Origin: Bryobacterales bacterium
GTDB taxonomy: Bacteria; Acidobacteriota; Terriglobia; Bryobacterales; UBA6623
NCBI GenBank assembly: GCA_965248105.1
Contig: CBDFIK010000006.1
Location: 2,145,926 to 2,209,925 of the forward strand
Reading direction: 5' to 3'
Length of the DNA: 64,000 bases
The position numbers and the translations under genes were made by a program. Positions within the stretch are counted from its first letter, which is position 1. Every line of letters begins with the position of its first letter. This document shows positions 1 through 64,000 of this stretch, one piece after another. The notes beneath the pieces are model-generated. The model was not told the origin of the DNA. It searched no databases and worked only from the letters and a program-made list of their open reading frames with translations.

Positions 1-289
1 GCAGTAACTCGGCGAAAATCTCCCAATGACGTTCTCCCGGGGCCAGAACCGTAACGGAGGGAACCGCGAGCCACTGCGACACAATCGCGACGGATTCGCG
101 AGTCGTGAATGGCGCTTCAAAAACCCGTGAAGATGTGCTTATTCGGATGAACGCGGTGATCGTCTGCCAACTCAGGCAGAAGGGTGCAGCCGACGATAAG
201 GCGTCCTCCAACCATACCTTCGCCGCCTTATGACGATCAGTCGACGGGTGATAAGCGTATAGAAGAAGGTTGGCATCGACGAGCCTCAT
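1..289 (-). CDS. vapC: PIN-domain toxin VapC, 3' end runs off the window
   Basis: Minus-strand translation from the ATG at 289 reads MRLVDANLLLYAYHPSTDRHKAAKVWLEDAL..., a typical PIN/VapC N-terminus. Its start overlaps the stop of the upstream antitoxin as ATGA (286-289). Confidence 0.8.
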   Translation of the reverse strand, partial: MRLVDANLLLYAYHPSTDRHKAAKVWLEDALSSAAPFCLSWQTITAFIRISTSSRVFEAPFTTRESVAIVSQWLAVPSVTVLAPGERHWEIFAELL

Positions 290-558
290 CGACGAGGCGG
301 CCCCTCGAGATCCTCCAGGAGTGACGACACACAGTCCAACTCGAAGCCGGGACGGAGTCCCGTATCCCGAGTACGCACGGTAAACGGCTTGCGGGGTTTC
401 ATGGTTCGCTTGGCGTTGAGACCCAAACGTAGCGTTTCGTTAACAACTTGCTTGAAGGGACGGCCCGCTTTCTTGGCGACCTCGCCCAGTTTGGCAGCGA
501 TATCATCGTCGAGAGTCAGGGTCGTTCGCACATCTTGATGATATTTTGGAAGCATCAA
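286..558 (-). CDS. vapB: VapB-type antitoxin (RHH/DUF2191-like)
   Basis: 90-aa ORF containing RTTLTLDDDIAAKLGEVAKKAGRPFKQVVNETLRLGL. It lies directly upstream of, and overlaps, the PIN toxin. Confidence 0.8.
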   Translation of the reverse strand: MMLPKYHQDVRTTLTLDDDIAAKLGEVAKKAGRPFKQVVNETLRLGLNAKRTMKPRKPFTVRTRDTGLRPGFELDCVSSLLEDLEGPPRR

Positions 559-761
559 GATGTCAACGGTAAGTTGGTGGATCTTTCGGCAGAGCGGCGG
601 CTACCGGCGCGCATACATAAGCAGATCGCCTGAAGAGGCTTTTCTTTTGGCGGGGTCAACCGTGGCGTTACCGCTGCCGCTGGTCGTGCCACTTGCCGGA
701 CCGATACGGGTTGGAGCACTCGGGGGTATGTGCCAGGAATTGCAACTTGCTGTTGAAGGAA

Positions 762-2663
762 TCAACCAGATTTCGGGTTCGTCAATGTAGAAACCACCAC
801 GGGGACCTGTCCAGCCGTCTTCTGGCTTACCTCAGCGGCCAGATTCTGCAATTCTGCCACGTGCTGAGGTGCAGTCTCTGGATCAGCGCCCTCTGCAATA
901 ACGGGGTGTAGACCCACTCGTCCCTTTTCCTGCAGCAGCTTTGTGAGGGTCTCAGCGGGTAAGGGCCGGCTGAAAAGGTATCCCTGCGCATTCGTGCATC
1001 CTAAGGAACGCAGAAAAGCCAACTGTTCTTCGGATTCCACGCCTTCGGCAGTGACCTCGAGTTCCAAACTGTGCGCCAATGAAGCCACCGCTGCAACAAT
1101 CCCAACACTACCAGTATCTCCCTTACTGAGACGACTCACAAACGTGTGATCGATTTTCAAGGTCTGCAGCGGGAAACGGCGTAGATAGCTCAAGGAGGAA
1201 TAACCCGTCCCGAAATCGTCGATCGCAAACCGTACCCCCATGTCCGCCAATTCACCCACTGTTCTTGAGGTGGCCTCTGGGTCTTGCAGAAGGGTGCTTT
1301 CAGTCAGCTCTAGTTCGAGAAAACGGGGGTCCAAGCCGGTTTCCTCTAATATCTTAGAAACGCTGGCTGCGAATTCTTGTCGCCGCAATTGGACGGCAGA
1401 AACGTTGACCGCTATACCTAGGAGAGAGCAAGAGTCTGTCCGCTGCCAAGCCTTGGTTTGGGCACAGGCGGTTCGCAAAACCCACTCGCCGATTGGCAAG
1501 ATCAATCCTGTTTCTTCCGCTGTCGGAATGAACTCTGCCGGACAGACAAGGCCACGAGTGGGATGATTCCAGCGCAGCAGAGCCTCGCAATCAACGATCT
1601 TTCCGGTGTTGAGAGCTACAATCGGTTGGTAGTAGACACAGAATTGGTCATCCTGAACGGCCCGGTGCAGATCGGCTTCTAGTTGCAACTGTGCCATGGC
1701 CCGCTTGTGCATGTGGTCGTCGAACATCTGGTAGTGTCCCTTCCCGGCGGCCTTGGCATGGTACATAGCCGTGTCGGCATCCCGCAGTAGATCCTCGGGC
1801 TGCTGACAATGGAGCGTGTGGAAGGCAATTCCGCTGCTGGCGATGCTGACGATCTCTCGGCCCTCTAGGTGATAGGGCCTGGTGAGTTCCTTGTGGAGCC
1901 TGATGGCGAAGCGTTCGGCGTCAAGGTGCTCTTTGAGATCCTCAAGGAGGATCGCAAACTCATCTCCTCCTAGACGCGCTACGATATCTTCGTTCCGCAG
2001 ACAGGCTTCTATCCTTTGAGCGGTCTGCACCAGCAATAGATCCCCAACCCTGTGTCCAAGGCTGTCGTTAACGAGCTTGAAGCGATCCAGGTCCACGAAA
2101 ACTACGGCAAATAAATAACCCTGTCGACGCTGTGCCCGGGCATAGGCTAATCGCAGCCTCTCCATAAACAGGAGCCGATTCGCTAGGCCAGTCAGCGAAT
2201 CGTGAAGAGCATCATCCTTCATTTGATGTCGTAGTTGCTCCTCGGCCCGCTTGCGCTCGCCGAGGATACGGCCCAACAAAACAATGCTCAAGTACACCAC
2301 GAAACTGAGCGACAGTTCGGAGCGCAGGATCACTAAGCTCATAACGGCCTCTTCTGCCTGGAGGCCTATGATTTGGTACACGGTTATAAGTATCAGCATT
2401 AACTTCAGCAATGCGGTCGCCCACCACCGCAGAAGGTGTCGGAGAACGAAGTAAAACATCGTGGCCACAACAACAGTCAAGATCGAGATTGCCAGCATGA
2501 GGGACTGTGTTTCACCCAGACCTGCCAGAGGCTGCAACGCCAGTAGAGCCAGCATCATCGGTAGAAACACTAGCCGCCAATCCCGTTGACGCCAGACCAA
2601 TACCACGCCCCAGACCGTCGCGAGGACGCGAAGTAGCACAGAAATGGAAAAGAGAGCATTCAT
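762..2663 (-). CDS. Membrane-anchored diguanylate cyclase/phosphodiesterase (GGDEF + EAL)
   Basis: 633-aa ORF with a hydrophobic N-terminus. Carries RLGGDEFAILL (GGDEF) plus the EAL-domain motifs EALLRW, DDFGTGYSSLSYL, KIDHTFV and EGVESEEQ. Confidence 0.9.
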   Translation of the reverse strand: MNALFSISVLLRVLATVWGVVLVWRQRDWRLVFLPMMLALLALQPLAGLGETQSLMLAISILTVVVATMFYFVLRHLLRWWATALLKLMLILITVYQIIGLQAEEAVMSLVILRSELSLSFVVYLSIVLLGRILGERKRAEEQLRHQMKDDALHDSLTGLANRLLFMERLRLAYARAQRRQGYLFAVVFVDLDRFKLVNDSLGHRVGDLLLVQTAQRIEACLRNEDIVARLGGDEFAILLEDLKEHLDAERFAIRLHKELTRPYHLEGREIVSIASSGIAFHTLHCQQPEDLLRDADTAMYHAKAAGKGHYQMFDDHMHKRAMAQLQLEADLHRAVQDDQFCVYYQPIVALNTGKIVDCEALLRWNHPTRGLVCPAEFIPTAEETGLILPIGEWVLRTACAQTKAWQRTDSCSLLGIAVNVSAVQLRRQEFAASVSKILEETGLDPRFLELELTESTLLQDPEATSRTVGELADMGVRFAIDDFGTGYSSLSYLRRFPLQTLKIDHTFVSRLSKGDTGSVGIVAAVASLAHSLELEVTAEGVESEEQLAFLRSLGCTNAQGYLFSRPLPAETLTKLLQEKGRVGLHPVIAEGADPETAPQHVAELQNLAAEVSQKTAGQVPVVVSTLTNPKSG

Positions 2664-2896
2664 CTAGTTTCTGCCTCCAGCCGATCCTGACAAATTTCGT
2701 TCAATCGGTACCAGTAGAGGCGACGTGATTTTCTTGGGGGCATACTACTAACTCTGGATATACTCTACAACTGAAGCCCACCGAGATCGATAAACGGTTC
2801 AATGCACTTTGCTAGCAAATCCTTCTCTACGTCGCGGTGAACTAAGGTACTATTGCCGTTTATGCCGAACTACGTAATACGATGTCCGCGTCGTTT

Positions 2897-3440
2897 CTAC
2901 TCGGAGGGAATTCTATAAGCAGCCCTGGCCAACGCTGGCTTGAAGGCCTGTCCTTCGCCAAAACTCCACAGCCGATCGGTGTGATTGACCGTACCAACAC
3001 TCATCAGGCTGCCACGCCGCAGGGCGGAAATCGCTTCGACTTGGAGACGGGCCGGCCTTGGCTGCGAGGGACACGATATTTTGTTTCCGGCACGCAGCCC
3101 AGCACCCCGAGTTTCATCAGCTTCGAGCCTTCGGTCAGCAGCGCCAACCCGAAGTCCAAGGATTTTCACTTGTCCTTTAGGCTTGATGAACAGGTTGGCG
3201 GGTTTGATGTCGCGATGTGTGACTCCCTTCCGATGTGCGTCCCCGAGGCCGTCGGCGACTTAGCAGGTCGGTTCCAGGGCTTCCTTGAGCGGCAGAGGCC
3301 TCGGTCGATGTTCATCTCCAGGCTTGCGCCCGCGATGAACTCCAAGGCGAGAAAGGTTTTCCCTTCGACTTCGTCAATCTCGTATATCGTGCAGATGTTC
3401 GGGTGGTTCAGCGCCCCGGCGGGTTTCACCTCTCTGTCCT
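2897..3440 (-). pseudogene. Ser/Thr protein kinase remnant (frameshifts and an in-frame stop)
   Basis: Kinase motifs are spread over three minus-strand frames. These are LNHPNICTIYEIDEVEGKTFLALEFIAG, then TAA, then VADGLGDAHRKGVTHRDIKPANLFIKPKGQVKIL, then LDFGLALLTEGS in another frame. No N-terminal glycine loop and no intact C-terminus. Confidence 0.75.
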
Positions 3441-3465
3441 ATACATTCCGGCAAGCCCGCCGCGC

Positions 3466-4500
3466 GATGAAACTAGCAGAGCTACAGCAGCAAGTAAAGC
3501 CTGACGTGCAAAAATACCTTCCCGGCAGCTTCAGCGGACGGATTGACGGTGTGGTCTCTGAATCCTTCGACGGATGGGTGGAAGCCTTGGATACGTTCGT
3601 CGAGAATCTTGCTGGGAACGGGCCGGAAAGTTTCGGTGACACACTGATTTCTCTCGACCTGTCGGTTCCGGCGGTAATCGCTTCCGGGTGGCTCAACGCC
3701 CCCCCCGAAAGACCCGAAGAACTATGCCAACATGTCACGGCGGATTCAAGCAGCCCTGAAGGAGCTCATCCCCTTCTACTACTTCCAAGATCCCAAGAGG
3801 TATAAGAACCTCGACGCGACTGCTCTGTTACTTCTCTATTCGTCGATTCCACCGTCAACCAGTGTCAAAGTGGGAGGCAGTAGCGTAACGCTGAACACCG
3901 ACAAGAAAGTTTACTGGAACTCGCCCGACCGCGAGCAGCGACGCCGCATGGCGGGCATTTCGATGACTTCTGCCAACCTAAAAGAGGCGATCGTTCGCGC
4001 CTTCGAAGTGCTTTCCACTCGCCCGGATCTGAATAAGACCCTGCAGTTCTACGAAGGCAACTTGGCACTGCAACGCATTATCAGCACGAGTTTGAAGCAG
4101 GCCGGGGACCGATGCTTACAATCGTTGTTGCGCAACGAAGCGATCGTTGTCGAACACGCTTTCTAAGCGGGTTGCCAGAGGGCTGAGTTTCGTAAGAGCC
4201 GAAGCAAGAAACCGAGTGAGGCGATTGAAGCCCTGGTAAAGTTCGGGGCCAACTTGACTAAGGCGCGAGAACATCAGCAGCGTCTACGGAGGAGGGGCAT
4301 TGCGACTGTTGGGGACTCTTGTCTTCATGGAAGCAGCACGAGGACTCGTCAAGCCTCAGCAGCTGAACGGGAAGCCAAGCGCGATGTTTTCTTTGTCAGT
4401 CCTGAAGCAAGAAGCGCGATTTAATCCGCTGGACTTCGCAAAGAATCAGCTGCCCCCCTCACGGCCGCAATCGTCGAAACGTCTGGAAGAAACGAGATGA
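3466..4500 (+). pseudogene. Unknown-function gene broken by a frameshift at a C8 tract, an in-frame TAA and a further frameshift
   Basis: Protein-like sequence begins MKLAELQQQVKPDVQKYLPG... and switches frame at ccccccccc-like run 3699-3706 into ..KDPKNYANMSRRIQAALKELIPFYYFQDPKRYKNL... It then reads on past the TAA at 4164 (..KKPSEAIEALVKFGANLTKA..) and changes frame again (..LLGTLVFMEAARGLVKPQQL..). Confidence 0.45.
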
Positions 4501-4609
4501 GAGGACAACACCGCGGGAGTTGGCTCTTAACCTAAACCCTTCAACGAGTCCGTAACCGGGTGAATTCCGCTCGCTCCTGCTCCCCGAACGAGACTGTGCA
4601 GAATGGTAG

Positions 4610-4667
4610 CGCCTGCCCGCAGCCGGTTGATTGCCGACAGATCTTCTAAGGTCGTGAAGGTCGCCCG
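4610..4667 (-). repeat. Displaced copy of the acs 3' end (att-like direct repeat, distal copy)
   Basis: ccggttgattgccgacagatcttctaaggtcgtgaaggtcgcccg matches 8234-8277 inside acs (ccggttgatcaccgacagatcttctaaggtcgtgatgtcgcccg). It translates as ..TTLEDLSAINRL.. against acs ..[12 protein letters not shown].. Confidence 0.7.
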
Positions 4668-4936
4668 CAGCGTGTACCGGGAGTAAAGTCGTTGCACCGT
4701 AAAATCAAAGGAGAGCTAATAGGTCACGATTTATGTTCTGATTCCCGAAAACAGTAGTCGACTGCATACTTCGTTAGCGAGATCTGCTCTCTCTCGTCTC
4801 CCTGGTACGGCTTTAGAATCAATCATGTAAAGCCACATGGAAACGCGCAGCCTTGTTCCATTTACGGAACAATTACGCGGAGCCCCGCCAGACCGTTGAC
4901 AAGGAGTGTCGCAATAGTGAATGGTTGGCGGGTCCC

Positions 4937-5767
4937 ATGGGCTTGCTTCCGCTGCGAAGAGGTTCCCCCGGCACTGCTGTGATGGTGCTACAGCTCCGCC
5001 TCGAAGAACTGGGGTTCGACCCCGGTGGCATTGACGGCAGCTTCGGTCCGGGAACGGAGCGTGCCGTCCGCGCTTTCCAAAACATCAATCGCTTGACAGT
5101 CGACGGGGTCGTGGGCGACACGACTGCGGCGGCGCTGAACTTCGATCCCAATGCAGAGATGCCGTCCGGATTTCCGGGCGTCAGCGTCACGGCCGTGTCG
5201 CGGATGTTTTCGCCGCATACGCCGCTCAAGAACATCCGCGAGCACCTGCCCAACCTCCTCGGGGCCTTAGTGGACTCGGAGCTGCGGGACCAAAAGATGG
5301 TCCTGATGGCCTTGTCGTCGATCCGAGCGGAGACCGAAGGTTTCAAGCCCATTAGCGAGTTGAAGTCTACATTCAACACGTCCCCCGACGGACACGACTT
5401 CGATCTCTACGACGATCGCAGGGACCTCGGCAACCAAGGCAAACCTGACGGTGAACGCTTCAAAGGCCGCGGATTCATTCAGTTAACGGGCCGCGACAAT
5501 TATCAGCGACACGGGGCAGCTATTGGATTGGGGGACCAGCTCGTCGAAGAACCTGATCTTGCCAACGACCCCGACATCGCCTCGAAACTCCTCGCGAGTT
5601 TCATCAAAGGCCAGGAATCGGGAATCCGCGCGGCCCTCGCAGAAGACGACCTCCGCCAAGCTCGGAAGCTGGTCAACGGCGGCAGCCACGGGCTAGATCG
5701 GTTTACGGAAGCGTATCGCAAAGGGCAAGAAGTGATCGTGGAGGATTTGGAGTTGAGGAGCGCCTAA
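4937..5767 (+). CDS. Peptidoglycan-binding domain + GH19 (chitinase/lysozyme-like) hydrolase, endolysin-like
   Basis: PG_binding_1-like segment LRRGSPGTAVMVLQLRLEELGFDPGGIDGSFGPGTERAVRAFQ...VDGVVG. GH19-like segments IRAETEGF and FKGRGFIQLTGRDNYQRHG. No signal peptide. The ORF track begins at TTG 4853; ATG 4937 is the more likely start. Confidence 0.8.
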   Translation: MGLLPLRRGSPGTAVMVLQLRLEELGFDPGGIDGSFGPGTERAVRAFQNINRLTVDGVVGDTTAAALNFDPNAEMPSGFPGVSVTAVSRMFSPHTPLKNIREHLPNLLGALVDSELRDQKMVLMALSSIRAETEGFKPISELKSTFNTSPDGHDFDLYDDRRDLGNQGKPDGERFKGRGFIQLTGRDNYQRHGAAIGLGDQLVEEPDLANDPDIASKLLASFIKGQESGIRAALAEDDLRQARKLVNGGSHGLDRFTEAYRKGQEVIVEDLELRSA

Positions 5768-5823
5768 CCGGGCTCGAGCCTTGAACAAAATGACCCCAAC
5801 AGAATCAGGAGGAGGACCTAACC

Positions 5824-6432
5824 ATGGCAGACGATACGAACACCACTGAAGAAGACGGCCCGAAGACGGCGCCAAGCGGAAACGATCCAGCCACGGAGGG
5901 CGCTGCCGGAGGCGCCGCGAGTGGCGGCGAAACTGGGGCGGGGGCCGGTGACTCCGGAGACGCAGAGAGTGGCGGTGAAGCTGAGGCCGGGGCCGGGGCC
6001 GAAGCCGCTTCATCTTCAGCCACGAAGTCTAGGCTGGTGAAACTGGCCGAAAAGCTTGGCGGGGCGGAAGTGGGAACACAGATCGGCTCGCTGGTCGACA
6101 TCTGGAACGACGAGGGCATCTCACCAGAAGAAGTCCAGAAGATCGTCGATGATTTGGCGAAACGCGACGAGGAGCGTCAAGCGACACTAGAAGCCCTCGC
6201 CGACAAGATCAAAGACATCAACGATCAGATTGGCTCCAAGATGGAGCTCATCAAACAGTCGGAGCTTGCGATTGCGGCCATCGACCAGGAGATCGACAGG
6301 ATCGAGCAGAAAATCGAAGAAGCATCGCAAAAAACAAACGAGGGAATGCAAGAAACACAGCGACGCAAGGATGCGTTGGCTAAGCTAAAAGCAGAATTCG
6401 CAAAAATGCGGGAGGACGCTGTGGAGCCGTAA
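5824..6432 (+). CDS. Hypothetical protein: acidic Gly/Ala/Glu-rich N-terminus plus coiled coil
   Basis: 202-aa ORF with a strong RBS (aggaggagg) upstream. The C-terminal half shows heptad-like charged repeats (..IDQEIDRIEQKIEEASQK..). Confidence 0.6.
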   Translation: MADDTNTTEEDGPKTAPSGNDPATEGAAGGAASGGETGAGAGDSGDAESGGEAEAGAGAEAASSSATKSRLVKLAEKLGGAEVGTQIGSLVDIWNDEGISPEEVQKIVDDLAKRDEERQATLEALADKIKDINDQIGSKMELIKQSELAIAAIDQEIDRIEQKIEEASQKTNEGMQETQRRKDALAKLKAEFAKMREDAVEP

Positions 6433-6453
6433 GCCGACCTTTAGGAATGTGTC

Positions 6454-6852
6454 ATGCCCTTCAGTAACCGAGTTTGCGCGACCGTTTTAACGGTCTGCTT
6501 TACGTGTTTCGTGTTTTCGGCTACAGAGTTAGGACGAGCGAGTGGCCAGAGCCCTGCAGCCCAGCAAAAAGACAGTCTGGCAGAATCGACCATTGACACC
6601 CAAGAAGCGATCGAGGTCGAGAACAAGTGCCAAGACCCCGAAAAATGCATCGGAGAGTGCAGCCGGCTACAGACGCAGCTAGCCTCCTCACGACAAGAGG
6701 TTGTGCGTCTGCGGGGCGATGTTATAAAACTGAGGACGTCCAAACTAGACAAACGCGAAAAAGAGCGGCAAAAACGCCTGGCCAAGCTTAGGGATGGCAA
6801 GAAAGACTGGCAAAAGTTAAGAGACTCGGTGAATACTGGCGAAAATAAATAA
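6454..6852 (+). CDS. Hypothetical N-terminally anchored/secreted coiled-coil protein
   Basis: 132 aa. Hydrophobic N-terminus (VCATVLTVCFTCFVFSA), a Cys cluster (CQDPEKCIGEC), and a basic coiled-coil tail. Confidence 0.55.
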   Translation: MPFSNRVCATVLTVCFTCFVFSATELGRASGQSPAAQQKDSLAESTIDTQEAIEVENKCQDPEKCIGECSRLQTQLASSRQEVVRLRGDVIKLRTSKLDKREKERQKRLAKLRDGKKDWQKLRDSVNTGENK

Positions 6853-6939
6853 CAGGATGAGGAAAGACTCAAGCTGAGGAAAGACTATAGTGGGAAGGGA
6901 ATCAGCGTCAACACACATTGAAGGCCATTGGGAGAAACT

Positions 6940-7398
6940 ATGAACCCTGTTAAACATGTACTGCCTGTCGCGTGCCTGGTCATGCTGTCGGCCGCGCCTG
7001 CCATCTTTGCTCAACCGGAAACCAGCAAAGGGCTTCTTGCGAAAGCTGAGCAAATCATAGCGATCCAAGAAACGGTGATCGAGAGCCAGGATAAGGACAT
7101 ATCCAATTTGCAGGCTGAGATCCGGTTACGCGATGAATTGATTGAAGAGGTTAAAGCTCGCACCGCTGAACAGAACAATCTGATCGAACTATACAAGGGT
7201 GTAGCCGGGCTGAAAGACGAAGTCATCAATTCCCAGAAGGAGCAAATTGCAGTGTACCTCGAATCTGTGAAAGATCGTGACGCGGTGATCAAGCAGCTCG
7301 CGCAACCAAGAAAGACCAGCACTTGGCAAAAGATCGCAGAGTCCATCACCCCAGTGGCTAGTATCATAGCGATTGCAATCGCGTCCAACGGCAACTAA
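6940..7398 (+). CDS. Hypothetical protein with N-terminal signal peptide, coiled coil and C-terminal TM anchor
   Basis: MNPVKHVLPVACLVMLSAAPAIFA/QP signal sequence, coiled-coil body, C-terminal ITPVASIIAIAIASNGN. RBS gggag lies before ATG 6940. The ORF track starts at 6928. Confidence 0.55.
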   Translation: MNPVKHVLPVACLVMLSAAPAIFAQPETSKGLLAKAEQIIAIQETVIESQDKDISNLQAEIRLRDELIEEVKARTAEQNNLIELYKGVAGLKDEVINSQKEQIAVYLESVKDRDAVIKQLAQPRKTSTWQKIAESITPVASIIAIAIASNGN

Positions 7399-7448
7399 CA
7401 GATGCCCGCCGCACCGCACGCCGGATACGCGAGAGCAGCGAAGCTGAA

Positions 7449-8036
7449 TCATTTGCGATCGAGGTTAAGTAGGTTCCTAAGCTCGACGATATCTTTGTCT
7501 TGATCCTCTATCAGCTCCCACTGCTCCTCGATGAGCTCATCCGCTTTCCGGACGAGATTTCTCAGGTTTTCGACCTTTTTCTGGTCCCCGGCAGCCGTCT
7601 TCACAACGGCATCCACAGCTGTGGACAGATCATTTGGCAGGGAGCGTGCCTGGTCTCGCAGGCTCCGAATGTGGTCAGACGCCTCAATCCCCTCCGTAGT
7701 AGCTACCTCCAACCTTCGTAGAAGCTCGTCTGCCTTTTCGTTGGCCGTTTGCAATTTCGGTAAGGCAGTATAAAGGGTCACACCGTGCAAAGCGAGAGCA
7801 AGTGTCAAGGGAACACCGACAAGTACTCCGTAAAGCTTGGCCCATCTCAGCACTTTGTCGGTCACGGCGTGAGCTATTTCCGAAACGACGAGGTCGCGCC
7901 TCTTGAAGCGCGCGTTAACGGCTTGTTGAACTTCTCGTTTGACGGTTAAGCGTAGGCGCATCTCGATCGGCTCACCACAGTCCCCGCAATACGTTTTGCT
8001 TTCGGGATTTTCGGATTTGCAGTTTGGGCATTTCAT
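7449..8036 (-). CDS. Zinc-ribbon, single-TM, coiled-coil protein
   Basis: MKCPNCKSENPESKTYCGDCG zinc ribbon, TM segment LYGVLVGVPLTLALALHGVTLY, and a C-terminal coiled coil. RBS aggag lies 8 nt upstream. Confidence 0.65.
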   Translation of the reverse strand: MKCPNCKSENPESKTYCGDCGEPIEMRLRLTVKREVQQAVNARFKRRDLVVSEIAHAVTDKVLRWAKLYGVLVGVPLTLALALHGVTLYTALPKLQTANEKADELLRRLEVATTEGIEASDHIRSLRDQARSLPNDLSTAVDAVVKTAAGDQKKVENLRNLVRKADELIEEQWELIEDQDKDIVELRNLLNLDRK

Positions 8037-8206
8037 TTGACCAACTCCTGTGCGGTTTGGAAGAAATCAAAGGAGATTATACAGCAGGTCACCCGTGAAG
8101 CAGCTGCCCAACCCGGGAATAGCGTCCGACCAGGAATCTCGATCCTGTCGAGGCCAGACGTACAGCAGATTTTCAGCAAGTCGTTAAAAGCTGCAGCTCC
8201 AGACGC

Positions 8207-10135
8207 TCACTCCTCCTCCTGCGCTCCCGCCAACCGGTTGATCACCGACAGATCTTCTAAGGTCGTGATGTCGCCCGACACTTTGTCGGTGGTGACAATT
8301 TCGCGGAGGAGGCGGCGCATGATTTTGCCGCTGCGGGTCTTGGGGAGGGCTTCGGTGAAGCGGATTTGCTGCGGGCGGGCGAACTTGCCGATTTCCTGCG
8401 CCACCCAAGCGCGCAGAGTCTCGTTTAAATCATCGTTGGCGTCGATGCCTTTTTTGAGGGTCACGAACGCGACCACGGCTTGACCGGTCAACTCGTCCGG
8501 TTTGCCGATCACAGCTGCCTCGGCAACGGTTTCGTGCTTCACGAGCGCCGATTCGAGCTCCGCCGTGCTAAGACGGTGCCCGCTTACGTTCATCACATCG
8601 TCAACTCGACCGAGGACCCAGATGTAGCCGTCCTTGTCACGCCGAGCGGCGTCGCCGGTGAAATAAATCCCCGGAATCTGCGACCAATACTGTTGCTTGT
8701 AACGCTCCGGGTCGCCCCACAATGTCCGAATCATCGCCGGCCACGGCTGGCGGACCACCAAGTAGCCCTCGCCTGTCTCGACCGAGTTGCCTTCCATATC
8801 GACGACATCGGCCACAATGCCGGGCAGCGGGAAGGTCGCCGAGCCGGGTTTGGTCGGCGTGGCTCCCGGCAGCGGGGAGATCATGATCGAGCCGGTTTCG
8901 GTTTGCCACCAAGTGTCCACGATCGGGCAGCGCTCGTGACCGATCGTCTTGTGATACCACTCCCAGGCCGAGGGGTTGATCGGCTCCCCGACGGTTCCCA
9001 GCAGCCGCAGGCTCGATAGATCGTGGCGCTCAGGCCACTGTTCCCCTTGCCGGACAAAGGCCCGGATAGCAGTCGGCGAAGTATAAAAGATATTGACCTT
9101 GTACTTTTCAATGATGCGCCAAAAGCGGTCCGGCTCGGGGAAGTCGGGGGCTCCTTCGTAAATAACCGTCGTGGCGCCGGCCATCAAAGGACCGTAGACG
9201 ATATAGCTATGTCCGGTGACCCAGCCGATGTCGGCGGCGCACCAATAAGTGTCTTCATCCTTGATGTCGAAGACCCAACGCATGGTCGCACTGACCTGCG
9301 CCTGGTAACCCCCCGTCGTATGGACGATGCCCTTGGGCTTGCCCGTGGTGCCCGAGGTGTAGAGAACATAGAGCGGGTGTTCCGCGTCGAGCACCGCGGC
9401 CGGGCATTCCTCGCCCGCGTTTCGCTCCAGCTCGCCCCAATAGTGATCCCGCCCCGCCTTCATCTCGACGTCGCTGTTTGTTCGCTGATAGACGATGCAG
9501 TGTTTGACATTCGGACAGTCTTGCAACGCCTCGTCCGCCGTGTCTTTGAGCCGAACCTCTTTGCCGCGCCGCCAACCACCGTCGGCCGTGATGACGGCTC
9601 TCGCGTCGAGGTCAAGGATGCGTGTCTTCAGCGCCTCCGCCGAGAACCCCCCAAAAACGACGCTGTGGGTAATGCCCAGCCGTGCGCAGGCCAGCATGGC
9701 AATCGGCAGCTCCGGAACCATTGGCATATAGATGATGGAGCGGTCGCCTGTCTTGAGGCCCAACTGCTTCAACACGTTGGCAAACCGCGCTACGCGGCGG
9801 TACAGCTCTTGATAGGTAAGAACGCGCTCGTCGCCGGGCTCGCCTTCCCAAATAATCGCCGCTTTGTTCTTCCGCCAAGTCAGCAAGTGACGGTCAAGGC
9901 AGTTGTAGCTCATGTTCGTCTTGCCGCCGACGAACCACTTGGCAAAAGGCGCATCCCACTCCAACACCCGGGACCACTTTTCGAACCAGTGGAGTTCCTT
10001 CTCCGCCAACTGCCCCCAAAAACCTTCCGGGTCCTCGGTAGCCTGACGATAGATCTCGCGATACTGGTCCATGCTAGAAACAGACGCTTGTTTCGAAAAC
10101 TCCGCGGGCGGTTGATAGAGGGTGTCGGATGCCAT
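8207..10135 (-). CDS. acs: Acetyl-CoA synthetase (AMP-forming)
   Basis: 642 aa. Acs-like along its full length: [35 protein letters not shown], and [10 protein letters not shown] near the C-terminus. Confidence 0.95.
8221..8277 (-). repeat. Proximal copy of the acs 3'-end direct repeat (inside the intact acs)
   Basis: See 4610-4667. About 85-90% identity over ~57 nt, with a 24-nt perfect core ccgacagatcttctaaggtcgtga. Confidence 0.7.
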
Positions 10136-10404
10136 AGACGGTTCTCCCGGCGGCCGCCTCGCAGGGAGGGCGTGGCGGCTTCATCGTGAACCAAATCACT
10201 ATACACTACGCCGTTCGACGGGCGCAGCGGCTTAACTGCGGGGTGACGGTCACGAGTGGCAGCCCGCTCGGCGATCTCCTCCCAGAGACCCGGCAAAGTG
10301 TCGGATGACAGACAAGGTTGTCTGTGCTTCCTAGCCGGCTTTTCTCACGAGCTGACGGTCGAAGCACGCCATAGCCCGGCGATTACCACATGCTCGAACC
10401 TTGT

Positions 10405-10730
10405 TGACCCAACCGGAATCAAACGGAGCCGCAGGCGCGAGCCTGCGGTCAAGGTGTGAAATGATCTTGACCAGGAGACACGCCAGTCGTTGCGCATAGC
10501 CTGGACTGCACCCTTGCGGGCGCGCGAACTGTGAAGTGCGCCCAAGGACGCCTGACCCTCAGCTAGCCGAACATCACCGTACAGAGCCGCGGGCGTTAGC
10601 CTGCGGGCCCAAGCCCGGTCGGCGTGAATCTGGTCGGTTCTCGCCCCCGGAGCCGCGCCCTTGCGGGCGTGGCTCCGTGTACACATGTTCCGCCTCAAAC
10701 CGCACCTCATCGACCCAACCGGATCAACCC
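10405..10730. repeat. Cluster of GC-rich tetraloop hairpins and short direct repeats in the acs / binding-protein divergent intergenic region
   Basis: Hairpins: ccgcaggc-gcga-gcctgcgg (10429-10448), ccgcgggc-gtta-gcctgcgg (10587-10606), ggagccgcgccc-ttgc-gggcgtggctcc (10649-10676). The motif cccttgcgggcg occurs twice. Direct repeat gacccaaccgga(a)tcaa at ~10407 and ~10712. Confidence 0.6.
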
Positions 10731-10733
10731 GAG

Positions 10734-11600
10734 ATGGAACGAGCAACCGCCCTCGAAAGCGCGTTGTACAATCGAGAGTTGATGCGAAAGCCCGTGGCCG
10801 GCCTACTTGCTCTGTATCTAGCACTCGCCTTGCCCGTCTGGGCGGCTGAACGCGAAAACGTCCGACTGCTTTACATCGGCCCCGCTGAAAGTAGCGCGGT
10901 AAAAGGCGCGCGGCAGGGGTTGAAGGAGGCGAACGTACTCGGAAGATTCACGGGCCACGGTTATCAGTTGACGCAGGTAGGCGAGACGGAAAAGCTAGGA
11001 AGCTGGATTACAAACCTCCAACCGGCAGCCGTGCTGGCAGTACTGGATTCCGGCAAACTTGCGACGCTGAGCGACCGCCTGGCCGACGCCGGCGTCGCTA
11101 TATTCAACCTAACCGCCGGGGACGACATCCTTCGCCGGCAATGCCGGCCCAACTTGCTGCACACCGCGCCCAGCGACCGCATGCGCGCCGATGCCATCAA
11201 CCAGTGGCGCAAGAGGTCGGACTCGGCCGATGTCGAAGCCCTTGCCTGGCACCGGGACTTCAAAAAATTCGCCGGTCGGGAGTTGAACAACCGCTTCCGT
11301 CGAACCCAGGGCGCCGCGATGGACGACGGCGCCTGGGCGGGCTGGGCGGCAGTCAAGATGATTGCCGAGGCGGTGGCACGGACCCGCAGCACGACCCCGA
11401 GCGACATTTTGGTCTACTTGAAAGAAGAAATGGAATTCGACGGACAGAAGGGCGTCCCCCACACGTTTCGCAACACCGGCCAGTTGCGCCAGCCCTTGCT
11501 GATCGTCGAAAACGGCGAGCTTGCCGGTGAAGCGCCGGTTCGCGGCGTCGTGGAGACCGACGATCTCGACAGCCTAGGACTGGCGAGTTGCAAGGAATAG
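10734..11600 (+). CDS. Periplasmic binding protein of the PQQ-dependent alcohol dehydrogenase system type (TIGR03863-like)
   Basis: Signal peptide MRKPVAGLLALYLALALPVWA (alternative start 10782). Family-typical segments: LRRQCRPNLLHTAPSDRMRADAINQW, DDGAWAGWAAVKMIAEAV, GQLRQPLLIV, and the C-terminal DSLGLASC. The upstream part of the 10536 ORF lies in hairpin repeats and is not coding. Confidence 0.7.
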   Translation: MERATALESALYNRELMRKPVAGLLALYLALALPVWAAERENVRLLYIGPAESSAVKGARQGLKEANVLGRFTGHGYQLTQVGETEKLGSWITNLQPAAVLAVLDSGKLATLSDRLADAGVAIFNLTAGDDILRRQCRPNLLHTAPSDRMRADAINQWRKRSDSADVEALAWHRDFKKFAGRELNNRFRRTQGAAMDDGAWAGWAAVKMIAEAVARTRSTTPSDILVYLKEEMEFDGQKGVPHTFRNTGQLRQPLLIVENGELAGEAPVRGVVETDDLDSLGLASCKE

Positions 11601-11657
11601 CGACAGTTGCAGAAGGATCGAATCGTTAGCCCCGAAATCACCTACGGCAAAACAGCT

Positions 11658-12647
11658 ATGACGTTTTCGCTAGCACAAGCCTCCTTCATCAAACAGGCAG
11701 TTTTGGTGGCCGCGGCCTGGGCCGTCTGCGCCGCTTGCTCAAGCGCTGACCCCACCCACCGTCTGTTCGTCACCAACGAGGGCGATAACACGCTGTCGGT
11801 CATTGACACCCGAACCGGCAAGCTGGAAGCTACCATCGAAGTCGGGAATCGTCCACGCGGGATCGGCCTCTCGCCCGACCGAAAGTATGTCTACGTCGCG
11901 AACGGGGATGACAACGCTCTCGCCGTTGTCGATGTCCGCTCTCTCGAGGTTGTCAAGACAATCCCCGCGGGATCGGACCCGGAAGCGTTCGCTGTCCACC
12001 CGAACGGGCACATTTATCTTTCCAACGAGGATGACGGCAAGGCAAGTGTGGTCGATCCACGCTCGGGTGAGATCCTCGCCGAAATTCCCGTCGGCATCGA
12101 GCCGGAAGGCGTCGGCATTTCTCCCGACGGCAAGCTCGTCATGGTCACCAGCGAATCGACCAACATGGTGCACGTGATCTCCGTGTCCACAAACGAAGTC
12201 GTCGACAACATACTGGTGGGCGCCAGGCCGCGGGAAGTGGCCTTCACTCCGGACAGCCGTTGGGCCTACATTAGCTGCGAAGTGGCCGGCCAGGTATTGA
12301 AGCTGGATGTCGAGACGCGGCAAATTGTCAACACGGTAAAGCTGCGCAGACATATCAAGAAAGCCAAGCCGAAAGGCTTGCAGCTCAGCCATGACGCGAA
12401 GACTCTTTACGTCTCGACAGGCCGAGGGTCTGCGATTGCCGTATTGGATGCGGATTCACTGGCAGTCAAAACGACCATCCCCGTAGGAAAACGTGTCTGG
12501 GGGTTGGCGCTCTCACGGGACGGATCCCGCCTGTATTCCGCGAACGGCCTCGACAACACCGTCTCGGTCGTCGATACCGAAAAGAACGTGGAGATCAACA
12601 CGATTGCGGTCGGTGAGCGGCCCTGGGGCGTGGCACTCGACGATTAG
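11658..12647 (+). CDS. YVTN-family beta-propeller, PQQ-dependent catabolism-associated type (TIGR03866-like)
   Basis: Lipoprotein-like signal (..AVCAACSS). Repeats LFVTNEGDNTLSVIDTRTGK, RPRGIGLSPDRKYVYVANGDDN, IEPEGVGISPDGK, TSESTNMVHVI. Confidence 0.85.
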   Translation: MTFSLAQASFIKQAVLVAAAWAVCAACSSADPTHRLFVTNEGDNTLSVIDTRTGKLEATIEVGNRPRGIGLSPDRKYVYVANGDDNALAVVDVRSLEVVKTIPAGSDPEAFAVHPNGHIYLSNEDDGKASVVDPRSGEILAEIPVGIEPEGVGISPDGKLVMVTSESTNMVHVISVSTNEVVDNILVGARPREVAFTPDSRWAYISCEVAGQVLKLDVETRQIVNTVKLRRHIKKAKPKGLQLSHDAKTLYVSTGRGSAIAVLDADSLAVKTTIPVGKRVWGLALSRDGSRLYSANGLDNTVSVVDTEKNVEINTIAVGERPWGVALDD

Positions 12648-12677
12648 CCCCAATGGGAATTACTTAACGGTAAGTCA

Positions 12678-12843
12678 GCCCCCGAAGGGGGCGCGGGATA
12701 ATAGCCCAGGGTGGAGCCATTTTTGGCGCAACCCTGGGGGGAAAGCCAAACACGAATCAGCCCTGGAGGGGCGTAGGAAACAGTGATCGCGGGCTAGCCG
12801 CTTCCGGGCAGAGACACTACACCGGAACCCTCTGTTATCCGCG
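12678..12843. repeat. MITE-like structured intergenic element
   Basis: Hairpins gccccc-gaa-gggggc (12778-12792 region: 12678-12692 by line count) and cccagggt...accctggg (12705-12738). Near-inverted ends cgcgggataa (12692) and ttatccgcg (12835). Confidence 0.35.
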
Positions 12844-12852
12844 ACGCACCCC

Positions 12853-13830
12853 ATGCCGCGAAGACTCCTCGCCCGCATTTCCCTGCTCTGCTGTGCGCTC
12901 TCTGCCGTGGCATGGGGCAGTGAGGTATCCCGCCAAGAGGCTATCGGCTGGCGACTGTTTTTCGACCCCATCCTCTCTCGCCCCCGAAATACTTCGTGCG
13001 GAACGTGCCACAAGCCGGAGCACGGCTTCGAGCAGGGCGTCGCCTTTGGCAAAGGGGCGCACGGCGACGTACTACCGATCAGCACCCCAACAGTGGTCAA
13101 CCTGCAGGAAGCCGACTACTTCTTCTGGGACGGTCGCGCGGAATCGCTCGAAGAGCAGGCCCGGGGCCCGATCACGAACCCGATCGAGATGGATCTGACG
13201 CTGGAGGAAGCGGTAGCCCGGGTGAAGTCCCAATCGCGTTACCGGAAAGCGTTCGCTGCGATCGGTGTAAACGAGATTGCGATCGACGACATCGTCCGTG
13301 CCATTGCGGCCTTCGAGCGAAAACTTATTACCGGCGAAACGGCGTTTGACCGCTGGCTACAAGGGGATCGGAGCGCTTTGAGCGCCTCCCAAGCTCGCGG
13401 ACGGATGATCTTTTTCACCCGTGGTGAGTGCGCCATCTGCCACATGGGGAACAACTTCACCGACAACGACTTCCACAATGTCGGAACCGGAAGCGATACT
13501 GATCCAGGACGCTACAACGTAACGAAGGACGAGGAAGACAAGGGCGCCTTTAAGGTCCCCTCGCTGCGCAACTGGAAAGGACGCGAACCGTTCATGCACG
13601 ACGGCCGGTTCAAGACGTTAGGTGAAGTGATCGAACACTACAGCGATCCGCCACCAGCGAAAGTCGGTGAGTCCGAGCTCGACCCGCTCGATCTCACCCA
13701 AGCTGAAAAAGGCGAGCTACTCGCTTTCCTCGAAGCCCTCAACGGAGACTGGCCGGACTTGTCGGTCTTCGAGATCGCTTGGAAGGAGCTTGTCGGCGAC
13801 GAATCCCCACAGCGTCGCGGGGGCAGGTAG
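12853..13830 (+). CDS. Di-haem cytochrome c peroxidase / MauG family
   Basis: Signal peptide. Two CxxCH sites (CGTCHKPEHGF and CAICHMGNNFTDNDFHN), plus FKVPSLRN and PFMHDGRF. Confidence 0.9.
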   Translation: MPRRLLARISLLCCALSAVAWGSEVSRQEAIGWRLFFDPILSRPRNTSCGTCHKPEHGFEQGVAFGKGAHGDVLPISTPTVVNLQEADYFFWDGRAESLEEQARGPITNPIEMDLTLEEAVARVKSQSRYRKAFAAIGVNEIAIDDIVRAIAAFERKLITGETAFDRWLQGDRSALSASQARGRMIFFTRGECAICHMGNNFTDNDFHNVGTGSDTDPGRYNVTKDEEDKGAFKVPSLRNWKGREPFMHDGRFKTLGEVIEHYSDPPPAKVGESELDPLDLTQAEKGELLAFLEALNGDWPDLSVFEIAWKELVGDESPQRRGGR

Positions 13831-13877
13831 AAAAGCCGCGGATCTCAAAGGCGAGATCGCGCTACGAGCTTGCTCCG

Positions 13878-16433
13878 TCATTGATCGTCAGCCACAGCCA
13901 GAAAAGCTCCGGGCTGAGTGGAAAAGCCACCGACGCTGGCGCTGATGCTGTGGTCTCCAGCTGCGAGAGGCGGGATCGGCACGTTGAACTGATAAAGACC
14001 CGCACCCACCAAACCGGCAAACGATGGAATAACTGGGGTGTCGCCAATCTGGAAAACGACCTCGTTTGCCAAGCGGTCGCGTTGCAGGTCGAACAAGAGG
14101 ATTTCACCTTCAGCGATGCCGCCCGCCGTTTGCCCGAACCCGGTTGCGAAAACCTGAATCGTATCTCCAGGAGCCGCGGGCCGGGTCGGAAGCGCACCGC
14201 CAAACAGATCTCCTGGTCCCACGAAGAATCCATCGAGGTGGACCGCCGCCACGTACTTCCGGTCTTGTGGATTGAACATGAAGAAACCCGGCGCGAACTC
14301 ATCCGCGGTCATCGTGAAGGAGTCTAATGGGCCCTGCGGCGTCGCCACCTGCACGTCGACCGACTCTGCAACTCCCATTACCGGCGAAAGTACATTGAAC
14401 TGAGTAGGACTGATATAGGAGACATAACCGGGGCGTCCGTTGAAGGAAACGCTGAAACCGTCCAAGTCTTCCGGCAGCCGATTGTCCACGAAATCGGAGC
14501 CTCCCCAGATACGCGTTGCCGCATCGACCGGGTCAGTCAAGAAAACGCTGACCCAGGTGTTGGGGGCGAACTGCGGGAAAAAGCTCCCCCCATGCAACAA
14601 GACGGCCGGTGACATAGGGCCCGCAAACTTGACGATTGCCCCGTCGCTCTCACCGCCGCTGTAGTTTTCCCCTATGACTCCGCTGGTAGTCTTGAATTCT
14701 GGGCTGCTGGTCCCGCCAAAGAGCAAGACTCCACCGTCGGAGGTAGTCATAGGACGACTCAGCACCTCTTGCCCGGATCCTCCGATGTAGGTCGAAAACT
14801 CCACGAAATTCGTACTCAAGTTGAACGTTAAGAAATAGGTATCTACTACTCCTGCGAAGCCGGGCTGCAACGCGCCTGGCGAAGATGGCAGGTCGCTTGA
14901 CGATGTAATGCCGCCAATGTGAATCCGATTTTCGGCAGCAACATTAGCAAAGAAGGCGTCGACGCCCGCTCCGCCGATGTAGGTGCCATATTCAAGCGCC
15001 TGAAGATTATTATCCAGGACCACGAGAAATCCATCGTTCTGACCACCGCCAAATGTAGGCTGGAACGCATTAATCGACGCGGGAAAATCTGAAGACGACG
15101 TGATACCCCCGACAACGACCTTGCCATCTCGCGAAATCGCGATGGACAACGCACCGTCAAACATGTCGCCACCAAGCAGGGTTGATGCAATCAGCGAATA
15201 GTCCTCGGCAGCCAGTTTGATGATGAAAGCGCTGGTGCCGCCCCGAAGCAACTGCATGAAGCTGCCGGGCGTGGTCAAAAAATCAGCGGAACTAGTGGCG
15301 CCGGCCAAATAGACGTCACCTTTGTCGTCTGTAGTCAACCACGGACCCAGTTCGAATGCGAGGCCTTCGACTTCAGGATCTACAAACCGAACTGCGTGCA
15401 ACTCGGAACCTGAGCCCCCCAGGAACGTCGAGTATTCAATGCCTGGTTGGTCCAGTCGAAGTACGCTGAAGAAGCCATCGTACTCGAGAGGATTGGTCGC
15501 GCTCCGGCCGCCTTGATGCTGGGTTGACATGGCGCCCGGCGTAATTGGGAAGTCCGTAGAGGCTGTGTAGCCGATTATCAACAGTCGATTTTGGCGATCC
15601 GCGACGATGGCAGTACCGTTGTCGTCCGACGACCCGCCAAGGTAGCTGCTGAAGAGCAGTGTGTCGCCGCTTTCGGACAGTTGGGATACAAACGCGTCGG
15701 GGAGCGCATTGTTGTTGGCCTGAATCGCGTTTAACGACGTCGGAAAGTCCGTCGACCCAGTGAATCCACAGATCGAGATCGATCCGTCCGCCATGATCAC
15801 GATTCCGTTCGGTGCGTCGAAGTTCTGTCCTCCCAGATAGGTCGAGAATACGATTTCCGATGCGTCGGGCCGAAGCATCGTGACGAAGATATCCAAGAAA
15901 CCCGCGTTGTTGTTCTGAGCGGCATTGGCCGAGCGGGGGAAGTCGAGGGAATTCGTGGCTCCGGTGATTACGATATTGCCGTTCTCAGCTAGGGCAAGGC
16001 CGTTAATGAAATCGCCTAATGACCCACCGATAAAGGTCGAGAAAACTAAATCCGGATCGATAATCAAGGGATCTGGGCGAATCGGACCCTCGATTTCAAA
16101 TCCGACGCTGCCATCGTCACGGATTGCGTAGGTTGCTTCCGCTCGAATGAGTCCTTGAGCGGTTTCCCAGAACGCCTTCGGTGCGGTCCAGGTTGCCAGT
16201 CCGACAGCGGTAGAGATCTCGATTTCTCCCTGAGCGTTCAGGCGAATACCGTCGTGACCGCTGAACTGGAGCGCTATCTGATGTACTGCGCCGCCGTGAT
16301 CGAGAATGCGATACCCTAAGCGACCGTTGTTGTTTTGAAATATGAAGTCGACTCCCGGGTAGACGTCCGGGTACAGCACGGAACCATAAAGGGGCACCCC
16401 TTTCATCCATTTCTCGGAGTCGTCGCCTATAAA
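13878..16433 (-). pseudogene. SBBP-repeat beta-propeller protein with Solibacter-type C-terminal domain: 3' 851 codons of a gene split by insertion
   Basis: The 842-aa ORF has many repeats of the form T.S.DFP....A.Q. Its C-terminus is ..FAGLVGAGLYQFNVPIPPLAAGDHSISASVGG.. It has no signal peptide. The frame stays open upstream to 16433 (FIGDDSEKW-MKGVPLYG) and continues fragment 21639-22069. Confidence 0.85.
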
Positions 16434-16535
16434 TGGAGATGTTCACTGAGGCGACTCAGCTAGGCGCGCAAGAGAAGGCGGCTCTGGCTTGCGTTTATGA
16501 TTACGAATGACGCTGACGGTGAAAAGCTGAAGGCC

Positions 16536-16596
16536 AAAAAAGGCCCCTGTAGAAGCTGACCTTAACGCTAGGGTCAGTTTCCGCAGGGGCTTTTTT
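16536..16596. terminator. Bidirectional rho-independent terminator-like hairpin
   Basis: aaaaaa-ggcccctg...(inner ctgacc/ggtcag stem)...caggggc-tttttt. Confidence 0.5.
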
Positions 16597-16802
16597 AGCT
16601 TACGTTGACGGGTGAGAAGGAAAGCGAGGGAGGAAGTGCCACGAAGGTTAGCTAAACCTTGGAGGCCCCCGCTCTCCTTCTCTGGTAGGAGCACTATCAG
16701 ATGCTCCTAGTGGCCAGATAGGGCCAAGCAAAACCTATCCGACCTAAAAGAGAAAAGGGGGCGAATCAACCGAAAAATTCGCTTTTCTTTTCTCTTAAGC
16801 TG

Positions 16803-17525
16803 GTGTTGCGATTTGCTCCTCGAGTGTTCGCCACGCCGAGTGACCCATTCGGTCTCCGAGACGCAGCCGCTGTCATCCATCCAAAGGTGCCCTGGATTGC
16901 CTACCACTTCTTTTGGGAGGATGACATCGACTTTCCCGACGACAACGACCCTTGCGATCACGAACTGATGTGGGTCCGCCTGAATGAAAGGCGAGAGCGG
17001 GTCGTCGATTACTTCACCTATTTTCACGGACGGATTTTAAGGGCCCTACCGGCCGCGGTCGAAGAGGCCAATCGGTCTGGCGGGCAGCCGGCTGTTAGCG
17101 TGCAGTGGGGCAAGCACGGGACGATGCCCGCCGGTTGGCGCAACCTAACAATTGTGGCGGATAATGGCGACACCGAGAGCGACTACTACCCGCTCGACAG
17201 CGAAATCTCGTTGGAGAAGTACAACCGTGGAACGTTCGAGAAACTCTCCAGGGTTGGGCCGCGAGCGGCGTCCTCGCCGCTGGCGAGCAAGTGGCCGAAG
17301 AGGTTTAGCGGAACCTGGGAGGACTTTCTCGATTTTTCTAAGCCCGTGGACGTCCGAGGCATCCTTCGCCGGAAGAAGATGGTCCTGGTCTCATCGTGGA
17401 ACAACAGTGTTCTCGACCGCTACTTGTTGAGGTACAACTTTCGGCCCAAAACGGAATGGCCGCCACAGGTGTGCGAAGACCTCAATAAGGACGGGAGCAT
17501 TCCCACTTCATTCAGGGGAAAATGA
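16803..17525 (+). CDS. Hypothetical protein (passenger gene of the transposition unit)
   Basis: 240-aa ORF with protein-like composition (..HFFWEDDIDFPDDNDPCDHELMWVRL..). Non-ATG start. I do not recognise a family. Confidence 0.45.
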   Translation: MLRFAPRVFATPSDPFGLRDAAAVIHPKVPWIAYHFFWEDDIDFPDDNDPCDHELMWVRLNERRERVVDYFTYFHGRILRALPAAVEEANRSGGQPAVSVQWGKHGTMPAGWRNLTIVADNGDTESDYYPLDSEISLEKYNRGTFEKLSRVGPRAASSPLASKWPKRFSGTWEDFLDFSKPVDVRGILRRKKMVLVSSWNNSVLDRYLLRYNFRPKTEWPPQVCEDLNKDGSIPTSFRGK

Positions 17526-17676
17526 TACGGAAACTATCCCAAGCCTAGTTGCTCGTCTTGTTATCGCAAGTCCAATACGAGTTCTCTCAGCTGGCGGAGG
17601 CCTTCCGGGACCTTACAGCCCACGATCATCGCTCTAACTCTCCATTTGGCGCCTCTTGTTCTATCCACGAACATGG

Positions 17677-18285
17677 TTACCCTTTGCGACAAGCTTCTCG
17701 AATCGTCTCCTCTAGCAGGCGTGTTAATGCCTCGTCGTCGTATGTCATGCTCTTCGCGATCTCTCTCCCCCGCGCTGAGAGACGCCGATAGCCCCAAATA
17801 GAACGACGCTTCGTCTCCTCCCAGCCTTCGCGTTCGTAGTAGAACGGCATATTGACCTCGAAATACGAAATGCTATCTGCATCCTTCAGCAAATCAGAGC
17901 GGTAATCGCCTCCAACCTCATGCCGTACTACCAGCCGGCAAGCCTCGTCCGCGGTGGGCTTGGCCACGCCGCACTCGTCGAAGATCGCTCGCAGGATGTT
18001 CGCCCCGTTACGCGCATGGGCAGCCTTGAATGCCTCATAGTCCTCATAGTCGCAGCGACGCACTTTCCGTTTCTCAACGGCCCGGTCGATATCGTGAGCG
18101 AGAGCGGCGATCTGCAATGCCTGTCCGGCCTTGGCGTTGAGCCTTAACACCCACTCAAGCGTGTTTTCAGCATGCAGAGGGTCTTCCGGGACCTTGGAAG
18201 CCGCGATCGTCGCTCTGATTCTTTGTTTTGTGCTTTCTATGCTATCCATGGTCCCGGCAGATGATGACGCGGCGTATGGTTTCAA
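17677..18285 (-). CDS. DUF4202-like helical protein with an HD-like His/Asp pattern
   Basis: 202-aa ORF. ATG at 18249 (MDSIES..) forms ATGGATAG with the IPCT/DIPPS stop codon, so this is the likely real start. Motifs: LHAENT, AALAHDIDRA, AAHARNGANIL, VRHEVGG, LLKDADSISYFE. A 93%-identical paralogue lies at 36419-37027. Confidence 0.7.
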   Translation of the reverse strand: MKPYAASSSAGTMDSIESTKQRIRATIAASKVPEDPLHAENTLEWVLRLNAKAGQALQIAALAHDIDRAVEKRKVRRCDYEDYEAFKAAHARNGANILRAIFDECGVAKPTADEACRLVVRHEVGGDYRSDLLKDADSISYFEVNMPFYYEREGWEETKRRSIWGYRRLSARGREIAKSMTYDDEALTRLLEETIREACRKG

Positions 18286-19564
18286 TGTTCATCACAGCCG
18301 CAATAACGACCAGCGTTAGAGCAGCTTGGTTGAGCAGGGCGCCAAGGATTATTAGAAAGACACGCACATCGCGGCCCAGACGGAATCCCTTGCCGTGCCG
18401 GATACGGGCGCGCATGAGCCCGTCGTATTTGTCCGCCGTATAGCTCACCATAAAGGAACCGATAATCGCCAGAAATCCAGTCAGTAGGATGAGGCTATCC
18501 GTCTTGTCGGCGTAGGCGTGCCAGGTGAGGCCGAAAAGCAGCAAGGCGTCGGCGTAACGGTCCAGTACCGCATCGAGCCACCCTCCGTAGGCACTGGTTT
18601 GGAACTTCAGCCGCGCCACTTCGCCATCGCAGCCATCGACGACCGAGGCGAACTGTGCCAGAAAACCGCCCAGCAAAAGGGCGAGGTAGCCGCCCAGTGC
18701 GAACAGGCCAGCAGCCAGCACGGAACAAAGGAACGAAAACAAGGATATTTGATTAGGGGTGATGCCGTAGTTGACAAGCCGGCGGGAAATCCTCACGGAT
18801 AGGGGTCGGTTCAAGTAACGCGACACGGGACCGTCACTGGGCTTGTCCGCTAAATCGGCCGAGAGCGCGTTCTCTGCGCGCCTGACGGCCGCGGGATCAT
18901 CTACATCGATCCAAAAATGGCCGTTCACATCGACCGCCTTGGCCCGGTCCTCGGTGGCCAGAACCCGCACCGCTCCGCACAGGCTGGTATCGCCGGACTC
19001 CTCCGCGCAACGCTCCAGCGCGTCGAAAACGGCGGGAGTAGAGACGAAAATCCCCGTGTCAAACCCATTGAAGTCCGTTAAGCCCTTGCCGATGTTGTTG
19101 ATCTTCCCCCCTTCCGTCTTGACTCGGGTGACATCCCCCATGTCGACGAGGGAATTACGAATATCCCTATCCACGGCAAGGCTGATTTCGCCTTCGGCTA
19201 AAGGGAGCTCCAGCATCTCACGGGCGATCGATGGTTCAAAGAGATGGTCCGCCATCAGGAGCAAAAAAGGTTCACGGAGGTGCTGCCGCGCCTTGAGTAC
19301 GGACAAGCCGTTTGCTTTTTCCCAATCCCCGTTAACGATGGGGGTGATACGAATCCCCGCGCGGTCGCTCAGACCCTTCAGGAACGTGCGAACACGCTCC
19401 CCGTGGTATCCGGTGACCACATAAAAGTCATCTGCCCCGGCCTCCCGTGCGGAGCGAATGACGCGTTCGATCAGAGGGACCCCCAAAATGGGGATGAGGG
19501 GTTTGCTGTCACCCCTGAGCCGTAGACGACTACCTTTCCCCGCGCCGATGATTAGACACTTCAT
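18242..19564 (-). CDS. Bifunctional CTP:inositol-1-phosphate cytidylyltransferase / CDP-inositol:inositol-1-phosphate transferase (IPCT/DIPPS)
   Basis: N-terminal nucleotidyltransferase motif (IIGAGKGSRL...KPL). C-terminal CDP-alcohol phosphatidyltransferase motif DGCDGEVARLKFQTSAYGGWLDAVLDRYAD. Its collinear resemblance to the Archaeoglobus IPCT-DIPPS (SDGPVSRYLNRPLSVRIS, FMVSYTADKY) is from memory. Confidence 0.88.
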   Translation of the reverse strand: MKCLIIGAGKGSRLRLRGDSKPLIPILGVPLIERVIRSAREAGADDFYVVTGYHGERVRTFLKGLSDRAGIRITPIVNGDWEKANGLSVLKARQHLREPFLLLMADHLFEPSIAREMLELPLAEGEISLAVDRDIRNSLVDMGDVTRVKTEGGKINNIGKGLTDFNGFDTGIFVSTPAVFDALERCAEESGDTSLCGAVRVLATEDRAKAVDVNGHFWIDVDDPAAVRRAENALSADLADKPSDGPVSRYLNRPLSVRISRRLVNYGITPNQISLFSFLCSVLAAGLFALGGYLALLLGGFLAQFASVVDGCDGEVARLKFQTSAYGGWLDAVLDRYADALLLFGLTWHAYADKTDSLILLTGFLAIIGSFMVSYTADKYDGLMRARIRHGKGFRLGRDVRVFLIILGALLNQAALTLVVIAAVMNIETIRRVIICRDHG

Positions 19565-19594
19565 CCCTAGAGTCTCAGCCGGGACCTCTCCCCG

Positions 19595-19716
19595 AACTGA
19601 GGCAAAACGCTTAATCTTAAATGGGGCAGTTGAACTTGCCTAGGAAGGTCACATCAACTGAGGCTAAACCCTTAATCTTAGATGGGGCAGTTGAGCTTGC
19701 CTAGGAAGGTCACATC
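19595..19716. repeat. Two tandem copies of a 61-bp unit upstream of IPCT/DIPPS
   Basis: Unit 1 (19595-19655): aactgaggcaaaacgcttaatcttaaatggggcagttgaacttgcctaggaaggtcacatc. The unit repeats at 19656-19716 with 4 mismatches. Confidence 0.9.
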
Positions 19717-19950
19717 ACAGGACATTGTCGCATATTTCGAGCCACCGGACATCGCTGGGAAGCGGCACTGGTGGACGCACGGATCAGGATGTCGGCCCCA
19801 ATCCAGCGTTTGCGGCGGTTCGCTTCCACGACGAGCTCTTTTGTCAAACCCTAACCCGCATTTCTCACGACAAAGCAGTAGGGGCGGGCCGAGAGGCTCT
19901 CGCGGCGTTGGGTTGCGTGATCGAATGGGACGGAGTGTGCATCTCACGAA

Positions 19951-19977
19951 GGGGCGGACACGGCGGTCCGCCCCTAC
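19951..19977. repeat. REP-like palindrome + CTAC
   Basis: ggggcggac-acggcg-gtccgcccc-tac. Confidence 0.7.
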
Positions 19978-20200
19978 CCAGGATTTCCGATTTGGCTCCT
20001 CTGACGGCACGAGTCTACACCCTCACCCGGCGAAGCGCAACCATTTCTCCACCCGAAAGAGGCGGCGGCTGAGGCGGGACCGATCGAGCCCCCTTCTTGC
20101 CCCTCATGGGGGCTGATCCGTCGCTGCGAAGTCAATTTCGCAGACACCCCTCCGAGCTTCCGTCCTCAGTACACAGATTTCGCATTCGCCAAGTGCGGTG

Positions 20201-21532
20201 CTACCCGCCCGGCACAGGCAGCGCCCAGATCCTCCGCAGCATGTCGCCAAACAGCCGCCGGTTCAGATGTCCCTCCGCGAACAAGAGCCAGTAATACCGC
20301 GCGTGTTTAATTAGCCGTCCGCCCGTCTTCACTAACCGCTGCTGTAAGCTCGTCAGCGACCAGCTCTTGATCCTTGGTGGCAGTCCCAGCCGCCGCCACA
20401 GGTTGCCCAGGTTATAGGCCAGCACACTCAACTGCAAGCGCACTTCGTTCGCCCGGAAGCGATGGCACGACAGCCTTGTCCAATGCGTCGCCTGCTTGCC
20501 TTCTTTAATCCACTGCTCGGCCGTCCCGCGCTTGTTGTAGAAGCGCACCACGGAGCGGCTTGGCAAGCTCATGTTCGTCACGATAAAACCGACGCGCGCG
20601 AACAGCTCGCCCTGGTGGTGCTCGACCTTGGCGACAACTCGTCTCGGCTTCTTCCAGCTCTCCGCCTGATAGCGAAAGCTCTTGTAGCGCACTAGCGGCT
20701 TGCGGCCGGGCCTCCCCGGCGGACGAAACAGGATGTCTTCGATCTCTAACTCCAAGCTCCTGTTGGCCGGAATGCGGATGGCGTACTGCACGCCGCGTTC
20801 CTGCGAAGCCTCATAAATCTCTGGCTTGGCAAAGGCTGCATCCCCCCGGAAGGCGACCAGCTTGCCCGCAGCCTGTTGGCGCTCGATCTCCGGCAACAAT
20901 AGCTCATCCCAGTCCTCGGCGCTGTGCACGTTGCCGGGACGCAGCTTCGCCGCCAAACAATCACCGTGCTGGTTGAACAACAACAGCGGGTGGTAGCAGA
21001 CCGACTCGAAGTGTCCGTTGTAGGCACTGCCTTCCTGTTGGCCATGGACCGGACTCTCGGTGGAGTCCATGTCCAGAACGACCCGCTCGGAGTCGTCGAA
21101 CGCCTCCGCTTGCCCGACCAGCTCTCGGTTCAGCGCCAGCAGCCCCAGCAGGTTCTCTTCGCTCGCCAGCATCTCCGTCTCGAAGCCGTGCAGCGTCGAG
21201 GTCAAGGCCGCACCGCGATCCCAGATCTTCTGCGAGCCGATCAAGCGAAACGTCGGGTCAGCCGACACTCGGACGGCGTCGTTGACGTCCTCGTAGCCCG
21301 CCAAGCGGCTGTAGATCGACTGCCGCAACAGATCAGCGAGCGTGAACTGCTTGTTTGTGCCTTGCCGGGAGTCGCTGAGATGCTCGTCAATCAGTTCTCC
21401 GAGACCGAGCCGTTCGTCCAGTTCGCGAACCAAAATCAGACCACCGTCGGAAGTGACGTGCGATCCCTGGAAATCGACTTTCAACGAGCCGTTGAAACTT
21501 AGCTGGAATGGCTTGGTTTGTTTTTCACCCAT
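20201..21532 (-). CDS. tnpA: IS1380-family DDE transposase
   Basis: 443 aa. Motifs: SDGGLILVRELDERLGLGELI, LDMDSTESPVHGQQEGSAYNGHFESVCYHPLL, FRGDAAFA, YNKRGTAEQWIKEGK. Confidence 0.9.
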   Translation of the reverse strand: MGEKQTKPFQLSFNGSLKVDFQGSHVTSDGGLILVRELDERLGLGELIDEHLSDSRQGTNKQFTLADLLRQSIYSRLAGYEDVNDAVRVSADPTFRLIGSQKIWDRGAALTSTLHGFETEMLASEENLLGLLALNRELVGQAEAFDDSERVVLDMDSTESPVHGQQEGSAYNGHFESVCYHPLLLFNQHGDCLAAKLRPGNVHSAEDWDELLLPEIERQQAAGKLVAFRGDAAFAKPEIYEASQERGVQYAIRIPANRSLELEIEDILFRPPGRPGRKPLVRYKSFRYQAESWKKPRRVVAKVEHHQGELFARVGFIVTNMSLPSRSVVRFYNKRGTAEQWIKEGKQATHWTRLSCHRFRANEVRLQLSVLAYNLGNLWRRLGLPPRIKSWSLTSLQQRLVKTGGRLIKHARYYWLLFAEGHLNRRLFGDMLRRIWALPVPGG

Positions 21533-21638
21533 TGGGTGTTGGCCTCCCTGGCGTCCTCATCGGGCTCTAGCCCCTATGAATAAAGACGCTCAAGGCCGCC
21601 GGAAGGTCGAGAGGTCTGAATCAAATTGGAAATGCGGG

Positions 21639-22069
21639 ATAAAGTAATGGGCTTTGCCAGGCAACTTGGCGTTTCCAACTGGGACGCTTGCCTTGTCACT
21701 CCCGTGAAAGGACAACTCCAGCGTTGCCGTATTGCGGGATGTAGGCCTATTGAGTTCTCTGGGCGCGCGAGTGGTGCGGTCGGAGAGCCGAACCGAAACG
21801 GCATCGGAATCCAGGACCACATCATAGTTTGGGAAGCGCGCGCGATATCGTGACGACGCGGCATCCTGATCAATTGCCTCGAACGCGACCGGCAATTGGC
21901 GGATATCGATACGCCCAGCATCCGCGGTTGAGTAAGTCGGAGACAAAGGGCCAATCGTTGCGGCCATGCAAGACATTCCGGTCAGCAGCAGAGCAAGTCT
22001 CGCGGACCGACCCGCCAAATCGGCGAGGTGCCGAAGCGAGGAAAAGATAAGAGGGCTGCAGGTCTTCAT
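21639..22069 (-). pseudogene. 5' 143 codons of the split SBBP-repeat gene (signal peptide and N-terminal region)
   Basis: From ATG 22069 the sequence reads MKTCSPLIFSS...LALLLTGMSCMAATIG...IDIRQLPVAFEAIDQ...LPGKAHYF and then enters IS sequence at 21638. The 232-aa track ORF 21590..22288 is a chimera. Confidence 0.8.
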
Positions 22070-22288
22070 GAATATGAATGAAGGAAGCATTGGTGAAGTA
22101 CTCGAACGTAAGTGTAAGTAACTAACTCTTCGCACCGCAAGTCCGCTTCGTGCACCTGCGCCTGTCGGAAACTCCACCGCGTGGTCGGCTGGCGAATCTT
22201 CTTCCTCAATGAGAGTGGAGTTTTCCACATTTCCACAGCGCCGACGACGATTCCCCGCAGGTCCACAACAAATCCTGGTCAGCATCAA

Positions 22289-22600
22289 CTATAGGATCGC
22301 GGCGGGCCGACAGACGCTGGATTTCCTGCACGCGGCACGCGCCCGCCAGATCCGCGGTCGTTTGACCCAAAGCCGCGCCTTGGCATCGAACGGCAATCGC
22401 ACATGGTCGATCTTGATCGCTCCGGCGGTCTCGGCCAACCACCGTGCGCTCGACCATTTCCACGCAAGGGATCTCCCACCAACCCTTTCCGGACCGGGGT
22501 CATGTGCATGTAGTCGAGCGCCTCGTCGAACTCGCCTCGTGTCCGCAGCGCGTGATCGTAGAATCGACTCTGCCGAAAAACCCGCTCTCTCTTTAGCAAT
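22289..22600 (-). pseudogene. REP-associated tyrosine transposase (RAYT / IS200-like Y1) C-terminal remnant, frameshifted
   Basis: FRQSRFYDHALRTRGEFDEALDYMHMTPVRKGLVGDP is in one frame and continues as LAWKWSSARW in another. The N-terminal HUH region is absent, because the cyclase gene starts 75 nt away. Confidence 0.6.
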
Positions 22601-22674
22601 GGTTTCCCGGCCGACGACGATCGGCGTGAGCAATTACCGGCCCTATTGCGTTTCTATCTGCGATAATCGGACCC

Positions 22675-23457
22675 ATGGTTGACGAACTGCTAGCCAATCT
22701 GGAGAAGACCACGGCCTATGATCTCGGCCAGCCTTACCGGCCAGGAATACCGCACCATCCCATTCATCCACCGTTTGTCTATTGCATGAGCAAAATGCAC
22801 GGGGACACCATGCTCGGCGACGCGAGCTCCGCGGCGGATTGCTTCACCCTTGGCGGCCACACGGGAACCCATATTGATGCACTCTGTCATTTCTCAAAGG
22901 GTTTAAAACTTCATGGAGGCGTCGATGTCGCTCAGTCCTACACGGGGGGCGTGGAGCATTGGGGCGTCGACACCATCCAGCCCATCCTGCGGCGCGGGGT
23001 TCTGCTCGATGTCGCTCGTCATGAGAAAACAGACATCCTCCCCGAAGATTTTGCGATCGGAGCGGACACCTTGCAGGTGGCCGCGCGCGAACAAGCCGTC
23101 GAGGTGCGAAAGGGCGACGTCGTGTTGGTCCGCACCGGATGGGGACGCTACTGGGACAACCCGAAGCAGTACATCAACGGAGTGCGGTCGCCCGGCGTGA
23201 ACCTGGAAGCCGCCGAATGGCTCAGCGCCCTCGGTGTGTTCGCGGGCGGTTCAGACACGATTGCCTTCGAATTGGTTCCCTCGACGAGCATGCCGGTTCA
23301 TGTTCACTTGCTTGTCGAGAGCGGCATTCACATCATCGAGGCGTTGAATTTGGAAGAGTTGTCTCAAAACGAACAGTGGCAGTTCGTCTTTGTGGCCGTG
23401 CCGATGAAGATCGTCGGGGGAACGGGCTCGCCGATTCGACCGATTGCGTTGGTGTAG
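22675..23457 (+). CDS. Cyclase-family protein (kynurenine formamidase-like)
   Basis: 260 aa. GGHTGTHIDALCHF motif. The overall pattern matches Pfam Cyclase as I remember it. Confidence 0.8.
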   Translation: MVDELLANLEKTTAYDLGQPYRPGIPHHPIHPPFVYCMSKMHGDTMLGDASSAADCFTLGGHTGTHIDALCHFSKGLKLHGGVDVAQSYTGGVEHWGVDTIQPILRRGVLLDVARHEKTDILPEDFAIGADTLQVAAREQAVEVRKGDVVLVRTGWGRYWDNPKQYINGVRSPGVNLEAAEWLSALGVFAGGSDTIAFELVPSTSMPVHVHLLVESGIHIIEALNLEELSQNEQWQFVFVAVPMKIVGGTGSPIRPIALV

Positions 23458-24161
23458 GCTTCACTCGCTAATCGTCAAGAGGCTGACTTGCGAACCGCAG
23501 CGCTCATCCGAGGCGTGTTCGCGGGGTCCCTTGCTCGCACACCCTCACGACGAGCGGATCGGGAGCCGCGAATGCAGGTGACCCGCATGTCTTTTTATCT
23601 AAGTTATTCATTCAAAGCATCTTAATACCGTTAGTGGCACCGTCGCCTTGGATGGGCAGGGTACAATATAACTGGGTACCCGAAGTATTCGGGGCCGACT
23701 CGAGGGCGGGTGGTCCGGACCCACGAACCGACGGGCCCAGAAAATTACCAAACAAAGCCAATTTCTCACAACCCACAGGGAATCAATGGGTTACGGCTGG
23801 TTTCTAGTACGGCGGGGCGGCCGGCTCGGCAAAACCCGACGGATCGCTCCAGCGGACGCGAAGAGACCTTCGCCTGAGGCAGTCGGCCCCTAGGAACAGC
23901 AAGGCAACAACGGAGCATCAGAGCAAGAGGAGTTACCCGAGTAACAAAATGACCAAACAAAGCCAATTCAAAATAACTCTCATATATTCAGTAACTTACA
24001 CGACTCTTGGGAGGGACAGTGGTCTGCGCTAAATCATCCGCCGATGCGAAACGCCCGTCGGTGTCCAGAACCTCAACCGCACCCTTTCGAGCGGGGCTCT
24101 GTTTGGTGTGGGCTGGCCTCGGCCCGGTGGCGTCGGCGCTTTGGGCCGCAGGCGGCGACTC

Positions 24162-26054
24162 CTACCATCCCGCTGCGTAACGGTAGCCGTAGGGGTCTGC
24201 GCCAGCCTCGATCACGCCGCTGGGACGCATGTGGACGGCGACGGGCGCGGAGCCGCTCTGCCAGCGGCTGCGACGCTCGACTTTGTGTCCCCAACTCTGC
24301 AGTTGCCGCATCACCTCTTCCGGGACGCGCTCGTCGAGCAATAGCAGATTCCGGTTAATGGCGTGATCATCGAAACTCGAGACAAGATGGCGCGTTTGGA
24401 AGCGAGGGGCTTCGACCGCCCACTGTGGATTCACGCCGAACTGCATGGTGAGCAGCATGACCTGCAACAGGGCCTGCTCCTGCATATCTCCCCCGGGGGT
24501 CGAGAGCGCCATGAAAGGATCGCCGCCCCGGGTGACGATGGTGGGCGTGAGCGTGATGCGCGGTCGTTTGCCGGGCTCGACGACATTCGGGTGATCCGGG
24601 ATCATCACGAAACTCTGCGCCCGCTGCGTCAACGGAATGCCGGTATCAGCGGCGATCACCGACGGCATCCATGCACCGGAGGGCGTCGTCGAAAACATCG
24701 TTCCGTCGCTGGCGATGATGTTGATGCCGGTCGTATCGTGCGACGCCAGAGCATCGCCCAGGGGGCGAAGCTGTCCTTCGAAACGCGAAGGGTGGGGCGG
24801 CTGTCCTTTGCCGAAGCGACCGGGGCGAAAGGCAGCCGACGCACGCTCAGGATCGATCATCTGGCGCCGCTCGGCGGCGTAGGTCTTGGTCAGCAAAGCG
24901 GACGGGATGGAAGCGAACTTCGGATCTGCATAGTAGGTGTCGCGGTCGGCGTAAGCCAGTTTCAGCGCCTCGACCAGAATGTGAATGTAGATCGCCGAGT
25001 TCCAGCCCATCGACCTTAGATCGAAGCCCTCTAAGATGTTCAGAGTCTGAATCATCACCGCGCCCTGGGTCCAGAAGCCTCCCTTGTAGACCTCGAAACC
25101 CCGGTAGGTCGTCTTTAACGGTTGCTCCACCTCAAGACGAAAGGACGCCAGGTCTTCGTAGCGCAGCAGCCCCTTGTTTTCCTTGGAAAAAGCACCTATC
25201 TTGCGGGCAATCTCGCCGCGGTAAAACAGATCGCGCACGGCCTCGATGCCTTCACCGCGAGAGGCGCCGCTTTCCAGCGCCTTACGCTCAGCCGCCACCA
25301 TCAAGCGAATCGTTTTCGCAAGGTCGGGCTGATGGAAGATTTCCCCCGGTCGTGGAAGGCGCCCGGTCGGCAGAAAGACGCGGCGCGAAGTTGGATAGCG
25401 CTGAAAGAAGCGCGAAGCTCGAGTAATGGCCCGTGCGCGGATCTCGTCTAAGGGCATTGCGTCGGCCAGGTCAAGTGCCGGTTGGATGACCTCGGCGAAC
25501 GGTTTTGTGCCGAATTCCTTTAAGGCGAGCAACCCGGCGTCGACCATACCGGGCGTGAGAGCCGGCAACAGACCGTAAGAGGGGATAGGGCCGTTTTTCC
25601 GGCCGCGCCGGCGCGCCTCTTGTTCGTCTTCCGGCAAAGTTCGCAGTTTTTGAAAGAACTTGCGGGTCATCAACGCGGGAGCAGGTCCCAATCCAGGGAT
25701 GCAGTGAACAGTTCCTTCCGAGGTTCGAATGAGAATGGGCGCCTCACCACCGAACCCAAAGTGAGAGAACTCGGAAACCGCGCCGGCGAAAAGCGCGGCC
25801 ACGCCGGCATCCACACCGTTGCCTCCGGCGTGAAGCACGCGGGTGGCGGCCTCAGTCACCAGCGGGGTCCCGGCGGCTACCGCGGCTCGCGTGCCGCGGA
25901 CCACGGGCCGCATCATATGCCAGCGACGCTCTTTCTCTTTTTCTTGCTGCTGCTCGCGGGGTGGCGGCGTCTGGGAAGGAGACTGCACCCCGATCACGAG
26001 AAGTGCAAGGGAGAGAGCGCAAAGGGCCGGCTTCAGCAAGGAGAATTTCGTCAT
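24162..26054 (-). CDS. ggt: Gamma-glutamyltranspeptidase family protein
   Basis: 630 aa with a signal peptide. Motifs: GGNGVDAGVA, SHDTTGINI (Thr nucleophile region), STPGGDMQ. Confidence 0.88.
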   Translation of the reverse strand: MTKFSLLKPALCALSLALLVIGVQSPSQTPPPREQQQEKEKERRWHMMRPVVRGTRAAVAAGTPLVTEAATRVLHAGGNGVDAGVAALFAGAVSEFSHFGFGGEAPILIRTSEGTVHCIPGLGPAPALMTRKFFQKLRTLPEDEQEARRRGRKNGPIPSYGLLPALTPGMVDAGLLALKEFGTKPFAEVIQPALDLADAMPLDEIRARAITRASRFFQRYPTSRRVFLPTGRLPRPGEIFHQPDLAKTIRLMVAAERKALESGASRGEGIEAVRDLFYRGEIARKIGAFSKENKGLLRYEDLASFRLEVEQPLKTTYRGFEVYKGGFWTQGAVMIQTLNILEGFDLRSMGWNSAIYIHILVEALKLAYADRDTYYADPKFASIPSALLTKTYAAERRQMIDPERASAAFRPGRFGKGQPPHPSRFEGQLRPLGDALASHDTTGINIIASDGTMFSTTPSGAWMPSVIAADTGIPLTQRAQSFVMIPDHPNVVEPGKRPRITLTPTIVTRGGDPFMALSTPGGDMQEQALLQVMLLTMQFGVNPQWAVEAPRFQTRHLVSSFDDHAINRNLLLLDERVPEEVMRQLQSWGHKVERRSRWQSGSAPVAVHMRPSGVIEAGADPYGYRYAAGW

Positions 26055-26196
26055 CGAAAGCTCGCCGCGGACTTACTGTCATCATAATAGCGCCCCGAAA
26101 CAGAGGCTCGGGTCGGAATCTGAGAGCTTGTGCTCCGCTAGCTCATGTTGAGACGATCGGGAATCGAATCAAAAGACGCAAGCGGAAGGAGATCAC

Positions 26197-26706
26197 ATGT
26201 CATTGAGCGATGCACTACTGCCGGAGTTTGACCATGAGATGGCAAACACCCGCAAGAGCTTGGAGCGCGTACCGGAGGACAAGCTCGACTGGAAACCACA
26301 CACCAAGTCCATGACTCTGGGCCACCTCGCGGGACATCTCGCCGAGATACCCACTTGGGGGACAACAACCGTCAACGAGGAGTCCTTTGACATTGCTCCA
26401 ACTGATGGGCCCGCCCACGAACCCTTCAAAGCAAAATCCGTAGCGGAGGCCCTCGAGAGGTTCGACAAGAACGTAGCTGCCGCGCGTGCCGCCATAGAAG
26501 GAGCAAGCGACGAGACACTACTGAGGCCGTGGTCGTTGCTCCATGGTGGAAATACGGTCTTTACGCTGCCCCGCATCGCCGTTCTCCGCAGCTTTGTGAT
26601 GAGCCACTCGATACATCACCGTGCGCAGCTCGGGGTGTACCTGCGCTTGAATGATGTCCCTGTCCCTGCGATTTACGGACCATCCGCGGACGAATCCGGG
26701 ATGTAG
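26197..26706 (+). CDS. DinB-family protein
   Basis: 169 aa. Motifs: LDWKPHTKSMTLGHLAGHLA...HSIHHRAQLGVYLRL. Confidence 0.85.
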   Translation: MSLSDALLPEFDHEMANTRKSLERVPEDKLDWKPHTKSMTLGHLAGHLAEIPTWGTTTVNEESFDIAPTDGPAHEPFKAKSVAEALERFDKNVAAARAAIEGASDETLLRPWSLLHGGNTVFTLPRIAVLRSFVMSHSIHHRAQLGVYLRLNDVPVPAIYGPSADESGM

Positions 26707-26818
26707 CAGGATCACATAAGAACCCACGGAGCCCAGAAGACAAGCCACGGGCCAGCAGCACTCGGAGGATCGCGGCCGTGGAACCAAAGTGTGCCACAAG
26801 AGCTTCGATTCCGCGCCT

Positions 26819-26844
26819 GGGCAGACACGGTGGTCTGCCCCTAC
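26819..26844. repeat. REP-like palindrome + CTAC
   Basis: gggcagac-acggtg-gtctgccc-ctac. Same architecture and loop as 19951-19977. Confidence 0.7.
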
Positions 26845-26870
26845 AAACCCCGCTGTGCTACTTTGGCCCC

Positions 26871-28028
26871 ATGTTTTCCTCAAGAACCCGCTGGGACACT
26901 TCCCCGAACCGGCTGGCAGCGTGCCTCGAGAAGCGCCGGCGCCAGGGGCTGCCTATTCTTGATCTGACGGAGTCGAACCCGACCCACTGCGGCTTCGCCT
27001 ACGATCCCGAACCCATCTTGCAAGGACTGGCGGGCGAGGCTTCGCTGCGATATGAACCGGACCCACGGGGGCTCGCCGTCGCGCGTGAGGCAGTGGCTAA
27101 CTACTACGCCGACCGTCGGGCGCCCATCTCATCCGACCGGATTATCCTCACCACGGGGACCAGCGAAGCTTACAGCTTTCTGTTTCGGCTGCTAGCTGAC
27201 TCGGGGGACGAAATTCTCGCACCGGCGCCTAGCTATCCGCTGCTGGATTTCTTGGCGGAGCTGAATGACGTCAACCTGATCACCTACCCTCTTTTGTACG
27301 AAAATGGCTGGCGTATCGATCTCGAAAAACTAGCCGCGGCCATCAATCCTCGTAGCCGCGCCATCGTCGTCGTCACGCCCAACAACCCGACGGGATCGTT
27401 CCTCCGGCGCGGCGAGATCCAACGACTCATCGAGCTGGCGCGCGACCACGGCCTCGCGCTGATCGCCGATGAAGTATTCCGCGACTACGCCTGGGCGCCC
27501 GAAAGCAGCCAACCGGACAGCCTGGCCACTGTGGAGGACTGCCTTACGTTTACCTTGAGCGGGTTATCCAAAATCGCGGCTCTGCCCCAGATGAAACTGG
27601 CTTGGATCGTGACCAACGGACCGAGCCGGCTGGTTGAGGACGCGCTCCGTCGCTTGGAGGTTATCGCTGATACCTACCTATCGGTAAGCACCCCGGTCCA
27701 ACAGGCTGCCGCGAGCCTGATGGCACAAGGCAACCGCTTACGGCCACAACTTCTCGAGCGAATCCATGAGAATCTCACGTTCCTCGACAGGAGCCTAACC
27801 CGACGGTGCCGACGTCTCGAAGCCGAAGGCGGCTGGTACGCCATTCTACAAGTACCGGGGATCGCAGACGATGAAGATTGGGCTGTCCGGCTGCTCGAGG
27901 AAAAGGGTGTCTACGTCCACCCCGGCCAATTCTTCGGTTTCTCCCAAGAAGGGCATCTTGTGGTCAGCCTAATCACACCAGGGGAGATCTTCAGAAAAGG
28001 GACAGACCTGCTGCTAGCGCGCTTGTAA
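26871..28028 (+). CDS. PLP-dependent aminotransferase, class I/II
   Basis: From ATG 26871: MFSSRTRWDTSPNRL...ILDLTESNPT. Also NNPTGS and LSGLSKIAALPQMKLAW (Lys site). The upstream part of the track ORF covers a REP element. Confidence 0.85.
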   Translation: MFSSRTRWDTSPNRLAACLEKRRRQGLPILDLTESNPTHCGFAYDPEPILQGLAGEASLRYEPDPRGLAVAREAVANYYADRRAPISSDRIILTTGTSEAYSFLFRLLADSGDEILAPAPSYPLLDFLAELNDVNLITYPLLYENGWRIDLEKLAAAINPRSRAIVVVTPNNPTGSFLRRGEIQRLIELARDHGLALIADEVFRDYAWAPESSQPDSLATVEDCLTFTLSGLSKIAALPQMKLAWIVTNGPSRLVEDALRRLEVIADTYLSVSTPVQQAAASLMAQGNRLRPQLLERIHENLTFLDRSLTRRCRRLEAEGGWYAILQVPGIADDEDWAVRLLEEKGVYVHPGQFFGFSQEGHLVVSLITPGEIFRKGTDLLLARL

Positions 28029-28209
28029 ACGCGTGACGGGCTACTCGCGGGCGCTGTATTGCAATCGGGCTTCTTCAGGGTGCCCAACGCAGAACCGCGG
28101 CCAAGATGAGATCTCGAAAGAATTGCTTCGTTCGAATCCCGGACCTTACACGAAAAACGCGCATAGCTATTTGGGTTGGATCTGCCCTAGCAGTCGGCAC
28201 CGTCGTCTT

Positions 28210-28255
28210 CGTCCACCTGGCTTCTAAATATACGTGACCGAACCTATGAAACGGA
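28210..28255 (+). repeat. Dispersed 46-nt AT-richer repeat, copy A
   Basis: cgtccacctggcttctaaatatacgtgaccgaacctatgaaacgga. 44 of 46 nt are identical to the reverse complement of 46737-46782. Confidence 0.85.
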
Positions 28256-28292
28256 GTTCCGGACATCCTCATGAAACGAACTACTAAGCTAA

Positions 28293-28480
28293 CCCACATT
28301 TCTCACGGCGGGCGTATGGAAGGGGGGCCGCACCGCAGGAGGTAGCGGCCGTCACTTTTGGCCGTCCTAATTTCGAGTTGGGCCGGCAATCCTGCCGGCT
28401 TCATACTCGATCTTGCGGGCGAATTCGAACCGAGTGTGCATCCTGCGTGGGCCACTCCTCACGGTCGCGGCAGGGCAACC
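28293..28480. mobile_element. Probable remnant of an IS1380-family 3' (IRR-side) end
   Basis: ctaacccacatttctcacggc (28289-28309) matches ctaacccgcatttctcacgac (19851-19871). Further collinear patches are gagtgtgcatc and cctcac..g.cg..g..caacc. Confidence 0.4.
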
Positions 28481-28558
28481 ACTGCGAACTCAGCCGCCGC
28501 CCTTTGCACTCGACCCATCCACAATGGCAGGATAGATATTGTCTTTTAGGAGCTTCCC

Positions 28559-29551
28559 GTGAAGCTCGGTGTCAACACCTACTTTCTTCACTTTCTCGAA
28601 TTCGAGCAGGGCCTACGCTTCGCGAAGGACCACGGCGTGCAAGCTCTCGAATTTGGGCTGCTTGGCGAGCCCAGCCTCAAGTACTGTGACATGGAGAAGC
28701 TCCTGGCTGATCGAGATGCGCTCCGCCGCTGGCTTGACGCGTTGGCTGAGCACGGGCTCGAAATCAGCGGATTCACCGCTCACGGGGAGCCCCTCTCGTC
28801 CGACCCGGAAGTGGTCAAAGCGTATTCCAGCTATTTCCAAAAAGTCTGCCGCTTGGCGGAAGCGGCGGGCGCCCCGCGGCTGATCGTACTTTCCGGCATT
28901 CCAGCCGGCGCTCCGGGAGATGCTTGTCCCAACTGGGTGGTCGACTCCTTCCCTCTCGAGAACCGCCGCATTTTACGATGGCAGTGGGAAGAACGATTGA
29001 TCCCCTTCTGGCGAGAACACGGCAAGATCGCAGAAGACCATGGGTGCATCGTCTGCGTGGAACCGCAAATTGGTCAGTTGGTTCATTCCCCTACCACCAT
29101 GGCAAAGCTGCGCGAGGCAGTCGGCCCTGTTATCGGGTGTAACTTCGACCCGTCTCACATGTTCGTGCAGCAGATCGACGTGTTGGAAGCGATCCGGTTC
29201 CTGGGAGATGCGATCCACCACGTCCACGTGAAGGACACACGCTTCTTTCCGCACAACCTGCGGCTGAAGGGAGTCCTCGACAATACCTCCTACACGAAAC
29301 CCGAAGACCGCTCCTGGAATTTCACGCTTATCGGATGGGGACACGATCAAACCTTCTGGCGGGACTTCGTTTCCACGCTGCGCTTTGTGGGCTACGAGGG
29401 CACCCTATCCGTTGAGATGGAGAGCAACTATATCAATGTCAAAGAGGGCCTCGAGAAATCTTTCGCGTTCCTGAAACCGCTGTTGCTTAAAGAGCCGACG
29501 GGGATAACGTGGTGGGAGCACAGCGGGCTCGATCTCTCAAAGGAGGACTAA
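28559..29551 (+). CDS. Sugar phosphate isomerase/epimerase (xylose isomerase-like TIM barrel)
   Basis: 330 aa, GTG start. Family-like layout with LEFGLLGEP, CVEPQIG, FDPSHMF and SVEMES. Confidence 0.8.
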   Translation: MKLGVNTYFLHFLEFEQGLRFAKDHGVQALEFGLLGEPSLKYCDMEKLLADRDALRRWLDALAEHGLEISGFTAHGEPLSSDPEVVKAYSSYFQKVCRLAEAAGAPRLIVLSGIPAGAPGDACPNWVVDSFPLENRRILRWQWEERLIPFWREHGKIAEDHGCIVCVEPQIGQLVHSPTTMAKLREAVGPVIGCNFDPSHMFVQQIDVLEAIRFLGDAIHHVHVKDTRFFPHNLRLKGVLDNTSYTKPEDRSWNFTLIGWGHDQTFWRDFVSTLRFVGYEGTLSVEMESNYINVKEGLEKSFAFLKPLLLKEPTGITWWEHSGLDLSKED

Positions 29552-29552
29552 A

Positions 29553-30278
29553 ATGCCGGTCAATATCGAATGGGTAGCGCATGCCTGCTTCCGCGTCTGG
29601 CGCGACGGGGGACCGGTGGTCGTCATGGACCCCTACACTCGTTCCGCGCTCGAGAAATCCGGTCTGCCCAAGGACACATCCTCGCTCGAAGGCGACACGG
29701 TGATCTGCAGTTCACTGACCGATCTTGCCCATGGAAACCCGAAGTTAGTCACAGGCGATCCCCAGGTCATCAATGCACTCGACATCGTCGAGAAAGGGCT
29801 CAAACCCGAAATCGACGGAGGCACCGTCGTCGCGGTCGGCGCCGCCGAGCACCCCGACCACACCCTGCACGACCCCATGGACAATGCTCTCTATTCCATA
29901 AAGTTCGACGATCTTTGGGTCATGCATGTTGGTGATCTCGGTTATGGACTCAATGCCGCGGAGTTGGCTCCTTTCGTCGGCCACTGCGACGTGCTGCTGG
30001 CGATCACCGGAGACCACAACACGATTCCCCTCCCGGACCTCGATTTCATGATCGAACACCTCAAGCCCAAGTGGGTCATTCCGATGCACTACTTCCTGCC
30101 TCCGTTCGGCGAGGGCATGGCCCCGGTTGGCAAGTTCATCGATCGGCGTCGGAGCGATCCGGTCGTCTATCCCAGATGCACGACAATTCGCCTCCCCACG
30201 GAAATCCCCGGCGCCAACGGAGGGCCGGCCATCATCGTGCTTGAGCCGTCGAGTTACGAACTGACGGGATATGGCTAG
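29553..30278 (+). CDS. MBL-fold metallo-hydrolase
   Basis: 241 aa. The N-terminus IEWVAHACFRVW is typical of the UlaG-like MBL subgroup. Immediately follows the TIM-barrel gene. Confidence 0.7.
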   Translation: MPVNIEWVAHACFRVWRDGGPVVVMDPYTRSALEKSGLPKDTSSLEGDTVICSSLTDLAHGNPKLVTGDPQVINALDIVEKGLKPEIDGGTVVAVGAAEHPDHTLHDPMDNALYSIKFDDLWVMHVGDLGYGLNAAELAPFVGHCDVLLAITGDHNTIPLPDLDFMIEHLKPKWVIPMHYFLPPFGEGMAPVGKFIDRRRSDPVVYPRCTTIRLPTEIPGANGGPAIIVLEPSSYELTGYG

Positions 30279-30357
30279 ACTGCCGCACCAGGCAAATTCA
30301 GATCAAAAGCAGGATGCGCTCTCTTACCGCCGCGCAACAGAAGCACGAGGCAAGTCA

Positions 30358-30891
30358 ATGAGTGATCAAGAAGTCGAAAGCTCCACTGTTTCGCTCGAAG
30401 AGGGATCGCCCGAAGCGCTTCACGCTCAACACGCCCTAGCGTTATTGAAATCAGAACAGAATCTAACCTCAGGCATCCTTGGTGGTGCGATCGGAGCCGT
30501 TTTGGGGGCTTCCGTCTGGGCCGGCATCACCGCTGTCACGGGATACCAGATAGCCTGGATGGCCGTAGGTGTCGGATTTCTCGCCGGATTCGGGGTACGC
30601 CTGCTTGGAAAGGGCATCGACCAAGCCTTTGGGATCGCCGGCGCGCTGCTGTCGCTGGCGGGGTGCGGTCTGGGCAACCTCCTCGCGGTGTGTGGCCTCG
30701 TGTCGAACCAGGAGGGCATTCCCTTCCTCGACCTATTGTCGCGCCTTGATCTAGAGATGGTTGCGGAACTGATGATGGCCACCTTTAGTCCCTTCGATCT
30801 TCTGTTTTACGGAATCGCCATGTATCAGGGCTACAAGTTTTCGTTCCGTCCCCTTTCTCCAGAGGATCTGGCGCTACCTTCTGAAGAGTGA
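30358..30891 (+). CDS. Hypothetical multi-pass membrane protein (glycine-zipper rich)
   Basis: From ATG 30358: acidic N-terminus followed by 4-5 hydrophobic segments (GILGGAIGAVLGASVWAGITAV, WMAVGVGFLAGFGV..). Confidence 0.5.
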   Translation: MSDQEVESSTVSLEEGSPEALHAQHALALLKSEQNLTSGILGGAIGAVLGASVWAGITAVTGYQIAWMAVGVGFLAGFGVRLLGKGIDQAFGIAGALLSLAGCGLGNLLAVCGLVSNQEGIPFLDLLSRLDLEMVAELMMATFSPFDLLFYGIAMYQGYKFSFRPLSPEDLALPSEE

Positions 30892-30964
30892 CGGGTCTCC
30901 TGACCCGGACCAGCCGGAAACCAAATTGGAGAGGGCGTAGTAAAGCTCGGAAGCTGGCGCGGCG

Positions 30965-31039
30965 CGTGTGTGATCCACTGAGACTCCCTGGGACCAACGG
31001 AAGGTAGCGGTCATCGTGCTTGAGCCATCGAGCTACGAA
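30965..31039 (+). pseudogene. Decayed duplicate of the MBL-hydrolase 3' end
   Basis: ccaacggaaggtagcggtcatcgtgcttgagccatcgagctacgaa against 30216-30261 ccaacggagggccggccatcatcgtgcttgagccgtcgagttacgaa. Contains a 1-nt deletion and abuts the IS end. Confidence 0.65.
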
Positions 31040-31133
31040 CCCGCATTTTCAATTTGATCTTCGACATCCCGACCTTGCAGCGGCCTTCGGCGTCTTTAAT
31101 GATAGGGGTTCAAGCCTAATCAAGACGCCAGGA
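31040..31133 (+). mobile_element. Truncated IS1380-family 5' (IRL-side) end
   Basis: cccgcattttcaatttgat...cgaccttgcagcggccttcggcgtctttaatgataggggtt..gacgccagg is collinear with the reverse complement of 21638-21545, at about 75-80% identity. Similarity ends near the transposase start. Confidence 0.7.
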
Positions 31134-31264
31134 GCGACAGCGAAAGGAGTAGCGAACATGGCGGCAGCGCGAAAACCGTTGCAGCGCAGACTGGGGGTCG
31201 GCTATTCTCTCTGCGGCAGGATGGCCAAAAAAGAAACTCTCCCTGACACTGGATCGAAAATTGG

Positions 31265-31903
31265 ATGACCGACTTCCCCAAAAGCCTCGGCGACGAAACC
31301 ATCAGGAGCCAGCGCTTCGCTATGCTCGATGAGCCGCACATCAAGAACTTCACGTCACTGGTCAAAGAAATTCGACGCCAGGAAGGATTTTCCGAGGAGG
31401 TACCTTACTTCGATCCGATGGATGGGGGGAGCAACGCTAGAGCCTTGTTCCTTCTAGAAGCGCCGGGGGCGAAAGCTGTTCTTAGCGGATTCATTTCGCG
31501 AAACAACCCCGATGAGACTGCGAAGAACATGTTTGTCGCTCTCCAAGACGCTGATTTGCCTAGGAACGAAACCGCGTTGTGGAACATTGTTCCATGGTAC
31601 CTAGGCTCAGGCTCGAAGATTCGACCGGCAAGTGCAAGGGATATTGAACACGGCAAAGCATATGTTCCCAGGCTGTTAGAGATCCTACCGAGGCTCAGAG
31701 TCGTTGCCCTTTTCGGCCGCAAGGCACAGCGTATTGGGACTTGGCTTGAGACCGTTGCGAACCGTCGCTTCGAGGTTGTTCCTGTGCCCCACCCGAGCCC
31801 GAAGTTTGTCAACCGCCGACCGGGCAACAGAGATCTCCTTCTCGAGTCGATCCAAACCGTCGCCGATTTCTTAGCCCTTGACGATGCACGAACGACCGCA
31901 TGA
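31265..31903 (+). CDS. Uracil-DNA glycosylase superfamily protein
   Basis: 212 aa. LFLLEAPG (motif A-like) and VPHPSPKFVNRR (motif B-like). Confidence 0.7.
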   Translation: MTDFPKSLGDETIRSQRFAMLDEPHIKNFTSLVKEIRRQEGFSEEVPYFDPMDGGSNARALFLLEAPGAKAVLSGFISRNNPDETAKNMFVALQDADLPRNETALWNIVPWYLGSGSKIRPASARDIEHGKAYVPRLLEILPRLRVVALFGRKAQRIGTWLETVANRRFEVVPVPHPSPKFVNRRPGNRDLLLESIQTVADFLALDDARTTA

Positions 31904-32519
31904 GTCGACGGCAAAAGCGGAGGCCTGGGACCGCCGGGAGAAATCCGAACTGTGTCAGAATAACGTGCACGAAAAAAGCGCAGTACGGTCAACGACTGCG
32001 GTAGCCGCCGCCTGCAAGTCCGTGGGAGAGTTTTTTCCTGACTTGGATTCGGACGAGTTACTGGTAGGCGGGCTGCTTCACAATATCGGCGAATTTGTTC
32101 TTCTCTCTCAATTCCGCGAGGACTACGAGAGGGCCATCTCCCTCACGGACAGCATGACCCACTACCAAGCCCAAGGGGAAGTCTTCGGTGTTGACTCGCG
32201 ACAGGTAGGCCGTTGGCTGCTTGAAGCCTGGAGGATTCCGAGCATCCTAGCAGTGGCTGCGGAGCACTGGGAAGCTCCACGGCAGCCATCCCTCGACTCT
32301 CACGACACGATGTTCATGGACCTGATTCATGTGGGGATTGGGCTTGGCCGCTCTTGGTCGCGCCAACTCACCGTCGACGAGGCGATATCGTCCATCCAGC
32401 CGGATGCTCTCGGTGAGCTATCGCTCGACGAAGAGACTCTCCAGGAAGTCTACGAGAACTTATCGGAGCCGACGGCCAAAGTGCGCTCTATCCGCGATGC
32501 GGTTTGTTGCGCTGCCTAA
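31878..32519 (+). CDS. HDOD-domain fragment (N-terminal part of the domain missing; possibly a pseudogene)
   Basis: LLVGGLLHNIGEFVLLSQF...GVDSRQVGRWLLEAWRIP. The first ~40 residues of the ORF look non-native. Confidence 0.5.
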   Translation: MTMHERPHESTAKAEAWDRREKSELCQNNVHEKSAVRSTTAVAAACKSVGEFFPDLDSDELLVGGLLHNIGEFVLLSQFREDYERAISLTDSMTHYQAQGEVFGVDSRQVGRWLLEAWRIPSILAVAAEHWEAPRQPSLDSHDTMFMDLIHVGIGLGRSWSRQLTVDEAISSIQPDALGELSLDEETLQEVYENLSEPTAKVRSIRDAVCCAA

Positions 32520-32574
32520 GGATGGGCCAATTGATACACGCCGAACTGTGCGCCGGATCCGGGCGGCGGCGTCG

Positions 32575-32830
32575 AGTTCCCTCCCGTTGAAATGCGCCAC
32601 AGCGGTGTAATATCGGGCGTCCGCGTGATCACTGTCCAGCGCCAAGATCTTCTCGAAGTACGAGCGAGCCCGAACCTAATCCCCTCTATCCAGCAAGATA
32701 CGCCCCAGATGGAAAAGAGCGTCAACATTTTTGAATCAAGCTCGACGGCTTGTTCAAGCGCCTCACTCGCCTCGCTGTATTGCCCATAAATACTTTTCCA
32801 CCCAGGCTCGAGCCTCCGCGTACTCCGCTA
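32575..32830 (-). pseudogene. TPR-repeat protein remnant
   Basis: ..YGQYSEASEALEQAVELDSK / NVDALFHLGRILLDRGD-TAG-VRARSYFEKILALDSDHADARYYTAVAHFNGRELDAAA. Carries one frameshift at an A-run and one in-frame stop. Confidence 0.45.
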
Positions 32831-33098
32831 GCTCGAAATGAACGGCCAATCACCCGCATCGACGATCGCCACGTCGGCATCGTCTACGAAGGCAGCCAAG
32901 CCAACCTCGTCTTCGAGAAGCTTTCGCTCGACGAGCTGCTGAGAAAAGGATAGTAACCGTCCGCCGGAGGGCTTCTGGTGACGGCGTCGCTACCGGGGGC
33001 AGATTCCTAACCCGCCGCCCGATGAACCAAAACTGGTTTACAAGATCTGGCAAGATGTCCGCAAACAGAGTCGTTGCTCAAGCCAAGGAGGCAAAAGC

Positions 33099-34361
33099 AT
33101 GCCTGATTTCATGACAAGAAGGAACATCCTGCATTTCGCGGGAGCCGGCGCTGCCGGTCTCCTCGTGGGTAGGGAACTACGAGCCGGGCATGCTCCGAAA
33201 GCTGTTGTTGATTCCACCAAGGTCATCACCAATCGGCCGCACTTATACCATGGCTGGCCGACGCTCGCTCGACGGCGCAACGGCGAGCTGCTGGTCGTTT
33301 GCTCGGGAGGCCGCGAAGCCCATGTCGGCCCGTTCGGCCGGGTGGAGTTGATGCGTTCCAGAGACAATGGTGAAACTTGGACCTTCCCCCGCGTGCTGAT
33401 CGACGGTCCGATCGACGATCGCGACGCGGGTGTGCTGGAGACGGCCAAGGGTTCGATCCTGGTGACTACGTTCACGTCTCTGGCTTACGAGGATCGGCTG
33501 AACAAAGCGCTGAAGATGAAGCCGGATGATGAGAACGCCTGGCCGCCGGAGAAGATCCGCCGCTGGCAAGCGGTCCACCATCGAGTCGACGCCGCACAGC
33601 GGGAAGTGGAGCTCGGTAGCTGGATCATCCGCTCTACCGATGCGGGGCGGTCGTGGTCGGTGCCGTACCGCTGCCCGGTAAACAGTCCCCATGGGCCGAT
33701 TCAGCTTTCTGACGGGCGCTTGCTTTACGCCGGTAAACTTTTTTGGTACGGGCGGGCGGGCCAGGGCCAAGGGCGCATTGGCGTTTGTGAGTCGGCTGAC
33801 GACGGCGAAACGTGGCGCTGGTTGGCCGAAATCCCGACCCGCCCCGGCGACAACTTCGACGATTATCACGAGCTGCATGCGGTCGAAGCCGCCGACGGCG
33901 GGATCATCGCTCAGATTCGGAACCACAATAAATCGAATGAGCGCGAAACCCTGCAAAGCGAATCTCGCGACGGAGGGAAGAGCTGGTCCGTAGCTCATTC
34001 CGTCGGTGTCTGGGGATATCCTTCGCACCTGCTACGGCTGAGCGACGATCGCCTTCTGATGACCTACGGCCATCGCCGCGATCCCATTGGGAACCAGGTC
34101 CGCATTAGCGACGATCATGGCCGGAGTTGGTCTTCGGCGATGATCATCTCCGGCGACGGAAGCTCGACCGATCTCGGCTACCCTTCGACCGTGGAGCTGG
34201 ACGACGGTTCGCTGTTGACGGTCTGGTACGAGTTGATGCAAAGCTCCCCTGCTGATCTGCCCCAATACAATGTTCGGGGCCGGGACGAAGCCTGGTTCAA
34301 GATGACAAGGCAGTTGGCGGGAGCGGTGCTGCGCCAGGCGAGGTGGAAGATCGAGGGGTGA
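33099..34361 (+). CDS. BNR/Asp-box repeat glycoside hydrolase (sialidase-like), TAT signal
   Basis: N-terminus MTRRNILHFAGAGAAGLL. Asp-boxes SRDNGETW, STDAGRSW, SADDGETW, SRDGGKSW, SDDHGRSW. Confidence 0.8.
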   Translation: MPDFMTRRNILHFAGAGAAGLLVGRELRAGHAPKAVVDSTKVITNRPHLYHGWPTLARRRNGELLVVCSGGREAHVGPFGRVELMRSRDNGETWTFPRVLIDGPIDDRDAGVLETAKGSILVTTFTSLAYEDRLNKALKMKPDDENAWPPEKIRRWQAVHHRVDAAQREVELGSWIIRSTDAGRSWSVPYRCPVNSPHGPIQLSDGRLLYAGKLFWYGRAGQGQGRIGVCESADDGETWRWLAEIPTRPGDNFDDYHELHAVEAADGGIIAQIRNHNKSNERETLQSESRDGGKSWSVAHSVGVWGYPSHLLRLSDDRLLMTYGHRRDPIGNQVRISDDHGRSWSSAMIISGDGSSTDLGYPSTVELDDGSLLTVWYELMQSSPADLPQYNVRGRDEAWFKMTRQLAGAVLRQARWKIEG

Positions 34362-34787
34362 GGCTCGCGGCTGAAAGGATAGGGTTGTCTGCATGATAGA
34401 GCCGTCCGCCTGAGGGCGCAGCTACTCATGCCCTCTCGTTCCACAGTCGCTGTACATCCTTCCAGGTCGATAATTTTTCTTCGCGCATGCTCCCGTACGT
34501 GAGTGTGAGCTTGGGGTTGCACCCCCATTGATCTTGTACGTAGCCTCGAATGAAGCGCGTGTAGAACCTATGTCATCCCAGCGGCTGGCGCTGCCGGTGA
34601 AATCTGTGTGAATGGAGCCGCTGCACGTCTTTTCCAACCAGGCGATCTAATTATCATCGCCGGCTTTTGCTGGTGGGATGACAAGGCCATCAGGTCACAT
34701 CCCCGGCGATCGTGATCGGGGAGGGGGAAGACCGAATTCCCGCGGGTGTGTAGGGAAATATAAGAGAGGGGTAAAACTACCATTTCA

Positions 34788-36101
34788 ATGCGAACAACGC
34801 CAAAGATCGCTCCTGCCGAAGGCAAGCTCGGTGTTCTGACACCAGGGATGGGCGCCGTCACGACCACCTTTGTGGCCGGGGTGGAAACCGTCAAGAAGGG
34901 CCTTTCTTCGCCGATTGGCTCGCTGAGTCAGATGGGCCGAATCCGCCTCGGCAAGCGCACCGATAATCGGAACCCGCTGATTCGTGATTTCGTCCCGCTG
35001 GCCTCGCTTCCTGACCTCGTCTTCGGTGGCTGGGACATCTACGAAGACAATTGCTACGATGCGGCGACCAAAGCCGGGGTGCTGAGCCAGACTCAGCTCG
35101 ACCAAGTCCGTCCTGAACTGGAGGCTGTTCAGCCCATGCCCGCGGTGTTCGACCAGCGTTTCGTCACCCGCATCGAGGGACCGAACGTCAAGAAGGGCTC
35201 GAACAAGATGGATCTGGCCGAGGGCCTGATAGAGGATATCCGCCATTTCAAGGAATCAACCGGCGCTTCACGTCTGGTCATGATCTGGTGCGGCTCGACC
35301 GAAGTCTTTTATGAAGCAACCGCCGCCCATCAGAGCCTGCCAGCCTTTGAAGAAGCGTTGCGGAAGAGCGATCCCGCTATCGCGCCCAGCCAGATCTACG
35401 CTTATGCCGCTCTGCAGTCCGAGGTTCCCTTCGCCAACGGAGCGCCGAACTTGACCGTCGACTGTCCGGCCATGGTGGAGCTCGCCAGGGATCGCAACGT
35501 GCCCCTGTGCGGCAAAGACTATAAGACGGGGCAGACGTTCATGAAGACGCTCATCGCGCCGGGGCTGAAGTCCCGACTGCTGGGGCTCAACGGTTGGTTC
35601 TCGACGAACATCTTGGGCAACCGCGACGGCGAGGTGCTCGCCGATCCGCAAGCCTTCAAGACGAAGGAAGTCAGTAAGCTGTCGGTCTTAGACCTGATCC
35701 TGCAGCCCAGCCAATACCCCGATCTCTATAAGCACTTCGACCACCTGGTGCGCATCAATTACTACCCTCCTCGTGGGGATGACAAGGAAGGCTGGGACAA
35801 CATCGACATCTTCGGCTGGCTGGGCTACCCGATGCAGATCAAGATCAATTTCCTGTGCCGCGACTCAATCCTGGCGGCGCCCCTCGTGCTCGACCTGGCG
35901 ATGTTTCTCGATCTAGCTCAACGCGCCGGGATGCGGGGCATCCAGGAGTGGCTGTCGTTCTACTTCAAGTCACCGATGGTCGCCGAGGGCTTGTACCCCG
36001 AGCACGATATCTTCATCCAGTTGATGAAACTCAAGAACACGCTGCGCTGGATGCGCGGTGAAGACCTGATCACCCACCTGGGCTTGGAATACTACGATTG
36101 A
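34788..36101 (+). CDS. ino1: myo-Inositol-1-phosphate synthase
   Basis: 437 aa. GKLGVLTPGMGAVTTTFVAGV, PIGSLSQMGRIRLGKRT, GWDIYEDN, and the C-terminal ..YFKSPM.. Confidence 0.88.
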   Translation: MRTTPKIAPAEGKLGVLTPGMGAVTTTFVAGVETVKKGLSSPIGSLSQMGRIRLGKRTDNRNPLIRDFVPLASLPDLVFGGWDIYEDNCYDAATKAGVLSQTQLDQVRPELEAVQPMPAVFDQRFVTRIEGPNVKKGSNKMDLAEGLIEDIRHFKESTGASRLVMIWCGSTEVFYEATAAHQSLPAFEEALRKSDPAIAPSQIYAYAALQSEVPFANGAPNLTVDCPAMVELARDRNVPLCGKDYKTGQTFMKTLIAPGLKSRLLGLNGWFSTNILGNRDGEVLADPQAFKTKEVSKLSVLDLILQPSQYPDLYKHFDHLVRINYYPPRGDDKEGWDNIDIFGWLGYPMQIKINFLCRDSILAAPLVLDLAMFLDLAQRAGMRGIQEWLSFYFKSPMVAEGLYPEHDIFIQLMKLKNTLRWMRGEDLITHLGLEYYD

Positions 36102-36418
36102 GCCGCCTGCTCGGAAAAATCCGCGCCAGGCATCAAGAAGTCCTAGTGTGACCCGCTGGCCCACCGACTTCTCTTGGAGAAAGCGCAGGTATTCGATCCT
36201 TTGATCCCCGCGGCTGAATCTTCCGCCTATGAGCCGTGTAGGGGTACTTGTCGTCAGCAGGCTGCGGTCGCCGTTCTCGGTCATCAGCTCGGCGTTCTGT
36301 AGTGGAATCACCGACCACCATGGCGGCTTCGGCTAGCGGACCGACTTTGCGGACTTGGCTGTTTCGGCTTTGCTCGGCAAGCGAAGATCCCCGTTGAAGT
36401 CGATCCGCGCGGACATGG

Positions 36419-37027
36419 TTACCCTTTGCGACAAGCTTCTCGAATCGTCTCCTCTAACAGGCGTGTTAATGCCTCGTCGTCGTAGGTGATGCTCTTCGCG
36501 ATCTCTCTCCCCCGCGCTGAGAGACGCCGATAGCCCCAGAGAGAACGACGCTTCGTCTCGTCCCAGCCTTCGCGTTCGTAGTAGAACGGCATATTGACCT
36601 CGAAGTACGAAATGCTATCTGCATCCTTCAGCAGATCAGAGCGGTAATCGCCTCCAACCTCATGACGTACTACCAGCCGGCAAGCCTCGTCCGCGGTGGG
36701 TTTGGCCACGCCGCACTCGTCGAGGATCGCTCGCAGGATGTTCGCCCCGTTACGCGCATGGGCAGCCTTGAATGCTTCATAGTCGTCATAGTCGCGGCGA
36801 CGCACTTTCCGTCTCTCAACGGCCCGGTCGACATCGTGAGCGAGAGCGGCGATCTGCAATTCCTGTCCGGCCTTGGCATCGAGCCTTAACACCCACAGAA
36901 GCGTGTTTTCGGCATGGAGAGGGTCCTCCGGGACCTTGGAAGCCGCGATCGTCGCTCTGATTCTTTGTTCTGCGCTTTCTATGCTATCCATGGTCCCGGC
37001 AGATGATGACGCGACGTATCGTTTCAA
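36419..37027 (-). CDS. DUF4202/HD-like protein, copy 2
   Basis: 202 aa. 187 of 202 residues are identical to 17677-18285. The ORF is intact. Confidence 0.7.
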   Translation of the reverse strand: MKRYVASSSAGTMDSIESAEQRIRATIAASKVPEDPLHAENTLLWVLRLDAKAGQELQIAALAHDVDRAVERRKVRRRDYDDYEAFKAAHARNGANILRAILDECGVAKPTADEACRLVVRHEVGGDYRSDLLKDADSISYFEVNMPFYYEREGWDETKRRSLWGYRRLSARGREIAKSITYDDEALTRLLEETIREACRKG

Positions 37028-38300
37028 CGTTCATCACAGCGGCAATAACGACTAGCGTTAGAGCAGCTTGGTTGAGCAGGGCGCCAAGGATTATTAGAAA
37101 GACACGCACATCGCGGCCCAGACGGAATCCCTTGCCGTGCCGGATACGGGCGTGCATGAGGCGGTCGTATTTGTCCGCCGTATAGCTCACCATAAAGGAA
37201 CCGATAATCGCCAGAAATCCGGTCAGTAGGATGAGGCTATCCGTCTTGTCGGCGTAGGCGTGCCAGGTGAGGCCGAAAAGCAGCAAGGCGTCGGCGTAAC
37301 GGTCCAATACCGCATCGAGCCACCCTCCGTAGGGGCTGGTTTGGAACTTGAGCCGCGCTACTTCGCCATCGCAGCCATCGACGACCGAGGCGAACTGTGC
37401 CAGAAAACCACCCAGCAAAAGGGCGGGATAACCGCCCAGCGCGAACAGGCCAGCCGCCAGCACGGAACAAAGGAACGAGAACAGGGATATTTGATTAGGG
37501 GTGATGCCGTAGTTGACAAGCCAGCGGGAAATCTTCACGGATAGGGGTCGGTTCAAGTGCCGCGACACAGGACCGTCATTGGGCTTGTCCCCTAAATCGG
37601 CCAAGAGCACGTTCTCCGCCCGCCTGACAGCCGCGGGATCATCTACATCGATCCAAAAATGGCCGTTCACATCGACCGCCTTGGCCCGGCCCTCGCCGGC
37701 GAGAACCCGCACCGCTCCAGATAGGCTGGTATCGCCGGACTCCTCCGCGCAACGCTCCAGGGCGTCGAAAATGGCGGGAGTGCATCGGAAAATACCGGTG
37801 TCAAAGCCATTGAAATCTGTTAAGCCCTTGCCGATGTTGTTGATCTTCCCGCCTTCGGTCTTTACTCGGGTGACATCCCCCATGTCGATGAGGCAATTGC
37901 CAATATCTCTATCCACTCCAAGGGTGATTTCGCCATCGGCGAAAGGAAGCTCCATCAACTCACGGGCAATCGATGGTTCAAAGAGATGGTCCGCCATCAG
38001 GAGCAAAAAAGGTTCACGCAGGTGCTGCCGCGCCCTGAGTACGGACAAGCCGTTTGCTTTTTCCCAATCCCCGTTAACGATGGCGGTGATACGAATCCCC
38101 GTGCGGTCGCTCAGACCCTTCAGGAACGTGCAGAACACGCTCCCCGTGGTATCCGGTGACCACATAAAAGTCATCTGCTCCGGCCTCCCGTGCGGAGCGA
38201 ATGACGCGTTCGATCAGAGGGACCCCCAAAATGGGGATGAGGGGTTTGCTGTCACCCCTGAGCCGTAGACGACTACCTTTTCCAGCGCCGATGATTAGAC
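36984..38300 (-). pseudogene. IPCT/DIPPS copy 2: start codon lost and +1 frameshift in the cytidylyltransferase domain
   Basis: Homology to copy 1 ends at ..gattagacac (38300), 4-5 nt short of the ATG. gtgcAgaacacgc (38129 region) against gtgcgaacacgc in copy 1 shifts the frame. The longest ORF (36984..38174) lacks the GAGKGSRL motif. Confidence 0.8.
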
Positions 38301-38702
38301 ACCATGAGGTGTGTTGTATCGGTTCGCTACCCGGCTGTCAAGTTGGAGGCACTGCGGGTCTGACGTAGAACAAGTAGGACATCCTGCCTGTTCAAGCCGT
38401 TCGTAGGCGGGTTAGAGCGGGAAGGCTCGTCCCTCCCAATGGACGCGAAGGGGACTTAACGAGATGTGAGTGCGCCTGCGATTCGTATGCACCTGCAAGT
38501 AAAGTACTTATTCACGACGAAGCTCGGATCCCTAGTGGCAAGGCAGAGCGTTGTATCGCAAGCGCCCAGCGGGCAGAGCTGGTCGGGAGGAAAGGGTTTA
38601 GGCAGATTCCCCAGTCAACAAATGATGGGGCGCTGGACACTCGACCCAAAGACTCCAACAGCATAAAAGGACTACTGACTGATATGTGCTTTCTACCGCG
38701 GG

Positions 38703-39437
38703 TTACGGTCGCAGCGGGACTAAAGGGATGACGAAGCCCAGGGAAAACGACCAGCCGCTGGCATCGTCGAGAAACAATTCGTCGCCGATCCGGTCGCCAG
38801 CGCGGGGTAGGCCGGTAGCACCGTAATCGAGCGAACCCTCCACCTCGATGTTGCGCAGCCAGTTCCCCTCGGGCAGCCAGTTGAAGATGTGAACGGCTGT
38901 GTCAAGTTCAAAGTTCAACTTGTGAGTGTAGGCACTCCTGTCCCGAGGCCGTTCGGCGGGACTGATTTCGTCCACGATGTTAAAATGACTTCCGACCCAG
39001 CCGTTCGTGTCTTCGGGGCGAAGCCACTCTAGGTTTAGCTCGATCTCCAGCTCGGGAGAGTTGTCTCGGATCGATGTCCCGCCGAGATCTTCCGCTGTTG
39101 CTCCAGTAAATGGATTCTCATCTCCGGAAGCGAATGGGATGAAAATCGTCTCGAAGGTAAAACCGACGCGGGGAATCTCGGTCGGGATATCCAGTGCCAC
39201 GATTGTTTCAAACACAACCTCGCGCTCGGCACGCGTGACCCTGACCTGTTGATCCCCCTCGAATTCGGCGACTCGGTGTCGACTGAATAAGTTCTCGACC
39301 GTAAACGTCGGCTCTATTTTTAGCTCGGGGCGGCAAAGGAACCAACAACGATCTTTTTTCTGAGCCTCGAGCGGCGTGAGAAACGAGCAGCCCAGCGCCA
39401 GAACGACAGCGGTTCTGATCAAGACAAAAGGTCGCAA
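38703..39437 (-). CDS. Hypothetical exported protein, possibly a beta-barrel; last gene of the ABC operon
   Basis: Signal peptide MRPFVLIRTAVVLALGCSFLTPLEAQ. Alternating beta-strand-like composition. C-terminal ..SLGFVIPLVPLRP. Confidence 0.5.
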   Translation of the reverse strand: MRPFVLIRTAVVLALGCSFLTPLEAQKKDRCWFLCRPELKIEPTFTVENLFSRHRVAEFEGDQQVRVTRAEREVVFETIVALDIPTEIPRVGFTFETIFIPFASGDENPFTGATAEDLGGTSIRDNSPELEIELNLEWLRPEDTNGWVGSHFNIVDEISPAERPRDRSAYTHKLNFELDTAVHIFNWLPEGNWLRNIEVEGSLDYGATGLPRAGDRIGDELFLDDASGWSFSLGFVIPLVPLRP

Positions 39438-39527
39438 GGGTCGTTCCTCCGATCGGACCCGAGTCCCCAGCTAGTCGTGGAGCGCCTCGCCGCAAGTGGG
39501 CAGCTACAGCCGGTCAACGGATCTTGT

Positions 39528-40268
39528 TCACTGCTTGTCCCCACCCAGTACTCCGCCGGCCGACCCCAATCGGTCGTTAAGATATTCGCGGATCTCGGCG
39601 GGCAAACCGATTCGATCAACTTGGCCGTTCTCCATCATCACCACTCGTTGTCCTATTTCGAAAGCCTCTTCGCGGCTGTGCGTCACGTAGAGCAAGGTGA
39701 AGCCCAGCCTTTCGTGAAGACGTCGGATTTCGTCGCGTAGACCCACGCTGAGTTCGAGATTGAGACTGGAGAGCGGTTCGTCCATGAGAAGGATCAGCGG
39801 CTCCAGCACCAACGCCCGAGCGAGAGCCACACGCTGCTGCTCACCACCGGAAAGGTCGGCAGGGAGGGCTTGGCGGCGGTCGGTCAGGTCAGTGAGTCGG
39901 AGTAGGCTGTCGATTCGTTCCTCGGCAAGGGCTTTGGGTACTCGCCGTGCGTTCAAACCGAATTGCAAGTTACCCTCGACGGTCAAATGCGGCCACAGGG
40001 CAAGATCCTGGAAAACCATACCGATGTTTCGTTTTTCCGGTTCCAGCAGGACCCGTCCGTTGGCCGCCACGACGGTGTCAGCTACCGTTATGGCTCCCTC
40101 GTCTGGAACCGCCAAGCCCGCAAGCAGGCGGAGCACGGTGGTCTTGCCGCACCCGGAGGGCCCGAGGATCACGAGCCGCTCTCCCTGTTCAACGTGAAGT
40201 GTGAAATGGGACAGCGCGGGACGCCGCTCGTATGTTTTCGTCACCGAGCGAAACTCAATGAACGACAC
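39528..40268 (-). CDS. ABC transporter ATP-binding protein (Fe3+/polyamine type)
   Basis: Walker A GPSGCGKTT, signature LSGGEQQRVALARAL, Walker B LLMDEP. Confidence 0.88.
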   Translation of the reverse strand: MSFIEFRSVTKTYERRPALSHFTLHVEQGERLVILGPSGCGKTTVLRLLAGLAVPDEGAITVADTVVAANGRVLLEPEKRNIGMVFQDLALWPHLTVEGNLQFGLNARRVPKALAEERIDSLLRLTDLTDRRQALPADLSGGEQQRVALARALVLEPLILLMDEPLSSLNLELSVGLRDEIRRLHERLGFTLLYVTHSREEAFEIGQRVVMMENGQVDRIGLPAEIREYLNDRLGSAGGVLGGDKQ

Positions 40269-41853
40269 TGGGCGATCTCCTGCGCCGAACGACGATGGCG
40301 AAAGCGAATAGAGGAAACAGCGTGGCTGCGACCATCAGCATGCACAGGGCGGCAACCAAATCGGGTGGTCCGTTGGCCATCAGCGTGAACGTCCGCACGG
40401 GCAGGGTGTCACCGCCCGGTGGATACACTAGCATCGTGATGCCCAAGTCGCGCAAGCAGAAAACGTAGGCCAGCAGCCAGGCCGCCAGCAGGCCGCGACC
40501 CGAGAGCGGAACTACGATCCGCACAATCCTACGGATCCAGGACGCCCCGGCAACTTGAGCAGACTCCTCCATGGAGCGAGGAATCTGGTTCAAGGTGGCT
40601 ACCGTCGTTCGAGTGGTCAATGCGGCATACTGCGACACATACCCAAACAGCACGATCCACGGGCTTGCGTAGATGAAAGCCGTAGCGGGTGTGTTCCACA
40701 AACTAACCAGGCCGATGCCGGTCACACTCCCCGGGACCGCGAACAAGAAAAGGGTCAATCCGTCAGTAAAATGGGCTAAGCGAAGAGACCTGCTGTGAAC
40801 GAGATAGCCAAGGAGGAAACCGAGGACGGTCAGAAACGAGGCGCCGGCTCCGGCGTAGCCGATGCTGCGGAGCACGCTGTCCCCCGCCCGTGTGAAGGCG
40901 TCCACGTAGGCACTGTGTGACGCTGACTGAAGCGCCAATCCCGCTAGCGGCAAGAACACCAACAAAAGGCCGGCGCAGCTTACAGCGAGAAGAAGCCATG
41001 GACGGAACTTTCCCAGCCGAATCGGCTCAGAGGGATCGACACGAGTCACCATCCGAAGAGGGAGAGTCTTAGAGCCGAAGAAGCGCCACTCCGCGAACAA
41101 GACCAATAGTGTGATCAAAACGAGCGGAACCGCCGCCGCCGTCGCCGCACCAAAGTTGTGGAATGCCGCGAACTGCGTAAAGCTCTCCACCGCAAATACC
41201 TCATAACGGAGAAAGCTCGGCACACCCAATTCTCCCAACGTCAATAAGAACACGAGTGTCGCCCCGAGAGCGATCCCTGGCAGTATAAGCGGCAGGGTGA
41301 TTTTTCGCAGCACCGTGCCCCAACGCGCCACAACAATTCCAGCCTCTTCCAGGCGCCGGTCAACACCGTTGAGGTAGGCCATCGTAAGGAGTAACTGGAT
41401 TGGTAAAAAGGTTGGCACCAGCACAAGTACACAGCCCGGCAGCCCGAACAATTGCGAAGAGGTCCATTGCCCGACCGCTTCCCCCCACACTCGGGAAAGC
41501 AAGCCCTGTCGGCCAAGCAGATCAAACCAGGAGACGGCTGTGACGTAGGGTGGGAGTAACAGCGGAATCGTGAACAAGATGGTAAACATCCCTCGTAGGG
41601 GTAAGTCGGTCCGGGCGAGCAACACAGCGAGAGGAACTCCGGCAACGGTCGCCAGCAGCGTGGTCAGTGCGGCCAGCAGGAAGCTGTTTTGCAACAGCAC
41701 AAAGGGTCGGGTGGAGTTGAAAAGTTCTTTGTAGTAAGCAAAGCTCCAGACGCCATCGACCGTCAGGCTTTTGACAAGCATCACCAGTAGAGGCAGGAGC
41801 CCCACCGCTACCAGAAGCATCACGGCCCCCGTTAAGACGATGCGCTTGGTCAA
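40255..41853 (-). CDS. ABC transporter permease, duplicated (two-domain) Fe3+ type
   Basis: 532 aa with about 12 TM segments and two EAA-like loops (LEEAGIVVARWG.., MEESAQVAGASW..). Confidence 0.85.
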   Translation of the reverse strand: MTKRIVLTGAVMLLVAVGLLPLLVMLVKSLTVDGVWSFAYYKELFNSTRPFVLLQNSFLLAALTTLLATVAGVPLAVLLARTDLPLRGMFTILFTIPLLLPPYVTAVSWFDLLGRQGLLSRVWGEAVGQWTSSQLFGLPGCVLVLVPTFLPIQLLLTMAYLNGVDRRLEEAGIVVARWGTVLRKITLPLILPGIALGATLVFLLTLGELGVPSFLRYEVFAVESFTQFAAFHNFGAATAAAVPLVLITLLVLFAEWRFFGSKTLPLRMVTRVDPSEPIRLGKFRPWLLLAVSCAGLLLVFLPLAGLALQSASHSAYVDAFTRAGDSVLRSIGYAGAGASFLTVLGFLLGYLVHSRSLRLAHFTDGLTLFLFAVPGSVTGIGLVSLWNTPATAFIYASPWIVLFGYVSQYAALTTRTTVATLNQIPRSMEESAQVAGASWIRRIVRIVVPLSGRGLLAAWLLAYVFCLRDLGITMLVYPPGGDTLPVRTFTLMANGPPDLVAALCMLMVAATLFPLFAFAIVVRRRRSPSVVH

Positions 41854-41855
41854 GT

Positions 41856-42887
41856 TCAGTAGCCCAGCCAGCTTTTCAAGAAGGGTTGGATCTCCTCCAT
41901 TTTTCGAGCGACTTCCGCGTAGCTGACTTCCATTGCTTTCAGGTCTTCGATCCGTGTCACATCGGGTGGGGTTTCGACTCCGGCGAGTAAGGGAATCTGG
42001 GCGGCGTCGGAAAACGCCAGCTTGCGCTCAGTTTCCGCGGATAGCAAATAGTCAATCAACTTCTTGCCGGCTTCCGGATGCGGCCCTCCGGCGATTAGAA
42101 GCACAGCGTTGGGCAGAATCAAACAACCGATTCCATCAGGTCCCTGGTCGGGATAAATGATTTCAATTGGCTTGCCTTGCTTGATACGGCTGTAGGCATC
42201 GTCGCTGTCAACTAAGGAAAATCCGAACTCCCCGGACCCGACCAGATCGGCGCTTTCGCCGTTGCTGGTCGATATCTTTACGTCATTGGCTTTCAGACCC
42301 TCGAAAAACTCTTTTGCTTTGTCATCCCCCCAGAGAGTGAAAAGCGCCGCGGCGTAGACGGTGGTAGTCCCGAACAAGGGGTTTGCAATCACGCCTTTTC
42401 CTCTGAAGCGCGGGTCAGTGTAGTCCCGGATGGACTTAGGCTTTTCCCCCATGAGCTTGCTATTAGCGACAAAGGGTCTTGAACGGGCCGAGAAGCCCGT
42501 CCAATAGCCTTCGGGATCCTTGAAGTGATCGGGAATGCCCGCCGCGTTGGGAGATACGTAGGGGGCGGCGATTCCTTGCTGTTTCAGATACTCGGCGCGG
42601 ATCGGCTCGTTCGCCCAAAACACGTCGGCCCGCGGATTGTCTTTCTCGGCTAGTAACCGGTTCATCACACCGGTGCTCTTGGTCTCCTCGGTGTCGAAGA
42701 CCGCTTGGACTCGGATGCCCGTTTCCCGTTCGAAGTCTCTGAGGATCGGTTCTGAGAAAACCTGATCCTCGCTGACGTACACCACGACTGTGTTTGCGGC
42801 GTCTTGGCGACCGTTCGCGCAGGCGGCCAGGGTCAGCAATACACCGATTGGCAGTAAACAGTGCTTGGCAAGCGTTGAAGTTTTCAT
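41856..42887 (-). CDS. Periplasmic Fe3+-type ABC substrate-binding protein
   Basis: Lipoprotein-like signal (..LTLAACANG). Solute-binding family 1 layout. RBS aaggagg. Confidence 0.8.
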   Translation of the reverse strand: MKTSTLAKHCLLPIGVLLTLAACANGRQDAANTVVVYVSEDQVFSEPILRDFERETGIRVQAVFDTEETKSTGVMNRLLAEKDNPRADVFWANEPIRAEYLKQQGIAAPYVSPNAAGIPDHFKDPEGYWTGFSARSRPFVANSKLMGEKPKSIRDYTDPRFRGKGVIANPLFGTTTVYAAALFTLWGDDKAKEFFEGLKANDVKISTSNGESADLVGSGEFGFSLVDSDDAYSRIKQGKPIEIIYPDQGPDGIGCLILPNAVLLIAGGPHPEAGKKLIDYLLSAETERKLAFSDAAQIPLLAGVETPPDVTRIEDLKAMEVSYAEVARKMEEIQPFLKSWLGY

Positions 42888-43078
42888 CGAATCACAGCCT
42901 CCTTGTTATGCGACCAAAGCGTAGCGGTGTTAACCACTGTGCCCCTGATCTCCAAGGCAGCGGCGCGCCCGCGGCCATCGGCCTGCAAATCGGCTGCGCT
43001 GGCCACGCAGACGCTGCTCGGCTTCGACTGACAGCATTTTCACCATCGAGGCACACGCCCAACGGGGGTTCGTTCGGG

Positions 43079-43729
43079 TCACCTTGTGAGTTGAAAATCG
43101 TCGAAGTGAGTCACGGCGTCGGCCTTCGTCCAGAGTCCCACCTGGCCGGCCTCGGAGAAGGTCGAGTCTTCTACCTGAAACAACTGCTTGCCGTCGAAGA
43201 AGACGGTGAACAGGTTACCTTGAAACTTCACTCCCAGGGTGGCCCAGCGCTGAGAAGCCACCGTATGTTTCACTCCGTAGGTGCCGGGCGGCATCCCCTT
43301 CGGCGCAAGCGACGAGCGCTTGCCCTTTTCGACCTTATAAAGAACGGTATTGTTTTCGAGGGCGTTGCTCCGGACGACATAGTAGTTGTTGTCATCGCGA
43401 TAGCGCCAGACAAGCCCGCCCGAGGCATCCACCTTCCCCGATATCGGCTTCAGCTTGACACTCAGCTCGCCGTCTCGAAGATCGGCTTTTTGATAAATCG
43501 CCAGCGGGTACCGGCCCGAGGTCCGCTCATCAGAGACCTGCGCCAACACGGTCGGCCGGCTGGGCGCTGACTCGTCACTTCGTATCTCCCACTTCGGCGG
43601 GCCGCCGCTGTGGGTCATCGCCACCGTCCAATCCGAGGGCATTGCCCCAGGCTTTTCGCTGTCAAAGTTGATGACCTCGGCCAGCGCGGGCAGCGTCGCC
43701 AAGAGCACGATCAAGGCTGTGATCATCAT
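43079..43729 (-). CDS. DUF1080 (3-keto-disaccharide hydrolase / ConA-like lectin fold) protein
   Basis: Signal peptide. Motifs: GGLVWRYRDDNNYYVV, LYKVEKGK, GLWTKADAVTHFDDFQL. Confidence 0.75.
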   Translation of the reverse strand: MMITALIVLLATLPALAEVINFDSEKPGAMPSDWTVAMTHSGGPPKWEIRSDESAPSRPTVLAQVSDERTSGRYPLAIYQKADLRDGELSVKLKPISGKVDASGGLVWRYRDDNNYYVVRSNALENNTVLYKVEKGKRSSLAPKGMPPGTYGVKHTVASQRWATLGVKFQGNLFTVFFDGKQLFQVEDSTFSEAGQVGLWTKADAVTHFDDFQLTR

Positions 43730-43885
43730 CTTTCCCCCCTCCTTTCGTCTTACCTTTATCTTCAGAAGTTGTTGTCAGGACTGACCCCTAATCAGCGTAG
43801 AAGCCGGATTAGCTATTTCCACGTCACTTCCATCGCAAGGAAGTGCTCGAACACCCTTCGTCCGGGACTGTTCAGCTCGTCCATC

Positions 43886-44002
43886 TCAGGACTGCGAATG
43901 CCGAAACACCCCAACGGCGAGCAACACTACCGGCAGACCCCAGAGCAGCAAAGCAATCTTGCGCCGGGCAAGGTAATTTTCGTTGCACCTACCACTTGGC
44001 AT
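43886..44002 (-). CDS. Possible 38-aa single-TM small protein
   Basis: ATG preceded by ggaggtgg. Sequence MPSGRCNENYLARRKIALLLWGLPVVLLAVGVFRHSQS. Confidence 0.3.
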   Translation of the reverse strand: MPSGRCNENYLARRKIALLLWGLPVVLLAVGVFRHSQS

Positions 44003-44015
44003 AGTTCCACCTCCG

Positions 44016-44333
44016 TCAAGTGCTCCGTGCCGCCTGGAGTGCCTGACGAATCTGCTCAACCGAAGGCCACCCGGCGCTCCGACCGTTTTCGGCATAGATC
44101 CGACAGCCATAGCCGCAGCCCTTCTCTTCTGCCTCCGGCCCCTCAATGTCAATGCCGTTAATTCGAATGGTTGGAGATCCGATGAACCGCTTTGCCTGGG
44201 CGTCGGCCTCTGAGGTAACACGGATCATCTCGACCTCTTGCGGAAGTTCCTGCGAGCGCAAGGCCTCTTTGAGGTTGTCTAAAGCTTTCTGGTACGAAGA
44301 GCAGTCGTCGAAGTAATACAGCTGGATCTTCAT
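44016..44333 (-). CDS. Thioredoxin-like fold small protein (type seen in metal-resistance loci)
   Basis: From ATG 44333: MKIQLYYFDDCSSYQKALDNLKEAL...FIGSPTIRINGIDI. The 171-aa track ORF is a chimera with the upstream HMA fragment. Confidence 0.5.
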   Translation of the reverse strand: MKIQLYYFDDCSSYQKALDNLKEALRSQELPQEVEMIRVTSEADAQAKRFIGSPTIRINGIDIEGPEAEEKGCGYGCRIYAENGRSAGWPSVEQIRQALQAARST

Positions 44334-44531
44334 GGTGTAACCTCCCTTCAACTGACCTTCAGGAGCCTCACCTCGTAACCCAGTTCGCTGATTGCTGTTA
44401 CGAGTTGCTCCACTGACACGTGCGAAGGCATCGTACGTTACACGAGCTGTTTTGGTATCAAAGCTCACCTCAGCCGTCGAGACGCCGGCCACCTGGTCGA
44501 GCGTGGTTTGGATACTAGTGTAGTCCGCCAA
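44334..44531 (-). pseudogene. Heavy-metal-associated (HMA) domain remnant
   Basis: ..IQTTLDQVAGVSTAEVSFDTKTARVTYDAFARV, then a frameshift into SVEQLVTAISELGYEV. The CxxC region is missing. Confidence 0.5.
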
Positions 44532-44565
44532 TAATACCGCAACTTATAGATTTCCGTTGTGGAGA

Positions 44566-44656
44566 GGGAAGCCCGTTGAAACGGGCTTCCCAACCTTGAG
44601 CGGCGCGGCCTACCAGCCGTAAAACGGCTGGCCTACAGTAGGCAAATCCGCGTGAA
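44566..44656. repeat. Three consecutive GC-rich hairpins
   Basis: gggaagcccgt-tgaa-acgggcttccc (44566-44591), ccagccgt-aaa-acggctgg (44613-44631), ccgcg-tgaa-cgcgg (44648-44661 approx). Confidence 0.75.
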
Positions 44657-44700
44657 CGCGGCTTGTAGCCGTCCCTTCATCTAGATCTGATCAGCCGACT

Positions 44701-45057
44701 GCGAACGTAGATGTTGCAGTGGTCGGCGTAACGGCAAAAGCGGTGGCCGCGTCGGAAGAGGATCTCACGGCACGAGAAGTGCCTTACGAAACCGGCGTGG
44801 CGAAGTTTCGCGAGCTGTCCCGGGTTCAGATCAGCGGCCGTCGAATCGGACTCCTCAAGCTTTTGTTCCATCGGGAGAATCTGAAGCTGCTGGGCGTGCA
44901 CATCCTGGGGGAAAGAGCCACCGAGTTGGCCCACATCGGCCAAGCCATCATCGATCATGGCGGGACGGTCGAGTACCTGCGCGATGCCGTGTTCAATTAC
45001 CCCACTTTGGCGGAGGCTTATAAGGTGGCCGCCTTGGATGGGAGGAACAAGTTGTGA
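44701..45057 (+). pseudogene. sthA: Soluble pyridine nucleotide transhydrogenase C-terminal fragment (about the last 115 codons only)
   Basis: ..[56 protein letters not shown]...[21 protein letters not shown]. Confidence 0.7.
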
Positions 45058-45527
45058 GTTTTTGGTATCGGGCAACCGCTGCGCCTCCGGCTGAGGTAGA
45101 AACTTGCTGCGAGTTCCACCCGCCTGTCCGATGCGGGCCGACAAAGTGTCCGTCCTGTGGGACATTGAGCAGGCCCGCGCAGCGCCTAACGGTGGGCGCG
45201 TTGCTCAGACCGGAGCGCCGAGTGGAAATTCCGTACCAGGATGAGTTCTGTTTTTGCCGGACGGCTGACCGTGACGTGGCGTGCTTCCGGCCCAACGAGG
45301 CGCTGTTTCGGAAGGACGACTTGACGGTACGGGTGCACCAAAAGGAGCTGGACGATCCGACGGTGCCGGTCTGCTACTGCTTTGGCTGGACACCCGAGAA
45401 GATCCGTGCCGAGATCGAGAGTACGGGAAAGAGCGCTGCTATTGAGCAGATCAAGGCCCAGGTCAAAGCTGATAACTGTTACTGTGAGGTCCTAATCCTC
45501 AGGGCTCGTGCTGCCTGGGCAACGTGA
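45054..45527 (+). CDS. CopZ-family Cys-rich metal-binding protein with a 3' frameshift
   Basis: [21 protein letters not shown] and CYCEV are in frame. The conserved ending [11 protein letters not shown] is encoded in the +2 frame from ~45494. Confidence 0.5.
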
Positions 45528-45532
45528 GCCGA

Positions 45533-45768
45533 TTACCTGGCTTCGACCAGTTGCCGGTACAGACCATAGCCGCAGGGCCCGGCTTCATAGCAGAACTGCA
45601 ACCGTAGGTCGGGGCCATCGAGTCGCAAGAGCAGCCGCCTTACCTCCTCTGGCCGGTTTTTGATCTCACCCCAGTAGCGTGGTTCCCCGCCGCGGCCCTC
45701 AGCCACCGCCACCGCGATGGTCTCTTTGTGCACGTCCCATCCGATGTACTTGCTAAACTTCCCCATGA
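45533..45768 (-). mobile_element. IS110-family transposase N-terminal fragment
   Basis: From ATG 45768: MGKFSKYIGWDVHKETIAVAVAEGRGGEPRYWGEIKNRPEEVRRLL...FCYEAGPCGYGLYRQLVEAR, then a stop. The C-terminal catalytic domain is absent. Confidence 0.7.
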
Positions 45769-46319
45769 CCTGTCCTCTTCGATGCGGCTCTGCGCATCTG
45801 GTCTCTACGCTAGAAGCGTAATCCGCGACTTCGCAGCATGGACAGGTCACTCCATCTTCTCTATGCGTGATCGCTAGCTCGTAACATCCCCTCCAACAAA
45901 AGCCACTTGGCCTAATTTCGCCGGTTGGGGAATGAAAGTCCCCTTCTCGCCCATTGGCTCGACCGTATGGCCCTGATCTGCATAGACGCTCCCCCAAAGG
46001 CGTAGCATTCACCTATCGGCCAGCCCAACCAACAGGGGGTTGCGGCGTACGGTTAAGGTCCGCATTCCGCCTATTCTTGCTATCGCGTTTTCCTTCGGCA
46101 TTTATGAGACAGCTAGATAGCTTCTAGTGTCCCACCGTCCGGTATCGGGTAATCCCCGCCGTTGACTTCCGGTTTCAAACTCTGAGACGATGGGTCCAGC
46201 TGTGGAAGCGACAGACTCTCTTCGATAAGACGGCGCCCGAGTCCGGCCGTGGGTCAGCCTTTTGCCTCTTCAGTGTGGATTTCCTGGGACGTTACCTACC
46301 CCGGGGCAAAGGAGCGGAA

Positions 46320-46667
46320 ATGAAGCTTTATGTGGGCAATTTGTCCTATGATGCGACCGAAGGAGACTTGGAAAAATGGTTTACCGAGGCCGCGGTTGCG
46401 GTGGACAGTGTTACCTTGGTGCGCGACCGCTTTTCCGGACAGGCGCGCGGCTTTGGGTTTGTCGAAATCAACGATGACGAGCAAGCCGAGGCCGCCATTC
46501 AGAGCTGCAACGGCAAAGAGCTGATGGGTCGTCCCTTGGTCGTGAACGAAGCCCGTCCCAAAGTGCCGCGAATGGACGGTGGCGGAGGCGGCGGGGACTA
46601 TGGAGGCGATCGGCGCGGCGGGCCTGCGGGCAAGCGTGGCAAGCGCGGCCGGCCGAAGCGCTGGTAA
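46320..46667 (+). CDS. RRM (RNP-1) RNA-binding protein with Gly/Arg-rich tail
   Basis: MKLYVGNLSYDATEGDLEKWF...RGFGFVEI. RBS aaaggag. Confidence 0.88.
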   Translation: MKLYVGNLSYDATEGDLEKWFTEAAVAVDSVTLVRDRFSGQARGFGFVEINDDEQAEAAIQSCNGKELMGRPLVVNEARPKVPRMDGGGGGGDYGGDRRGGPAGKRGKRGRPKRW

Positions 46668-46736
46668 GCTTGGGCCACGAGACTCTACGACGGGTCAGGG
46701 GGGTCTAACAGCCCAACTTTAGGCCTGGGTTAGTAG

Positions 46737-46782
46737 TCCGTTTCATAAGTTCGGTCACGTATATCTAGAAGCCAGGTGGACG
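46737..46782 (-). repeat. Dispersed 46-nt repeat, copy B (inverted relative to copy A)
   Basis: The reverse complement, cgtccacctggcttctagatatacgtgaccgaacttatgaaacgga, matches 28210-28255. Confidence 0.85.
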
Positions 46783-46794
46783 ATCGGGAACTTC

Positions 46795-46866
46795 GGGCAC
46801 GGCATGCCGTGCCCCTACATTTCCAGGCACCCAATAGAACCTGTAGGGGCACATGCTGCGCCCGCC
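46795..46866. repeat. REPIN-like doublet: two inverted REP palindromes
   Basis: gggcacggcatgccgtgccc-ctac (46795-46818), a ~24-nt spacer, then gtag-gggcacatgctgcgccc (46843-46863). Confidence 0.7.
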
Positions 46867-47465
46867 GGCACTCCAGCCGCCCGGAGACGTAAACAGTAAG
46901 CTGAAGCTTACTCAACCTTAGCTCCAGTCCTGGATGCAAAAATGGGGCCTCTGCGGCCTCCGTTTGTACGGAGTATCTCTTGCCCCATAGAACAGGGGCG
47001 CCTCGCTCGCCAGTACGAGAATTTTCTCCTAGGGCGCTGTCGGTCCGACTCCAATCAGCCCGTCACGGACGGCAGCTTATGTCTTTTCAACACTTTCCAG
47101 GCCATCGCGCGGGGAGATCCTGGCGCTCACGGTACACTAAACTCAGCAGGATGATCCAGGAAAATGTGACTAAAGTGTCGGAGGACCTGGAAGCTGCGGG
47201 TGGGTGCCATCGGCGCTTCTTCACGCCCTCCAATGGCCTTCTTGCCCGGAGAAAGCGGCCAATTCAAAGAGAATTGCCAAACAAACCCAATTGGAATACA
47301 AACCAAGCAATTGCAATCAGTTACACTTCATCCCTGAGACGAAGAAAAGGAGTAGACCAGAGGCAAGACCAATCTAACGACCGTCCCTGCGCTTTTCCCG
47401 CGGCTAAGGAATCAACCCGTGCTGCCGGGGTTGTCCTGATTCCACTTAGCCCGTAGCCGCATCGA

Positions 47466-49028
47466 TCAGACCGGCGCGTCAGTTGGGGGCAGCGAAGCGC
47501 GCCAGCCTTCGTGCAGCATGCCCGTGAGCCCGTTGACTAGACTCAGGTTGTTCGGGCTATTCGCAATATTGGAGTTCTCTTGGGGGTCGGTTTCGTGGTC
47601 GTATAGCTCGCGGGCGCGGAAACCCGTTTCCCTAACCAGCCACTCGGTATAGCGGTAGCGTTCTGTTCGCATGGAGTATCCCATGCCATCCCCAGCGCCG
47701 GGGATCTCGCGTGGATATTGGCTAAAAGCAGCGCGCTTCCACAGTCTGTCAGGATCTCGGAAGAGCGGTACGAAGCTTGACCCTTCCAAGCCGTCGGGGC
47801 GCTCCACGTCGCAGATGTCACAAAGAGATGGATAGACATCGACCAACTCCGTGAGTGCGTTGGTTTTGCGGCCCGCCCCCCGCTGGCCGGGAACGCTGAC
47901 AATTAACGGCGTGCGGGTGGCGGTTTCGAAATTGGTGTACTTGTTCCATAGACCATGCTCACCCAGGTGATAGCCGTGGTCACCCCACAGAACAATCACA
48001 GTCCTTTCGCGCAGCCCGAGCTCTTCCAGGGCAGCTAGCAGGCGGCCGATCTGGGCGTCCACGTAGCTCACCGCCGCGTAGTAGCCGCGGACGAGTTCCC
48101 GCGCCTTGTGTTCGGGTACACTTCCCGACATTGGTATGTCCGTGTAGGCACGGAGCTCCGCGGAATCGTGCAAGGCGAAGGGAGGGGCGTAGGCGGGAGG
48201 GAACACATTCTTCGCCGCCTCGGTGATCCCCGGGTAGAGGTCGTAATACTTTTTGGGCGCGACGAAGGGCAGGTGGGGCTTTAAGAAGCCGACCGCCAGG
48301 AAAAACCGCTTGTTGCGGATCTTGTTTAGTGTGCCGATAGCTTGTTCGGCTGTTTTGCCATCGGGAAGCGCTTCGTCGGTCAAGTCGGGGCTCTCCCAAC
48401 TCCGCATTTTCCATTCGACTGCTTCGCCCAGGGCTTGTCGTTTCGACGGGTTATAGAAATACGTTTCCTTCGAGACCCAGCCGGACTGTCGTAGTCGATC
48501 CCACCGCCGCCGGGCGGAGGCCTTATTCTCTTGGCTGCCCCACTCAAAGCCGTCGGGAATCCAGGGCGGCACACTCCACGAGTGGGGATCGTCAAGCTGC
48601 GGCTTGTGGTAAATCTTGCTGAAGGCCGTTGTGAGATAGCCGTTTCGCTTGAACTGCTGGGGCAAGGTTATGACGTTGGGCAGGTAGCGGCGAAAATGCG
48701 TCTTGGCGTCGTAAATTTGCGTTGTGTCGGGACGCCGTCCCGTCAGAAGCGACGTTCTCGACGGACTCGATGTTGCCTGCTGGCAATAGGCTCGTAGGAA
48801 GGTGAACCCTTGGTCGGCGATAGAGTCGATGTGGGGCGTGTGGACGGTGCGATTGCCGTAGCAACCCAGCTCGGGACGCAAGTCGTCGACGGCAATGAAA
48901 AGCAGGTTCAGCTCGGGGTTTTTCTTTTTCTTGGCTCGTAGGGGATCGGAACGTCCTGACAAGGCCACCAGGGGAGCGGCTTGCAGTCCGCGACGAAGGA
49001 AGGTTCGACGAGAATGTGCGCTCATCAC
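47466..49028 (-). CDS. Sulfatase (iduronate-2-sulfatase-like), Ser-type, TAT signal
   Basis: N-terminus SRRTFLRRGLQAAP. Active-site block YCQQATSSPSRTSLLTGRRPDTT has Ser where Cys-type enzymes have Cys (..AVCAPSR..). Confidence 0.88.
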   Translation of the reverse strand: MMSAHSRRTFLRRGLQAAPLVALSGRSDPLRAKKKKNPELNLLFIAVDDLRPELGCYGNRTVHTPHIDSIADQGFTFLRAYCQQATSSPSRTSLLTGRRPDTTQIYDAKTHFRRYLPNVITLPQQFKRNGYLTTAFSKIYHKPQLDDPHSWSVPPWIPDGFEWGSQENKASARRRWDRLRQSGWVSKETYFYNPSKRQALGEAVEWKMRSWESPDLTDEALPDGKTAEQAIGTLNKIRNKRFFLAVGFLKPHLPFVAPKKYYDLYPGITEAAKNVFPPAYAPPFALHDSAELRAYTDIPMSGSVPEHKARELVRGYYAAVSYVDAQIGRLLAALEELGLRERTVIVLWGDHGYHLGEHGLWNKYTNFETATRTPLIVSVPGQRGAGRKTNALTELVDVYPSLCDICDVERPDGLEGSSFVPLFRDPDRLWKRAAFSQYPREIPGAGDGMGYSMRTERYRYTEWLVRETGFRARELYDHETDPQENSNIANSPNNLSLVNGLTGMLHEGWRASLPPTDAPV

Positions 49029-49301
49029 GGCTGGGTTTCGAGAGCTTGCGAGGACCCGATAGGCTCTCCTTCAGCCTATCGTACTTCTCACTGGCGGAGC
49101 AGTGGTCGCACTCGGCCAGGTTGAGTCCACGGCCGGTGGCCAAGCGGAGGTGCTAGAGCACTTCAAAGTCGCTGACGAGCTGATGCCCGGTTCGGAGGGA
49201 TACAAAAGAACCTGGTGCGGACTTGTCTTTCGATGACCGCTTGCTCGCAATGAAGGCGCTGCGCTTGGGCTCAGTGCCGGTCCCGCTGGCACGGGCTGAC
49301 T

Positions 49302-50753
<1,452 letters not shown>

Positions 50754-50871
50754 CAGATGCCCGCTCCCGGTCCCTACTATACGTATCGGGTCTCGATGTT
50801 TGTGAGAGTAGCAAACTGTTTCAGGCGAATGAGATTGACGTTCCAAAGGGATCTGTAGTAAGAACGAGCGG

Positions 50872-52098
50872 CTAGTCCCGCTGATAGGCACGCTTCAGCA
50901 GTTGCCGCGCCTCTTGGCGCGAGTCGGCGAAGTCCTCGAATTCGAGGACAGATCCGTAGTGGTGTAATGCTTGCTGACGGCTCCCCATTCGGTCATAGGT
51001 CTTCCCCATCTCGAGGTGAGCAACGACTCTTGAAAGCGTGGAAGTGGAGGCGTCCTCGAGAGATTTCCGAAACCACGAGGCCGAGTGCTCGAACTCTTCA
51101 CGAACACGAAAGGTAACGCCGAGCCGATTGTGCACGATCGCCGGTTCCAGTCTGTCGTAACTGTCCTGGCTGTCTTGAATTTTTCGTAAGATGTCTCGGT
51201 ACACCGTGACCGCAGCGTCGGTACGATCCATCAGCATGGCGATACCGCCCATATCCAAGTGGACCAAGTAGTTTTTGGGATAGCGCTTCAGTAACACCGA
51301 CATCTCGTCGAAAGCGGCCTGCAAGTTTTTCTCGCGGGTGTAGATAAGTGTCAGAATGACGCGGGCATCGTCGGCGACGAGCTGCGCCTTTTCCGTACAT
51401 ATACGAAGCTCGCGCTTTCCTTCTTCTCGGCTACCTCGGTAACCGAGCATGAAGGCGAGCCATTTGACGTTCCAGCCCAGCCGGCCAACCACGTAGTGGA
51501 ACACGCCCGTGCTGAGGTAGGCGTCGTAGAAGGAGGGGTCGCGGCGGAGCAGCTCGGAGTGGTAGCGGAAGGTCTTGCTGCCGGCACGAAACGATGCCCA
51601 CCAGCTCCTCTTCAGCGAGGCTTCGAAGCTAGCGAGGTTTTGGTAAGCTAGGCCCAGCAAAAACAGCGTAGTGCGGTCGTTCGGTTGGCTCTTCAGTCGC
51701 TCTCGCCCTTTGGCGATGGCCAGGTCATTCGCTTGGCGGAACCGCTGCTCGACAGTGGGATCGACTTTCGGTGTGTACTTCACCGTCTCGGCAAAAAAGT
51801 CGGAAGCTGCAAAGCGGTCGATACTGAGTTCTTGCTTCGAGACGAGCTCTTGAAGCCAGTACGTTTTGGCGAGGTAGGTGTACCCGGCCGGGTCATCGGG
51901 AGACTCATCAATCATCGCCTGATAGATTTCGGCGGCGCGGTCGTGCTCCAGGTTGTAGATCGCTCCGACGCCCTGCTGAATGCGTTCCATTTGTCGAGCG
52001 GGGAACAGGGGTTCGCCTGCGACGGCTGTGGCGCCAAGCAGGGACAGCGACAACAACACGGGTCCGACGGGGCTCAGATAGACGATCGTATCCTTCAT
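50872..52098 (-). CDS. Exported TPR-like hypothetical protein
   Basis: Signal peptide. Helical-repeat composition. ATGA overlap with the stop of the upstream kinase gene (52095-52098). Confidence 0.6.
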   Translation of the reverse strand: MKDTIVYLSPVGPVLLSLSLLGATAVAGEPLFPARQMERIQQGVGAIYNLEHDRAAEIYQAMIDESPDDPAGYTYLAKTYWLQELVSKQELSIDRFAASDFFAETVKYTPKVDPTVEQRFRQANDLAIAKGRERLKSQPNDRTTLFLLGLAYQNLASFEASLKRSWWASFRAGSKTFRYHSELLRRDPSFYDAYLSTGVFHYVVGRLGWNVKWLAFMLGYRGSREEGKRELRICTEKAQLVADDARVILTLIYTREKNLQAAFDEMSVLLKRYPKNYLVHLDMGGIAMLMDRTDAAVTVYRDILRKIQDSQDSYDRLEPAIVHNRLGVTFRVREEFEHSASWFRKSLEDASTSTLSRVVAHLEMGKTYDRMGSRQQALHHYGSVLEFEDFADSRQEARQLLKRAYQRD

Positions 52099-54062
52099 GA
52101 GGTCGGCAAGATAACCGTAACGCGGGTTCCTCGATCGTGCGAGACGGGGCTCTCAATCTGGATTTCACCGCCCAGTTGGCGAACATTTTTCTTGGTGATC
52201 GCGAGCCCTAGGCCGGTCCCTTTTTGTTTCGTGGTATAGAAAGGCTCGAACACCCGCTGTTGCAACTCTTCAGGAATGCCCGGCCCCTGGTCAGCCACAA
52301 CGATGGCTACTTTTCCGGGTGAGCGGGGCTGAACTTCCACCGTCACCTGGGATCCTGACGGCGAGGCCTGGATGGCGTTCAAGGCCAGATTGAGCACAAT
52401 CTGTTGCACGAGTTCCGGACTAGATCCCTCGATCCGAATCCGCGGTCCGGCGATATACTCTACTCGAACGCCGTTTGCTGCTTGTTGGCGCGCAAGCGTA
52501 CCGGTCATCGTTTCCAATAAGCCGGTAAGATCAATCGTGCTTTTCGTCTCCGGCGCCGGCCGTGAGAACGTGAGCAGCTGTCGAACGCTACTGTTCAGGC
52601 GATCGACCTCGGCGACCATATAAGACAAATCGCGCGAGTATCGCTGCTTGACCTCTGGGTCTTCCCCCATGAGTTGCGCGAGGGTTTTAATCGAGCTTAG
52701 CGGGTTCTTGACCTCGTGTGCGATCGTAGCGGCCGCTTTGCCGAGGCGCGCCAGGTGTTCTTGTTGCAGCAGCGTTTTCTCGAGGCCGATTTTCTCGTCG
52801 ACCACGCGGCAAGTCTCGATCGAATGGGAAATCTGCCGGCAGAGGCCGAGCAGAATGGGCTCGTCCTGGTCGAGGTAGACGCGCGGTGACGTATCGAGCA
52901 GCAGGAAGCCCGTCAAGTGATCCTCGTACCTCAGAGCGAATAGGTAGTTGAAATCGGAGTCGGTCAAAATCTCACGGAGTTCGGGATGGCCGGTCTCGCG
53001 CTGATGGACAAGTTCTACCTTCTGACCACGGGTCGCTTGCTCAAGTCTGCGGATATCGCCGGGGGTTATCCTCGGCTCCTTCGGGCCGAATTGTCCAAGG
53101 ACAATTCGGCCACCGCTGGTTGCCAGAACAGCCCGTCGCAGATCGAATGTTCGGCCCACTTCTTCCGCGAGAAATTGAACGCGCTTTTCCAAATCAAGAA
53201 TGCCGGCGGCCTCTTCGATAACTCGCTTGCTAAAGTCGTCATAGAGCTGAGTTCTCTTGGAAACGAATCGGTTCATCCAGGCGTAGAGGGGTAGCCAGAT
53301 CAAAGCGGCGGCGGAGATCAGAGCCAGCTCGGTCAGGGGGCCAAGAAAGTCGAACTCGTCTTCTACGAAGTCGGCTACGCGGCGGACCAGAAAGAGGTAG
53401 AACGCCGAGAAAACACCGAGGACAAGGGCGAAAACAAGACGCCGGCTAATCAGCAGTCCCAGAAAGTCGTAGCGGTAGACGAAATAGGCGAAGCAGACGG
53501 CGGGCACGAGGGCCGTCCAAACGACCAGAGCGGAATTCTCGCCTATCAAAACGCCGACCGTGGGGGCAAGTAGGCTCGCCGCCGACCAACGGAAGAACTT
53601 CCGGTACAAGGGGTTTGACTCGCGACTAGCAGCCAGCAGCCCCAGCACGCATGTCACAACAAGGATGCCGGCCAGAGCGAAGCGATAGCCGCCTAGACGA
53701 TGCGTTGCAAGCATCCACAAGGTAATTGGGACAGCCCCGTATCCGACCACGGCTGGCCAGACCGAGCGTTTCGCCCAGACCAATCCCAGGTGAAGTAGCA
53801 GGGCTGGTGTCAGTGCCAGACCAACTCGGGCGATTTGGTCAAGAAGGTTGAGAAAAGGACCCGGCTCGGTGCCGGTGTTGATTCGGACAAACATTGCCAG
53901 CGCGTTGCCGGCGTGCCACATCCCGGCAGATGTGATGACGGCGAGCAACAAGCGATCGGGTCTAGCCGCCCCGGGTTTGCGCGCCACCAGGACGCCCAGA
54001 AACAGGTGCAGGGCGGTTCCAACCGCGAAGCCCAAGAACCGCAGTGTGAAGTCGAGCAGCAT
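52095..54062 (-). CDS. Sensor histidine kinase with polytopic N-terminal sensor domain
   Basis: From ATG 54062 there are 6-7 TM segments. H-box IAHEVKNPLSSI. ATPase motifs NLALNAIQA, DQGPGIP, GTGLGLAI. Confidence 0.85.
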   Translation of the reverse strand: MLLDFTLRFLGFAVGTALHLFLGVLVARKPGAARPDRLLLAVITSAGMWHAGNALAMFVRINTGTEPGPFLNLLDQIARVGLALTPALLLHLGLVWAKRSVWPAVVGYGAVPITLWMLATHRLGGYRFALAGILVVTCVLGLLAASRESNPLYRKFFRWSAASLLAPTVGVLIGENSALVVWTALVPAVCFAYFVYRYDFLGLLISRRLVFALVLGVFSAFYLFLVRRVADFVEDEFDFLGPLTELALISAAALIWLPLYAWMNRFVSKRTQLYDDFSKRVIEEAAGILDLEKRVQFLAEEVGRTFDLRRAVLATSGGRIVLGQFGPKEPRITPGDIRRLEQATRGQKVELVHQRETGHPELREILTDSDFNYLFALRYEDHLTGFLLLDTSPRVYLDQDEPILLGLCRQISHSIETCRVVDEKIGLEKTLLQQEHLARLGKAAATIAHEVKNPLSSIKTLAQLMGEDPEVKQRYSRDLSYMVAEVDRLNSSVRQLLTFSRPAPETKSTIDLTGLLETMTGTLARQQAANGVRVEYIAGPRIRIEGSSPELVQQIVLNLALNAIQASPSGSQVTVEVQPRSPGKVAIVVADQGPGIPEELQQRVFEPFYTTKQKGTGLGLAITKKNVRQLGGEIQIESPVSHDRGTRVTVILPTS

Positions 54063-54066
54063 AGGT

Positions 54067-55323
54067 TCAGCTCGGGCCGTCGATCGGCAAGGTGATGATG
54101 AACTTTGTTCCGGCGCCGGCGCGGCTTTCGACGTCGATCCGGCCGTGGTGCGCCTGCAAGATCTGGTAGCAAATGGGCAACCCCAACCCCACTCCGACAC
54201 GCACTCCCTTAGTCGTAAACCCGGGATCGAAGATCTTGCTCAGATGGTCTTGGTCGATGCCCGAGCCATTGTCTTGAATCTCGATTTGAACGGAGTCCTC
54301 GTGACGACGAGTACGGATGTGGACGACCCCGTCGACGCCGGCGTGGCGAATCGCGTCGCGAGCGTTGAGCAGAAGATTCATGAAAACCTGATTGATCTCC
54401 CGGGGAGCGCAGTAGACCTCGGGGATGTCTCCGAATTCCCGCTTGAGCTCGATGTTGGGGGTGAGTTCGTGTTGCATCAGGCTTAAAGTGTTTTCGATGC
54501 CGTCGTGGATCTGCACGGTTTGAAAACCACCGCGGTCGAGCTGTGCGAACTCCCGAAGTTTAGCTACTGTCTGGGAAATCCTCGCGGAGGCTTGGTGCAA
54601 CTGGACGGCGATTTCCGGTAGTTGGGCGACAATCCGGGAGGTGCTGGAGTCACCGGCCGACGGCTCGGTCAAACTAGCCTTGAGCCTGGTGGCGGCGGTT
54701 TCTATCGTTTTCAGACCACTCTGAAGCACACCCAGCGGGGTGTTCATTTCGTGCGCAATACCGGCAACCAGTCGTCCCAGGGAAGCCATTTTTTCAGCCT
54801 GCACAAGGGCTGTCTGGGATGCTTTTAGTTCCGCTAGAGTTTGTTGAAGCCGGCTCAGATAGCGGCGATTTTCACGCAGGAGGCGCTGTTTATCGATGGC
54901 GTTACGGATGATCACCCGCAGATCGGCAACCTCGAAGGGTTTCGAGATGTAGTTGTAGGCTCCGAGCCGGAGCGCTTTCACGGCGACTTCTTCTGAGCCG
55001 TAGGCGGTAATTAGGACGACTAGAGGAACTTCGGCCTCGTCTTTTGCCTGGGCTTGGAGATGTTTGAGAAGGGAAAGCCCGTCCATCGCGGGCATGTTGA
55101 TGTCAGAGAGAACGACGTCGGGCTGGAACTGCTGGATCGTTTGCAGGGCTTGGTCGCCGTCGGAAGCCTCTTGGATTTCGTATCCCTGACTCGACAACGC
55201 GCGGACAATTCCGTACCGAGCGGCTTCCTCGTCGTCAATGACCAAGACTTTCGGCGGACGCTCCAATGGAGACTCGCTTGAGAGCAAGGCCGGGCCACAA
55301 CGCGGCACCTCGACGTAGCGCAC
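54067..55323 (-). CDS. Hybrid response-regulator receiver + histidine kinase
   Basis: Receiver motifs VLVIDDEE...DVVLSDINMPAMDG. H-box IAHEMNTPLGVL, plus DNGSGI and GVGLGLPI. The start is uncertain: GTG 55323 or TTG 55287. Upstream track ORF residues cover a REP palindrome. Confidence 0.8.
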   Translation of the reverse strand: MRYVEVPRCGPALLSSESPLERPPKVLVIDDEEAARYGIVRALSSQGYEIQEASDGDQALQTIQQFQPDVVLSDINMPAMDGLSLLKHLQAQAKDEAEVPLVVLITAYGSEEVAVKALRLGAYNYISKPFEVADLRVIIRNAIDKQRLLRENRRYLSRLQQTLAELKASQTALVQAEKMASLGRLVAGIAHEMNTPLGVLQSGLKTIETAATRLKASLTEPSAGDSSTSRIVAQLPEIAVQLHQASARISQTVAKLREFAQLDRGGFQTVQIHDGIENTLSLMQHELTPNIELKREFGDIPEVYCAPREINQVFMNLLLNARDAIRHAGVDGVVHIRTRRHEDSVQIEIQDNGSGIDQDHLSKIFDPGFTTKGVRVGVGLGLPICYQILQAHHGRIDVESRAGAGTKFIITLPIDGPS

Positions 55324-55399
55324 AGACGTGGCGCGCGCATTCTTGCGTGCCGTGTCGCCATTCGTGGCGACATCTCGCCCGCTGCCGCGCCGGAGCAAC

Positions 55400-55423
55400 G
55401 TAGGGGCACGGTATGCCGTGCCC
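55400..55423. repeat. REP-like palindrome (GTAG-flanked)
   Basis: gtag-gggcacgg-tatg-ccgtgccc. Same core as 46795-46814. Confidence 0.7.
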
Positions 55424-55851
55424 GCAACACCCACGTGGCGCACGCCTCTCAGCGTGCCGCGTCGAGACTCTTCTCGACGCCTGGGTCGCTTCGCCTACCG
55501 CGGCGTAGCGCAGGGCTGCGCGGTCGTTTGGCCCAGACCGGCGGCCTTTTCTACCCCGGTTCGAGCGCGTAACGCGGCCAAAAGGCGCCGGGCGAAAAAT
55601 GGAAAAATGGGGACTGCCACAAATTCGCTCGCCATGATGGCCCTCGAAAAAAAGCACCTGCCCGAGGCGAACTGGCCGGCTGCACCCGATTCTTCAAATC
55701 GCTGTCGAGTATTCTACAATAGCTCACGACAAGGGCTGCGGGAAGGTAATGTTGCCTATTTCGAAACGCCTCCGTTGTCAAAGATCCTTGCAACCGACCA
55801 CTCTAGTAGGCTACGATCTTCGGGTTTCTGATTACGCTCTGGATTCGCCGG

Positions 55852-56670
55852 ATGGATATCTCGCCACGCCCGGATAACGACCGCGATAAAAGGCCTGCAG
55901 GAAAGCGTCTCTTCCTGGTGGCTGCGACCATCGCATTGCTATCGGCCGCCCCGTTGTCTCTCGAAGCCGTCTTTGCGGCGCGACGGGCATGGGCGGCGCC
56001 TAGCGTCGCGGTGGCTCAGGCCGTGCCGGCTCAATCAAACAAGCGGGAAGAGCTCGCCAAGAGCATGTTTCTGATAGCCGGTCGCCAGCTGAGGGACCCT
56101 AATTTTCACGAAACCGTCGTCCTGCTTCTCGACTACAGCCGGGAGGGGGCAATGGGCCTAGTCGTGAACCGAGACACAGGGACCAGGCTTTCGACGCTTC
56201 TACCGGAGGCGGAGGCGTTGCGAGGCCGTCAAGACACGCTTTTCATCGGGGGCCCGGTGGCGAGAACCCAAATGTTCATGCTTTTCCGTTCACAGGGCAA
56301 AGCTGAAGGCGCCAAGCACGTCTTTGACGATGTGCATGTGAGTTCCAGTCAAGATCTTCTCGACAACATTCTCGATGCAAGCGAGGAGGAAAGATTGCGG
56401 GTGTATGCCGGATATGCCGGCTGGGCGCCGCGGCAGCTCGAGGGTGAAGTGGCGTCGGGGGCCTGGCACGTCGTCCCGGCCGAGGCCGCCAAGGTCTTTG
56501 ATCCCGATCCGTCACAGGTCTGGCCGAAACTCATCGACGCCACCGAAATGCGCTGGGCCAACGCCGATCGGTTTCACCTCCAACTTGCGTGGATAAACCG
56601 GCCCACCTTGGCCGGATCGACTCATTCCCTACCTCACCTGCTGCCTGCGCGCGTGCGTTTGGGCTGGTGA
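55852..56670 (+). CDS. YqgE/AlgH-family protein with N-terminal hydrophobic extension
   Basis: LRDPNFHETVVLLLDYSREGAMGLVVNR, LFIGGPV, VYAGYAGWAPRQLEGEV. A canonical-length protein would start at M72 (56065). Confidence 0.75.
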   Translation: MDISPRPDNDRDKRPAGKRLFLVAATIALLSAAPLSLEAVFAARRAWAAPSVAVAQAVPAQSNKREELAKSMFLIAGRQLRDPNFHETVVLLLDYSREGAMGLVVNRDTGTRLSTLLPEAEALRGRQDTLFIGGPVARTQMFMLFRSQGKAEGAKHVFDDVHVSSSQDLLDNILDASEEERLRVYAGYAGWAPRQLEGEVASGAWHVVPAEAAKVFDPDPSQVWPKLIDATEMRWANADRFHLQLAWINRPTLAGSTHSLPHLLPARVRLGW

Positions 56671-56712
56671 TGACCACTTGGCTGGTCATAGTGGTCAATA
56701 TAAGCTGGAGGT

Positions 56713-56949
56713 ATGGAAGAAAGGACCATCGCCGCGACGGAATTCAAGGCGCGCTGCCTGCGGTGGCTTGATCGAGTGGCTGAAGAAGGGCATGGCCTGA
56801 TCATCACTAAGCACGGGCGACCTGTCGCTAGACTGGTCCCCATAGAGTCGGTACACAAGCCTTTAGCGGGAAGGTGGGAGGGTCAGGTTAAAGTCGAAGG
56901 GGATGTGGTCTACTTCGACACAAGCTCCGAGTGGGAATCCCTGCGGTGA
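56713..56949 (+). CDS. Phd/YefM-family antitoxin
   Basis: 78 aa. TIAATEFKARCLRWLDRVAEEGHGLIITKHGRPVARLVP. Confidence 0.75.
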   Translation: MEERTIAATEFKARCLRWLDRVAEEGHGLIITKHGRPVARLVPIESVHKPLAGRWEGQVKVEGDVVYFDTSSEWESLR

Positions 56950-56958
56950 CATGTTGCG

Positions 56959-57360
56959 ATGTCGTCATTCCTTTTGGACACACACATCCTGCTATGGTGG
57001 ACCTCGCAGCGTCGCAGGCTGACCAAAGTACAGCGGAACACGCTGGCCGCGGTTCAGGAGCGGGGTGAGTCCGTCGCCATCAGTGCGATCAGTCTATGGG
57101 AGCTGGCGATGATGGCGGAAAGAGGCCGAGTCATCCCGCCCATGCCCCTCGACCTCTGGTTGGCCGAGATAGAGCGCGATCCCGCTATTGCGGTTTTCCC
57201 GCTGAGCGGTAGGATTGCCTACGAGAGCGTCCGGCTGGACGAGGGCTTTCCCAGTGATCTGGCGGACCGGGTGATTGTCGCCACCGCGCGTTGCCACGCG
57301 CTGCAGCTTGTGACCTCCGACAAAAGGATTCGACGCTGGGGTGGCGTCGCGGTCTTGTAG
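56959..57360 (+). CDS. vapC: PIN-domain toxin VapC
   Basis: 133 aa. FLLDTHILLWW...SAISLWELA...DRVIVATA...LVTSD. Confidence 0.8.
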   Translation: MSSFLLDTHILLWWTSQRRRLTKVQRNTLAAVQERGESVAISAISLWELAMMAERGRVIPPMPLDLWLAEIERDPAIAVFPLSGRIAYESVRLDEGFPSDLADRVIVATARCHALQLVTSDKRIRRWGGVAVL

Positions 57361-57383
57361 CGGCGTTCTTTTTCTCCTACCGC

Positions 57384-60212
57384 TCACCCCACCGGCTCTC
57401 CGTCAGTATCGATAAGCCTTATTTCGCCGAAGTCGAGTTCTCGGAGACCGCCTTCGATCTTCGCGCGGTCCCCGACGACGATCCAGACAATGCGACCGGG
57501 TTGCACGACCTTTTCCGCGGCCGCCGAGATGTCGCCTAGTTCCAGACGGGTGATGTTCTCCGCACGACGGACCCATTCGTCTTCCGGCAGACCGAACTCG
57601 ATGATCTCGCTGATCGCTCCCCTGAGCGCGCTTTTGGTTTCCAACAGTCCCGGCAATTTGAGGATTTGATTCTTCTTGGTTTTCTCCAGCTCCTCTTCCG
57701 AGGCAGGCCGCGGCCCGAGGATTCCACGCAGCTCCTTGTCCAACTCGACCATCGATTCTTTTGTCTTGTCGGTCTGCACCGGGGCGGTCACCAGAAACAG
57801 TCTTTGACCCTTCGCGTCGGTCAAGCGACTGCGCGAGCCATAGGACCAATGTTTGTCCTCCCGCAGGTTCATGTTGATTCGCGAAGTGAAGGATCCGCCG
57901 AGGATGCGGTTCATCGACTCGATGGCGAGCCGGTCAGGCGTGTTCAGGGGAGGAGCGATGAGTCCTCCGATGATGGACGACTGCCCGGCGCCGGGCCGAT
58001 CGACGAGATACAGGACGCTTTGCTCGGGGTTACTAACCGCCCCAACGTCTTTCGCCGGCGGTTCAGTGCGATCTTGCCAGCCCTTCAAGTTGCTTTCGAG
58101 CTTGGGGATGATTTCGTCCAGCGTCGTGTCGCCCACGATGATCAGCGTTGCGTTGTCTGGCTGAAACCACGTTTGGTGAAACTTCTCGAGATCCGAACGG
58201 GCGATCGCACGTACGGATGCTTCGGTGCCTGAGCCTGTCAGGGGGTTGCCATAGGCATGGTTCTTTCCGAACAAGATCCCGGGCAACAACCTCCAGCCGA
58301 TCGAGAAGGGGTCGGTCTTTTCCTGTGCGATGCGGGCCAACCGCTGCTTCCGGAGCCGTTCCAGGTCCGATTCCGGGAAGACGGGGTTCAGGATGACATC
58401 CGCGAAGATGGCGAGCGACGGATCGAGGTTTTCCTTGAGCGCCGAGAGCGCAACGACGGAGCTATCAAGGCCGGAAGACGTGCGCAATCTGGCGCCGAGC
58501 TTGGCCAGTTCCTCGCTGATTTCAAGCGATGAACGTGTTGAGGTCCCCTCGTCGAGCATGTCCATGGCGAGACGCGCCAGTCCCGGTGAGGCGAATTGGT
58601 CGGCGGCATAGCCTGCGTCTATCAGCAGCTCGAACTCGACGACCGGCGCCTCGCGCCGCTCGGCCACAACGACTTTTAGACCATTCGAGAGAGTCGCCTT
58701 GCCGAGATCGGGCCACTTGAGCCCGGGAGGCTCAGCGACATCGGGAAGCTTGGAGCGATCAGCGCCTTCCGTTTTACTTGAGAACTCCGGGAAAGGATGA
58801 ACCTCGAGAATGTATACGCCGTCACTGAGCCACCTCTTCGCGGCTTCGTGGAGGTCGTCCGGTGTGGCTCCGGCGATTCGTTCGAGAGTCGTCTTGTAGA
58901 AGTCCGGACGGCCGCCGTAGACTTCGTTCGAGGCGAGAATGTCAGACTTGCCGCCGAACCCACCGATCCTCTCAATGCCTCGAATAAAGCGGGCGCGGTA
59001 TTGTGTCTTCACGCGCCGCACTTCGTCTTCGGTGGGTCCCCCTTTAATGAAGCGATCGAGTTCCTCGTCGAGTGCGGCCTCAATCGTCTCGAGATCAACA
59101 CCAGGCTGAGCGGTGGCCTGGATGTAGAATTGGCCGCCCACAGGGTCGCGGCTGATCGAGGCGGAAATGTCGGTGGCGATTTGGTCTTCGTAGACGAGAC
59201 GCTTATAGAGACGAGAGTTCTTGCCCTGGCCGAGCACGTCGCTGGCTAGGTCGAGGTAGTCTGAGTCGGCACTGCCCCACTCGGGAATGTTCCAGACCTT
59301 GTAAATTCGCGCTTGGGGCACGCGGTCTTCGAGCGTCTGGCGGTGGGAGCCTTTCATCTTGGCGATCCAGGCCTTGTGGCGCGGAACGGGCGGGCCCGAA
59401 GCGATGTCTCCAAAATAGTGCTCGACGCGCTCTTTGACGACGCTCGGATCGACGTCGCCCGCCACGGCAACGATGGCATTCGCGGCACCGTAGTAGTTCT
59501 TGAACCACTCCTGGACGTCTTCGAGCGAAGCGGCGTCAAGATCCTCCATCGAGCCGATTACCGTCCAGGAGTAGGGGTGTCCTTTGGGGTAAGTGTTTTC
59601 GGTGATGAGCTCGTGGACTTTGCCGTAGGGCCGATTCTCCCCCTGCCGCTTTTCGTTTTGGACCACGCCACGTTGCTCGTCGAGCTTGGCCTGATCGATG
59701 GCGCCCAGCATGTGTCCCATGCGGTCGGATTCCATCCACAAGACCAGGTCCAGGGCGGATGTTGGGACGTTTTGGAAATAGTTCGTTCGGTCGGTGCTGG
59801 TGGTACCGTTCATGTCGGTCGCTCCGACCTTTTCGAGTGGCTTGAAGTAGTCGTCGTTGTAGTGTTCGGAGCCGTTGAACATGAGATGTTCAAACAGATG
59901 GGCAAAGCCGGTCTTGCCGGGCTTTTCGTTCTTCGAGCCAACGTGATACCAGACGTTGACAGCGGCGATCGGAGCCTTGTGGTCTTCGTGCACGATCAAC
60001 GTCAACCCGTTGTCGAGGACGAATTTTTCAAAGGGGATCTCTAGATCTTCGGCTTGCATAGACGTTAGGCAGACTAGCGTAGCAAGGACGAGCGCGCATC
60101 GACAGATTTTCGAAGCTAGGTGAAGCCAAAGGAGCATTGACGGCTGCCGAGGCCAGCAAAAGACTCGCGCAATCATATGAGTGCCTCCGGTCTGGGTTTT
60201 CTGCGTTTGCAA
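57384..60212 (-). CDS. M16-family (pitrilysin/insulinase-like) zinc peptidase, double unit
   Basis: 942 aa. Signal/TM segment at the N-terminus (alternative start M13 at 60176). HxxEH motif in FAHLFEHLMFNGS. Confidence 0.88.
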   Translation of the reverse strand: MQTQKTQTGGTHMIARVFCWPRQPSMLLWLHLASKICRCALVLATLVCLTSMQAEDLEIPFEKFVLDNGLTLIVHEDHKAPIAAVNVWYHVGSKNEKPGKTGFAHLFEHLMFNGSEHYNDDYFKPLEKVGATDMNGTTSTDRTNYFQNVPTSALDLVLWMESDRMGHMLGAIDQAKLDEQRGVVQNEKRQGENRPYGKVHELITENTYPKGHPYSWTVIGSMEDLDAASLEDVQEWFKNYYGAANAIVAVAGDVDPSVVKERVEHYFGDIASGPPVPRHKAWIAKMKGSHRQTLEDRVPQARIYKVWNIPEWGSADSDYLDLASDVLGQGKNSRLYKRLVYEDQIATDISASISRDPVGGQFYIQATAQPGVDLETIEAALDEELDRFIKGGPTEDEVRRVKTQYRARFIRGIERIGGFGGKSDILASNEVYGGRPDFYKTTLERIAGATPDDLHEAAKRWLSDGVYILEVHPFPEFSSKTEGADRSKLPDVAEPPGLKWPDLGKATLSNGLKVVVAERREAPVVEFELLIDAGYAADQFASPGLARLAMDMLDEGTSTRSSLEISEELAKLGARLRTSSGLDSSVVALSALKENLDPSLAIFADVILNPVFPESDLERLRKQRLARIAQEKTDPFSIGWRLLPGILFGKNHAYGNPLTGSGTEASVRAIARSDLEKFHQTWFQPDNATLIIVGDTTLDEIIPKLESNLKGWQDRTEPPAKDVGAVSNPEQSVLYLVDRPGAGQSSIIGGLIAPPLNTPDRLAIESMNRILGGSFTSRINMNLREDKHWSYGSRSRLTDAKGQRLFLVTAPVQTDKTKESMVELDKELRGILGPRPASEEELEKTKKNQILKLPGLLETKSALRGAISEIIEFGLPEDEWVRRAENITRLELGDISAAAEKVVQPGRIVWIVVGDRAKIEGGLRELDFGEIRLIDTDGEPVG

Positions 60213-60341
60213 TGGGATCTCCGATACTTAGCCTACAGGTGCTCACTACAAGCGGCAACGCACCGGCTGTGAGATTCGGCACGTTCCCCGGTTCATAAAC
60301 TCCACCCGCTGGTCTCGGTCTCGATCGAATAAGATACGGCT

Positions 60342-62471
60342 ATGGATAAAGCAGAGTGCGGTAAAACGATTCTGCTGGCGGCGGCTTTGCTTGGTGGTTG
60401 CCATACGGGGCAGCAAGTACTTTCTCCGCCGGAGACCAGGATGGAAATGTTGGAAGAGACCCTGCATGGAGTGGCAGTCCTCGACCCCTACCGCTGGCTG
60501 GAGGATGAGTCGAGTCCCGAAACCGAGAGTTGGGTGAGGAAGCAATCAGCCTACTCGCGGAGCGTCCTCGATGCGCTGCCCGGCCGAGGGAGAATCCGTC
60601 AAAGGCTGACGGAAGTGCTGGGCACCGGGTCGGTGACTCGGCCGGAAGAAGCGGCGGGGCGGTACTTTTATTCCAAAAAGCAGGGGGATCAGAACCAGCC
60701 AATCCTGTACGTAAGAAAGGGCATAAACGGTAAGGATCGGGTGCTGATTGATCCCAATGAACTGGGCACGGACGGAACCGTCACGGTGGACTGGTTTTTC
60801 CCTTCCAAGGATGGCCGATTGCTCACCTACGGTATGTCTTCCGGCGGTACGGAGACGAGCGACCTGCACATCCTCGAGGTTGACAGCGGCGCAAGCGTCG
60901 GTAAGCCGATCCCGAAGGTCCGCTGGGCTAACCCACAGTGGCTCAAGGACGGCTCGGGTTTCTACTACACCCGGCCCCGCAAGCTCGAAGGAATCGGTCC
61001 GGGTGAGGAGGTCTACCATCGGCGGGTCTTTTATCACGAGCTGGGCGCGAAGTGGTCTGAGGATAGGCTGATTTACGGCGAGAAGCTGAAGAAGGAAGAA
61101 ATTCCCGACGCAATACTTTCGCCGAACGAACGCTATCTGTTGATAGACGTCTTTATGGGCTGGGGCAAAAACCGCCTTTACGTGAGAGACCTGCGGCGGG
61201 ACAAGATCATCACCATCGCCGATGATGGAGAGTCGAGCTATACGGGGGAGATTGTCGACGACAATCTGTTTGTGCTGACGAACGCAGGCGCTCCGAGATA
61301 CCGAGTCTTCAAGGTGGATCTGAGAAGACCTGGTCGCAAGCAGTGGAAGGAAATCATTGCGGAGAGTGACGATGTGATCGACTTCATGAAAGTGGTCGGC
61401 GGCAAGTTATTTGTCGGCTACCTTCGCGACGCTCATTTGGAATTAGACATTTTCGGGTTGGACGGCCAGCGCGAAGGTGAGGTTGTGTTACCCGAGTTGG
61501 GCACGGTATCCGATTTCGACGGTAAGTCGGATGGGGAAGAGGCATTTTTCGAATTCAGTTCTTTCACTACGCCGCCGACAGTTTACCGCTTGGATCTGAC
61601 GGTTGGTCCCGGCAATCCGGAGTCGCTTCAAGTCTGGAGTCAGCTGGACGCACCGATCGACCCAAGCCAGGTTGAGTCGCGGCAAGTTTTTTATCGCTCG
61701 AAAGACGGGACTCGCATCCCGATGTTCATCATTCGCAAGGAAGGGGTAGGGGAGGACGCCCGCGCTCCGGGCCTGCTCTACGGGTATGGGGGCTTCAACA
61801 TTGCCTTGACTCCGAACTTCCGGGCCTCGTTTTTTCCTTGGCTCGAGAGCGGTGGGGTGTTGGCGATCGCCAATCTCCGTGGGGGCAGCGAATACGGCGA
61901 GGAATGGCATCGAGCGGGTATGCTGGACAAGAAGCAAAACGTTTTTGACGACTTTATCGCTGCCGCCGAGTATCTTGTCGAGCAGCAATACGTCGATCCG
62001 AAAAGGCTCGCCATTCACGGGCGCAGCAACGGGGGGCTGCTTGTCGGGGCGGCGATGACCCAGCGGCCTGATCTTTTTCGAACGGTGATTTGCGGCGTGC
62101 CGTTGCTCGATATGGTTCGCTATCATCGCTTTCGCATGGCGAGGCTGTGGATCTCCGAGTACGGCTCAGCGGAAAACCCGGACGATTTCCAATGGCTCCA
62201 CGCTTACTCGCCGTATCATCGGGTCAGGGATGGCGAGTCGTACCCGGCAACGCTGATCTACACGGGCGCATCAGACTCGCGCGTCGACCCCTTGCACGCT
62301 CGCAAGATGGCCGCACGGCTGCAGGCGGCGAACGCTTCCAAGCATCCTATCGTGCTGCGGGTGGAAACGGGTGCCGGACACGGTCGCGGCAAACCGTTGA
62401 GCAAAACCGTCGAGGAGTGGACGGATATCTGGAGTTTCACTTTCGCTCAGTTGGGAGTTGAGTACGAGTGA
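60342..62471 (+). CDS. Prolyl oligopeptidase (S9A)
   Basis: 709 aa. DPYRWLED, GRSNGGLLVGA (Ser nucleophile). Asp/His region ..YTGASDSRVDPLHARK.. and GAGHG. Confidence 0.9.
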   Translation: MDKAECGKTILLAAALLGGCHTGQQVLSPPETRMEMLEETLHGVAVLDPYRWLEDESSPETESWVRKQSAYSRSVLDALPGRGRIRQRLTEVLGTGSVTRPEEAAGRYFYSKKQGDQNQPILYVRKGINGKDRVLIDPNELGTDGTVTVDWFFPSKDGRLLTYGMSSGGTETSDLHILEVDSGASVGKPIPKVRWANPQWLKDGSGFYYTRPRKLEGIGPGEEVYHRRVFYHELGAKWSEDRLIYGEKLKKEEIPDAILSPNERYLLIDVFMGWGKNRLYVRDLRRDKIITIADDGESSYTGEIVDDNLFVLTNAGAPRYRVFKVDLRRPGRKQWKEIIAESDDVIDFMKVVGGKLFVGYLRDAHLELDIFGLDGQREGEVVLPELGTVSDFDGKSDGEEAFFEFSSFTTPPTVYRLDLTVGPGNPESLQVWSQLDAPIDPSQVESRQVFYRSKDGTRIPMFIIRKEGVGEDARAPGLLYGYGGFNIALTPNFRASFFPWLESGGVLAIANLRGGSEYGEEWHRAGMLDKKQNVFDDFIAAAEYLVEQQYVDPKRLAIHGRSNGGLLVGAAMTQRPDLFRTVICGVPLLDMVRYHRFRMARLWISEYGSAENPDDFQWLHAYSPYHRVRDGESYPATLIYTGASDSRVDPLHARKMAARLQAANASKHPIVLRVETGAGHGRGKPLSKTVEEWTDIWSFTFAQLGVEYE

Positions 62472-62654
62472 TAGGCCATGGCGTGGTGACTCGGAACCGC
62501 GAACGCGAGTGAGTGCCCATGGGCCAGGGTCGTTACGGATGCTTGGCCTGTCACTGGCGTTCCAGGCTCAGTTTCCTACTCTCGCGTACCCTTGCGACGA
62601 GCGAAGCTGAGCCGCGAACGCTGCACTGGTTGCATGATTCTTTCGCAACTAATA

Positions 62655-62926
62655 GAACTAGTTGACGGCCCGAAACTGCATGAGAAAATTTTCCACCAAC
62701 CCGGTTTGGGGAGCGTGGGAACCCGCTTGCTGCACCGAACCGGTAAGATTGTGATTCGGATGTTTGGTGGTCAGATGCTGTGCCCGCCTGCACTCCCGCG
62801 GGAGGAAATGCCACCCCATCCGTCTATGAGGTGGATGGCCGGCAGTTCGTTGTGATCGCGTGCGGCGGTGGAAAGACCGGCGTGCCGTCCGGAGGTTCTT
62901 ACGTCGCGTTTGCGTTGCCCAAGTAG
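62655..62926 (+). pseudogene. PQQ-dependent (glucose/quinate-type) dehydrogenase C-terminal remnant, frameshifted
   Basis: ..LHRTGKIV, then a 1-nt shift, then ..[53 protein letters not shown]-stop. Confidence 0.55.
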
Positions 62927-63120
62927 TCAACTTTGGGCATCTGACAAGCTGTGGCGAAAGTCGGTGGCACAGGACAATGTTGCCGGGACTCTCCGCGGAG
63001 AATAAGCAAACCGGTCGCTTGGGCCCCTGCATGTTACTGCTCGTACATCCTTGCGAGGTCGGTGCTCGACGAATCGAGTTCATTCTTGAGACTCTAGACA
63101 TATGATGAGGTGACGTGAGA

Positions 63121-64000
63121 GTGGCTGAAAGAACGACGCGCGTTTTCCTAGTGGCCTCAGCGACGCTTTTGTGTTGGTTAGGCGCTGCATCCCCTTGCTC
63201 CGCTCAAACGCTGGGGGATCCTGCGGAGGACCTTTCGGCGTTTGGCCAGCCTGAGAGTGAAGCGCCAATGGGCCCTAGTAATGCTCTGGACAAAGAAGAT
63301 TTGGAGATCTACTTGCGGCACCTCTACGCTTGGGCGCCGGAGCTCCAGGTAGAAATCGGGGACTTTGAACCCTCGTCCGTTGATGGTCTTTTGCGAACGA
63401 ATGTGTGGCTCTCCTACAAGCTCCAGTCGCAGGAGAAAGTGTTCTATATTACGAAAGACGGCCGGCAGGTACTCGACGGATCTGCATACGAAATCGCCAA
63501 GAATCCTTTTCAGTCGAACCTGGAAAAAATTACGACTTCCGGTCACCCGGGCTTCGGAACCGCCGGGGCGCCGGTTGTGATCGTTGCCTACAGCGATTTC
63601 CAGTGTCCGTATTGCGCCAAGGAGGCGAAGGTCCTTCGCACTCAGCTAATGGAAAGCTATCCCGAACAAGTTCGGGTCTACTTTCGGGACTACCCTCTAA
63701 AGACGCACAAATGGGCGATGGGTGCGGCGATCGCAGGGCGCTGTATTTACCGAGTCGAGCCGGAGGTGTTTTGGCGCTATCACGACTGGATTTTCGAACA
63801 CCAGAAAGACATCACGCCCGCAAACCTAAAAGACCAGGTCATGGAGTTCGCCGCCGCAGAGGGATTGGATTCGCTGAAACTAGGCCGCTGTATAGATAGC
63901 CGCGAAACGGAAAAGGCCATTCAAGAATCGAAGAAGGAGGGGGCGTCTGTCGGAGTTCGCTCCACACCGACTCTTTTCATTAACGGGCGGCCTCTGACCG
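63121..64000 (+). CDS. DsbA-family thiol:disulfide oxidoreductase, 3' end runs off the window
   Basis: GTG start and signal peptide (..LLCWLGAASPCSA). VVIVAYSDFQCPYCAKE (CPYC active site). ..STPTLFINGRPL. Not in the ORF track because it has no stop inside the window. Confidence 0.75.
   Translation, partial: MAERTTRVFLVASATLLCWLGAASPCSAQTLGDPAEDLSAFGQPESEAPMGPSNALDKEDLEIYLRHLYAWAPELQVEIGDFEPSSVDGLLRTNVWLSYKLQSQEKVFYITKDGRQVLDGSAYEIAKNPFQSNLEKITTSGHPGFGTAGAPVVIVAYSDFQCPYCAKEAKVLRTQLMESYPEQVRVYFRDYPLKTHKWAMGAAIAGRCIYRVEPEVFWRYHDWIFEHQKDITPANLKDQVMEFAAAEGLDSLKLGRCIDSRETEKAIQESKKEGASVGVRSTPTLFINGRPLT

Follow-up and report, generated by a model that had tools for sequence, protein, structure and literature searches.

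ISEcp1 transposition units carry blaCTX-M, blaCMY-2 and other genes in Enterobacterales. Transposable modules (TMos) of ISPme1 and IS1247a were reportedly described in Paracoccus spp. by Bartosik et al. in 2008. Both of these insertion sequences belong to the IS1380 family and form such modules in Paracoccus spp. (PMC3281130, PMC9330008). Capture of the DNA adjacent to the 3' end of ISPme1, via IR-like endpoints, has been demonstrated experimentally (PMC9330008, PMC3281130), and a strong outward promoter has been reported for this element (PMC3281130, PMC9330008).

Our results point to a similar module in a 64,000-nucleotide stretch of DNA from a Bryobacterales bacterium (hereafter, the window). 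Positions 16434–21638 very probably constitute a transposable module (transposition unit) of one ISPme1-like copy of the IS1380 family. One end of this block is the IRL tip at 21638, while the genuine IRR, at 19978, is internal.

The inserted block comprises 5205 bp and is bounded precisely by two copies of ATAAA, which sequence inspection confirmed at the positions given in an earlier note on this DNA. Its host gene, encoding a DUF7948/SBBP protein of 1000 aa, is split in two:

16429–16433, no strand: left target-site duplication ATAAA (single copy at the L089 and L004 empty sites)
21639–21643, no strand: right target-site duplication ATAAA (sequence; L089 comparison)
13878–16433, minus strand: 3' part of the DUF7948/SBBP gene, disrupted (profile match, L089 comparison)
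21639–22090, minus strand: 5' part of the DUF7948/SBBP gene (encodes the signal peptide and the beginning of DUF7948)

The two gene fragments match complementary positions of the DUF7948 profile (9–86 and 97–213). Deletion of the block together with one ATAAA gives an in-frame protein of 993 aa reading ...GKAHYFIGDDSEKWMKGVPLYG..., and the predicted empty site, cgtcgcctATAAAgtaatggg, was found with a single ATAAA in contig L089 (99.95% identity to the window). Positions 10782–16433 of the window align with L089 1–5652, and positions 21639–23763 with L089 5648–7772, such that both stretches share exactly 5 bp, ATAAA, at the insertion point. The gene called at this empty site encodes one uninterrupted DUF7948/SBBP protein of 1000 aa, starting with MLPSFIFMKTCSPL. 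The same 5-bp overlap, and hence an empty site, is seen at the orthologous locus L004 (90% identical), and GKAHYFIGDD is read across the junction in intact orthologues (HYFIGDD in P0123 and L089). Passenger DNA at this site without the IS was not found among the relatives, and the near-identical strain has the empty site. The restoration of the gene in frame that the earlier note had claimed is borne out, as are its expectations of an uninterrupted gene in relatives, of homologues reading HYFIGDD over the junction, and of no relative with the passenger but no IS. The insertion is real, and it is recent, since it is polymorphic among near-identical genomes. It knocks out the SBBP surface-protein gene at ~codon 150.

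A related IS (85% identical) is present in L003, a 98% relative, where it has entered the same SBBP gene at a distance of 27 bp, likewise with an ATAAA duplication. This IS carries 151 bp beyond its own IRR, and two other copies carry 444 bp of that same downstream DNA. The L003 insertion is an independent parallel, and was counted for the module explanation.

The IS proper can be described by four features:

19978–21638, minus strand: IS proper, 1661 bp, IS1380 family, ISPme1-like (ends common to other full-length copies)
19978–19998, minus strand: IRR of the IS, with its tip at 19978
21618–21638, minus strand: IRL of the IS, with its tip at 21638
20201–21532, minus strand: tnpA (PF13701 DDE_Tnp_1_4, E 2.6e-117)

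The IRL and IRR match at 16 of 21 positions. The tnpA product scored 363 bits against NCBIfam NF033539 'IS1380 family transposase' (cut-off 180 bits), which together with the PF13701 match agrees with the earlier recognition of an IS1380-type tnpA at one end of the block. That element had been called ISEcp1-like. It is instead ISPme1-like, as the nearest named transposase is annotated 'ISPme1 family transposase' (48.6% aa identity over 97% of the protein), whereas identity to the ISEcp1 transposase is 27.8% over 61% of the protein. At ~49% aa identity to ISPme1, it is a distinct IS. Ends exactly equivalent to 19978 and 21638 occur in 5–6 other full-length copies (90–97% identical; both ends alignable in five; three compared in L001 and one each in L002, L007 and L008), and the end at 21638 coincides with that of all other copies, as the earlier note had anticipated. 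The same copies correct its extent of the IS proper from 19855–21638 to 19978–21638. The sequence 'cccgcatttc' is indeed found at 19855, yet no IS end lies there; it belongs to a repeated intergenic element that the donor-type locus has in IS-free form. An IRR at 19855 was rejected because the other copies place the IRR tip at 19978. Two of these other copies have perfect 5-bp duplications (CTCCA and CCTAG). The window IS proper has unlike flanking 5-mers (TTTAT vs GTAGG) and is not itself flanked by a duplication. In the IS 3' end, a scan for the sigma-70 consensus gave no outward promoter. Solo IS1380-type end relics occur elsewhere in the window, at 31040–31132 and 28289–28307.

Because the true IRR tip is at 19978, the passenger totals 3544 bp and not the 3.4 kb given before. 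It is a mosaic of two pieces (3184 + 360 bp):

16794–19977, minus strand: passenger piece 1, captured chromosomal segment of 3184 bp (match to L005/L006)
19855–19977, no strand: part of the repeated intergenic element, containing 'cccgcatttc' (IS-free in L005/L006)
19595–19716, no strand: pair of 61-bp tandem repeats within the native sequence upstream of IPCT/DIPPS (also in L005/L006)
18242–19564, minus strand: bifunctional IPCT/DIPPS-type gene, 440 aa (PF12804 + PF01066)
17677–18249, minus strand: DUF4202/HD-like gene, 190 aa (PF13875 E 5.9e-21; HD E 6e-6)
17587–17667, minus strand: relic of a DUF4202 5' end, 72% identical, just downstream of the intact DUF4202 (within the match to L005/L006)
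16794–17525, plus strand: 5'-truncated gene, codons 66–308 of a 308-aa protein, convergent to the cassette (L005/L006)
16434–16793, minus strand: passenger piece 2, an outermost layer of 360 bp (outside the L005/L006 homology)

Piece 1 is 99.78% identical to L005 12774–9588 and 99.9% identical to L006, both of which are chromosomal loci without the IS, and the homologous stretch starts directly at the IRR tip (boundary 19977/19978). The order at this donor-type locus is IPCT/DIPPS, DUF4202, a convergent 308-aa gene, then ACP and FabF; the DUF4202 relic belongs to it too, because it falls within the 99.8% match. Further copies of the repeated intergenic element in L005 and L003 extend across the IS insertion point, and we infer that the IS had inserted into this element at the donor locus. 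The donor state itself, with the IS upstream of IPCT/DIPPS, gave no match in an exact-junction scan of JGI metagenomes. The 308-aa gene is complete in L005 (12043–12969) and in L006, and its product had no Pfam or NCBIfam match. An ORF is indeed present at 16803–17525, where a 'hypothetical gene' had been noted, but it is a fragment of the 308-aa gene from which the first 65 codons are missing. Piece 2, read on the plus strand, consists of the final 24 codons of an ORF (ending in EMFTEATQLGAQEKAALACVYDYE and a stop), a terminator-like hairpin and ~200 bp of non-coding DNA, with terminator-like sites at 16543–16556 and 16761–16782. No homology to piece 2 was found in L005/L006 or the other loci compared, and no Rfam match.

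Two candidate surrogate ends were compared with the genuine IRR:

16434–16457, minus strand: putative surrogate right end of the final transposition (IRR likeness; GAGTCGCCTCAGTGAACATCTCCA in tnpA orientation)
16794–16821, minus strand: IRR-like sequence at the piece 1 terminus (GAGGAGC-AAATCGCAACACCAG, then CTTAAG)

In the register set by the junction, 12 of the 24 positions of the outer sequence match without gaps (binomial P = 0.007, empirical 0.0085), a likeness that is only moderate. The inner sequence, which falls inside the 308-aa gene in the correct orientation, scored 12 (mean 5.1, sd 1.2 in the L005 scan) and tied for rank 2–3 among the 42,578 positions scanned in L005; to align it, one gap of 1 nt is needed, and 3–6 bp separate the aligned IRR tip from the breakpoint beyond it. 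It probably served as the surrogate end when DNA was first captured.

Probably the IS first entered an L005-type locus, at a point 413 bp upstream of IPCT/DIPPS, with tnpA and cassette co-oriented. The transposase would have paired the IRL with the IRR-like sequence in the 308-aa gene, bypassing the genuine IRR, and the IS with 3184 bp would have moved to a second site. In a second event the transposase would have overshot by 360 bp, ending at an IRR-like sequence of weaker match, and so have produced the unit of IS + 3184 + 360 bp. This unit would then have inserted into the SBBP gene at ATAAA, an AT-rich target, making the 5-bp duplication typical for the IS. The empty site, the IS ends and L005/L006 all agree with the earlier proposal that the IRL and a surrogate right end moved adjacent chromosomal DNA, including IPCT/DIPPS. 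Two capture steps, and not one, seem the somewhat better reading of the sequence; as no source was found for the outer 360 bp, the inner-junction IRR-like sequence is the sole ground for this history. A single step is possible but rather unlikely: the 308-aa gene would already have been truncated and joined to the 360-bp piece, and one overshoot of 3544 bp would have ended at 16434. The demonstrated transposition event ties in the outer end only, and the source of 16434–16793 was not found in the loci searched, so that a pre-existing junction may be imagined. Yet the breakpoint adjoins one of the three best IRR-like sequences of a 21-kb donor-type locus, in the right orientation, a proximity that would be a coincidence of ~1e-3, and the 308-aa gene runs on past the breakpoint in all 8 of the 8 relatives examined.

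Explanations without a module fare worse. It is very improbable that the IS entered the SBBP gene alone and that the 3.5 kb was placed between the IRR and the duplication afterwards, through a further element or by recombination involving another IS copy. In favour of this account, IS copies do recombine in these genomes, as an IS-to-IS inversion in L003 shows, and 4 of the 6 other copies lack a duplication. Against it, a second crossover would need homology to the SBBP gene at 16434–16460, which is absent, the passenger directly abuts the duplicated ATAAA, removal of the block restores the gene to the base, and the IS proper lacks its own duplication. Still less probable is a composite element with two IS copies, one since lost, or a different recombinase that moved the block. 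The solo end relics mentioned above offer this nothing specific, and a second IS, an IS relic, an integrase and an att-like repeat are all absent at the 16434 end, whereas the 5-bp duplication is what this IS makes and the block ends exactly at the IRL tip. An assembly artefact is the least credible account. The IS is multi-copy in these genomes and the relatives are low-coverage long-read metagenome assemblies (7x–9x in the record names), so a metagenome assembler might have joined reads through the repeated IS. However, a chimeric insert would not re-enter the same gene 3.5 kb on, in frame and with a perfect 5-bp duplication, and the junction 16433/16434 lies outside repeated DNA.

The cargo of the module is an inositol cassette, of which the window holds a second copy:

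36394–38302, minus strand: resident paralogous DUF4202 + IPCT/DIPPS copy, outside the mobile unit (94.5% nt identity)

In the IPCT/DIPPS-type protein, an inositol-1-phosphate cytidylyltransferase domain at the N-terminus is followed by a CDP-alcohol phosphotransferase domain at the C-terminus. Among solved structures, the top match is 4MND (IPCT/DIPPS of A. fulgidus; E 1e-58, residues 1–419), and this two-domain architecture is common to the A. fulgidus and Thermococcales (NF041135) proteins and ours. The window protein contains a recognisable CDP-alcohol phosphotransferase motif, D-x2-D-G-x2-A-R-x8-G-x3-D-x3-D (DGCDGEVARLKFQTSAYGGWLDAVLD). The protein stays under the curated equivalog cut-off of NF041135 (297 vs 580 bits), and, unlike the genes of A. 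fulgidus and Thermococcales, the window gene is coupled to a DUF4202/HD-like gene, whose ATG overlaps the IPCT/DIPPS stop codon. Identical IPCT/DIPPS-type and DUF4202 proteins are encoded in L005/L006. The putative product is di-myo-inositol phosphate or another inositol phosphodiester. An IS promoter may be dispensable for the cassette, which retains 413 bp of native upstream DNA. The resident copy is convergent to an inositol-3-phosphate synthase gene (34788–36101). The strain gains an extra intact IPCT/DIPPS-DUF4202 cassette, and the resident paralogue bears on what the unit adds.

The module shares with ISEcp1 units the IS1380 family, the logic of an IRL with a surrogate IRR, a 5-bp duplication (often AT-rich in ISEcp1 units), a passenger downstream of tnpA and co-oriented with it, and, as proposed here, layering through successive overshoots. 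It differs in its divergent transposase and in its cargo, a chromosomal inositol-solute cassette with its own upstream DNA and without a resistance gene.

The likeness to the ISPme1 TMos extends to a single IS at one end that co-mobilises variable 3' (IRR)-adjacent DNA, IR-like endpoints, a short target duplication around the whole module, an environmental high-GC host, and a cargo other than a resistance gene. In contrast to the trap-plasmid captures of ISPme1, the window case is deduced from natural polymorphism, and its host belongs to another phylum, Acidobacteriota (Bryobacterales). The earlier note regarded such behaviour as unfamiliar in environmental high-GC bacteria; the module is less unusual than that, because 'transposable modules' are already documented in environmental high-GC Paracoccus (PMC3281130, PMC9330008). 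Our results support this capture mechanism, which was already known; the phylum and cargo are new here, not the kind. The locus offers a natural, clean example of a 1.66-kb IS that overshot its right end in a soil acidobacterium (Bryobacterales) and took 3.5 kb of chromosome with it.

Removing 16434-21638 and one ATAAA from the window restored an unbroken 993-aa frame, which reads ...GKAHYFIGDDSEKWMKGVPLYG... at the rejoined point. Homologues of this rebuilt DUF7948/SBBP protein include intact ones with an identical reading over the junction, such as P0123 (...NAKLPGKAHYFIGDDPKKW...). The features of the unit and of the gene it interrupts are as follows (window coordinates).

16429-16433 and 21639-21643, no strand: target duplication ATAAA, from the sequence
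21644-22069 and 13878-16406, minus strand: the two pieces of the disrupted DUF7948/SBBP gene, profile positions 9-86 and 97-213, respectively, by profile search
20201-21532, minus strand: transposase gene tnpA, 443 aa (PF13701, E 2.6e-117; NF033539 'IS1380 family transposase', 363 bits, cut-off 180)
19595-19716, no strand: tandem pair of 61-bp repeats (93%) that precedes the IPCT/DIPPS start by 30-150 bp and is kept in the donor-type loci L005 and L006
18242-19564, minus strand: IPCT/DIPPS-type protein of two domains (PF12804 and PF01066), 440 aa
17677-18249, minus strand: DUF4202/HD-like protein, 190 aa, its start overlapping the preceding stop codon
16803-17525, plus strand: ORF of a 5'-truncated 308-aa gene without family match, of which the window holds codons 66-308 only

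The predicted empty site, cgtcgcctATAAAgtaatggg, was found in L089, which together with L088 represents contig ctg116062 of ENA sample ERZ26694896 (99.95% identity to the window). Window 10782-16433 corresponds to L089 1-5652 and window 21639-23763 to L089 5648-7772, with an overlap of exactly ATAAA. The orthologous locus L004 (about 90% nt) likewise aligns to 13869-16433 and 21639-22215 with an overlap of 5 bp. ATAAA is single in both loci, and in L089 the SBBP gene is called as one 1000-aa DUF7948/SBBP protein. Hence, the 5205-bp block is a single insertion with a 5-bp duplication, polymorphic between near-identical genomes. This confirms the insertion as real, precise and recent. It also bears out the earlier note, which had pointed to the ATAAA pair and the in-frame rejoining of the SBBP gene, and had proposed that related genomes be searched for the empty site. 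A separate intergenic stretch of about 182-205 bp at 23764-23945, with 23-bp direct repeats on either side (23741-23763 and 23946-23968), is absent from L089; it is an indel or small insertion.

Members of the IS1380 family have a single DDE transposase, a length of about 1.65-2 kb, short imperfect inverted repeats starting with CC, and duplications of 4-5 bp. Our element agrees with this description in its transposase profile, its size, its inverted repeats and its 5-bp duplication. The IS proper, 19978-21638, measures 1661 bp, and its left and right inverted repeats (IRL CCCGCATTTCCAATTTGATTC, IRR CCAGGATTTCCGATTTGGCTC) are equal at 16 of 21 positions. Close relatives of the transposase number in thousands. 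The same IS ends are found in six further copies, three in L001 and one each in L002, L007 and L008; the L001 and L002 copies came from contigs with transposase relatives at 97% and 95% aa. All six start at the equivalent of 21638, as expected from the earlier note, and finish at ...GAGCCAAATCGGAAATCCTGG, which is window 19978. Perfect 5-bp duplications around two of the L001 copies (CTCCA and CCTAG) fix both IS tips.

An IRR at 19855, where the earlier note had drawn the IS boundary, is ruled out because all other copies end at the equivalent of 19978 and none of the six reaches 19855. The motif 'cccgcatttc' at 19855 belongs to a repeated intergenic element. L005 and L006 contain this element without any IS; further copies lie in L005 and L003, and those continue unbroken over the IS insertion point. 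Elsewhere in the window, 28289-28307 (CTAACCCACATTTCTCACG) repeats the 19851-19869 motif of this element, including its CTAA flank, and is not an IS end. The adjoining 47-nt sequence 28209-28255 has an inverted, 96%-identical copy at 46737-46783, 18.5 kb off. Both features probably mark the termini of small elements, repeated or mobile.

The 5-mers that border the IS proper are unlike (TTTAT vs GTAGG), so the IS did not insert here alone. Instead, the ATAAA duplication encloses the whole unit, which contains only one full IS (19978-21638), with the passenger 16434-19977 adjoining the IRR, 3' of tnpA.

The exact IPCT/DIPPS and DUF4202 proteins of the passenger are also encoded on two other contigs, represented by L005 and L006, in the gene order IPCT/DIPPS, DUF4202, convergent 308-aa gene, ACP, FabF, ... 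sucCD, ndk. No IS lies upstream of the cassette in these loci at the point matching the IRR junction. Window 16794-19977 matches L005 12774-9588 at 99.78% over 3187 bp and L006 at 99.9%, and homology to both ends precisely at 19977/19978, immediately outside the IRR. Because this identity is at least as high as that of the window to its closest chromosomal relatives, the simplest reading of the comparison would be capture within the same species, probably within the same genome. Among GTDB representative genomes, both cassette copies of the window align to one IPCT/DIPPS-DUF4202 locus in each of eight Bryobacterales loci, five of which (L007-L011) have the 308-aa gene next to the cassette. The best reaches only 94% aa, and none is therefore the donor.

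At the far end, homology stops at 16794, within the 308-aa gene, while L005, L006 and the five GTDB relatives L007-L011 run on past it. The donor sequence just inside this breakpoint is GAGGAGC-AAATCGCAACACCAG, and the genuine IRR is GAGGAGCCAAATCGGAAATCCTGG. When both L005 strands were scanned with gaps allowed, the inner IRR-like site, with a score of 12, tied for rank 2-3 of 42,578 positions (mean score 5.1, sd 1.2). Its orientation is the one that an IRR requires, and the breakpoint lies 3-6 bp beyond it. The putative surrogate for the IRR in L005-type DNA would be GAGGAGCAAATCGCAACACCAG(CTT). In the proposed donor state, with the IS inserted upstream of IPCT/DIPPS in an L005-type locus, the junction would read ...GGAAATCCTGG followed directly by GTAGGGGCGG; the pattern GGAAATCCTGG followed by GTAGGGGCGGAC had no match in JGI metagenomes.

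The donor-type locus shows further IS traffic. In L006, an ISL3-family transposase unrelated to the IS1380 unit (5203-6435) sits downstream of the cassette, between the 308-aa gene and ACP, and about 277 bp after DUF4202 (about 3632-3909) are absent from L005 and the window. Directly after the intact DUF4202 stop, at 17587-17667 and in the donor-type locus too, lies a relic, 72% identical, of about the first 27 DUF4202 codons, which suggests an older cassette replacement or duplication.

The earlier note had described a passenger of 3.4 kb. Its statement that non-IS DNA adjoins the IS holds, but counted from the corrected boundary this DNA is a mosaic of 3184 and 360 bp. The outer 360 bp (16434-16793, plus strand) resemble a gene's last 24 codons, followed by a terminator-like hairpin and a spacer. 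In tnpA orientation the 16434 end reads GAGTCGCCTCAGTGAACATCTCCA, with 12 of 24 matches to the IRR in the junction-fixed register (P about 0.008). The 360-bp piece had no BLASTN match among all loci fetched or in the window. The 18 C-terminal codons of its ORF, as a degenerate back-translated pattern, had no match in JGI metagenomes, and its X-padded 24-aa peptide gave no candidates by protein search.

The simplest history of the unit would be two successive overshoots, in which the IS moved first with 3184 bp and then with 3184 + 360 bp. Layered ISEcp1 units arise by successive overshoots likewise. Because the searches for the source of the 360-bp piece came up empty, one overshoot out of a previously rearranged donor keeps a modest probability. 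Later acquisition of the passenger by recombination is very unlikely, as it needs homology at 16434 and none is there. Movement of the block by a composite or other mobile element is hardly credible for an end at 16434 that has no second IS, integrase or att-like repeat. The probability of an assembly chimera through the IS is close to negligible, because such a chimera would not lead back into the SBBP gene in frame and with a perfect duplication.

The cargo can be described at the level of protein architecture. Residues 1-419 of the 440-aa protein align to the IPCT/DIPPS structure 4MND of A. fulgidus (E 1e-58), and its CDP-alcohol phosphotransferase motif DGCDGEVARLKFQTSAYGGWLDAVLD, read in translation, is intact. 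Its score against the IPCT/DIPPS equivalog NF041135 is 297 bits, under the cut-off of 580; we therefore infer the product from an architecture-level homology only. The mobile gene retains 413 bp of native upstream DNA, including the two 61-bp repeats, and hence the cassette need not depend on an IS promoter. A consensus sigma-70 scan of the IS 3' end (19978-20200) found no outward promoter; site counts of the sigma-70 and terminator consensus scan were not above those of shuffled sequence. The 61-bp repeats could be a regulatory site; they have no consensus promoter, and an Rfam scan of 16300-20100 (E <= 1) returned nothing, hence no known RNA in these repeats or the other non-coding parts. 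Exact-protein look-ups of tnpA, the truncated ORF 16803-17525 and the cyclase gene 22675-23457 were all without record.

The window also contains a resident copy of the cassette:

36394-38302, minus strand: resident DUF4202 + IPCT/DIPPS paralogue, 94.5% nt to the mobile copy, convergent to the inositol-3-phosphate synthase (MIPS) gene 34788-36101

Its homology to every other Bryobacterales locus ends 5 nt inside the gene start, and its canonical ATG is therefore lost. A 1-nt insertion near 38133 occurs in the window only and is absent from L088 (99.95%); this is a genuine frameshift or an error in sequencing. That the resident copy is a dead pseudogene is not established, as L088 shows no in-frame stops, dN/dS against the mobile copy is 0.25-0.35, and the insertion near 38133 may be a sequencing error.

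Sister elements of the same IS clade were found in L003, a 22-kb locus whose flanking DNA matches that of the window at 98%:

L003 820-2929, 8157-9974 and 19892-22002: sister IS1380 copies with extra DNA

One of them, a related IS (85% nt), interrupts the same SBBP gene at a distance of 27 bp from the site used in the window, with its IRL toward the gene's 5' part and ATAAA again enclosing the unit as its duplication. This copy has 151 bp beyond the IRR, and the two other copies have 444 bp of the same downstream DNA; the IS clade thus runs beyond its right end time and again. Inversion between two IS copies parted the SBBP gene halves and joined DNA equivalent to window 1623 to an IS. At L008 3340-5001, a 90%-identical IS copy lies about 1 kb upstream of IPCT/DIPPS in opposite orientation, with its IRL facing the cassette. 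The region upstream of the cassette seems to attract this IS.

Within the window, a related IS1380 element has left a solitary IRL-type relic of 93 bp at 31040-31132 (80% to 21547-21638), which breaks off just before the would-be tnpA start. The metallo-beta-lactamase (MBL)-fold gene 29553-30278 has part of its 3' end directly repeated over 30 bp (93%; 30232-30261 and 31011-31040), and the repeat stops exactly at the relic tip at 31040. Relic and repeat may record an older rearrangement mediated by an IS.

A wider reading, which we offer tentatively, is that ISPme1-like IS1380 elements routinely drive the duplication and shuffling of genes within the genomes of soil Bryobacterales. They would do so by overshooting their right end again and again, as in the three sister copies of L003 and the layered unit here. 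Two independent modules 27 bp apart in two strains, in the same AT-rich SBBP stretch, would then point to a true hotspot or to selection for SBBP loss, and the module here would supply an intact cassette to a genome whose MIPS-linked copy is without a canonical start and, in the window, has the 1-nt insertion. The example offers leads on IS-mediated changes in the number of inositol cassette copies and on the repeated loss of a single SBBP surface protein.

Our results confirm the insertion noted earlier and support capture of the inositol cassette by one-ended IS1380 transposition, once the IS boundary is corrected and the passenger is taken as a mosaic. The label 'ISEcp1-like' fits less well: the transposase is nearer to an annotated 'ISPme1 family transposase' (48.6% over 97% of its length) than to ISEcp1 (27.8% over 61%; tblastn, plasmids). 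According to passages in PMC9330008 and PMC3281130, which cite Bartosik et al. (2008), 'transposable modules' were defined for the IS1380 members ISPme1 and IS1247a of Paracoccus; such a module consists of one IS with variable 3'-adjacent DNA and IR-like endpoints, and a strong outward promoter is also reported for these elements. The mechanism is therefore already established, environmental high-GC bacteria included; the earlier note had associated it mainly with resistance genes in enterobacteria. No earlier report of such a module in Acidobacteriota turned up in a literature search that was not aimed at that question.

The novelty lies in the phylum, in the cargo and in how complete the natural record is; the mechanism itself is not new. 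The filled site, the empty site in a genome of 99.95% identity, a 99.8-99.9% IS-free source, the genuine end inside the unit and a probable intermediate end all come from one data set. As a natural record of gene capture by a single IS in a non-clinical setting, this is unusually complete. The formation of modules by the IS1380 family is hereby extended to uncultured Acidobacteriota and a stress-solute pathway, and the example shows how metagenome assemblies can reveal such modules. Like the Paracoccus modules and ISEcp1 units, the present unit has one IS, a passenger at the IRR, a duplication that encloses IS and passenger together, and an empty site elsewhere. As in transposition units, its passenger can be traced to a source locus, with homology beginning at the IRR tip.
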